Assembly: GCF_003945235.1 (NCBI RefSeq) | Contig: NZ_RSDW01000001.1 | Coordinates: 2,850,001-2,882,000 of the forward strand | Origin: Edaphobacter aggregans | Lineage (GTDB): Bacteria; Acidobacteriota; Terriglobia; Terriglobales; Acidobacteriaceae | Direction: 5' to 3' | DNA length: 32,000 nt | Shown here: in pieces, positions 1 to 32,000 of the stretch | Layout of the letters: each line of letters begins with the position of its first letter | Numbering within the stretch: position 1 is the stretch's first letter | Program-made: the position numbers and the translations under genes | Notes under the pieces: model-generated | Told to the model about the DNA's origin: nothing | Database searches by the model: none | Seen by the model: the letters and a program-made list of their open reading frames with translations, nothing else

Positions 1-563
1 CCCGTCGCAGGCTTAGCCATCACACCATCCAGCCCCGCACCCTCAAACCGCCTGAACCAATCCAACGCCACACTCGAATCTCGCGTCGCCGGCGTGATAT
101 GAACCGGAGGCCTCGCCCCGGCAAGCAGCCTTTCCAACTCCGCACGCCGCGCCTCAAACGGCTCTCCCCGAAGATCGCGCTCCCCTACACACAGCAGATC
201 GAAAAACACCACCGACGCTGGAATTTCTTTCGATAGCAGCTTCACTCTCGTAGCTGCGGGATGAAGCCGCAGCTGCAACGCTTCGAAGTCCAACCCGCCC
301 GCACCTGCGATTACCACCTCGCCATCCAGCACGCATTTCCCCGGCAACTGCTCACGCAGCGTCTCCACGACTTCAGGAAAGTACCGATCCAGCGGCTTCA
401 AATCGCGGCTTTGAATCTGCAGTTCATCACGATCCCGAAACACCAGCGCCCGAAATCCATCCCACTTCGGTTCGAAGATCCACGCACCTTCCGTCGGGAT
501 CTCATCCACTCGCTTGGCGAGCATCGGCGCAACCGGCGGATTTACGGGAAGCTGCACCGCCAC
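1..563 (-). CDS. ATP-dependent DNA ligase (LigC / LigD-ligase-domain type), N-terminal part; the 3' end lies beyond the left edge
   Basis: Absent from the ORF track because it runs off the window. My manual minus-strand translation reads VQLPVNPPVAPMLAKRVDEIPTEGAWIFEPKWDGFRALVFRDRDELQIQSRDLKPLDRYFPEV...SVVFFDLLCVGERDLRGEPF... KWDG (467..456) is nucleotidyltransferase motif I (KxDG, adenylated lysine). The start is uncertain: GTG 563, GTG 557 or ATG 524. Confidence 0.8.
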   Translation of the reverse strand, partial: MAVQLPVNPPVAPMLAKRVDEIPTEGAWIFEPKWDGFRALVFRDRDELQIQSRDLKPLDRYFPEVVETLREQLPGKCVLDGEVVIAGAGGLDFEALQLRLHPAATRVKLLSKEIPASVVFFDLLCVGERDLRGEPFEARRAELERLLAGARPPVHITPATRDSSVALDWFRRFEGAGLDGVMAKPAT

Positions 564-598
564 ATGGTATACCTCGCACCCATGGCGTCACGACGGCC

Positions 599-988
599 TT
601 AGCCAACATCCAGAAATCGCCGAGACAATTCCTCCAGCGTCGCCCCCGGCTCCCCACACAACCCACTATGCGCCGGCGACACCTGAATCATCGTGCTCCG
701 CGGCGAGACCAGCCAGTGAAAGCGCTCCCGCTGTGTCAGCCGCGCAATCGGTCCCGCCGAAGCATCTCCCGCTGCAATCTTCGGAATCGCCTCCAGATGT
801 TTTCGCACCAACTCCACGTCTAACTCAGGCCACAGAGCCTTCAGCCGCGCCTCATTCACCTGCACACGCGCCGCCAGAAACCGCTGCTCCAGGCAGAAGA
901 CGATTACGCCCGCATTGATGAATTCCCCTCGCTCGACACGCGGAACGACGCGGACGACGGCGTAATCAAACGAGCTCGGCACGAGCAC
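599..988 (-). CDS. DUF3037 domain protein
   Basis: The ORF 599..1105 contains FDYAVVRVVPRVERGEFINAGVIVFC, the hallmark N-terminal block of DUF3037 as I remember it. The upstream 40 codons overlap the kinase gene, so the likely start is GTG at 988 or 982. That start overlaps the kinase stop (966..968) by about 17-23 nt. Confidence 0.7.
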   Translation of the reverse strand: MLVPSSFDYAVVRVVPRVERGEFINAGVIVFCLEQRFLAARVQVNEARLKALWPELDVELVRKHLEAIPKIAAGDASAGPIARLTQRERFHWLVSPRSTMIQVSPAHSGLCGEPGATLEELSRRFLDVG

Positions 989-1793
989 GGATGGCCTCCT
1001 CGACAAAATTTCTTGAAGCCTGCAACCGCCTGACGAAGAACTCCACGTACGCGGCCCGCCGGGCAGCCACAGCTGCCACACTGCCATCAGTCCCGAGCCA
1101 CGCATCCGGCGCCTCCGCCAGAATCTCTTGAAACACCACCGGATTCAAGCGCGACCTCGCCGCCAAATCCGCCTCCTCCATGCCGGTTGCCCACGGCAGC
1201 AAAATATGGTGCCGCACATCCGCAAATGCGCCAGGGGCCTTCTGCTCTGCCGTCTGCCAATTGTGGTGAAAGAACAGCGCTGCTCCGTGGTCGATGAAGT
1301 AAAGCTTTCGGTGCCAGCAGAGCAGATTGGCGTTGCGCGGTGTGCGATCCACGTTCATCACAAACGCGTCGAACCACACTGCCATTGAAGCCGTTTGCGC
1401 GTCCGCTATATCGCCTGCTGCCGGGTCAAACATGGTTGATCCGGGCAGATAGTCCAGCGCCAGATTCTTTCCCGCACTTGCTTTCAGCAGGTCGCGGATC
1501 TCCTGATCGGGTTCGTTGCGTCCCAACGCAGCGTCTACCTCGGCAAAGACAAGCTCTGGAACACGCAGGCCTAGTGCTCGGCCGATCTCACCGGCTACTA
1601 GCTCTGCGACCAGGGCCAGGGGGCCTTGTCCGGCTCCGCGGAACTTGAGTACGTACATTCCGAGATCGTCCGCTGTCACGATTGCGGGCAGGGAACCGCC
1701 TTCCCTGAGGGCTGTGACGTACTGGGTTGCTCGAACCGTGCGGATCATTCCTTTGAGTGTAGCGGCACCAAAATGTGACATTTTTTTTGACAT
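966..1793 (-). CDS. HipA-like (HipA_C-type) Ser/Thr kinase family protein lacking the HipA N-terminal domains
   Basis: 275-aa ORF with an ATG start. FVMNVDRTPRNANLL resembles the HipA catalytic loop GNxDRHxxN. YFIDHGAALFFHH resembles the Mg-binding D-x-G segment. LKFRGAGQGPLALVAELVAGEIGRALGL resembles the nucleotide-binding N-lobe. It is translationally coupled to the DUF3037 gene. Confidence 0.7.
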   Translation of the reverse strand: MSKKMSHFGAATLKGMIRTVRATQYVTALREGGSLPAIVTADDLGMYVLKFRGAGQGPLALVAELVAGEIGRALGLRVPELVFAEVDAALGRNEPDQEIRDLLKASAGKNLALDYLPGSTMFDPAAGDIADAQTASMAVWFDAFVMNVDRTPRNANLLCWHRKLYFIDHGAALFFHHNWQTAEQKAPGAFADVRHHILLPWATGMEEADLAARSRLNPVVFQEILAEAPDAWLGTDGSVAAVAARRAAYVEFFVRRLQASRNFVEEAIRARAELV

Positions 1794-1846
1794 GGTTTTT
1801 GGTGTGGTTTTTTGCGAAAAATGGGCGTAGTTTGTGGTTTTTGGTG
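1793..1846. repeat. Two exact copies of TGGTTTTTGGTG (1793..1804 and 1835..1846) in the kinase leader, with related GGTTTTTT(G) motifs at about 1805 and about 1893
   Basis: Read directly. On the kinase sense strand the motif is CACCAAAAACCA, and the first copy abuts or overlaps the ATG (1793..1791). The region 1794..1997 is visibly T/G-rich and lower in GC than the genes. Confidence 0.6.
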
Positions 1847-2024
1847 GTTACTAAGCGGTAAAAAGTGTGGCTAGGATGGTTAGCGGACGGCTTGTTTTTT
1901 GGTTCCCCTCCGACTCTGTAGGTCCAAAATCCACGGCTTTGGTCCCTGCGATTGAGAGAAGGATAGGTCTAACCTTATCTCCTTCTATTCTCGTATTTTG
2001 CATCCAAGATCCCTAGAGGACCCT

Positions 2025-2534
2025 ATGGCCATCGCCGAAGACATCGCCGCAATCATCCGTCAGGAGACCGAACTCCGCCTCCCCAGCTTCGACAACGACA
2101 CGGCGTGGACCCTTGGCCTCGTCCTTCGCGATCTCGCCCTTTCCCGCAACCACGCCATCGTCATCGATATCCGCCGCTTCGGCCAGCCTTATCAGCCGCT
2201 CTTCTATACCGCCCTCTCCGGCACCACGCCTGACAACGCTCGCTGGGTCCAACGAAAGTCCAACGTCGTCGCCCGCTTCCACCGCAGCTCCTACTACATT
2301 GGCCGCTATCTCGAGCAGAACAAGCTCACTTTCTCCGACCGCTACGGCCTTCCTGACGCCGACTATGCTGCTCACGGAGGCAGCTTTCCGCTGCACGTCG
2401 CCGGAGCGGGCATCGTTGGCAGCGTCACCGTCTCCGGCCTCCCCCAGCGAGAAGATCACAACTTCGTCGTCGAGGCCCTCTGCCTTCACCTTGGCCGCGA
2501 CCACGACTCCCTCCGCCTGCCAAACCTTCCGTAA
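2025..2534 (+). CDS. UPF0303 / heme-degrading-domain (GlcG/HbpS-like) protein
   Basis: The ORF 1998..2534 starts at TTG. ATG at 2025 ([10 protein letters not shown]...) is the more likely start. Strong resemblance to UPF0303 proteins: [61 protein letters not shown]. Confidence 0.85.
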
Positions 2535-2629
2535 CCTTCAACATACAAATCCGGAGCGACAAACTCCCCGCAAACGTGCTTTTATAGTCCATCCCTATCG
2601 TTCCTGCGGTTAGTTTCAGGAGTTCGTCT

Positions 2630-3916
2630 ATGTGTCATCCGTGGTGCAGAGCCATCCTCTGTATCTCTGTAGCTCTTGTTGGCTGCGGCAGAGGTGTGGT
2701 CGGCACCGCCCCATCGATTGCAACCGTCGAGGGTCCTACAGCTTTGAACTCTCCCATCCAGCATGTTGTCATCATCATGCAGGAGAACCGCACTTTCGAT
2801 AACCTCTTCAACGCCTATCCTGGCGCAGACACGGTTCAGACCGGCATGAGCAATGGGCAGCCCATTGCCTTGCAACCCGTATCCCTGGCCGACCCCAGAG
2901 ACCTGGGCCACAACCATACCGACTGGTGGCAGCACTGGAACAATGGCAAGATGGACGGCTTCGCGCAGGGCCGCGCAAGCGATCCTTATCTTCCCTACTC
3001 CTATGTTCCGCAAAGCGACGTCGCCCCCTATTGGGCTCTGGCTTCGCAGTTCACACTGGGCGATCGCATGTTCCAGTCCAACACCGGCCCGAGCTTTGTC
3101 GCTCACCAATATATGATCGCCGGCCAATCCGGCCTGGCCTCGGAGAATCCTTCCGGCGCTGTCTGGGGTTGCGACGCAGACGCAAGCTCACGCGTCGCGT
3201 TGATCGGCCCCAACGGAACGGATCTTCCTGGGGTGTATCCATGCTTCGACTACAAGACCATGGCCGATCTTCTCGACGCCAAGGCAATCAGCTGGCGCTA
3301 CTACGCCCCCGGCAAAGACGACGACAACTTCTTTATCCTCTCGGCCTTCCAGGCCATTCGACATATCCGCTTCGGTTCGGACTGGAACTCCAACGTCAGC
3401 TCCCCCGAGACACAAGTCTTTAGCGACATCAAGAGCGGACAACTGGCGCAGGTTACCTGGATCATCCCATCCTTTGCCCACTCCGATCACCCGGGCTCGA
3501 CGAATGAGGGCCCTGACTGGGTTGCGTCTATCGTCAATGCCATCGGCGCAAGCCCGTACTGGAACTCAACCGCCATCTTCATCTCCTGGGACGACTGGGG
3601 CGGCTGGTACGATCACGTCGATCCGCCCCAGATCGACATGATGGGGCTTGGCTTCCGCGTCCCTGTTCTTGTGGTCTCGCCTTACGCACGCAAAGGGTAT
3701 GTCTCGCACCAGGTGCATGAAGCCAGCGGCTTCCTTGCTTATATCGAGAATATCTTTGGGCTCCCGAACCTCGGCGCGCGCGATGTCCTCGCCGACAATT
3801 TTTCCGATTGCTTCGACTACACCCAAATGCCTCGTCCTTACGTCCAGGTGCATACCGAACACACGCCTGAATTCATGATTAGAGAAAAGGCCTCTGGGCC
3901 GCCGGACGACGACTAG
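2630..3916 (+). CDS. Phosphoesterase family lipoprotein (phospholipase C / AcpA acid phosphatase family, PF04185-like)
   Basis: AGGAG lies 8 nt upstream of the ATG. Lipobox ISVALVGC. HVVIIMQENRTFDNLFNAYPG is the signature N-terminal block of the family. The C-terminal FRVPVLVVSPYARKGYVSH block also fits. Confidence 0.85.
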   Translation: MCHPWCRAILCISVALVGCGRGVVGTAPSIATVEGPTALNSPIQHVVIIMQENRTFDNLFNAYPGADTVQTGMSNGQPIALQPVSLADPRDLGHNHTDWWQHWNNGKMDGFAQGRASDPYLPYSYVPQSDVAPYWALASQFTLGDRMFQSNTGPSFVAHQYMIAGQSGLASENPSGAVWGCDADASSRVALIGPNGTDLPGVYPCFDYKTMADLLDAKAISWRYYAPGKDDDNFFILSAFQAIRHIRFGSDWNSNVSSPETQVFSDIKSGQLAQVTWIIPSFAHSDHPGSTNEGPDWVASIVNAIGASPYWNSTAIFISWDDWGGWYDHVDPPQIDMMGLGFRVPVLVVSPYARKGYVSHQVHEASGFLAYIENIFGLPNLGARDVLADNFSDCFDYTQMPRPYVQVHTEHTPEFMIREKASGPPDDD

Positions 3917-3969
3917 ACAGACACAGACAACAACGAAATCGCTTTTGCATATCCGTGTTGCAGGCTCTC

Positions 3970-4677
3970 ATGAATCATCTTTTCGAATACCTCTCGCAGA
4001 ATCTCCACGCAACTCTGAACACTTTGGTTTGGGCGTTGAGTCTCGTGCTGCAATGCATTCTCTTCGCGCTTCTCTTCAGCCGTGGGATTGCCCGAAGATT
4101 TCCTTTTTTCGCCAGCCTCATTGGCTTATACATTCTTCGCTCGGCCGTCCTGTTCCTGATCTTCAATCACGTGAGTCCAAGCAACTACACTGGCCTTCGC
4201 AACCTGCTGCTGTTGCTGGAGATTATCGTCCAAATTTGCGTGGCCGTTGAACTCACCCTTCCTCTCGCTCGCCAGCGAGGCGGCTGGTCGGTTCGTCAGG
4301 GCCTGCTCCTTCTGGGACTTCTCTGGACCGCTGGACTCTGCACCTTCCTCGCAACAGCAATACTTCCACCGCACGCACCTCTCCGCGCCGACCGCAGCCA
4401 GCTCTTCTTCTCTTTTTTCATGATCTTCCTTTGCGCCTGGGCCTATCGTCCACGTGCATTCGGCTCTCTTGCGCGCCGCATCATCTCGGGAGTCGCCCTC
4501 TACGGTATCGTCAACATCGCCGCCAATATCGGACGAATCAATGCAGCAGCCGACAAACTGCCGCGAGTTTATGCCGCCTGGTCGTACGCTCTTGTGGCAA
4601 TCTATCTCATCGTCGTCGTCCTATGGCTCGCTACCTTGAGAATGCCTCCGGACAGATCATTGTCCGCCCCACTCTAG
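3970..4677 (+). CDS. Hypothetical polytopic (about 7 TM) membrane protein, paralogue A
   Basis: The ORF 3955..4677 starts at GTG. ATG 3970 aligns residue-for-residue with paralogue B (both have 21 aa before a conserved W). I count seven hydrophobic segments by eye. No family recognised. Confidence 0.6.
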   Translation: MNHLFEYLSQNLHATLNTLVWALSLVLQCILFALLFSRGIARRFPFFASLIGLYILRSAVLFLIFNHVSPSNYTGLRNLLLLLEIIVQICVAVELTLPLARQRGGWSVRQGLLLLGLLWTAGLCTFLATAILPPHAPLRADRSQLFFSFFMIFLCAWAYRPRAFGSLARRIISGVALYGIVNIAANIGRINAAADKLPRVYAAWSYALVAIYLIVVVLWLATLRMPPDRSLSAPL

Positions 4678-4783
4678 GCAGTGAGTTTTCCTCGCCCTAT
4701 CCGGCTACAAATATTGTTCAGTTCGCCCACAATTCAATTTGCAATCTCTGGAAAACTCTCGAAATCAGGCTCATACTCATCCC

Positions 4784-5500
4784 ATGCACCAGCTCCCCGA
4801 GCTTATGGCGCAGACGACCCACACAGCCTTCTATCTGCTGATGTGGTCCGTCAGTCTTCTGCTTCAGTTGACTCTCTTTGTCTCGCTGTTCTCTCGCAGT
4901 GTGGCGCGCTTCGCTCCCTTCTTCACGAACTTTATCGGCTTCTATCTGCTGCGGTCCGTCGTGCTCTTCTTTATCCTGAACCCCGCCAGTGCGGCCACCT
5001 ACTCGCGGCTCTATAACTTCTTTCTGGTGCTGGATGTGCTGGTGCAATTCTGTGTCGCCGCCGAACTGACGCGCCATCTCGCCACGACCCACGGGGGATG
5101 GACTCGCCGCAACATCGTGGTGCCTGTCGTCTTTCTTTGCGCCACAGCTATCTGCACATACATTACGATCCAGTTAGCTCCTCATGCAGAAGTTCGGGTC
5201 GATCCCAGTCTCATCGCCTTTTCGTACTACATGATCTTTCTCTGGCTCTGGACGTTCGCTCTCCACGAGACCACGGCAGTCGGCCGCAGCGTCGCCCAAG
5301 GTTTCGCTATCTACAGCATCATCAGTATTGTTGCCAACATCGGCCGCACCTCCGCCATGTTCGTCGACCATCCGCGGAGCTACGCCGCCTGGACCTATGT
5401 GTTGGCCGGAGGCTACTTGGTCGTCGTCATCTTCTGGCTCGGCACTCTCAGGCCCAACCGCGAGAAGCTCGTTCCCAAGCCATTGAAGACAACCATTTGA
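4784..5500 (+). CDS. Hypothetical polytopic (about 7 TM) membrane protein, paralogue B
   Basis: The ORF 4739..5500 starts at TTG; ATG 4784 is preferred. It is collinear with paralogue A. Shared blocks: LFSRxxARxxPFFxxxIGxYxLRSxVLFxIxN, QxCVAxELT, GGW, (F/Y)MIFL, ANIGR, YAAWxYxL, WLxTLR. Confidence 0.6.
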   Translation: MHQLPELMAQTTHTAFYLLMWSVSLLLQLTLFVSLFSRSVARFAPFFTNFIGFYLLRSVVLFFILNPASAATYSRLYNFFLVLDVLVQFCVAAELTRHLATTHGGWTRRNIVVPVVFLCATAICTYITIQLAPHAEVRVDPSLIAFSYYMIFLWLWTFALHETTAVGRSVAQGFAIYSIISIVANIGRTSAMFVDHPRSYAAWTYVLAGGYLVVVIFWLGTLRPNREKLVPKPLKTTI

Positions 5501-5572
5501 CACCCGATGTATCCTATTCAGGAGAGGTAAAACGATGAAGGGTACCGACGTCCTCTAAAAAATCCAAGAGAT

Positions 5573-6919
5573 CTAAGCACCCGGTCTCTTAAACGAATCC
5601 ATGTAAGCCTTGATCTCTTCTCGATAAGCGATCAGGGCTTCTTTCATTTTGGCGATGTCCTTGTCGTGCCCGCTGGGATACTGGTCCTCCTTCACCTCGG
5701 CGAGCGTGAAGTCGGTTGGCTCCTCGTACCAGTCGCGGTCGAACGGCCGGTTGGCCTCAAAGTAGATGGTCGCCTGCATGATCGCCGCGAGATGGGTGTA
5801 TCGGTAGAAGTCCTGCGTCGGATCGGGCTCCTGATTGAGACTGAGGTTCCATGTGCGGAATCTCTCTTCGACCTCGCGCAGTGCAACCGACTCCTTCAGA
5901 AGAAAGTTGAACTGCTTGTACGTCGTATCGACCGTCATCTTTTCCAGCGCCGCATCCATGTACGAACGCCCGATATGCTTCTCGCTGCCGAGGATTATCA
6001 CCTTCCAGGCGAGCGATGCTACTTTCTCGCCCTTGCGGCTCTTGAAGAAGAGCTGTCCTTTTTTTCTGCGTAGCAGATCCATTCGCAACAGTAGGAATAG
6101 GTATTCGAACAGCAGGCGGTTCATCTTCTTCGCCTCCGCGTCGTCGGGCACCATCTGCGGCTTCTCGATGCGGAACTGGTCGATCATTCGCAGGCTGCGC
6201 ACGATGGGCAGATAGTACTTCTCCGACAGCGCGTAAAACTGCGGCAGAATCGTCTTCCATATCTCCTGCCGTCGCGACTCTATTCCCGCCTTCGTCTTCG
6301 AGTCTTCATCACGCCGTATCTGCCATCGCTGAAACCAAAGGCCGAGGACGCCCAGGATAAGAGGCAATGTGAAGAACGAGACGATTCGCCGGATAAAGAG
6401 ATACCGCCGTTCCCTCGCCTCATCGCGTAGTGTGATCGGGCTTGTCGCAATGGTGCCTTCGTGCACCACGTTCTGCTGATCTGTCACCTGGTAGCGAACG
6501 GTTACGCGGAATCTGCCGCGATTCGTCGAGGGCGCCAGGTCGATAGGCTCTGTTTCGACCGAGTCGCCTTTCGCCAGCACAGAACTCTTCAGCTTCAGCG
6601 GCTTGTACCAGAACCCCGGCTCCTGTGCGTCGATGATCTTCAGATCACGCAGCGGCTGGTCCGTGCCGTTTTCGAACCGCAGCACCAGCCGGGCGGTCTC
6701 ACGGCTTTCGACGACACTCTCGTTCACCCACATCCGCACCAGAAGGCCCTTCAGGCCCGAAGGAGATGCCGTGGCCACCACTGCGCTCTGCTGCGTCTCC
6801 ATGGCACGTGGAGGAAAGCTATACGTCAGCCTGAGAACGAAATACACGAGCATCAGTACGACGCCAGTCAATGCGCATAGGAGAAAGCTGCGTACGTATT
6901 TCTTCGTTGTCGGATTCAT
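5573..6919 (-). CDS. Hypothetical 2-TM protein: predicted extracytoplasmic beta-rich domain plus a cytoplasmic helical domain of about 250 aa
   Basis: ORF 5573..6973. The internal ATG at 6919 (MNPTTKKYVRSF...) sits just before TM1 (FLLCALTGVVLMLVYFVLRL). TM2 is IVSFFTLPLILGVLGLWF. No motif recognised. GC is somewhat lower than in neighbouring genes (sampled lines about 47-60%). Confidence 0.55.
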   Translation of the reverse strand: MNPTTKKYVRSFLLCALTGVVLMLVYFVLRLTYSFPPRAMETQQSAVVATASPSGLKGLLVRMWVNESVVESRETARLVLRFENGTDQPLRDLKIIDAQEPGFWYKPLKLKSSVLAKGDSVETEPIDLAPSTNRGRFRVTVRYQVTDQQNVVHEGTIATSPITLRDEARERRYLFIRRIVSFFTLPLILGVLGLWFQRWQIRRDEDSKTKAGIESRRQEIWKTILPQFYALSEKYYLPIVRSLRMIDQFRIEKPQMVPDDAEAKKMNRLLFEYLFLLLRMDLLRRKKGQLFFKSRKGEKVASLAWKVIILGSEKHIGRSYMDAALEKMTVDTTYKQFNFLLKESVALREVEERFRTWNLSLNQEPDPTQDFYRYTHLAAIMQATIYFEANRPFDRDWYEEPTDFTLAEVKEDQYPSGHDKDIAKMKEALIAYREEIKAYMDSFKRPGA

Positions 6920-7042
6920 CTCGGTCGCACGATCGCAAGACGTAAGGGCCCGGTTTCGACTGCAGCAATGCACCCCAGTCTATGTCACCCTTCACGTTTT
7001 CAAAACATCCGCGTCATGGCATCGCTGTGATACCGTTCGGCC

Positions 7043-8500
7043 ATGCGTCTTTCCGCGAGCCTTCTTCTCACCGCCGCCCTCGTTTCGAGCGCCTTTGCAC
7101 AAGCTCCCGTGTCGCCCGACACCCGCGCCGCTGTCGGCCAGCTCGTCGGCGACATTATGGTCAGCGGCAAGGCCTATGACTACGACCGCCAGTTAGCCGA
7201 CGACATCGGCCCCCGCCTCACCGGCTCAGACAACTACGTTCATGCCGTCTCCTGGGCGGTCGATCAGTTCAAGTCGCTCGGCCTTACCAACGTCCACACT
7301 GAGCCGTTCACCATGCCCGCCCTTTGGGAGCCCGAGGTCGCCGCCACCGGCAAGATCCTTGAGCCACGTCTCCAGACGCTTCACATTTACTCCATCGGCT
7401 GGAGTCCCTCCACTCCCGAAGGCGGTATCAAGGGCAATGTCATCTACCTTCCGCAACTGACGAACGAAGCCCTCGATGCCCAGAGGGACAAGCTCCGCGG
7501 CAATATCATCCTCTTCGACTTGGCCAGCCTCGGCGAGCAGCCCACGATCACCCAGATTCTCAAATCGCTGGCCCACCTCAACGATTTTGCCGCCCAGGCC
7601 ATCCTGTTTGTTGGGGGCCCCAATGGCAGCGAGTCGGCCACAGCCTTCACCTTCGACGGCACCATCTCCCCCATCCCAATCGCGCAGATTGGCCGCGAAG
7701 ATGAGCTCCTCATCAAACGCATGCTCGAGCACGGCCCCGTCACCGTGCAGTTCTCCTTCAAGAACCGCATTCGCCCCACCACGCAGGTCAACAACGTCAT
7801 CGCAGAGATTCCGGGCCGCGAGCTGCCGAACGAGGTCGTCATTGTCGCCGGCCACCTTGACTCCTGGCACCCCGCCACCGGCGCGCAAGACAACGGCACC
7901 GGCGCCGCCACCGTCATTGAAGTTGCCCGCGCCATCAAGGCCACTGGACGCCCGCCTCGGCGCACCATGCGCTTCATTCTCTTTGGCGGCGAAGAGCAGG
8001 GCATCCTCGGGTCAACTTCTTATGTGAAACATCACCTCGCGGACATGCCGAGCATCGCTGCTGTGCTGATCTCCGACACCGGCGCGCAACCCGCGAAAGG
8101 CTGGTATGTGATGGGCCGCGACGACGAGCAGAAGGCTCTTACCAACATTGAGCCGCTGCTGACCGGCCTCGGCTCCGACAAGACGACCACCAGCACGGAG
8201 TTCCTCTTCCAGACCGACCATATCGCCTTCGATCTGCTGGGAGTCCCCACCCTCGTGCTGTGGAACGACACGGATAAGTACTTCAAGCTGCACCACAAGG
8301 CGTCGGACTCGTTCGACTCCGTGGTGCAGGCTGACCTGAACCAGGGCGTCGCCACGACTGCCGTCACCGCTTATGCCATTGCGGATTCAGCGCAGTCTTT
8401 CGCTCCTCACTACACGCACGCACAGATCGAAGAGATGCTCAAAGATGCCAAGCAGTTCGACGATTACGAATACTTCAAATCCGCCGGTATCTTCCCGTGA
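7043..8500 (+). CDS. Secreted M28 family metallopeptidase (aminopeptidase with PA-like insert)
   Basis: Signal peptide MRLSASLLLTAALVSSAFAQA. Zinc-ligand blocks GHLDSWHPATGAQDNGTGAATVIEVARA and RFILFGGEEQGILGS are typical of M28. Confidence 0.9.
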   Translation: MRLSASLLLTAALVSSAFAQAPVSPDTRAAVGQLVGDIMVSGKAYDYDRQLADDIGPRLTGSDNYVHAVSWAVDQFKSLGLTNVHTEPFTMPALWEPEVAATGKILEPRLQTLHIYSIGWSPSTPEGGIKGNVIYLPQLTNEALDAQRDKLRGNIILFDLASLGEQPTITQILKSLAHLNDFAAQAILFVGGPNGSESATAFTFDGTISPIPIAQIGREDELLIKRMLEHGPVTVQFSFKNRIRPTTQVNNVIAEIPGRELPNEVVIVAGHLDSWHPATGAQDNGTGAATVIEVARAIKATGRPPRRTMRFILFGGEEQGILGSTSYVKHHLADMPSIAAVLISDTGAQPAKGWYVMGRDDEQKALTNIEPLLTGLGSDKTTTSTEFLFQTDHIAFDLLGVPTLVLWNDTDKYFKLHHKASDSFDSVVQADLNQGVATTAVTAYAIADSAQSFAPHYTHAQIEEMLKDAKQFDDYEYFKSAGIFP

Positions 8501-8571
8501 GGAGCCCAGACGTTATTTGCACAACTGCGCTCTTCACGTCGATCTAAGGCGACGCAGATAGATTTCCTTCT

Positions 8572-9801
8572 ATGGCGCATTCTCTGTTGATTGCCGTCAT
8601 CGCAGCCTTCCTGTGGACATCCGATCCGCCCGCTCCTGCGCCTTCGACTGCAGGGGCGCACTTCGTCGGCTCAAAGCAATGTGAATCCTGCCACGCCGAG
8701 ACCTACGCCTCATGGCGGCAGACTCGCATGGCTAACGTCGTTCAGGACCCGAAGCTACACCCGGAGGCCGTCCTCGGCGACTTCACTCATCCCGACCCCA
8801 ACGTCACCTTCACCCTCGACCAGGTCGCCTTCACCTATGGCAGCCGCTGGAAGCAGCGCTACTTCACCCTGATCGGCGACGACTACTACGTTCTCCCTGC
8901 TCAATGGGACGTCGCTAAGAAGAAGTGGCTTCCCTACCACGTCGCCGACGGCACCGACTGGTGGACCGCCCACTACCCCTCCGACAACATGCAGCGCCCC
9001 ACCGGGCCGCTCTGCGACGGCTGCCACTCCGTCAACTACAACATTGCGACCAAGAAGGTCACTGAGTGGAACGTGGGTTGCGAGAAGTGCCACGGCCCCG
9101 GCAGCGAGCACGTCGCTCATCCCACCAAGAGCAACATCGTCAACCCGGCACGACTCGACGTTGTCCGCGCCAACGACACCTGCATCCAGTGCCACAGCCA
9201 AGGCAGACCGAAGAGCAACCCGATTCCCGATGCCTCAGGCGTTGCCAAATATTACGACTGGCCCGTCGGCTATCTTCCCGGCCAGCGCCTCGCCGACATC
9301 TGGACTTTCGAAGAACATAAACTCGGCACGGCCGACTTCTACTACTGGCACGACGGCACCGCGCGTAAGAACCGCATGCAGGGCAACGACTACGTTCAAT
9401 CGCTCATGGCTCATCGGGATATTCGCTGCTCCGACTGCCATAACGTCCACAGTGCGAAACATCCGTCCAATCTCGTCGACGAAGTGAACGACCTCTGCAT
9501 GAACTGCCACATGCACCGCTTTGTCGCAGGCCCCGGCACCACCCAGACCATCGTTGAGCATACCCATCACGCCGCCAACAGCCCGGCCAGCCAATGCACC
9601 GCCTGCCACATGCCGAAGATTCAGGTCACCATCCCCGGCACCTTCGTGGCCGCCCATACCTTCAAGTTCATCTCGCCAAAGATGACGCAGCAATTCAACA
9701 TGCCCAACGCTTGCAATCAATGCCATCAGGACAAAGACGCGGCCTGGTCCCTCAAGCAACTCGCCACCTGGCAAACCGTCTCTCCGTGGTCTCTGCAGTA
9801 G
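8572..9801 (+). CDS. Multiheme (octaheme) c-type cytochrome, membrane-anchored or secreted
   Basis: Eight CxxCH motifs: CESCH, CDGCH, CEKCH, CIQCH, CSDCH, CMNCH, CTACH, CNQCH. N-terminal hydrophobic segment LLIAVIAAFLW. The first motif context FVGSKQCESCHAETYASW resembles the cytochrome c554/multiheme family. Confidence 0.9.
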   Translation: MAHSLLIAVIAAFLWTSDPPAPAPSTAGAHFVGSKQCESCHAETYASWRQTRMANVVQDPKLHPEAVLGDFTHPDPNVTFTLDQVAFTYGSRWKQRYFTLIGDDYYVLPAQWDVAKKKWLPYHVADGTDWWTAHYPSDNMQRPTGPLCDGCHSVNYNIATKKVTEWNVGCEKCHGPGSEHVAHPTKSNIVNPARLDVVRANDTCIQCHSQGRPKSNPIPDASGVAKYYDWPVGYLPGQRLADIWTFEEHKLGTADFYYWHDGTARKNRMQGNDYVQSLMAHRDIRCSDCHNVHSAKHPSNLVDEVNDLCMNCHMHRFVAGPGTTQTIVEHTHHAANSPASQCTACHMPKIQVTIPGTFVAAHTFKFISPKMTQQFNMPNACNQCHQDKDAAWSLKQLATWQTVSPWSLQ

Positions 9802-9845
9802 CACCGTCACCCGGAGTGCAAAAGCAAGCCCACCCGTCTCCTTAT

Positions 9846-10328
9846 CTATCGTTCTTTTGTTTGCTGAATCGCCTCCGTCTGCCGCCGCATCATCTCGATG
9901 CAGCGCTCACAGAAGTCCTTGATCGTCTCGAGCTCGCGCATGGAGTACCGCGTAATCATCTGCGCCGACTCGCGTCCTAACGCCTCATAGAATGGCGCGA
10001 TGCGGGCCATCGCCGGGGAATGACATAACCGGATGAACACCTTCCGCCGATCTGTTTCGCTCCGCTCTCTCCGCGCCAGTCCAGCCTTCTCCAGCCGGTC
10101 GATTGCCGCGGTGATGGCCCCTGTCGTTAGCCCTGTCAGTCTTGCCAGATCGCCCGCCGTAACGTCGCCCACGCGGTCGACATAATCCAGACATTTCAGG
10201 TCCGTCACCGATACGCCTGCGAGGTTAGCAATCGCCTGATGAAACAGAACACCCCGCGCGCCCAGCTCCCGCCCGAGCTGAAAGCCGACGATGTGCTCCA
10301 ATTCTTTTCGCTTGCTCGATGGTGCCAT
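9846..10328 (-). CDS. MarR family transcriptional regulator
   Basis: Winged-HTH block VTAGDLARLTGLTTGAITAAIDRLEKAGLARRERSETDRRKVFIRL is typical of MarR. Divergent from the monooxygenase gene. Confidence 0.9.
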   Translation of the reverse strand: MAPSSKRKELEHIVGFQLGRELGARGVLFHQAIANLAGVSVTDLKCLDYVDRVGDVTAGDLARLTGLTTGAITAAIDRLEKAGLARRERSETDRRKVFIRLCHSPAMARIAPFYEALGRESAQMITRYSMRELETIKDFCERCIEMMRRQTEAIQQTKER

Positions 10329-10344
10329 TCTGTTTACAGTATCA

Positions 10345-10365
10345 TTATCTCAATAATTGAGATAA
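10345..10365. promoter_or_regulatory. Perfect 10-1-10 palindrome TTATCTCAAT-A-ATTGAGATAA, a candidate MarR operator
   Basis: Read directly. It lies in the AT-rich 52-nt divergent intergenic region, 17 nt from the marR start and 16 nt from the monooxygenase ORF start. Assigning it to MarR is an inference. Confidence 0.5.
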
Positions 10366-10380
10366 TTAATAATCGAGGTA

Positions 10381-11643
10381 TTGGCCATGTCCATCCATCG
10401 GAAACGCGCTCTCATCATTGGAGGAGGAGTCGCAGGTCCCGTCCTCGCTCTCTTCCTCAAGTCGTCCGACTTCGATACCCAGATCTTCGAAGCCTCCAGC
10501 GGCCCAAGCGATACAGGCGGAGCGCTCGGCCTCGCTCCCAATGGCATGAACGTCCTCGCCGCTGCCGGTGTCGTCGAACAGGTTCGCGACGTCAGCGTCA
10601 CCGGCAACGAGTGGGCCTTCGAAAATCAGCGCGGCAAACTCCTCGCCTGTGCGCCCGCTGGAGACACCGCCCGGTACGGCCAGCCTCCTGTCATGATCAC
10701 CCGCGCCGCACTTCATCGCGCCATCATCGAGCACGCCGAGGCACAAGACATCCCCGTTCACTACAACAAGCGTCTCGTCAGCATCGATGACATTCCCGGC
10801 CATCCCATCGTCGCGCACTTCGCTGACGGGACTGTTGCCGAAGGCGACTTCATCGTCGGCGCCGACGGCATCCGTTCGCAGGTCCGCCAGGCCGTTATGC
10901 CCGATGCGCCCAAACCCTCTTACACCGGCATGATGGCTCCCGGCGGCTTCAGCCCCTGCATCGACACGGGTGTCACCCCGCGCTCCAATCAGCGTGTCCA
11001 CTTCATCTTTGGCCAGAACGGCTTCTTCGGCTACTTCAATACCGTCACACCCGAAGGTCCGCGCACATTATGGTGGAGCACAGCCTCCGCGCCGCTCGAG
11101 AGCAAGGACAAGATGGCTGCCACCACCAAAGCCGAGCTGCAGCAACGCCTGCTCGCTCTCCACGGCGACTGGGCCGACCCCGTCCCTCAACTTATCCAGT
11201 CCGCAACCGACATCCTCAACATCCCCATTCACGACGTCCCCAGCCTTCCTCGCTGGAGCGCCGGTCGCACCATCCTCATCGGCGACGCCGCGCACGCCGT
11301 GGCTCCGCACTCCGGCCAGGGAGCTTCGATGGCCCTTGAAGACACCATGTATCTCGGCAAACTACTCTGCGAATCGGACGGCGAGCACCTCGAAAAAGTC
11401 TTCGTCGACTTCGAGCAGCATCGACGTCCCCGCACTGACAAAGTCATCGCCCTTGGCCGCCGCAACGGCCAGCGAAAAGAGAAAATGTCACCGGTCGAAT
11501 TCTGGATACAGCAGCAGATGATTCGCCTCTTCGTCCCGCTAACCCGCGCGAAGAAGCAGGACTGGCTGCTCGCCTACAAGGTCGAGTGGGATCGGGCTGT
11601 TCCAGCTATGTCTGCGCGTACCCGCTCCATGGTTGCGAGATAG
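10381..11643 (+). CDS. FAD-dependent aromatic-ring monooxygenase/hydroxylase family protein
   Basis: GxGxxG (ALIIGGGVAGPVLALFL), DG motif (GADGIRSQVR) and GD motif (LIGDAAHAVAPHSGQGASMALED). The start may be ATG 10387. Confidence 0.9.
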   Translation: MAMSIHRKRALIIGGGVAGPVLALFLKSSDFDTQIFEASSGPSDTGGALGLAPNGMNVLAAAGVVEQVRDVSVTGNEWAFENQRGKLLACAPAGDTARYGQPPVMITRAALHRAIIEHAEAQDIPVHYNKRLVSIDDIPGHPIVAHFADGTVAEGDFIVGADGIRSQVRQAVMPDAPKPSYTGMMAPGGFSPCIDTGVTPRSNQRVHFIFGQNGFFGYFNTVTPEGPRTLWWSTASAPLESKDKMAATTKAELQQRLLALHGDWADPVPQLIQSATDILNIPIHDVPSLPRWSAGRTILIGDAAHAVAPHSGQGASMALEDTMYLGKLLCESDGEHLEKVFVDFEQHRRPRTDKVIALGRRNGQRKEKMSPVEFWIQQQMIRLFVPLTRAKKQDWLLAYKVEWDRAVPAMSARTRSMVAR

Positions 11644-12725
11644 AAATGCAGATTATGCACAGAGTTCAGCGTCAATCCCAACGGCTCGCCTGACACAAAG
11701 AGATGCCGGAGGTACGCCCGCGAATACCGCGCACACACCATGCATCCGCACGAGGCATCGATTGGCCCCGGATCTTCCGCGTACTCCTTGCGTTTGATGT
11801 TCATCCGGACGACGACGCCGTCGGCATCGCGAGCAAACACGAGCCCATGCCGCCCCGCGCGTGTAGGCAGAACGCAATCCATCATGTCGACGCCCATCTT
11901 CGCGTACTCTTCAATCTCGTCGGGGTAGCCGACGCCCATCACGTAGCGAGGCTTGTCTTTCGGTAGCCACTCGAGCGTCCGTGCAATCATCTCTCGTGTT
12001 ACTTCACGCGGCTCACCGACGGCCAACCCGCCAATCGCATAACCAGGAAAGTCCATCTCGACCAGCCGGTCTGCAGACTCCTTCCGCAGATCGACATACA
12101 TTCCACCCTGCACGATTCCGAACAGACTCTGCGTAGCGCCGCCCAGAGCCTCATGCCACGGAACTCGATGCTTATGTAACTCAAAATGATCTTTTGACCG
12201 CTGCGCCCACGCGTGAGTCAGTCCCATCGAATCCCGCGTGCGCTCATACGTTGCAGGATGTTCCACGCACTCATCGAAGACCATCGCGATATCGGCGCCC
12301 AGAGCGATCTGCACATCCATCGAGTGCTCTGGCGAGAAGAAATGTTTGCTCCCATCCAGATGCGACCGGAACTCCACTCCATCCTGCGTCACCTTGCGCA
12401 AGCTGCTCAGGCTGAACACCTGAAACCCGCCCGAGTCCGTCAACATCGGCCGTTCCCAGCTCATGAACCGGTGCACTCCACCGGCCCGCGCAATCAGCTC
12501 ATGCCCTGGCCGCAGATACAGGTGATACGTATTCGCCAGAATGATCTGCGCCCCGCGGTTCTCTGGGCCAATCTTCTCCAACACGCCCTGCTCGACGGCC
12601 TTCACACTCGCCGCCGTCCCCACCGGCATGAACACCGGCGTCTCCACCACACCATGCGGCAGCGTCAGCGCGGCTCTGCGCCCACCGCCTTCGGCAGTTC
12701 TCTGTACATCAAACGAAATCGACAT
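11574..12725 (-). CDS. tgt: Queuine tRNA-ribosyltransferase (tRNA-guanine transglycosylase)
   Basis: HGVVETPVFMPVGT, LTDSGGFQVFSL, MDCVLPTR, and the Zn site CGCMVCARYSRAYLRHL. 383 aa, typical length. Confidence 0.95.
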   Translation of the reverse strand: MSISFDVQRTAEGGGRRAALTLPHGVVETPVFMPVGTAASVKAVEQGVLEKIGPENRGAQIILANTYHLYLRPGHELIARAGGVHRFMSWERPMLTDSGGFQVFSLSSLRKVTQDGVEFRSHLDGSKHFFSPEHSMDVQIALGADIAMVFDECVEHPATYERTRDSMGLTHAWAQRSKDHFELHKHRVPWHEALGGATQSLFGIVQGGMYVDLRKESADRLVEMDFPGYAIGGLAVGEPREVTREMIARTLEWLPKDKPRYVMGVGYPDEIEEYAKMGVDMMDCVLPTRAGRHGLVFARDADGVVVRMNIKRKEYAEDPGPIDASCGCMVCARYSRAYLRHLFVSGEPLGLTLNSVHNLHFYLATMERVRADIAGTARSHSTL

Positions 12726-12773
12726 GCTCTATGAATTGTAAGGGGATGAGGATTGTAAGTGGATGCAGCCCTT

Positions 12774-13628
12774 TTATTTGACGAGCATCTCCACCGCTTG
12801 AGGAACGGTGATGTTGTCCGGGAGCTGCTTGAAACTACTGTGCACCGCATGCTCCTTCTTGCCGATTGCCTTGAAGAAGATCGCGCGGCCATTGATGTCC
12901 GTATCCAACATTGCCGTCTTCCACTCGTTTCCGTACACCCTGTCGCGCGTCGTAGTGAAATTGCTGCCCGCATGGATCGTCGCGATCAGACCGTACCCGA
13001 TACTGACATCTTCCGGCAGCCTGCCCTCTATGCCGTGCAGTCGCATCCCCTGCTCGTCCACAAGAATTGAACCTGACATCCCATGCAGCACACGCTCTTC
13101 GAGAGACTGTGGTTCATACGATGGATTCGGCTTGAAGTCGATGCGCAGAAAGCCGCCCTCTTCCTTCGGCGCTCCAAAATCAAATGCCTTGGGCAGAAGC
13201 GACAGCATCTGCTTCGCGTGCTTCTCGTCGTTCTTTAGTGCTTCTTCTTTCTTCGCGAACGCGTCGGGATGCGCTGCGATGTCCGCGAGCCGCGCTTTTT
13301 CCGATGCAGCGCTGTCCCCGTTCAGTGATTGCCCATCCACGGCAACCAACATCCGCACCTTCCCCATCGACGTCTCCGCCACCCACTCTTTCCAGAGATG
13401 GCCGCCTGTCCTCTCCGACCGTTCTTCAGACAGGTAGAGATACCGGCCACGATGCTGTTCGGCTGTGCTTTCGTTGGCTATCACCGTCTCTACAATTTGC
13501 CGCGACGAGGTTGGGCTCCCGGCCCGCATCGCGGTCGCAGCGGACATAAGACACAGGAGCGCGCCGACCTTTACCCAGGCCTGCTTCAGATGTTGGTTCG
13601 ACGATGCGCATCTCACATTAAGGATCAT
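12774..13628 (-). CDS. Hypothetical secreted protein
   Basis: 284-aa ORF with an ATG start and a hydrophobic N-terminal segment VKVGALLCLMSAATAM. It lies 48 nt upstream of tgt on the same strand. No family recognised. Confidence 0.55.
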   Translation of the reverse strand: MILNVRCASSNQHLKQAWVKVGALLCLMSAATAMRAGSPTSSRQIVETVIANESTAEQHRGRYLYLSEERSERTGGHLWKEWVAETSMGKVRMLVAVDGQSLNGDSAASEKARLADIAAHPDAFAKKEEALKNDEKHAKQMLSLLPKAFDFGAPKEEGGFLRIDFKPNPSYEPQSLEERVLHGMSGSILVDEQGMRLHGIEGRLPEDVSIGYGLIATIHAGSNFTTTRDRVYGNEWKTAMLDTDINGRAIFFKAIGKKEHAVHSSFKQLPDNITVPQAVEMLVK

Positions 13629-13723
13629 CGCAGGTATTCATCTCTCTGTTGTCAGATGCAGATATTCGACGTAACGGGCGGTCAGAGGTTGTTTCTGCCG
13701 GTATCTCCAAGAAACTGCAAACA

Positions 13724-13745
13724 AACTGACGTAGACTAACGCGCA
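13724..13745 (+). repeat. Left copy of a 22-bp imperfect direct repeat (AACTGACGTAGACTAACGCGCA)
   Basis: 20/22 identical to 15090..15111. It ends 6 nt before the MFS ATG. It contains ACTGAC and ACTAAC hexamers 10 bp apart. Confidence 0.7.
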
Positions 13746-13751
13746 ACTGCC

Positions 13752-15095
13752 ATGTCTGACTCCGCAAACAATCCGGATGTCACCAGCCCAGATCCACTTT
13801 TGACTGAGCCTGAGCTCGTCACTGCTAATGATGCCGTGATTCCCCCACCATCCGCTCCGCAAGGACGGCGAGCCGCTGCGGCCTTTATCTTCTTCACCGT
13901 CGCGCTCGACATGCTCGCCCTCGGCATGATCGCCCCCGTCCTTCCTCGTCTGATCGAAAGCTTCCTCCACGGCGACACCTCTACCGCCGCGCAGATGCTC
14001 GGACTCTTTGGCACTGTCTTCGCCGTGATGCAGTTCTTCTTCTCGCCCATCGTCGGCTCGCTCTCCGACCGCTTCGGTCGCCGCCCCGTCGTCCTTCTCT
14101 CCAACTTCGGTCTCGGCCTGGACTATCTTCTGATGGCATGGGCTCCCGCGCTTGGCTGGCTCTTCCTCGGTCGCGTCATCTCGGGCCTCACCTCATCGAG
14201 CATCCCCACTGCCATGGCCTACATGGCCGACGTCACGCCACGCGAAAAGCGCGCCGCAGCCTTCGGCATGTTGAATGCAGCCTTTGGCATTGGCTTCGTC
14301 CTCGGCCCCGCACTCGGAGGCATCCTCGGCAACGTCAACCCGCGCCTGCCCTTCTGGGTCGCAGCGGGCTTGAGCCTCGTCAACGGACTCTACGGCCTCT
14401 TCGTCCTACCCGAATCTCTCTCGCATCAGAATCGCAGCCCCTTCTCGTGGAAGCGCGCGAATCCAGTCGGCTCGCTTTCGCTGCTCAAGCATGGCTCCAT
14501 GCTGGCCATCGCCGCGGTTTTGCTCCTCGGATACATCGCACAGCAATCCCTGATGAACGTCTACGTCATCTACGCCGACTTCCGCTACCACTGGACCACC
14601 CGTAGCGTAGGCCTATCTCTTGCCACCATCGGCGTCTTCACCATCATCTACGGCGGCCTGCTCGTCAAACCAGTCGTCGCAAAGCTGGGCGAACGCAGAA
14701 CCATGATCATCGGCCTGATCGGCGGAGCACTCGGCTACTTCATGTTCGGTGTCTCCAAAACAGGCATCATCTTCTGGCTCGGCATCCCCTTTCTCAACAT
14801 GATGTCCTTCGCGTGGCCCTCCGCGCAGAGCATTCTCTCTCACAAGACCAGCCCGGCGGAACAAGGTCAGCTGCAAGGTGCGATCAATAGTCTGCGCGGC
14901 ATCGCCGGACTCATCGGCCCCGGCATCTTCACCTACATCTTCAGCAAATCCATCGGAGCGGAGGCGATCATCCACATCCCCGGAACACCCTTCTTCACTG
15001 CCGCAGCTATGCTTCTCATTGCTCTGATGATCGCGCGACGCGTTGACGACAAACCCGCGCAACAGCATCACACCGATGCGGCATCGCCGAACTGA
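13752..15095 (+). CDS. MFS transporter, TCR/Tet (TetA-like) family
   Basis: 12 hydrophobic segments by eye. MFS motif A GSLSDRFGRRPVVLLS. The N-terminal FFTVALDMLALGMIAPVLP block is typical of Tet-type MFS. Confidence 0.9.
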   Translation: MSDSANNPDVTSPDPLLTEPELVTANDAVIPPPSAPQGRRAAAAFIFFTVALDMLALGMIAPVLPRLIESFLHGDTSTAAQMLGLFGTVFAVMQFFFSPIVGSLSDRFGRRPVVLLSNFGLGLDYLLMAWAPALGWLFLGRVISGLTSSSIPTAMAYMADVTPREKRAAAFGMLNAAFGIGFVLGPALGGILGNVNPRLPFWVAAGLSLVNGLYGLFVLPESLSHQNRSPFSWKRANPVGSLSLLKHGSMLAIAAVLLLGYIAQQSLMNVYVIYADFRYHWTTRSVGLSLATIGVFTIIYGGLLVKPVVAKLGERRTMIIGLIGGALGYFMFGVSKTGIIFWLGIPFLNMMSFAWPSAQSILSHKTSPAEQGQLQGAINSLRGIAGLIGPGIFTYIFSKSIGAEAIIHIPGTPFFTAAAMLLIALMIARRVDDKPAQQHHTDAASPN

Positions 15096-15111
15096 CATAA
15101 ACTAACGCGCA
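15090..15111 (+). repeat. Right copy of the 22-bp imperfect direct repeat (AACTGACATAAACTAACGCGCA)
   Basis: It overlaps the MFS stop codon (15093..15095) and lies 118 nt upstream of the DUF4157 ORF start. A separate 9-nt direct repeat CGCGCAGCG occurs at 15106..15114 and 15129..15137. Confidence 0.7.
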
Positions 15112-15228
15112 GCGATTGCATTGATCATCGCGCAGCGCTCCCCCAATAACCGCAGACGCACTCCTCCTGAAGAGTCCGTATGGATGTCGACAAATGGCCG
15201 CATAAAAAAATAACTGCGAGGTGTAATA

Positions 15229-16908
15229 TTGCAGCCACGGGCCAAGACAGATCTGCGGAGCCAGTCCATGGGATCGCAACTAGCAGCCCTGACGCGAGAG
15301 TCGCCGCTAAGGCTTAGCCCCAAACTGCCCAAGCCCGATCACAAACTCTTTCCTACCAGTCTTCCTTCATTCGAGCGTTCGTTCTCCAATCCCCATCGCA
15401 ACATTCTCCCGTTCTCATTCTCCAGTATCCCGCTGCAAGCTCCTACCCATCGCCCGCCCGCACCGATAGGCCTTCGGTTGCAACGCAAACTGGCAGTCGG
15501 TTCAGCGCACGACCCCCTCGAAGCGCAGGCCGACGAGATGGCCGAGCACATCATGAGCATGGCCAGTCCAACCGAAGCCGGCGTCGTGCCCACGAGCTCG
15601 CCGCAGACCTTGCAACGAAAATGCTCCTGCGAAGAAGGCGGTGGCAAATGCAAACAATGCGAGGAGAAGCAGCAGAAGCTCCAGCGCAAAGAGCAGGGGG
15701 GTATTGTCGCTCCGGTCGCAGCGCCGCCTATCGTTCACGATGTTCTCCGCTCTCCAGGCCAGCCGATCGACGCCGCTACACGCGCGTTTATGGAGCCGCG
15801 CTTCGGTCGCGACTTCAGCCGCGTCCGCTTGCATACCGAAACTCGTGCAGCGGAATCGGCCCGCCTGGTCAACGCGCTTGCCTATACCGTCGGCGACGAT
15901 ATCGTCTTCGGCGAGGGAGCGTATTCCCCAGGCTCAGCGGCCACCCGCAGACTCCTCGCGCATGAGCTTGCACACACGTTGCAGCAGTCCGCGTCGCCCC
16001 TCAGGCTGCAGCGCGCCTGCCTTACCGCCGCCGAGTGCGCTGCGCCACAGGCCACGCTCCAGAACTTTGTCGCCACCACAGTGGCTGACCCGAAAAACGT
16101 CAGCAAGGCCGCCAAACGTAAGGCCGACTGCGGCAAGGTGCCTCCCGACCCCAAGTGCACCTCCGACGGACACGGCGCCAAAGCCACTGCCCTTACCGCC
16201 ATCATGGCGGCAAGGTATCCCACGCGTCTCACTTACATCACGGGCATCTTCATCGATAAGGACATACCGGACCAGTGGGGCGCATACACCACAGCTTGCA
16301 GTAGCTTCACGCCCGCGTTGCCCGGCGCCACATGCACCTTCGTGCCAGCTCCATTGGAGGCACAAGCGAAGCAGTTTCAGAGCGGCAGCAAAACCATCAA
16401 CGGAAGCTCCGCCACAGACTGGCTCACCGCCGCGATCGGCACCCTGACCCACGAAACCGGACACGCCCACTTCAACGCCTCCCCTGCAATCGCCCCCCTT
16501 ACGCCCGGTTCCTGCAAGTTCGCAGACTTCAAGTCCAATCTCTCAGAGATGGCAGCGCACTTCAGCGAGATGCACGTCTTCTACCGCGCTGCCCTCGCGA
16601 AGCCCGCGAAGGACCGGTTCAAGAGGTTTGAGCAGATGTTCGATTTCTGGGTGAAGAACGGCTCTGAAGACATTAGCGGCATCGTCAAGGACCTTCGCTG
16701 CCGCTGCGAGTGCAACGACGCAAACAACTTCATCATCAAGACCTTCGAGTCGGTCGCCTCCACCCAGAAATGGGACACCAACGAGCAGTTCATGGTTCAT
16801 ACCGAACTGAGCAAGCCGAAGTGGAAGCTCAACTGGCCCATCACACCTTCCTCAGTCAATGTCACCGATCTTCCCACCACGGCGCCCGCTCCTCTCAAGT
16901 TCGAATGA
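15229..16908 (+). CDS. DUF4157 (zincin-like, polymorphic-toxin/eCIS-associated marker) domain protein with a novel Cys-rich C-terminal domain carrying a second HExxH
   Basis: TTG start in the ORF track; ATG 15268 is an alternative. Repeated LQRK linkers. The DUF4157 core is GQPIDAATRAFMEPRFGRDFSRVRLHTETRAAESARLVNALAYTVGDDIVFGEGAY...LLAHELAHTLQQ (HELAH at 15961..15975). The second motif, LTHETGHAHF (HETGH at 16450..16464), sits in the C-terminal ~290 aa. No N-terminal signal peptide seen. Confidence 0.8.
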   Translation: MQPRAKTDLRSQSMGSQLAALTRESPLRLSPKLPKPDHKLFPTSLPSFERSFSNPHRNILPFSFSSIPLQAPTHRPPAPIGLRLQRKLAVGSAHDPLEAQADEMAEHIMSMASPTEAGVVPTSSPQTLQRKCSCEEGGGKCKQCEEKQQKLQRKEQGGIVAPVAAPPIVHDVLRSPGQPIDAATRAFMEPRFGRDFSRVRLHTETRAAESARLVNALAYTVGDDIVFGEGAYSPGSAATRRLLAHELAHTLQQSASPLRLQRACLTAAECAAPQATLQNFVATTVADPKNVSKAAKRKADCGKVPPDPKCTSDGHGAKATALTAIMAARYPTRLTYITGIFIDKDIPDQWGAYTTACSSFTPALPGATCTFVPAPLEAQAKQFQSGSKTINGSSATDWLTAAIGTLTHETGHAHFNASPAIAPLTPGSCKFADFKSNLSEMAAHFSEMHVFYRAALAKPAKDRFKRFEQMFDFWVKNGSEDISGIVKDLRCRCECNDANNFIIKTFESVASTQKWDTNEQFMVHTELSKPKWKLNWPITPSSVNVTDLPTTAPAPLKFE

Positions 16909-16958
16909 GTACCGCAGCATAAAAACTGGGCACAACGCCTGCTTCACCCGCGAGCGCT

Positions 16959-18515
16959 TCACACCCGGGTAGTCGCATCATTGCCCCGCCGCAAAATCGT
17001 AGCGGCACTCAACGAAGCCACTCCAGCCAACCCTGCAGCCAACCAGAACACAACGCGGAAGCTCGCTACAAACGCCTCATTCACCGCGACTCGCCCCTGC
17101 GGGTCCGTCGTCTCAATCGCGGCCAGCTTCACCCGCTGTGCACCAATCTCTTGCGCAACCTCTGCCGAAACCTCAGCCCGCTTCAGCCCCCTGTCGAGCG
17201 ACGGCGAGAACACATGAAAGAAGAGCAGCCCAAACACCGCCAGCGCCAGCAACCCTGCCACCTGCGATGCCGCATTGTTCACTCCCGACGCCGACCCCGT
17301 ACTGCTCTCATCCACCGAATTCAGCACGACCGTCGTCAGCGGCGCGACGCTCACCGCCATGCCCATCCCAAGCACTATGATCGCCGGAAAATAAGTCGTC
17401 CAATACGACCCGCCGATGCCCGGCCGCGTCATCAGCGCATAGCCCACCGCAACAATCAGAGGCCCCGCAATTAGAGGCCGTCGCGCGCCATACCGCGCCA
17501 CCAGCCCGCCCGACCACCGCGACAGCGCAAACAGCAGCAGCACCATCGGCAGCAACGCAGCACCCGCAGCCGTAGGGGAATACCCCTGTACCTGAATCAG
17601 ATTCAGCGGCAAATAAAACAGAGCCCCACCAAACGCTGCATACAAAAAGAACGTCAGCACATTCGCGCCCACAAAATTGCGGCTCTCAAAGAGACTGAGT
17701 GGCATCATCGGCGCCTCACAGTGCTGTTCGACCCACACGAACGCGGCCAATAACGCCACGCCCACAACACCCGCCACTCGTGTAATCACTCCGCCCTGCG
17801 TCCACTCGATCAGCGCAAACGTAACGCCGCTCAACCCAGCGGTCGCGAGCACCGCGCCTCTCCAATCCAGCGTATGAGCAGCCGCACCACTGCGACTCTC
17901 CGGCAACTTACGCAGCGCAATCGTCACCGTCACCACGGCCAGCGGAGCATTCAAAAAGAACACCCACCGCCACGATCCATGTTGCACCAGCCAGCCTCCC
18001 ACCACCGGCCCCAGCGCTGTCATCATCGACGAGAACCCCGACCACGTCCCAATCGCCTTCCCCCGCGTCTCCGGCGGAAAACACGAGCTGATCAGCGCCA
18101 GACTGCTCGGCACTAACATCGCGCCACCTACTCCCTGCAAACATCGAGCCGCAATCAACTGCTGAATCGTCGGTGCGACCCCGCACCACACCGAAGCCGA
18201 AGCAAACAGCGTCACGCCAATAACAAAAATCCGCCGCCTCCCAAAGATGTCTCCCATCGAGCCGCCGACCAGCAGCAGCGCCGACAGAAAGAGCGCATAC
18301 GCCTCCACCACCCACTGCACTTGCGACCCGCTCGCTCCCAACCCCGTCTGCATCGCCGGCAGCGCGACATTCACCACCGTGCCGTCGATGAACTCCATGC
18401 TCGTGCCCAGCACCGTGGCCACCAGCACCCACACGCCCGTCTGCATCGTCACCGCTGCAGCAGGACGCTTCGCAAGAATGACAGCTTCATCGCACGGCAA
18501 CCGAGCGCAGTTCAT
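16959..18515 (-). CDS. MFS transporter, DHA2 (EmrB/QacA-like, 14-TMS) family
   Basis: 518 aa. MEFIDGTVVNVALPAMQ and GGSMGDIFGRRRIFVIG (motif A) are typical of DHA2. The start may be the internal ATG at 18446 (MQTGVWVLV). Confidence 0.9.
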   Translation of the reverse strand: MNCARLPCDEAVILAKRPAAAVTMQTGVWVLVATVLGTSMEFIDGTVVNVALPAMQTGLGASGSQVQWVVEAYALFLSALLLVGGSMGDIFGRRRIFVIGVTLFASASVWCGVAPTIQQLIAARCLQGVGGAMLVPSSLALISSCFPPETRGKAIGTWSGFSSMMTALGPVVGGWLVQHGSWRWVFFLNAPLAVVTVTIALRKLPESRSGAAAHTLDWRGAVLATAGLSGVTFALIEWTQGGVITRVAGVVGVALLAAFVWVEQHCEAPMMPLSLFESRNFVGANVLTFFLYAAFGGALFYLPLNLIQVQGYSPTAAGAALLPMVLLLFALSRWSGGLVARYGARRPLIAGPLIVAVGYALMTRPGIGGSYWTTYFPAIIVLGMGMAVSVAPLTTVVLNSVDESSTGSASGVNNAASQVAGLLALAVFGLLFFHVFSPSLDRGLKRAEVSAEVAQEIGAQRVKLAAIETTDPQGRVAVNEAFVASFRVVFWLAAGLAGVASLSAATILRRGNDATTRV

Positions 18516-18574
18516 CCACTCCCTCAGAACGACACAGCAAGGTTCACCCTACACCATCCGTCGTCCGAGCGAAC

Positions 18575-19174
18575 TCAATCCACGCTCATCCCAGCATCCA
18601 CATCCAGCACTAGCGACTGCCCCAGCACCAGCATCGAATGAATCTTCAGCGAAGTCAGCGACAGCGCATACCCCATCGTCTCTTCCGACCGACTCAACGC
18701 CTTGCGCATCAGATCAGCCGCGTTCACCTTCATCTGCTGTGGCAATTTGCGACTCAGAAACGGCACCAGAAAATAATCCAGCTCCTTCGACCCACTCAAC
18801 TCCTCAATGCGTGCATCGCGAAACCCAATCGTCTCGCCCTCCGCATCCGGAATCACCGACACGTCCGCCTCCCGCGTCAGCGAGATCCCCACACACGTCC
18901 CATGCATCGCCGTCCCGAGCTTCGCCTTCGTGTGCACATGCACCACCACGCGATCCTGCACGAAACTCACCTTCGGCGAATCCGCATACACATAGCAGGT
19001 CGAGTTCACATCGCCCCGCATGTAATAGCGCCCCTCAGGCCCATTGAACAGCTGAGCCTTCAGCGTACGCTCCAGCGCCTTCGCCGAGATCTTCACCTCA
19101 ACCGCCGAAGCTCTACCCAAAGCAGCAAACATCACCATCAAGAAAACAGCCAGACACCGCAAAGAAAAACGCAT
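18575..19174 (-). CDS. Hypothetical secreted protein
   Basis: Signal peptide MRFSLRCLAVFLMVMFAALGRASA. It lies 59 nt upstream of the DHA2 gene on the same strand. No family recognised. Confidence 0.6.
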   Translation of the reverse strand: MRFSLRCLAVFLMVMFAALGRASAVEVKISAKALERTLKAQLFNGPEGRYYMRGDVNSTCYVYADSPKVSFVQDRVVVHVHTKAKLGTAMHGTCVGISLTREADVSVIPDAEGETIGFRDARIEELSGSKELDYFLVPFLSRKLPQQMKVNAADLMRKALSRSEETMGYALSLTSLKIHSMLVLGQSLVLDVDAGMSVD

Positions 19175-19303
19175 CGTCCTTTAAGCATAAAGGCACACTC
19201 CCTACAGCGCACCAACACCGACCGACAACCTATTGTGTATGCTTTCAGTTGCCGAAAAATTCACCCTCACCGACGCCCTGCAAAGAGCGCAAACGGAGCA
19301 CCG

Positions 19304-20107
19304 ATGCAACGACGCGACTTCCTCGCCACCTCCCTCGCCGCCTCCGCCCTCACGCTCTCTCAGCAGGCATCCGCTCAATCCCCCCTGAGCGCAACCACAA
19401 CCCGCCTTCCAGCGCGCGAGTTATACGAGATTCGCAAGTACCACATGCAAACCGGTCCGCAGACAAAGCTCACCGAAAGCTACGTCGCCGATGCGCTCAT
19501 CCCCGCGCTCAACCGCCTCGGCATCGCACCCGTCGGTGCCTTCCACCTCGACATCGGCCCCGAGACACCAACGCTCTATCTCGTGCTCCCCTTCACCGAC
19601 CCCGTGATCCTTGCCACTGCCGAACTCCGCCTCCAAAAAGACCCCATCTTCATGAAAGCCGCCGAGCCCTTCTGGACCGCGCCTGCCACAGCCCCCGCCT
19701 TCCAGCGCGTCGAAAGCTCTCTCCTCATCGCCTTCGAAGGCTGGCCCAAGCTCACCCCTCCCGACACCAAAGCCAAACGCATCTTCCAGCTCCGCACCTA
19801 CGAGAGCCCCTCCCCCGCCGCCCACGTCCGCAAGGTCGAGATGTTCCACCACGGCGAGTTCGAAATCTTCCAAAGCGCAGGCTTCAACCAGGTCTTCTAC
19901 GGCGACACCCTCATCGGCCCTCGCATGCCTAACCTCACCTACATGCTCTCCTTCCCCGACATGAACGAACTCAACGCTCGCTGGGACAAGTTCCGCAACG
20001 ACCCCGCCTGGAAGAAACTCTCCGCAGACCCCCGCTACGCCTACGAACCCATCGTCAGCAACATCACCAACCTCATCCTCAGCCCAACAAGCTACTCGCA
20101 GATTTAG
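19304..20107 (+). CDS. NIPSNAP family protein with a twin-arginine (Tat) signal
   Basis: GGAG lies 6 nt upstream of ATG 19304. Tat motif MQRRDFLATSLAASALTL. Two NIPSNAP-like halves (LYEIRKYHM..., IFQLRTYES...). The 5' part of ORF 18638..20107 is antisense to the gene at 18575..19174 and is discarded. Confidence 0.85.
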   Translation: MQRRDFLATSLAASALTLSQQASAQSPLSATTTRLPARELYEIRKYHMQTGPQTKLTESYVADALIPALNRLGIAPVGAFHLDIGPETPTLYLVLPFTDPVILATAELRLQKDPIFMKAAEPFWTAPATAPAFQRVESSLLIAFEGWPKLTPPDTKAKRIFQLRTYESPSPAAHVRKVEMFHHGEFEIFQSAGFNQVFYGDTLIGPRMPNLTYMLSFPDMNELNARWDKFRNDPAWKKLSADPRYAYEPIVSNITNLILSPTSYSQI

Positions 20108-20115
20108 AACCGGTC

Positions 20116-22221
20116 ATGCGGTTGCCGGCGAGAGATGCGTCGCAAAAAGATCAAATACCAAAACTCAAACGTTTTAGCTTAGAATCGCATGACATGTGGA
20201 ACGACCTGAGCAAAGGGCACTCCATGACCAATGATTCCGTAAAGCTGAGCCGCAAGGCCACTGCTTGTCTCGTACTGGCCCTGCTCTTCGCACTTGTCTT
20301 CCAACTCGCATCCGCCAGTCGCGAAAACTCCATTACCTGGGACGAAGGCCATCACCTCTTCGACGGCTACAACATCTGGAAGCAGGCTGACTATGGCCTG
20401 AATCCCGAGGTCCCGCCTTTGGTAAAGATGGTGGCCGCGATGCCTCTCTTGCGGATGTCGCTGAACGTGCCTCCACAACAGGGACGGCCCGCCCAGACCG
20501 AAGCCTTCCTCGACGGCAGAGACTTCATGTTCCGCAACGACGCGGACAAACTTCTCTTCCGCGCCCGCATGGCCTCCGCCGTCTTCATGCTGGTACTGGC
20601 AGTCGCCGTATTCAGCGCAGGGTGCGAGATGTTTGGCTCGCTCGCCGGACTGCTTGCACTCGCATTTCTTGTGTTCGATCCAAACTTTCTCGCACACGGA
20701 GCGCTCGTCACCACAGACGTCGCAATCTCCTGCTGCATCTTCGTCGCGCTCTATCTTGCCTATCGTTATACAAAGCGTCCGTCGCTCGTCAGGCTCCTGC
20801 TCGTCGGTCTCGCGACCGGATTGGCAATCGTCACGAAGTTCACTGGCCTCCTCGTGTTCCCTATGCTGTTCCTGCTGGCCATCGTGGAATCCATTTATGT
20901 CCGCGATTGGCGCCTGCTGGCCCGCAGAGCCCTCGCCCTCCTGATCGTCGCCGCTCTATCGCTCGCCGTGCTCTGGTCGTTCTACGGCTTCCGTTACAGC
21001 GCCCGCCCGGAAGGCCATGACATCAATCCACCGTTAGCCGAGTACCTCAGGCAGGTGCCAAACCCGCAGGACGCTCACCGCCTCGCTCTCCTCGCTCGAA
21101 CCCGCATCCTGCCGGAGGCCTACATCTACGGCCTCGCCAACACAAAGATCACCGAGAACGCCGACACCAGCTACTTCTTCGGTCGTATCTACCCGCACGG
21201 CACCTGGCTCTACTTCCCAGCCGCATTCCTCATCAAATCCACTCTTCCGTTTCTGCTTCTGCTGGCGCTGGCACTGACGCTCATAGCAACGCGGCGACTC
21301 AAGCAAGGCCGCGAACTGCTCTTTCTCCTCATCCCTCCCGCCGTATACGTGGCAGTCGCGATGCAGTCCCACATGAACATCGGCCACAGACACCTCCTTC
21401 CCATCTATCCCTTCCTTTACCTACTCGTGGCAGCAGCAGCGATCTACCTAATCGGCACGAATCGCCGCTGGACCTACGCCATCGCAGCACTCTTCCTGTG
21501 GCAGGTCGCCGCCTCCGTGCGAATAGCACCCGCCTATATGGCCTACGGCAACGAAGCCTGGGGCGGCCCCGCGTCCGTCCACAAATATCTCAGCGACGCC
21601 AACGACGACTGGGGTCAGCAACTGAAGTCCGCAAAGCAGTATCTCGACAGTCGCGGCATCAAAGATTGCTGGATCGCGTACTTCGTCGACGGCGTCGTAG
21701 ACACCAGCTACTACGGAATTCCCTGCAAGCGCCTGCCCACCATCAACACTATGTGGCTCAATCTTCCACTCGATGTCCCCCCGGAGATCGACGGTCCTGT
21801 TCTCATCAGCGACGGCGTCCTCACCGGCATCGACTACGGTCAAGGCGAGCTCAACCCATACGAACAGTTCCGCACACTGCGCCCCACCTCGGCGATTCAG
21901 TACGGCCTCTTCGTCTATGACGGCCACTTCAAGGTCTCCCTCGCATCGGCCCACGCGAAAGCACAAAGAGCGCGCAACCTCCTCGCTGAAAACCGACCCG
22001 AAGAAGCCCTCGTCGAAGCCGAACAAGCCGCTGCACTCGCACCAGAGTCCGTCCCCGTCCAGACAACGCTGGGAGATATCCTCACGCAACTCCATCGTCC
22101 CCACGAGGCTCAGTCCCACTACCACCAGGCCCTCATCTCCGCCGAGACCATCGAGCCGGAGTTACAAGCGTCCTCAGTCCACATCCTCCAATCGAAGATA
22201 GCCGCACTCGCCACCCAATAA
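20116..22221 (+). CDS. GT-C fold glycosyltransferase (ArnT/PMT-like, GT39/GT83 type) with a C-terminal TPR-like region
   Basis: Multi-pass hydrophobic N-terminal ~480 aa. The first-loop acidic motif ITWDEGHHLF matches the DE motif of PMT/ArnT enzymes. The C-terminus LAENRPEEALVEAEQAAALAPES...HEAQSHYHQAL is TPR-like. The start may be ATG 20194 or 20224 rather than 20116. Confidence 0.8.
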   Translation: MRLPARDASQKDQIPKLKRFSLESHDMWNDLSKGHSMTNDSVKLSRKATACLVLALLFALVFQLASASRENSITWDEGHHLFDGYNIWKQADYGLNPEVPPLVKMVAAMPLLRMSLNVPPQQGRPAQTEAFLDGRDFMFRNDADKLLFRARMASAVFMLVLAVAVFSAGCEMFGSLAGLLALAFLVFDPNFLAHGALVTTDVAISCCIFVALYLAYRYTKRPSLVRLLLVGLATGLAIVTKFTGLLVFPMLFLLAIVESIYVRDWRLLARRALALLIVAALSLAVLWSFYGFRYSARPEGHDINPPLAEYLRQVPNPQDAHRLALLARTRILPEAYIYGLANTKITENADTSYFFGRIYPHGTWLYFPAAFLIKSTLPFLLLLALALTLIATRRLKQGRELLFLLIPPAVYVAVAMQSHMNIGHRHLLPIYPFLYLLVAAAAIYLIGTNRRWTYAIAALFLWQVAASVRIAPAYMAYGNEAWGGPASVHKYLSDANDDWGQQLKSAKQYLDSRGIKDCWIAYFVDGVVDTSYYGIPCKRLPTINTMWLNLPLDVPPEIDGPVLISDGVLTGIDYGQGELNPYEQFRTLRPTSAIQYGLFVYDGHFKVSLASAHAKAQRARNLLAENRPEEALVEAEQAAALAPESVPVQTTLGDILTQLHRPHEAQSHYHQALISAETIEPELQASSVHILQSKIAALATQ

Positions 22222-22399
22222 CCGCAGCCACAACTCACCCGTAAGCGCGGACTATCAATCACCCTTCCGCTTCCCCACCATCAACAAAGTGGAGGTCGAC
22301 ATTCAACCAGCAAACCTCTCGGAAGCTGATAAGAAGAAGATCGAGATCGCTCAACTCCGCGCCATCTTCGCCTGCGAGTAGAGCACCGGAGTACGCGCC

Positions 22400-24847
22400 T
22401 CATTCATCACGAAGCACAGCAAGGGGACTAATCCGAGTAGCACGAAGTGCCGGACTCAGGCTGGCCGCAAACGACACCAGAAGCAGCAGCGCGGTCACTG
22501 CAACAAGCGTCAACGCGTCACGCGAACTCACGCCATAGACCATGCTCGTCACCAGCCGGCCTAGAGCGAAAGCCGCAACGAGACCAAGCGCGATACCCAC
22601 AATCGTCGGCTTCATTCCCTGCGCAACGACCACGCGCAACACATCAGCCTTGGTTGCGCCAAACGCAATCCGCAAGCCGATCTCCTTCATCCCACGCCTC
22701 ACCGAATAAGCAAGCACGCTGTAGATACCAACCGTGCAAAGCACCAGCGCAAGCAGGCCGAAGATCGCAAGCAACTGCATATTGAAGCTGGGCTGCGTCA
22801 GCGTCTGGCCAACAAACTCCTCTAGCGTCAGCACATTATCGACCGGCACATCTTTATTGCTCTGGTGCACCGCCTCCGTCACCGCTGTATCAAGACTGTG
22901 CGGCGGAACTGCTGTCCTGACCGCAAGAAAGAGAGGTCGCGAGACCCAGGTCCCAAGGCCCCGCCCACCTTCAGTCTGCGCAAGCGGCCAGTACAACGTC
23001 GCAATCCCCGCCGAGCTGTCCAGACCAGCCTGCTTCACATCGCCCACCACTCCTACGATCTCCCGATCCTTATCCGGGTAAAACGACAGCTTCAGATGAT
23101 GTCCAACAGCATTCCCATCAGGCCAGAACTGTTTCGCCATGGACTGACTGATCACCACCACAGGCGCGGAACCCGCCCTGTCATCCGGGCTGATCTCTCT
23201 GCCCTCAAGCAGAGGAATATGCGTCGCCTTGAAATACCCTGCTGTCGCGACGCGCACCGAAACCTCAGGTTGTTCCGACATCGCAACAGCCGCATGCCCT
23301 TCCACTGCCACCGGCTGATTCGAGCCGCCGGTGAGCGGAAGATTGTCCACCGCTCCCGCAGATTCCACTCCCGGCAGCGACCGCACCCGCTGCAACACCT
23401 GATCGAAGAACTGGGCCTCCTGCGTCGCGTCAGTAAACTGCTTCCTGTTAACCTGCACGTGCATCGTCAGCACATTGTGCACATCAAAGCCGGGGTCGAT
23501 GTTCTGCAGCTTCCACAAACTTCGAATCATCAGCCCGGCCCCCACCAGCAAAACCAGAGACAACGCCACTTCGACAACCACCAGCGCAGAGCGTGTCCTG
23601 CTGCTTCCGCTATCAGCATCCGTGCGGCCAAGACCCTGTTTCAAAGCGTCGTTGACATCTCCCCTCGTCATGCTCAACGCCGGTATCAATCCCGAAAGGA
23701 TACCCGTCACAACAGAAAGTGCGAGCGTAAAGGCAAGCACCGGACCGCTCAACCCAATCTCATTCATCCGTGGCAACTTGTCTGCGAAGAACTTCAGCAG
23801 TAGCTCTATTCCGAAGTGAGCAGCCACCAGCCCAAGCGCACCACCGCACAAAGAGATGATCAGCGTCTCCCCAAGAAGCTGCTGAATAATACGAGGCCGG
23901 CTCGCCCCCATCGCAGCGCGAATAGCAATCTCTTTCCGCCGCGCAAACGTGCGTGCAAGAACAAGGTTGGCAACATTCGCACACGCAATCAACAGCACGA
24001 ATGCCACCGCTCCAAGCATCATCAGCAACGCCGGACGAACATTACCGACAATCTCTTCGCGCATCGAGTTGACCACCGCACCCCAACCCTTGTCATCATC
24101 CGGATAAGCCCGCTCCAGCCGCTGCGAGATCGTATTCATCTCAGCCTGCGCCTGCTGCACCGTGACCCCAGCCTTCAAGCGGCCAGCCGTAAGGAAGTGA
24201 TGCTCACCGCGCACAGCCGCCTCAGTCGGTGTCAGCGCCAGCGGAACCCACATCTGCGCAAACCCCGGCTGCGTCATCGCCGGCCCCATCACGCCGACAA
24301 TCGTGTAAGGATCCCCATCAAGATTGATCGATCTACCCACGACGCCCGCATCGGAACCATAGTGAGCCTGCCAGAATTTGTAGCTGAGAACGACCACCTT
24401 GTTCCTGCCCGACTGGCTCTCTTCCGGCAAAAAAACCCGCCCATGCAGCGGCTGAATTCCAAACACCGAAAAGAACTCCGGACTAACCGTGCTCGCCGTA
24501 ACAGCCTCAGGCTTTCCCGTTCCCGTGATGTCAAACCCCGCGCCCGAGTAGAGCGCCATCTGCTCGAACACATGGTTCTGCTTCTGCCAGTCGAAGAAGT
24601 TACCCGCCGACACAGAAAAGCGCGTCATCCCCGGAAAACTCGTCTGCGGCGGCGTGTGCCATACCTGCACCAACCGGTCGACATCGTGGAACGGCAGCGG
24701 CTGCAGCAAAACAGCATGGACGATGCTGAAGATGGCCGTGTTCGCTCCAATGCCGAGCGCCATGATGATGATCGCCATCAAGGCAAAGCCAGGGCTCTTC
24801 AAGAGCAGTCGGAACGCGAATCGAAGGTCTTGCATCAAGGCTGACAA
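22400..24847 (-). CDS. ADOP-family ABC transporter permease (acidobacterial duplicated orphan permease; two MacB-like periplasmic + FtsX halves)
   Basis: 815 aa. The N-terminus QDLRFAFRLLLKSPGFALMAIIIMALGIGANTAIFS is the characteristic ADOP/MacB start, and the architecture is duplicated. TTG start at 24847; ATG 24835 is an alternative. No ABC ATPase gene in the window. Confidence 0.9.
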   Translation of the reverse strand: MSALMQDLRFAFRLLLKSPGFALMAIIIMALGIGANTAIFSIVHAVLLQPLPFHDVDRLVQVWHTPPQTSFPGMTRFSVSAGNFFDWQKQNHVFEQMALYSGAGFDITGTGKPEAVTASTVSPEFFSVFGIQPLHGRVFLPEESQSGRNKVVVLSYKFWQAHYGSDAGVVGRSINLDGDPYTIVGVMGPAMTQPGFAQMWVPLALTPTEAAVRGEHHFLTAGRLKAGVTVQQAQAEMNTISQRLERAYPDDDKGWGAVVNSMREEIVGNVRPALLMMLGAVAFVLLIACANVANLVLARTFARRKEIAIRAAMGASRPRIIQQLLGETLIISLCGGALGLVAAHFGIELLLKFFADKLPRMNEIGLSGPVLAFTLALSVVTGILSGLIPALSMTRGDVNDALKQGLGRTDADSGSSRTRSALVVVEVALSLVLLVGAGLMIRSLWKLQNIDPGFDVHNVLTMHVQVNRKQFTDATQEAQFFDQVLQRVRSLPGVESAGAVDNLPLTGGSNQPVAVEGHAAVAMSEQPEVSVRVATAGYFKATHIPLLEGREISPDDRAGSAPVVVISQSMAKQFWPDGNAVGHHLKLSFYPDKDREIVGVVGDVKQAGLDSSAGIATLYWPLAQTEGGRGLGTWVSRPLFLAVRTAVPPHSLDTAVTEAVHQSNKDVPVDNVLTLEEFVGQTLTQPSFNMQLLAIFGLLALVLCTVGIYSVLAYSVRRGMKEIGLRIAFGATKADVLRVVVAQGMKPTIVGIALGLVAAFALGRLVTSMVYGVSSRDALTLVAVTALLLLVSFAASLSPALRATRISPLAVLRDE

Positions 24848-25168
24848 GCGTCTACCTCCTGCGCCACACCTACAACAAGCAATTCAAACACCACAGATCA
24901 AAGCCCAAAAGCCCATAATTATCATCACTTTTCACAAATCCACCGAAAACAAAACTGTCCATCGCCGAGCACAACCGTCCACTTCCGAACAAAAGTGACA
25001 CCTATCCAGCGTTTCTGGAATGATCGAAGGCTTCTACCTATTCAAAACGTCCACCACCGTCATCTTCAGCCCAACCACCTACTCCCAGACTTAGTACTCC
25101 GCCGAATGCTGCCGGGGAGCCTTGCGCAGCGTAGATTACAATCAAAACGCTTAGACGGGCTTACAAAC

Positions 25169-27523
25169 ATGAGATCGCGTTTGCAAGGCGGTTTGCTCGC
25201 TGCAGTCGCAATGTTTCTCGCGACCGGGGCAGTGTGTGCCTACGCACAGACGCCCCGAAAGGCTGCAGAAAAGTGGCAAATCGATGGCATAGTCGCTGCC
25301 CTAAAAGATCCTATCTTGGAAGTCAGGACACACGCCTTGCTATATGTTCAATCCAACTCAGAATTTACATGGGATGGCGTTCCTGACCCTCTAATCGCCT
25401 CTCTTCTAAATGATCCTAATGTTCGGCGGGTTATTTCTTCTCTAAAAGCGAACGACGACAACGTTCAAAGTGGAACCGATACGGCAGCAGACATAACGAT
25501 GCCTCGAAGTCAGGATGATCAAATCGCACTGCTCGAAAATCAAAATGTAAGCTTTGCTGTTCGAAAGGCCGTCGCATTGGTCCTCTGTACAACCCCTTCA
25601 CCCCAAGAGGAACATGCACTTATCACCCAACTCAGAGTCAAACAGCTTCGATCTGTCCTCGTAAAATCCCTTGTCGTACATGGACCCTTAAATTTTAAGA
25701 CGCTGCCCGATCTTACCTACCCCTTTTACTATTCTTACGAAGATTTACCGGAATATCGTTTTCTGATTCACTACCTCTTGGGTGGAAATGATAAAGCCGA
25801 ATTAGTGTTAAAACACACATTTTTCGAGGAGGGCGAGGATAAGGTAAAGGCCGCCGATTATTCAGACATAGATGATGCGCGTAAAGCTCTCGAAGCCTTT
25901 GACGCCGTTCTCCCAATCAACACGAGGAACACGGGTTTTCAGGCCGAAATTGAGAAACAGATACTTTTTATTGCACATAAATGGAAAGATGAATGGACTT
26001 CGAAAGACTATGAACTACTAAACTCACTTTCATTCAAAATGAATGAAGATTCTCGGGCTGCTCTTAATAACATCATCAAACAACCTTATTGGACACGCCT
26101 CCTTCAAAAATTGTGGAAAGTTATTGCGGTTCAGATCGCCTTTTGGATACTGCTCCTATATTTCTATCCCAGATCGAGGGCCGTCCAGGCATTCTTTTTC
26201 TGGAACCGTTGGGCACGCAAGTTCTTCGGTTTGGGATATGTCGATCTTTGTTTGACCTGGATTCCTTACTTGCGAAATCGCTTGCTCGGTCCCTTCCGCG
26301 AGGAGCTTGTAGCGGAGGCCCGTGTCTCAGACGAAGATTTGAACGACTATTTCCATGACATCGAAGTAAGGCAAGGTGAGAGTCACATTTCGCTCTTCCA
26401 CGCAATTCCTGAGATCTTTGGCCAAAGCATTCTGGAAAGTGAATCTGGTCTTGGAAAATCGATCTTCTTGCGTCGCCTCGTAAGCATGTCGAAACGGACA
26501 AACGCCTACTTGGCTGCAGAAAACTGTGATCGGGGCGTCTTCGAACTGATTCAGTTGAAGCTTAAAGGCAAAGCCAGCGATGAGACCTTTCTCCGTAGCA
26601 TCATTTGGGCTGGTGGTCTCAGCATCGTCATCGATGGATTGAATGAGGTTACCGTAGAAACACGCGAGAAGATCCGCCGCTTCGTCGACGACTTCCCAAA
26701 AGCTAATATCCTCTTAGCGACACAACCCCTGTTTTGGAAACGACCTCCCAAAGCACTGGTCTTTCGTATCTCGCCTCTTACTGACGATCGCATCCAGGCC
26801 TTCCTTGAAAGCAGATATAGGACATTTGTTTCGCCGCTCATCATGACAGAAAGCGCATATAAGCAAAGATGCCGAGACTATCTCGAAGACGTCCTCGGTA
26901 ATTGCCAGTCCGAAGAAGACAAAACAGCAGCACGGTTGGTCCTTTCAAATCCTATGGACCTTACCGTTGCCGCTCAAATTTTGGTTGCCGGTGACACTCC
27001 TACTCTTAGAAATCTGCAAGAGCAACAATTCACGCGCGTCGATCGAGACTTCCGGGATATTCGCCACGGCGAGCAGTTTCCCCTCCGGCAATTTTCCGAA
27101 AGTGTTTATGAAAGGCTTCTGGGCGACGAGATCACGCTCGACAGCTCTCAGTTCTTTGAAGCTATCCAGGTACTTTCATCTCACAAAATGGTCCTGATGC
27201 AGAATGAAATTGATGCCGATCAAAGACCTGTCAGGAGATGGGTCTTCCGCCACGATAAAATACGAGATTTCTTTTTGGTAAAAGCCTTCGAAAACGACCA
27301 CGGTAACCGAATTGGAGAGCATATAGAAGATCCACGATTCCGCGGCGTCTACCTTATGCTCGCCTCACAACTGCCCCTCGCCGAAGCCAATGAATTGAGA
27401 GACGCCCTCGTCGATCGTGCGGCAGAGACGAAGGACCACCATCTATCGGATGCCGTTGTTGAAGTCCTCAAAAGCAGACGGGTGGCAGGCTCAAGGCCAG
27501 TCACCCAAAGAACTCCAGCCTGA
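25169..27523 (+). CDS. Membrane-anchored NACHT/STAND-like P-loop NTPase with an N-terminal HEAT-like repeat domain
   Basis: The ORF 24995..27523 starts at GTG. ATG 25169 (MRSRLQGGLLAAVAMFLATGAVCAYAQ) gives a signal/anchor. HEAT-like repeats: ALKDPILEVRTHALLYV, LLNDPNVRRVISSL, LENQNVSFAVRKAVALVL. Hydrophobic block VIAVQIAFWILLLYFY...FFGLGYVDLCLTWIPYL. Walker A ESGLGKS (26447..26461), Walker B SIVIDGLNE (26624..26647), then ISPLTDDRIQAFL. Atypical low GC and codon usage. Confidence 0.75.
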   Translation: MRSRLQGGLLAAVAMFLATGAVCAYAQTPRKAAEKWQIDGIVAALKDPILEVRTHALLYVQSNSEFTWDGVPDPLIASLLNDPNVRRVISSLKANDDNVQSGTDTAADITMPRSQDDQIALLENQNVSFAVRKAVALVLCTTPSPQEEHALITQLRVKQLRSVLVKSLVVHGPLNFKTLPDLTYPFYYSYEDLPEYRFLIHYLLGGNDKAELVLKHTFFEEGEDKVKAADYSDIDDARKALEAFDAVLPINTRNTGFQAEIEKQILFIAHKWKDEWTSKDYELLNSLSFKMNEDSRAALNNIIKQPYWTRLLQKLWKVIAVQIAFWILLLYFYPRSRAVQAFFFWNRWARKFFGLGYVDLCLTWIPYLRNRLLGPFREELVAEARVSDEDLNDYFHDIEVRQGESHISLFHAIPEIFGQSILESESGLGKSIFLRRLVSMSKRTNAYLAAENCDRGVFELIQLKLKGKASDETFLRSIIWAGGLSIVIDGLNEVTVETREKIRRFVDDFPKANILLATQPLFWKRPPKALVFRISPLTDDRIQAFLESRYRTFVSPLIMTESAYKQRCRDYLEDVLGNCQSEEDKTAARLVLSNPMDLTVAAQILVAGDTPTLRNLQEQQFTRVDRDFRDIRHGEQFPLRQFSESVYERLLGDEITLDSSQFFEAIQVLSSHKMVLMQNEIDADQRPVRRWVFRHDKIRDFFLVKAFENDHGNRIGEHIEDPRFRGVYLMLASQLPLAEANELRDALVDRAAETKDHHLSDAVVEVLKSRRVAGSRPVTQRTPA

Positions 27524-27557
27524 GCATCTCCCTTGCCATTCAGGGCCGGTCACCTTT

Positions 27558-27579
27558 CGTCGCGAGCTTCTTCGCGATG
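27558..27579 (+). terminator. Hairpin (CGTCGCGA-GCTTCT-TCGCGATG) 35 nt after the NTPase stop; possible terminator
   Basis: 8-bp stem including one G-U pair, read directly. The trailing sequence is only weakly U-rich (ttctattct), so the call is weak. Confidence 0.3.
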
Positions 27580-27681
27580 AGTAGGTTCTATTCTGCCCGG
27601 GGTGAAGGCGAAGTCGTAAACGACTGAATTAACTTCCTATCCCCATAACATTCCAACCAAACCATCTATAAATCAGGCGCC

Positions 27682-28158
27682 TCATCCCAACTCCAACAGC
27701 ATTTCCCTTACCGTCACCCCAAGCACCGGATGCACCATCCCCGGCGCAATCTCCGCCAGCGGTTCCAGCACAAACCGCCGCTCCTGCATCTCCGGATGCG
27801 GCAGCGTCAGCTCCGCCGTATTCATCACCGTCTGCCCATACAGCAGCAAGTCCAGATCGATCACCCGCGGCCCCTTCGCCACGGCACCCTCACGCTCGCG
27901 CCCCATCCCGCGTTCGATATCCAGCAACCCACGCATCAACTCCAGCGGCTGCAACTCTGTCTCCAACAGCAAAGCCCCATTCAAAAACCGAGGCTGATCC
28001 ACATACCCCACCGGCTCCGTGTCATAAAACGACGACACCGCACGAACCTCACCCAACCCCCGCAACCGCTCGATAGCCACCCGAAGGTTCGCCTCGCGGT
28101 CACCAATCCCTTTTGACTCCAGATTCGACCCCAGCGCGATCGCCGCCAGACTTTTCAC
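27682..28158 (-). CDS. folK: 2-amino-4-hydroxy-6-hydroxymethyldihydropteridine diphosphokinase (HPPK)
   Basis: AIALGSNL, RVIDLDLLLYG and LTLPHPEMQERRFVLEPL are typical FolK blocks. The ORF track start (GTG 28218) adds 20 non-conserved residues, so GTG 28158 (VKSLAAIALGSNL) is preferred. Confidence 0.9.
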   Translation of the reverse strand: MKSLAAIALGSNLESKGIGDREANLRVAIERLRGLGEVRAVSSFYDTEPVGYVDQPRFLNGALLLETELQPLELMRGLLDIERGMGREREGAVAKGPRVIDLDLLLYGQTVMNTAELTLPHPEMQERRFVLEPLAEIAPGMVHPVLGVTVREMLLELG

Positions 28159-28273
28159 CCTCGCACCATCCCCAGTGCACCGAAATCTGCCGCGCCAATT
28201 ACCACCCACTGACCACACTTGCCAGTCTTTTCACCGCTTGCTAACCACCGATTTTGCCCAGAAACAGCGAAAA

Positions 28274-28292
28274 ACCGCCCAAAACCGGCGGT
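28274..28292 (-). terminator. Candidate rho-independent terminator downstream of lpxC
   Basis: On the minus strand: ACCGCC-GGTTTTG-GGCGGT followed by TTTTCG. The stem is 6 bp and the T-tract is short, so the call is weak. Confidence 0.35.
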
Positions 28293-28323
28293 AAAAAAAA
28301 ATGCAAATAACATGGAGAGAAAA

Positions 28324-29238
28324 TTAGGCATGCAGAGGCTGCAAATGTCTCTTAACCCGTTCCGGTTCAGGCACTTCGTCGTACCCATGCGCCAGCTCCC
28401 AGGCCGACCGGTCACGCAGCAACCGCTGCACCAGAGCCGTATGCATCGCATGGCCCGCCCTCTCAGCCACCACCCGCCCTTGGATCCGCCGCCCCGCTAG
28501 CGCCAGATCCCCAATCAAATCAAGCACTTTGTGTCGGACAAACTCATCCGGAAAACGAAGAGGCCCATTTTCAACGCCCTGCCGCGAAAGAATAATGGCA
28601 CTCTCATTCGAAACCCCGCGAATCAAGCCCATATCCCGCAACATAGCCTCATCTTCCTTGAATCCAAAAGTCCGCGCCGGAGCAATCTGTTCCACATAAT
28701 CCCCCACCGCGAGATCCCCGGTAAACATCTCATATCCAATAGGTTGCGGAAAATCAATCGTGTACCGTATCCCATACCCCGACCCCGGATACACCCCAAT
28801 AAACTTCGATCCGTCCCGAACCTCAACTTCCTTCAGAATCTTGATATACTCCCGCCGCCGCCTCTGCTGCTTAAGCCCAACAGAATGAAATGCTTGTACA
28901 TAAGGAAAGGCGCTTCCGTCGAGGATGGGAATCTCAAGATTATCCACCTCAACGATGACGTTATCCACCCCATACCCAATCAACGCCGAAAGCAAATGTT
29001 CCGTCGTAGAAATCAGGACACTACCCCGCATCAGGCTGGTAGCATAACTGACTTTCGCGACATTGCGTCCAATCGCAGGAATCTCAAAATTGTCTAAGTC
29101 TATGCGCCTGAACACGATACCCGATCCTGCCGGAGCCGGGACCAATCGCATCGAAACCGGAGCCCCACTGTGCAGGCCAACACCGCTAAACTCTATCTCA
29201 GACCGAATTGTCCGCTCAAAATGGGCTTCCAGTCCCAC
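28324..29238 (-). CDS. lpxC: UDP-3-O-acyl-N-acetylglucosamine deacetylase
   Basis: FSGVGLHSG, TTEHLLSAL and HKVLDLIGDL are conserved LpxC catalytic blocks. GTG start at 29238. Confidence 0.95.
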   Translation of the reverse strand: MGLEAHFERTIRSEIEFSGVGLHSGAPVSMRLVPAPAGSGIVFRRIDLDNFEIPAIGRNVAKVSYATSLMRGSVLISTTEHLLSALIGYGVDNVIVEVDNLEIPILDGSAFPYVQAFHSVGLKQQRRRREYIKILKEVEVRDGSKFIGVYPGSGYGIRYTIDFPQPIGYEMFTGDLAVGDYVEQIAPARTFGFKEDEAMLRDMGLIRGVSNESAIILSRQGVENGPLRFPDEFVRHKVLDLIGDLALAGRRIQGRVVAERAGHAMHTALVQRLLRDRSAWELAHGYDEVPEPERVKRHLQPLHA

Positions 29239-29392
29239 GAATCAACGTCTCCCACAGGTGCCATCCTTAAAATTACAGTCTGGTAAGCATCCGTCGATGT
29301 GGTAAATTCACCACACTTTGTCGGCAAGATCGTTCACTTTTGCGCCTTGGTGAACCTAGCAATAAACCTTTTTACGCCTATAACATGCATCT

Positions 29393-30529
29393 ATGAACAC
29401 CAAAACTATTCTCCCTGCAGTCGAAACCCGGCGTGAATGGATACGAAACAGCCTCAAAGAACTTGTGCTGCAAGAATCGCCAAGTGAAGACATAAATGCA
29501 GTTAACGCTGCATCGGCAATTGTGGAGCGTCTAGCTCGTGGGATGGGGGGGCGTGTCAGGCGGAATAAACAAAAAAAATTTGGGGACGTCGTCGAACTGC
29601 GCTTCGGTCCTGCACGTTCGGGGCGTAAACCCATTCTTTTACTTGGACATATGGATACGGTGTGGCCGATAGGCACGCTGAAAGAGATGCCTTGGCGGGA
29701 GGAAAAAGGGAAATTTTTTGGGCCTGGTGTGCTGGATATGAAAGCCGGAGTTGTGATGGCTCTCGCGGCCGTAAGTACCTTGAAAGAGTTGAAGTTAGAT
29801 CGACCGGTTACCTTGCTTTTAAATAGTGAGGAGGAGGTGGGGAGTCCGGTTTCTCGGGTGATTACGGAGCGGTTGGCGCAGGAATCGGCGGCGGTTTTTG
29901 TTTTGGAACCGGCTCAGGGTCTTGCTTACAAGACGGCTCGGAAGGGCGTAGGCCATTATAATGTGCAGGTTACGGGTGTTGGAGCTCATGCCGGGGTGGA
30001 CTTTGAGAAGGGGCATTCTGCGATTCTAGAGCTGGCTAAACAGATCCAGACCATCTCTGGCTTCGTCAATTTCGCACGGCAGCTGACGGTCAACTGTGGT
30101 GTTATTGGTGGAGGAACGCGGTCAAATGTCGTCGCTTCCGAGGCGCACACCGAGGTGGATGTGCGAATATCGAAGGCCCGTGATGAGGCTTATATCCAAA
30201 AGCTGTTCGACGGACTGAGGGTCTCAGACCGGCACTGCAAGCTGACCATTACAGGCGGTATCAACCGGCCTCCCATGGAGCGGAAGGCTGGGACGATTGC
30301 GCTGTTCAAGCAGGCTCGCAGGCTGGCTGCGGAGCTGGGTTTTGAGCTTGACGAGGCGGCTACGGGGGGTGGGTCGGATGGGAACTTCACGGCTGCGCTT
30401 GGGGTGCCTACGCTCGATGGAATGGGGGCAGTAGGAGAGGGGGCTCATGCGGCGCATGAGTCGGTCGTGATTGAGCACCTGGTGCCGCGGACGGCTCTGC
30501 TGGCGGCGATGATTGCGAGTGTGGATTAG
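29393..30529 (+). CDS. M20 family metallopeptidase (carboxypeptidase G2 / glutamate carboxypeptidase-like)
   Basis: LLLGHMDTVWP, GPGVLDMKAG and LLNSEEEVGSP metal-ligand blocks. Codons are strongly G/T-ending, unlike plus-strand genes further left. Confidence 0.85.
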   Translation: MNTKTILPAVETRREWIRNSLKELVLQESPSEDINAVNAASAIVERLARGMGGRVRRNKQKKFGDVVELRFGPARSGRKPILLLGHMDTVWPIGTLKEMPWREEKGKFFGPGVLDMKAGVVMALAAVSTLKELKLDRPVTLLLNSEEEVGSPVSRVITERLAQESAAVFVLEPAQGLAYKTARKGVGHYNVQVTGVGAHAGVDFEKGHSAILELAKQIQTISGFVNFARQLTVNCGVIGGGTRSNVVASEAHTEVDVRISKARDEAYIQKLFDGLRVSDRHCKLTITGGINRPPMERKAGTIALFKQARRLAAELGFELDEAATGGGSDGNFTAALGVPTLDGMGAVGEGAHAAHESVVIEHLVPRTALLAAMIASVD

Positions 30530-30598
30530 CTAAACACAGGAATCGAACGTTCTACGGCGACGTCTAAGGCGCCGGTTCCATGGTCGCCACACGCAGAA

Positions 30599-31423
30599 CT
30601 ATCGAGACTCATAGTGGCCGCGTGGCTGGCGCCATCGGAAGCACGCAAGCAAGCCGATGATGCCAATCGGAAGAAATGTTCCCGGCTCGGGTACGGGAGC
30701 AGCACTCAAGAAATCGCCGGAAGCCGACGTAAATGTCCAACCCGGGGGCAATTCCAGGAAAGCTTCAGCCGTGCGGCCAAAGTCCGCGCTTGAATCGGGG
30801 TACCCTATACCCGCTGACGCAGACACGTTCAAAGATTCCGTAAGTAATATTGGAGAGTGTGGCCCTGTGAGCGTTATCCCTGCGCTTACGACAAAAGAAG
30901 TCGGACCTTGATCGCCCGATATAGTAGAGACACTCTTACACTCAAAGATGTTGAACTCTATTACGTCCACACACGCGGTTGCTCCAGCGTTGCCTCCATT
31001 TAACCCTCCATCGACCCTCATCCCAAAAATGATTGTGCCACTTGATAAGGGATTGTCAGCCGGGGGCATGAAATCAAGATAGTTAGAGAAGTTTGCGTAC
31101 GCCGATGCATCGGCGAATGTAGCTTCTCCGTTTGTACCAGCATTTCCAGATGCTGCAGCGAAGGCATGAAGCGATCCTTGCGTCGTCCCAATGCTGTTCG
31201 CGCTTGCCATCCCGAACCTGCCATCCGGGCAACTGTGCATCGTACTCTGCTCTCCGTCGGCCATCCTCAACCCCACACCACCACCCTCGTAGGATTCGTT
31301 CGCGCCGGCGCAAGCAGCACCCACCTCGCCGCTGACTTCAGCCCCATATGGGATCGTATCTGAGAAGCACGACGTTGAGATCGCTAGTAGAAACAACAGC
31401 AGGACAGAGCCAGAGAGCGCCAT
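30599..31423 (-). CDS. PEP-CTERM sorting-signal protein (secreted, Gly/Ala/Ser-rich)
   Basis: Signal peptide MALSGSVLLLFLLAISTSCFS. C-terminal VPEPGTFLPIGIIGLLACFRWRQPR = PEP motif + TM + basic tail. Confidence 0.8.
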   Translation of the reverse strand: MALSGSVLLLFLLAISTSCFSDTIPYGAEVSGEVGAACAGANESYEGGGVGLRMADGEQSTMHSCPDGRFGMASANSIGTTQGSLHAFAAASGNAGTNGEATFADASAYANFSNYLDFMPPADNPLSSGTIIFGMRVDGGLNGGNAGATACVDVIEFNIFECKSVSTISGDQGPTSFVVSAGITLTGPHSPILLTESLNVSASAGIGYPDSSADFGRTAEAFLELPPGWTFTSASGDFLSAAPVPEPGTFLPIGIIGLLACFRWRQPRGHYESR

Positions 31424-31533
31424 TTTGCCCTCCTAAAAACCAATCAGTCTACATCCACACCACATCCGCTGACACGGAATTTCTTCACCCTTCGCAAAAC
31501 ACCCGGCCATAGACTTCTGCTCAGGATTGCCCC

Positions 31534-32000
31534 TCAACTACGCTGGCGATCGATATGCCCTAGTTTGGCGCGGGCTTCTTCGAGGAGGGTGATGGTGCGG
31601 GCTATGGGGAGGCCGACTACATTGAAGTAGCAGCCTTCGATGCGGGGGATCCAGCGGGCGGCGTAGCCCTGGATTGCGTAGGCTCCGGCTTTGTCGAGAG
31701 GGTCGCCGGTGGCGATGTAGTCGGCGATTTCGGAGTCTGTGAGAACGTTGAAGGTGACCTGGGTGACTTCGACGTCGCTGACGATTTTGGCGCGGGTGGC
31801 GGCGGCTATGCCTGTGAGAACGGCGTGGGTGCGGCCGCAGAGTAGCTGAAGCATACGGCGGGCGTGGTCGGGGTTGGCGGGCTTGCCCAGGATGTGGCCG
31901 TCGCAGACGACGCAGGTGTCTGCGCCGAGGACGATGAGCGGGTCTTCGGGCGTATCGAGCGAGCGGCGGAGATTCCAGATGGTTTGGGCCTTCTCTTCGG
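31534..32000 (-). CDS. maf: Maf family nucleoside triphosphate pyrophosphatase, C-terminal part; the 5' end lies beyond the right edge
   Basis: The ORF track shows only 31534..31854. My manual translation continues in frame upstream: [53 protein letters not shown]...GAYAIQG, typical of Maf. Confidence 0.85.

Follow-up and report, generated by a model that had tools for sequence, protein, structure and literature searches.

Whether in animals, plants, fungi or bacteria, the NLR/STAND immune receptors are considered to do their sensing within the cell. Among the bacterial ones, the bNACHT proteins carry their sensors, HEAT repeats included, at the C-terminus and their effectors at the N-terminus, with multiple transmembrane (TM) regions, and the authors pointed out that, among the bNACHTs with TM regions, some may respond to signals within the membrane or in the periplasm (Kibby et al., 10.1101/2022.07.19.500537). 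The Avs/AVAST proteins are STAND ATPases that work as single-gene pattern-recognition receptors with swappable effectors, and they sense phage proteins in the cytoplasm, with C-terminal TPR-like sensors (PMC13581612). Another STAND group is the MNS clade or "Npun2340/2341 family" (Leipe et al. 2004), which PMC8195603 describes as cyanobacteria-rich and as belonging to counter-invader systems with EAD-type adaptors.

The locus described here is located in a window of 32,000 nt from Edaphobacter aggregans, which is the whole stretch of DNA analysed. From the letters of this window, the original prediction had singled out positions 24848-27681 as a low-GC island with one gene. Only one ORF was found in this interval (24995..27523, + strand), and its first ATG at 25169 reproduces the predicted 784-aa product (focal gene 25169..27523, + strand), the interval being the gene together with both intergenic spacers. 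The protein is identical to RSL16922.1 / WP_148103876.1, a "hypothetical protein" of Edaphobacter aggregans. Domain searches of the neighbours agreed that the gene sits between an ADOP permease gene and folK: a duplicated MacB_PCD+FtsX permease (ADOP type) is on one side, while HPPK/folK, then LpxC and an M20 peptidase are on the other. The features are as follows.

24848..25168 (+), upstream spacer of 321 nt, A/C-rich and with 49% GC, which separates the focal gene from the divergent ADOP permease gene
25169..25246 (+), predicted Sec-type signal peptide, residues 1-26: n-region with two Arg, hydrophobic core, AYA before Q
25274..25678 (+), remnant of a putatively extracytoplasmic repeat array, residues ~36-170: family motif WQIDGIVAALKD, then 2-3 degenerate HEAT-like helical hairpins
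25679..26101 (+), family-specific all-helical juxtamembrane domain, residues ~171-311: conserved, with a YY..RFL.YYL.GG motif
26102..26170 (+), single TM helix predicted from hydropathy and the AF2 model, residues 312-334: LQKLWKVIAVQIAFWILLLYFYP
26171..26281 (+), stretch of highest conservation in the family, residues 335-371: strongly basic loop and hydrophobic segment
26282..27490 (+), NACHT-like STAND module, residues 372-774: made up of a nucleotide-binding domain, helical domain 1, a winged helix and a C-terminal helical domain
26438..26461 (+), Walker A SESGLGKS, residues 424-431: first Gly of GxxxxGKS is Ser (AGT)
26621..26647 (+), Walker B SIVIDGLNE, residues 485-493: hhhhDGhxE form typical of NACHT
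26945..26962 (+), SNPMDL, residues 593-598: nearly invariant in the family
27239..27274 (+), winged-helix motif WVFRHDKIRDFF, residues 691-702: conserved His as in NLRs
27524..27681 (+), downstream spacer of 158 nt (51% GC), followed by convergent folK

The promoter is presumably held by the upstream spacer; the promoter consensus scan gave a lone weak sigma-70-like site (24995-25024), no better than chance, and the intrinsic terminator scan of the downstream spacer gave no convincing candidate. Nothing useful came from a tandem-repeat scan of the window.

The foreign composition and rare-codon shift, which had been predicted from hand tallies, were reproduced by computation. The GC content of the gene is 48.0% (GC3 48.9%), with z = -5.3 versus equal-sized windows elsewhere (mean 58.7%, sd 2.0), and no window of that size in the 32 kb has a lower one. 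The codons AGA, AGG, ATA, TTA and CTA amount to 51 per 1000 in the gene versus 17-32 in five neighbouring genes, and 51% of its codons end in A or T (26-43% in the neighbours). The gene also proved to be a singleton outside conserved synteny: none of 80 related Acidobacteriaceae loci carries it within 10 kb of lpxC, and the closest ~25 of these keep the M20-lpxC-folK order. Deviant composition is thus combined with absence at the syntenic site of relatives, as in an islet. In agreement with the original prediction, which had seen no integrase, tRNA or flanking repeats, the scans found no tRNA in the 32-kb window, only short flanking repeats consistent with chance, and no match to integrase or transposase families in either flanking gene. 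Our explanation is that the gene reached E. aggregans by horizontal transfer, at a rearrangement breakpoint, and for this species it is a clear example of an accessory gene gained in this way.

Low GC was rejected as a trait of the whole family, for homologues are about 4 points off their own flanks in either direction. A conserved operon partner was also rejected: the gene neighbourhood was different in every homologue examined and no partner gene was conserved across ten homologue contexts, with the exception of a rhizobial plasmid subfamily that has an overlapping downstream gene of ~167 aa. The neighbours are mostly housekeeping genes, as in the Tolypothrix, Nostoc punctiforme, Corallococcus and acidobacterial contigs, and TIR, toxin-antitoxin or restriction-type neighbours were seen on two contigs only. 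Some family copies are plasmid-borne (Calothrix and rhizobial plasmids) or IS-flanked, and no homologue was found in the phage genome collection.

To the single-sequence searches of Pfam, NCBIfam, PADLOC and PDB, the focal protein gave no significant match. The signal helix, hydrophobic block, Walker A and Walker B named in the original prediction are all present in the translation, from which the signal-like N-terminus MRSRLQGGLLAAVAMFLATGAVCAYA (followed by Q) and ISPLTDDRIQAFL were likewise read. The family profile matches NLRC4 (E = 3e-4) in the nucleotide-binding domain, and also NLRP14 at profile positions 272-363, spanning the winged-helix motif region. The AlphaFold (AF2) model of the protein (pLDDT 86.7) superposes on NBD-HD1-WHD-HD2 of NOD2, NLRP3 and NLRC4, which occupy Foldseek ranks 1-6 (NOD2 5irm, E = 3.5e-6; NLRP3 NACHT 7alv, 445 columns, TM-score 0.54 on target; NLRC4 4kxf). 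ORC/Cdc6 and RFC rank after the NLRs, and the plant NLR NRC3 is at rank 37, so the nearest structural neighbours are NACHT proteins rather than NB-ARC or AAA+ ones. A motor-type AAA+ or ORC-like ATPase was rejected on its rank below the NLRs and its much poorer superposition. Because of the NLRC4 profile match and the best AlphaFold matches with NOD2, NLRP3 and NLRC4, the cytoplasmic half is identified as a NACHT-like STAND module.

The predicted STAND/NACHT-like NTPase was therefore found again by profile and structure, with NLRs on top of the structure search, but not by the Pfam NACHT model (PF05729), which scores 13-15 bits on the focal protein, over the P-loop only, below its gathering threshold of 26.7 bits. 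All of the 20 scanned family members match Pfam NACHT weakly (best E-value 6.4e-6), and it is the one family weakly matched by all of them. In the family alignment, D489, G490 and L491 of Walker B are invariant, and so is the Gln of T518-Q519-P, which may take the place of the NACHT TSR sensor-1 arginine (end of strand 4). SNPMDL may be the counterpart of the STAND helical-bundle GxP motif, according to our own reading of it. The STAND features of Leipe et al. (2004) are thus seen in a Walker A with an hhhhDGxxE Walker B (GESGLGKS and IDGLNE, (nearly) invariant in the family), in a GxP-type helical bundle with a winged helix (SNPMDL, the nearly invariant W.FRHDKI.DFF at 691-702, and the NLR superposition), and in a multidomain architecture across the family (HEAT, Peripla_BP_6, CarboxypepD_reg; TIR_2, EAD2, EAD11).

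At 50% identity the family comprises at least 533 clusters, which come from Acidobacteria, cyanobacteria and myxobacteria and from rhizobial plasmids. Members usually begin with a Sec-type signal peptide, followed by a variable HEAT array, one TM helix, a very conserved interfacial segment and the NACHT-like module; literature searches turned up no account of a signal peptide-HEAT-TM-NACHT architecture. About 11% of members (22 of 203) have a C-terminal extension of more than 60 aa, and those identified are TIR, EAD2 or EAD11 domains: TIR_2 in P0168 (E = 5.9e-14), EAD2 in P0214 (E = 7e-14), and EAD11 in P0161 and P0188 (E about 1e-14). A cyclase-like C-terminal fusion in P0186 has a weak Pfam match (E = 0.074). 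EADs are adaptor domains of bacterial conflict systems (PMC7159879). Most members have no recognisable effector domain, the focal one included, which bears out what had been predicted for it. The conflict or defence reading of the original prediction gains indirect support from relatives with C-terminal TIR_2, EAD2 or EAD11, but not from the effector-less focal protein itself nor from PADLOC, where no defence-system model was matched (PADLOC-DB 2.0 profiles, 0 families at E <= 1).

As for the N-terminal part, the "three HEAT-like repeats" that had been proposed are repeat-like helical hairpins, but degenerate remnants to which no Pfam HEAT model matches. Most homologues with a long N-region (166 of 189) match HEAT arrays, with strong Pfam HEAT_2 matches. 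Compared with the closest relative P0002, about 200 aa of the HEAT array are missing in the focal copy: residues 1-94 align to 1-94 and residues 119-784 to 313-982 of P0002, and the low model confidence of residues 95-107 coincides with this deletion scar. Much as a sensor would, the N-region varies in length, with fewer than 100 aa in some of 203 members and more than 700 aa in others, and 74 of the 203 have less than 450 aa before the helix, while a Tolypothrix member contains 9.1 copies of a 105-nt unit with 87% DNA identity. The juxtamembrane region (residues 165-312) was modelled separately with an AF2 pLDDT of 85.6, and neither its sequence nor its fold is significantly matched in PDB, so we keep it as a family-specific helical domain. 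The Walker A change G424S is unique to the focal copy, Gly being present in 53 of 53 other aligned members. Disrupted copies exist elsewhere (P0024, frameshifted; P0091, truncated or fused). The focal gene is not decayed overall, because it retains 128 of the 130 positions conserved in the family, one of the highest scores of any member. The collapsed repeat array and the G424S change may make it a variant whose sensing is altered or weaker.

The membrane anchor of the original prediction, with an N-terminal domain that it considered might lie outside, agrees with the family signal peptides, the charge distribution around the helix and the domain swaps. Sec-type signal peptides with K/R n-regions and AxA-like c-regions occur in family members, a signal-peptide-like N-terminus being found in 129 of 178 full-length members by a simple heuristic, and in the focal protein AYA followed by Q is a probable cleavage site. 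Averaged over the family, the net charge is -0.3 on the N-terminal side of the helix and +3.2 on its C-terminal side. In the N-terminal position, P0129 has Peripla_BP_6 (E = 8e-37) and P0023 a CarboxypepD_reg β-sandwich (E = 8e-14). Together, hydropathy, the positive-inside rule, c-region motifs and swaps of periplasmic-type domains support, as heuristics, a type I layout with a signal peptide, one TM helix and the N-terminal domain outside. Residues 335-371 consist of a strongly basic loop (RSRAVQAFFFWNRWARK; +3.2 mean net charge across the family) and an uncharged 17-aa hydrophobic segment (FFGLGYVDLCLTWIPYL). This segment (352-368) has a family mean hydropathy of 1.68 over 17 aa and basic flanks on both sides (K+R means 3.2 and 3.6), and AF2 renders it as several short helices and no single membrane-spanning helix. 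It would be interfacial or re-entrant on the cytoplasmic face, though it could also be a second membrane span, which would change the topology.

We propose, with moderate confidence, that the focal gene encodes a single-pass type I NACHT-like STAND receptor of a large unannotated family, which signals from outside to inside and probably acts in conflict or defence. Guided by the signal peptide, the domain of helical repeats at the N-terminus would end up in the periplasm, a single helix would cross the inner membrane with the basic and hydrophobic conserved segment on its cytoplasmic face, and the NACHT-like module would lie in the cytoplasm. The periplasmic domain would be the sensor, made of HEAT arrays in most members and of other extracytoplasmic binding domains in some. 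On ligand binding, the membrane segment would pass the signal on to the ATPase, a switch that may then exchange nucleotide and oligomerise as other NLR/STAND proteins do. The output in some relatives would be a fused cytoplasmic TIR, or an EAD adaptor recruiting effectors; in effector-less members such as the focal one, it may be the clustered conserved membrane segment (membrane damage) or a partner. The most likely role seems to be one in conflict or defence, directed at phage, toxins or competitor molecules that reach the periplasm. In this picture the fold, the family membership, the domain order, the composition and the missing synteny are observed, whereas the topology, the direction of the signal, the oligomerisation and the biological role are inferred.

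The same layout would also serve an ordinary transmembrane signal transducer with no immune role, in which an envelope or environment cue drives the STAND switch to a housekeeping output, as in MalT/AfsR-type regulators or sensor cyclases. We consider this unlikely, although the periplasmic solute-binding domain of one member, the frequent housekeeping neighbours, the missing toxic effector domain in most members and the lack of a PADLOC match would all suit it; the weak cyclase-like C-terminus of P0186 fits ordinary signalling equally well. Evidence against such a transducer comes from the patchy distribution, the unconserved synteny, the foreign composition of the focal gene, the repeat arrays that are quickly amplified and collapsed, and the plasmid-borne or IS-flanked copies. 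Regulatory output domains, DNA-binding ones included, were not seen, and the TIR_2, EAD2 and EAD11 fusions of some members mark conflict systems (PMC7159879).

Whatever the role of the family, the E. aggregans copy might be a decaying or disabled relic of an acquired receptor, unimportant today, with its sensor array lost and its P-loop weakened. The deleted HEAT array, the leftover repeats with no HEAT model match, the poorly adapted codon usage, the disrupted copies elsewhere and G424S, at a position that is otherwise 100% Gly among 54 aligned members, point this way. The 784-codon ORF is intact, however, with nearly all conserved positions kept, and short N-regions are common in the family. 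In the PROSITE P-loop pattern the first position can be either A or G, which suggests that a small residue may be tolerated in place of the first Walker A Gly. On this evidence a relic is quite improbable. Even less should be expected of a membrane-tethered but wholly cytoplasmic NLR, in which the N-terminal stretch, 312-334 and 352-368 all span the membrane and the repeats stay inside with the ATPase. Such an arrangement would make use of the uncharged, hydrophobic 352-368 segment, it suits HEAT repeats, which are mostly known from cytoplasmic proteins, and it keeps the ATPase in the cytoplasm, where it has to be. It would, however, put the K/R-rich end of the N-terminal helix outside, against the positive-inside rule, and it conflicts with the signal-peptidase-type c-regions, the basic flanks on both sides of 352-368, the short helices of the AF2 model and the periplasmic-type domains that replace the repeats in some members.

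If the proposed receptor does have its sensor outside the membrane, it departs from the usual plan, in which receptors of this kind do their sensing within the cell, and the NLR principle would be extended to surveillance of the periplasm, the first arrival point of phage ejection proteins, bacteriocins, contact-dependent toxins and cell-wall fragments. A wider proposal, which we offer as a tentative possibility, is that the family forms a widespread bacterial NLR-like class in which sensing at the periplasm or surface leads to cytoplasmic NACHT oligomerisation, and in which the clustered ultra-conserved membrane segment is the death or alarm effector of the effector-less majority. If true, Toll-like-receptor topology would be combined with NLR mechanics. 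Its members currently carry no annotation beyond "HEAT repeat protein" or "hypothetical", and censuses of defence systems miss the family because it is invisible to Pfam NACHT, NCBIfam and PADLOC. The members with TIR or EAD tails are direct experimental entry points.

Compared with known systems, the family resembles bNACHTs in that one gene joins a NACHT-type STAND module to repeat sensors and to variable effectors or adaptors (TIR, EADs). Its order is reversed, namely signal peptide, sensor, one TM helix, NACHT-like module and optional C-terminal effector, and the focal protein is below the Pfam NACHT threshold with no PADLOC match; a HEAT+TM+NACHT architecture was not found in the accessible part of bNACHT Table S1 (10.1101/2022.07.19.500537). 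Its possible likeness to the MNS clade lies in the description given in PMC8195603. With Avs/AVAST it shares the single-gene receptor design and the swappable effectors, unlike them in its probable place of sensing and in its sensor position; there is no sequence or PADLOC match between them, and an extracytoplasmic sensor is not described in PMC13581612. The best structural matches are the animal NLRs NOD2, NLRP3 and NLRC4 (5irm, 7alv, 4kxf), with 445-519 aligned columns that cover the nucleotide-binding, helical and winged-helix subdomains, and with the DGhxE Walker B and winged-helix His motif in common, at a sequence identity of just 12-13%. Animal NLRs are cytosolic, with C-terminal LRR sensors and N-terminal CARD/PYD, unlike the present family, and they presumably have the TSR sensor-1 arginine where the family has the invariant Gln (TQP). 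By analogy only, P0168 can be compared with the LRR-TM-TIR order of Toll-like receptors, with putative outside solenoid repeats, one TM helix and a cytoplasmic TIR; its repeats are HEAT and not LRR, a NACHT-like ATPase lies between TM helix and TIR, homology is limited to the TIR domain, and the focal protein has no TIR. Finally, histidine kinases, chemoreceptors and receptor cyclases also join a periplasmic sensor, a TM helix and a cytoplasmic transmitter. In the present family the sensors are swapped from member to member, Peripla_BP_6 being one of them, and the transmitter is a STAND ATPase instead of a kinase, methyl-accepting or cyclase module.

The low-GC region between the ADOP permease gene and folK contains one gene, whose product had been read from sequence as a membrane-anchored NACHT/STAND-like NTPase:

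25169..27523, + strand, focal gene and single gene of the region, 784 aa from the first ATG

If a GTG at 24995 is taken as the start instead, the ORF is longer. The focal protein is identical to RSL16922.1 / WP_148103876.1 (Edaphobacter aggregans), which is annotated as "hypothetical protein". Neither NCBIfam nor a single-sequence search of PDB gave a match for it, and the original prediction found no counterpart among defence-system models, since the PADLOC run on this protein returned nothing.

We aligned 54 full-length homologues and, separately, the cytoplasmic part of 20 sequences. The cytoplasmic profile matched NLRC4 in PDB from Walker A to strand 4 (E = 3e-4) and NLRP14 in the winged-helix region (E = 0.04). 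The AlphaFold2 model built from the full-length alignment is confident (mean pLDDT 86.7), and Foldseek places rabbit NOD2, the NLRP3 NACHT domain (TM-score 0.54 on the target; 445 aligned columns) and NLRC4 at the top of its matches, while ORC/Cdc6 and clamp-loader AAA+ proteins rank after the NLRs with a much worse superposition. The full-length alignment also contains fitting motifs, namely GESGLGKS, IDGLNE, a TQP strand end, L.PL, SNPMDL and W.FRHDKI.DFF. Pfam bears out the earlier claim in part: NACHT is the sole family matched by all members of the cytoplasmic alignment (20 of 20, each weakly), but the focal protein itself has only sub-threshold matches (NACHT with 13 bits, over the P-loop). 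Because profile, model, fold and motifs agree, the cytoplasmic half is a NACHT-like STAND module, as had been proposed, and it belongs to a family captured by no current Pfam model.

When the cytoplasmic profile was run against 1.84 billion representative proteins, 533 clusters were found at E <= 1e-30 and 1425 at E <= 1e-3. Where an organism is named, the members belong to filamentous cyanobacteria, myxobacteria or Acidobacteria, the last being the E. aggregans genome and, probably, its closest soil-metagenome relatives; Calothrix and rhizobial plasmids bear further copies. The family has the following layout, in order:

N-terminal signal peptide (K/R in the n-region; AxA-like c-regions, e.g. 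VSA|K and AYA|Q)
Conserved WQI.GI.AAL.D motif
HEAT repeats, variable in number
Family-specific helical domain, ~140 aa
One hydrophobic helix
Basic loop and 17-aa uncharged hydrophobic segment, together the most conserved part of the family
NACHT-like module

A signal-peptide-like start is present in 129 of 178 complete members by a simple heuristic, and the mean net charge is -0.3 directly before the helix and +3.2 directly after it. An outward-facing N-terminal domain gains independent support from domain swaps, in which the place of the HEAT array is taken by a Peripla_BP_6 periplasmic binding protein domain in the homologue P0129 (E = 8e-37), by CarboxypepD_reg β-sandwiches in P0023 (E = 8e-14) and by propeller-like repeats in a few other members (weak matches only). 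Signal peptides, charge and swaps thus support the extracytoplasmic N-terminus that the original prediction had considered, as a predicted topology, that of a type I receptor. Since the 17-aa segment is bordered by basic residues at either end and AlphaFold splits it into short helices, we read it as a probably interfacial or re-entrant element on the cytoplasmic side.

Both ends of the protein vary. The part that precedes the helix measures between under 100 and over 700 aa across the 203 members whose module is complete. A Tolypothrix member has repeats built from a 105-nt unit in 9.1 copies with 87% DNA identity, which suggests recent amplification of the kind known from the NLR repeat sensors of fungi (PMC4986451). 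C-terminal extensions of more than 60 aa occur in 22 of the 203 members. Those above Pfam thresholds are TIR_2 (P0168), EAD2 (P0214) and EAD11 (P0161 and P0188, with four more members judged by eye); weak matches indicate a second, nSTAND1-like ATPase and a cyclase-like domain in others, and two further types are unknown. The NTP-dependent conflict systems found in multicellular bacteria are characterised by TIR domains and EAD adaptors (PMC7159879, PMC8195603).

Several members deserve separate mention. A recurrent tail of ~200 aa, made up of a coiled coil and then an alpha/beta domain, is shared by P0125, P0163, P0198, P0201, P0203, P0212, P0217 and P0222 and had no match in Pfam, while a second type, in the cyanobacterial members P0116, P0135 and P0144, has a conserved LAEAAAEIQKLLKQLE...NPYVNVG...EGWQNP motif at its end. 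In P0091 (967 aa, metagenome) the ATPase module has a Uma2-family endonuclease-like tail instead of its C-terminal half; a fusion event or a disruption may account for this. P0024 (contig L090, 8001-10960) shows an apparent frameshift just past Walker B and then low-complexity sequence, and the next ORF (10286-10960) resembles the remainder of the protein, so either this copy is disrupted or the assembly is in error. Members of ~1400 aa lie on Mesorhizobium pOM4 (L086, 3805-8570) and Rhizobium leguminosarum pRL10 (L087, 3901-8612), the latter flanked by an IS21 and an IS110 transposase. On both plasmids the gene overlaps a hypothetical gene of ~167 aa immediately behind it, and the pair may form a two-gene operon subfamily.

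At the E. aggregans locus, computation upheld what had been noticed by eye. The focal gene has 48.0% GC (GC3 48.9%) against a mean of 58.7% in non-overlapping windows of the same size (sd 2.0; z = -5.3), the lowest such value within the 32 kb. AGA/AGG/ATA/TTA/CTA reach 51 per 1000 codons vs 17-32 in neighbouring genes, and A/T-ending codons 51% vs 26-43%. The neighbours are as described: upstream, on the opposite strand, lies a duplicated MacB_PCD/FtsX permease of ADOP type, and downstream lie HPPK (folK), LpxC and M20 peptidase. The scans agree that there is no tRNA gene in the window and no meaningful flanking repeat around the gene. A second, milder GC dip (49-50%; 28501-29500) crosses lpxC and the first part of the M20 gene; both genes are conserved in synteny among relatives, so it is no sign of foreign origin; near 29.5 kb the GC skew switches sign together with the coding strand.

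Across 80 LpxC-anchored loci of related Acidobacteriaceae, the M20-lpxC-folK order is conserved in the closest ~25, and no locus (0 of 80) has a homologue of the focal gene within 10 kb of the anchor, in keeping with the singleton insertion suggested before. In the closest relatives (L004-L007), the 32-27.7 kb block (M20-lpxC-folK) occurs in inverted orientation next to the genes that lie at 18.5-20.1 kb of the window. A breakpoint of an inversion or insertion therefore falls here in E. aggregans, and at it sit a PMT-like glycosyltransferase gene, the ADOP permease gene and the focal gene. Only the last is foreign in composition. Homologues elsewhere deviate by only ~4 GC points from their own flanks, in either direction; the 10-point deficit is therefore no family trait, and the composition points to a putative acquisition from a lower-GC donor.

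The best supported reading, to which we lean with modest confidence, is that the family acts as an outside-in NLR-like receptor. A ligand would be bound by the periplasmic domain, the change would be relayed across the membrane via the helix and the conserved interfacial segment, the NACHT-like switch would oligomerise, and the output would come from an effector that is either fused or recruited (TIR, EAD partners) or perhaps, where members have no effector, from the membrane segment itself once clustered. A non-immune role in envelope or environmental signalling is unlikely, yet the strongest of the alternatives. The ten homologue contexts all differ, with mostly housekeeping genes and no conserved partner gene, and TIR, toxin-antitoxin or restriction-type neighbours occur on two contigs. 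One soil-metagenome contig (L001) contains two tandem paralogues, P0016 and P0015 (6771-9845 and 10001-13246), with BrnT/BrnA toxin-antitoxin genes and a small TIR-like gene ~5 kb downstream.

That the E. aggregans copy is a disabled relic, which would be compatible with a receptor at family level, seems improbable. An alignment to P0002, the closest relative (64% identity), covers residues 1-94 and 119-784 of the focal protein, which is without ~200 aa of HEAT array; its remaining hairpins are no longer matched by HEAT models. Its cytoplasmic module is well preserved, with 128 of 130 family-conserved positions intact. One of the two deviating positions is the first in Walker A, where this copy has Ser (codon AGT) in place of the Gly of all others (53 of 53). 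An all-cytoplasmic, membrane-tethered protein is very improbable, given the signal peptides and periplasmic domain swaps.

In the part of the literature available to us, no description was found of an architecture with signal peptide, repeats, TM helix, NACHT-like module and optional C-terminal effector. The family is STAND by fold and motifs and, by score, no Pfam NACHT member; it may or may not coincide with the old "Npun2340/2341" MNS family. For TM-bearing bacterial NACHT proteins, periplasmic sensing has been suggested (10.1101/2022.07.19.500537). The bacterial NACHT proteins of that study carry sensors at the C-terminus and effectors at the N-terminus, whereas the order in the focal family is reversed. 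Relative to them, as judged from sequence, this family is inverted in domain order and predicted to span the membrane.

Follow-up and report, generated by a model that had tools for sequence, protein, structure and literature searches.

The window, by which we mean the whole stretch of 32,000 nucleotides of Edaphobacter aggregans DNA analysed here, carries near its right end a pair of divergently oriented genes. The gene lpxC (28324..29238) lies on the minus strand and reads away from a non-coding spacer of 154 bp with 44% GC (29239..29392), on whose other side a gene for an M20/M25/M40 metallopeptidase of the glutamate-carboxypeptidase-like type (29393..30529; M20 in the following) occupies the plus strand. 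To the left of lpxC lies folK, encoding HPPK (27682..28218, minus strand). M20 is followed by a PEP-CTERM-like gene (30599..31423, minus strand) and by the 3' part of maf (31534..32000, minus strand), which continues past the end of the window. Pfam recognises LpxC, HPPK, M20, Maf, MacB/FtsX, MFS, TGT, M28, multihaem cytochrome, PMT, NIPSNAP and other families, encoded on both strands.

The spacer holds two elements of its own. The inverted repeat TGTGGY-N6-RCCACA (29298..29315) is conserved across loci, and the initial annotation had described it as a near-palindrome with two mismatches per half to the DnaA box. The repeat TGTGGTAAATTCACCACA is kept even in lineages that lack the compositional switch described below; the base preceding CCACA is always R and never T; and in one relative (L049) both half-sites have changed symmetrically, which argues for a dimer-type operator. 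Judged from these patterns of conservation, the element is no pair of DnaA boxes but probably an operator bound by a dimeric regulator. The second element is an AT-rich 60-mer (29351..29410; 33% GC, the fourth lowest value of the window), which contains the conserved CCTATAACAT, ending 6 nt before the ATG of M20, and overlaps a -10-like element that is conserved in the promoter region of M20. It may be promoter-like (an extended -10) or possibly an unwinding element.

A search with the DnaA-box query TTATCCACA, allowing at most one mismatch, returned six matches in the window against 3.7 expected and none in the 154-bp spacer; no DnaA-box cluster lies in non-coding DNA, and no k-mer enrichment was found around the junction. 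Relaxed boxes are about 5 times denser near the 5' end of lpxC, yet they lie on the G-poor strand of this gene, where a G-free 9-mer is favoured. Two look-alikes of the form TTATCCACC, 21 bp apart within lpxC (28940..28969, plus strand), were rejected as a coding artefact, being the reverse complement of the GVDNVIVEVDNLE codons of a conserved VDN..VDN motif.

A compositional switch in the window and its clade

The plus strand of the window is C-rich throughout the left arm (1..29238; raw GC skew about -0.19) and turns G-rich at the spacer. In 1-kb windows its raw skew ranges from -0.03 to -0.36 over positions 1-29,000 and reaches up to +0.26 at 29-30.5 kb. The cumulative G-C curve is lowest at 29,429, a two-segment change-point model fits best at 29,430, and a step detector (2.5 kb per side, cut-off |delta| of at least 0.25) reports just one step for the window, at 29,450 (+0.37). 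Skew at 4-fold sites (GC4) and at third codon positions gives the same picture gene by gene: the plus-strand value is negative in 22/22 genes left of the spacer irrespective of their orientation (sign test, p = 2e-7), with a left-arm GC4 of about -0.5 and means of -0.50 for genes on the plus strand (n=11) and -0.45 for those on the minus strand (n=10). The strongest skew of all genes is that of folK (GC4 -0.85), which is negative in every relative examined, and lpxC closes the C-rich arm at -0.57. On the other side, M20 opens the G-rich arm with +0.47, and maf reaches +0.87 in the window (+0.82 for the full-length gene on a same-species contig, L001). Since the 4-fold skew has the same sign in both gene orientations, the asymmetry is a property of the DNA strand and not of the coding strand.

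An orientation-independent G/C polarity switch near 29.3 kb, as originally described from hand tallies that prove correct, is thereby borne out. The impression that the skew was large for a bacterial chromosome was likewise justified, as the mean raw |skew| is only 0.06 in a comparison set of 68 non-syntenic Acidobacteriaceae loci. Skew steps are also rare elsewhere, with two others in 229 kb of subclade loci and four in 1,123 kb outside, and an interim reading that such steps are commonplace was dropped on these counts. The explanation of the step as a mere coding-orientation effect of a divergent gene pair applies in part to the raw skew of distant relatives; it fails in the clade of the window, where the step is present at 4-fold sites.

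Neither the M20 nor the LpxC protein of the window has an exact match on record. Close relatives were found by a homolog search with the M20 protein, and those with the same gene order have 87-97% M20 identity. The position of the minimum was determined in six clade loci, namely the window and five relatives. In all six, the minimum of the cumulative skew is the global one and falls 26-78 nt inside M20 (29419..29470 in the window), so that the polarity is that of an origin; the cumulative maximum that would mark a terminus was not found at the junction. An assembly chimera is ruled out by an independent Logan contig of the same species (L165; 97% M20 identity, 96.4% nucleotide identity), which spans folK-lpxC-M20 and shows the same step.

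Relatives with 87-92% M20 identity (L168-L171) share the order ADOP permease, variable large NTPase gene, folK, lpxC, M20, variable insert and maf. In L171, 10/10 of the 1-kb bins on the left are negative and 11/11 on the right are positive, with a mean GC4 of -0.56 vs +0.52. The loci L168 and L169 show the same pattern as L171-L173, and the right arm of L168 carries YchF (GC4 +0.84), ABATE (+0.58), EamA on the plus strand (+0.56), P460 (+0.64) and a haem-binding gene (+0.80). Two further loci, L172 and L173, were obtained by walking right with a DinB_2 protein; their right arm is positive to +20.5 kb in 20/21 bins and, at 4-fold sites, in 20/21 genes of both orientations, including a LysRS-type synthetase (GC4 +0.85) and Bax1-I (+0.81). 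In the clade of the window the origin-polarity switch therefore extends at least 29 kb leftward (window) and 20.5 kb rightward (L172); its arms are equally strong, and it is placed to within about 100 bp. This settles the initial reservation that only 2.7 kb lay to the right of the switch, since the 1-kb bins of L171-L173 are all positive but one up to +20.5 kb. The skew does not return to negative beyond 32 kb, either: resident genes past the gene after maf stand at +0.5 to +0.85.

A few genes depart from the pattern. On the same-species contig L001 (98.4% identity), the TBDR-like gene directly after maf is weakly negative (GC4 -0.19), and from this contig the G-rich stretch had been read as a two-gene island beyond which the skew turns negative again. 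That reading was dropped: the gene, TBDR838, follows maf in the subclade of the window and is absent in L171, which marks it as an insertion within a strongly positive arm. When this gene was used to search for homologs, no full-length protein of the same species was returned, and its partial orthologs lie in other contexts. The PEP-CTERM gene, rightly singled out at the outset as breaking the pattern (GC4 -0.14, a neutral skew), is absent from all relatives and from L165, and is accordingly a recent insertion, polymorphic within the species, at an M20|maf insertion hot spot. The other pattern-breakers are lineage-specific, namely a COesterase gene, an Asp-protease gene together with an 813-aa gene, a 784/804-aa ORFan and a 329-aa ORFan. 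All exceptions to the skew pattern are demonstrable insertions.

Skew and gene order in more distant relatives

More distant relatives were collected by a Maf-based scan of reference genomes and metagenomes, the best ones being 82-83% identical. The scan assigns the window to the Edaphobacter/Tunturiibacter/Granulicella group of the Acidobacteriaceae. The order folK-lpxC-M20-maf is syntenic in them, and folK and lpxC are negative nearly everywhere. The block right of lpxC, which comprises M20, maf, an aldose-epimerase-like gene, NIPSNAP, a nucleoside hydrolase gene and a 1,240-aa TonB-dependent receptor gene, is heterogeneous: its skew is strongly negative in L012, L015 and L049, about zero in L034, L014 and L006, and moderately positive in L003, L083, L084, L008 and L009. 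Strongly negative skew is back 8-10 kb to the right in L014, L005 and L044. Attenuated forms of the switch occur in L003, L083, L084, L004, L008 and L009; L012, L015, L049 and L005 lack it although they have the lpxC-M20 pair. In the sister group, GC4 is -0.06 to +0.17 for M20 and about +0.5 for maf, as compared with +0.42 to +0.85 for M20 and maf in the clade of the window. A position of the switch that is kept among related genomes, as is usual of an oriC, is not seen; a clean switch is confined to the window clade.

The local gene arrangement does not vary along with the skew. The minus-strand lpxC is adjacent to the plus-strand M20 in 23/23 loci that carry both genes, with or without the switch, and both the elements of the spacer and its length (mostly 151-154 bp) are kept; in L015, which has no switch, a 3.1-kb insertion lies between the two genes. 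An invertible segment was rejected, as the inverted repeats flanking M20-maf do not exceed chance level (none longer than 27 nt or more than 82% complementary), and no tRNA genes were found. Import of M20-maf by homologous recombination was rejected as well, the protein distances of LpxC/FolK and M20/Maf being free of phylogenetic discordance.

A breakpoint specific to the clade does exist, and it sits right of maf. The arrangement maf-epimerase is ancestral and occurs in other genera too, whereas the window clade has maf, insertions and YchF. In the cultured E. dinghuensis, the YchF...LysRS block lies elsewhere, adjoining HSP15 and RelA, with a GC4 of +0.39 to +0.78 in both orientations, and it ends at a skew step beside YchF. 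The same composition in E. dinghuensis implies that this block was already G-rich on that strand when it arrived beside maf. In other genera, lpxC is not adjacent to M20-maf. Comparison of the relatives yields no inversion endpoint at lpxC|M20, the true clade-specific break lying right of maf. The suggestion that a recent inversion boundary would explain the data equally well has to be abandoned, given an adjacency kept in 23 loci including switch-less ones, the lack of repeats and a right arm that is not relaxing.

Substitution regimes on the two arms

The G-rich arm may be a relic or may be maintained. Within the clade, 0.57-0.76 of the 4-fold sites are identical, where about 0.33 would be expected by chance; a substantial fraction has therefore turned over. 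The skew decay of a displaced segment is not observed: the right arm equals the left in strength though 24-43% of the 4-fold sites differ within the clade. A flipped block relaxing toward -0.5 would be expected to stand at no more than about +0.37 given this turnover, whereas the right arm is observed at about +0.6.

Third-position changes were polarized by Fitch parsimony on the clade tree; folK, lpxC and ADOP contributed 440 to the left arm, and M20 and maf 275 to the right. An identical regime on both arms is rejected in 5/5 comparisons of complementary rates (z = 2.1-3.3). A mirror-image regime fits in 4/5 comparisons and fails for C>T vs G>A, for which the ln ratio is -1.05 +/- 0.17 on the left and -0.12 +/- 0.26 on the right, against a mirror expectation of +1.05 (z = -3.8). 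On the G-rich strand of the left arm, C>T exceeds G>A 2.9-fold. The implied equilibrium GC3 skew is -0.32 on the left (95% interval -0.46 to -0.14) and +0.21 on the right (-0.05 to +0.42). Because the equilibria are of opposite sign and a shared regime is rejected, the G-richness of the right arm is being upheld at least partly and is not decaying under the regime of the left.

Two simpler measures were set aside. The net G/C flux between near-identical strains is uninformative, as both arms lose their abundant base, which reflects the GC>AT bias that recent mutations show in general. Rate ratios from close pairs alone are underpowered; they leaned to one regime on both arms and are superseded by the analysis of the whole tree.

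Replication origin, rearrangement or terminus

The landmarks that usually accompany a bacterial origin are missing. A tblastn search with DnaA found no DnaA-like gene in the window or in about 160 related loci, so that the initial statement that neither dnaA nor dnaN lies here holds for the window and extends to all of these loci. Pfam annotation from -29 to +20.5 kb revealed no dnaA/dnaN, parAB, gidAB, rnpA, rpmH or gyrB. Transcription is not directed mostly away from the site: among genes with Pfam-validated strands, 9/17 on the left are on the plus strand and 10/16 on the right on the minus strand, which makes them convergent on the site by a statistically insignificant difference, and 19 lie on the C-rich and 14 on the G-rich strand. 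The ORF-strand caller is itself skew-biased (it flips 8/29 validated genes on the C-rich strand and 1/22 on the G-rich strand), and gene-strand polarity is only a weakly informative test. The neighbourhood is moreover a hot spot of insertions, as is not typical of origins. Other places considered for an oriC fare no better. The gap between maf and YchF contains a real, conserved 80-aa gene with unconserved flanks, no DnaA boxes and no Rfam hit, and the 546-bp gap beside YchF in E. dinghuensis is devoid of DnaA boxes. No report of a mapped origin for Acidobacteriaceae was found in the literature. The reading of the locus as an origin, raised in the initial annotation, thus stands as far as skew polarity, a span of at least 50 kb and equal arms are concerned; it finds no backing in a DnaA-box cluster or in linkage to dnaA, and an identity as oriC is unproven.

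What the arms have in common with an origin can be put in terms of fork movement. The lpxC-M20 spacer would be the point at which the two strands exchange their long-term mutational roles; the DNA on the left behaves as if it were replicated leftward and that on the right as if rightward, and forks would diverge at the spacer or within a few hundred bp of it, which would make it a chromosomal site of the origin type. That replication direction is the cause of the switch we infer from the usual rule of a G-rich leading strand. The C>T excess seen on the left arm's G-rich strand is what a lagging-strand template classically shows, and it speaks for a normal polarity. No mechanism other than divergence of forks accounts directly for the primary data, that is, full-strength, orientation-independent and maintained arms of opposite sign at a conserved adjacency. 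We therefore favour the view that replication forks diverge at or near the lpxC-M20 spacer, as a candidate for an unusual origin that is not proven, and give it a probability of roughly 0.45. Such an origin, if real, would be atypical: unlinked to dnaA, without a recognisable array of boxes, confined to a divergent promoter region of 154 bp and unused in some congeners. The further proposal that the spacer is the working oriC of this Edaphobacter lineage, gained or lost among congeners without local sequence change and hence a case of origin turnover within a genus, appears doubtful, and the case against a classical oriC is substantial, if circumstantial.

The switch could alternatively be the junction of two long-lived blocks with opposite strand histories, brought together by rearrangements on the right side and passed by forks in one direction; we consider this unlikely. 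The clade-specific breakpoint just right of maf speaks for it, as does the YchF...LysRS block of E. dinghuensis, which elsewhere in the genome has the same strong intrinsic skew and ends at a step, and the junction of lpxC with M20-maf is itself an old join, given that the two are apart in other genera. Other steps or block inversions also occur nearby in relatives (L004, L015, left-neighbour inversions in L009 and L012, and far left in L168). The step of the window, however, falls on lpxC|M20 and away from the maf|YchF breakpoint, the clade has a more strongly positive M20 and maf than its sister group, and the lpxC|M20 adjacency predates the clade. A junction of this kind would agree with the lack of every origin hallmark and with a right arm that shows no mirrored deamination asymmetry and whose implied equilibrium (+0.21) is weaker than the observed skew (+0.60). 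It is at odds with the missing decay (at most +0.37 expected vs about +0.6 seen), with the rejection of one regime for both arms and with the absence of any step of opposite polarity within +20.5 kb.

Initiation might also be secondary or part-time, with rightward forks leaving the spacer in a fraction of cell cycles and a canonical, dnaA-linked origin further right. A site of this sort would leave the left side always replicated leftward and the right side mixed, and the regime of the right arm does lie between neutral and mirror (chi-square p of about 0.05 vs neutral, about 0.002 vs mirror and < 1e-6 vs the same regime, calculated by hand). In many relatives the right block takes intermediate values of skew (-0.3 to +0.4), next to a folK and an lpxC that are strongly negative throughout, and in several the skew falls with rightward distance over about 10 kb. 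A rightward fork, though, normally proceeds far beyond 10 kb, and the right arm of the clade keeps its full strength over at least 20 kb, contrary to the prediction; initiator boxes are lacking, and we know of no natural bacterial chromosome in which two origins have been established, which also counts against a part-time site. We hold this explanation to be improbable. Least probable is that the site is a replication terminus and the lineage has a C-rich leading strand, an inverted polarity under which the meeting point of forks would be expected to shift between lineages without local sequence change. The convergence of genes on the junction would suit it, and so would the position of 11/13 genes of the E. 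dinghuensis YchF-LysRS block, including lysS, on the C-rich strand, the evolutionary lability of a switch whose local sequence is unchanged, the wealth of insertions and variable NTPase genes in the region and the missing origin hallmarks. Against a terminus stand the C>T excess on the left-arm G-rich strand, which is that expected of a lagging-strand template, and the gene strands, with 7/10 tRNA genes on the regionally G-rich strand and about 52-56% of genes there family-wide after correction for the caller bias. No dif-like site with a core of the ATAA-N6-TTAT type is evident in the spacer by eye, and the leading strands of bacteria are, to our knowledge, G-rich almost without exception, which counts against this reading too.

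If the spacer is functional in the way favoured here, it would represent a new variant of a bacterial origin. Forks diverging at this place would mean an origin that is missed by predictors of the Ori-Finder/DoriC type, because these rely on dnaA linkage and DnaA boxes, and its presence or absence among congeners with identical local sequence would make the relocation of bacterial origins directly testable. If the site is a rearrangement junction, a V-shaped minimum with full-strength arms over tens of kb would be possible without an origin, which would call for caution in skew-based origin calling and in peak-to-trough growth estimates in soil Acidobacteria. In both cases the clade, with its unusually strong strand bias (GC4 of about +/-0.5), offers a useful natural system for the study of replication-associated mutation.

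Among known systems, the steps left by inversions within a replichore, as in the IS-rich Yersinia pestis and Bordetella pertussis, resemble the locus in their abrupt change of sign at a gene boundary and in a lineage-specific breakpoint nearby. Inversion steps, however, fall on synteny breaks and repeats, have a partner of opposite polarity and fade with time, whereas the lpxC-M20 step sits at a conserved adjacency, has no repeats and no partner step within 20 kb, and shows a regime that seems to maintain the skew. With origins that lie away from dnaA, of the gidA-oriC-mioC type of E. coli, the site shares the polarity of a cumulative minimum, equal arms and a distance of more than 20 kb from any dnaA. 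The E. coli oriC is, however, a dedicated stretch of about 250 bp with a DnaA-box array and 13-mer unwinding repeats, conserved in position across its family; at lpxC-M20 there is no box array, only the 154-bp promoter spacer is non-coding, and the switch is missing in congeners with the same spacer. The Cori of Caulobacter crescentus is an intergenic origin that shares its DNA with promoters and regulator sites and has only a few, degenerate DnaA boxes. It lies about 2 kb from dnaA and extends over several hundred bp with defined DnaA, CtrA and IHF sites, none of which is recognisable at the candidate site between lpxC and M20. Cori overlaps the divergent promoter region of hemE, and the likeness between the two lies in this arrangement, an origin-type site placed within a promoter-bearing intergenic region.

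Strand skew and its relaxation after rearrangement

The strand skew of the window's clade is exceptionally pronounced for its family, reaching approximately 0.2-0.35 in raw terms and about 0.5 at fourfold degenerate sites (window 1-29238 against L016-L082, the loci used for comparison). Other Acidobacteriaceae genera in the same comparison show a mean absolute raw skew of 0.06, so that the clade exceeds them several times over. The left arm (1-29238) owes its C-richness mainly to a strand asymmetry of about 2.9-fold between C>T and G>A changes.

A pair formed by a HipA_2-like kinase and DUF3037 (window 599-1793) is inverted relative to its counterpart in the close relative L168 (323-1487), where it abuts DUF4440 and the ADOP permease; relative to L168, an inversion or insertion spanning at least 20 kb (approximately 0.6-22.3 kb) is therefore present in the window. 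Despite this event, the skew is uniformly negative in the window. Among more distant relatives, L009 and L012 both carry the two genes immediately left of folK (466 aa and 615 aa) in the opposite orientation to that seen in L008. GC4, the plus-strand skew at fourfold degenerate sites, now stands near 0 for these genes in L009, and they are fully re-equilibrated in L012 (GC4 -0.5 to -0.6). The two loci thus offer natural time points for the rate at which skew relaxes following an inversion.

An abrupt skew edge also exists in the cultured E. dinghuensis (L174, 14448-16459), in which the strongly skewed YchF...LysRS block stops beside YchF: GC4 is near 0.6 inside the block and drops to roughly 0 across DUF4382, HSP15, GH43 and RelA. 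The boundary coincides with a 546-bp AT-rich intergenic gap that contains no DnaA boxes.

Variable joints and isolated genes

Comparison of the window, the same-species contig L165, the close relatives L168-L172 and distant relatives shows that the M20|maf joint (window 30530-31533) is an insertion hot spot. It is occupied in the window by a PEP-CTERM-like gene, which is missing from L165. In L169 and L170 it holds an Asp-protease gene together with a gene of 813 aa, whereas L171 and L172 have an ORFan of 784/804 aa there. The joint is empty in L168 as well as in distant relatives, in which M20 and maf abut or overlap.

The interval separating folK from the ADOP permease looks like a variable site for defence-like STAND NTPase genes. 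In the window it holds an 842-aa gene (24995-27523) of low GC (48%) with a P-loop (GLGKS) and no match in Pfam or NCBIfam; L168 carries a TIR-NB-ARC-WD40 protein at this position, and L171 a Sel1 and a 731-aa protein.

In the window's clade, the interval between maf (or TBDR838) and ychF holds a small conserved gene of 80 aa (MSDEDLKAEIERLRAENDKL...; L171 14697-14939; L168 16794-17036; also L172). It has a good ribosome-binding site, and matches neither a protein family nor an Rfam model. Separately, an eCIS_core domain (extracellular contractile injection system core) occurs in a protein of 559 aa (window 15229-16908) that stands alone amid metabolic and transport genes.

Elements of the lpxC-M20 spacer

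Two elements mark the spacer. The conserved (T/C)(G/C)CTATAACAT (window 29377-29395) has its 3' end 6 nt upstream of the M20 ATG. Because the element ends so close to the ATG and no Shine-Dalgarno sequence precedes the latter, the M20 transcript may have little or no leader; a simple scan for sigma-70 promoters found no consensus match in the spacer.

The other element, the palindrome TGTGGY-N6-RCCACA (window 29298-29315), lies between lpxC and M20, is conserved in the window and 23 related loci, and constitutes a putative operator. Both half-sites have changed symmetrically in the distant relative L049 (TGTGTC...GACACA). Compared with a CRP box, the half-sites of this putative operator are spaced 2 bp wider.
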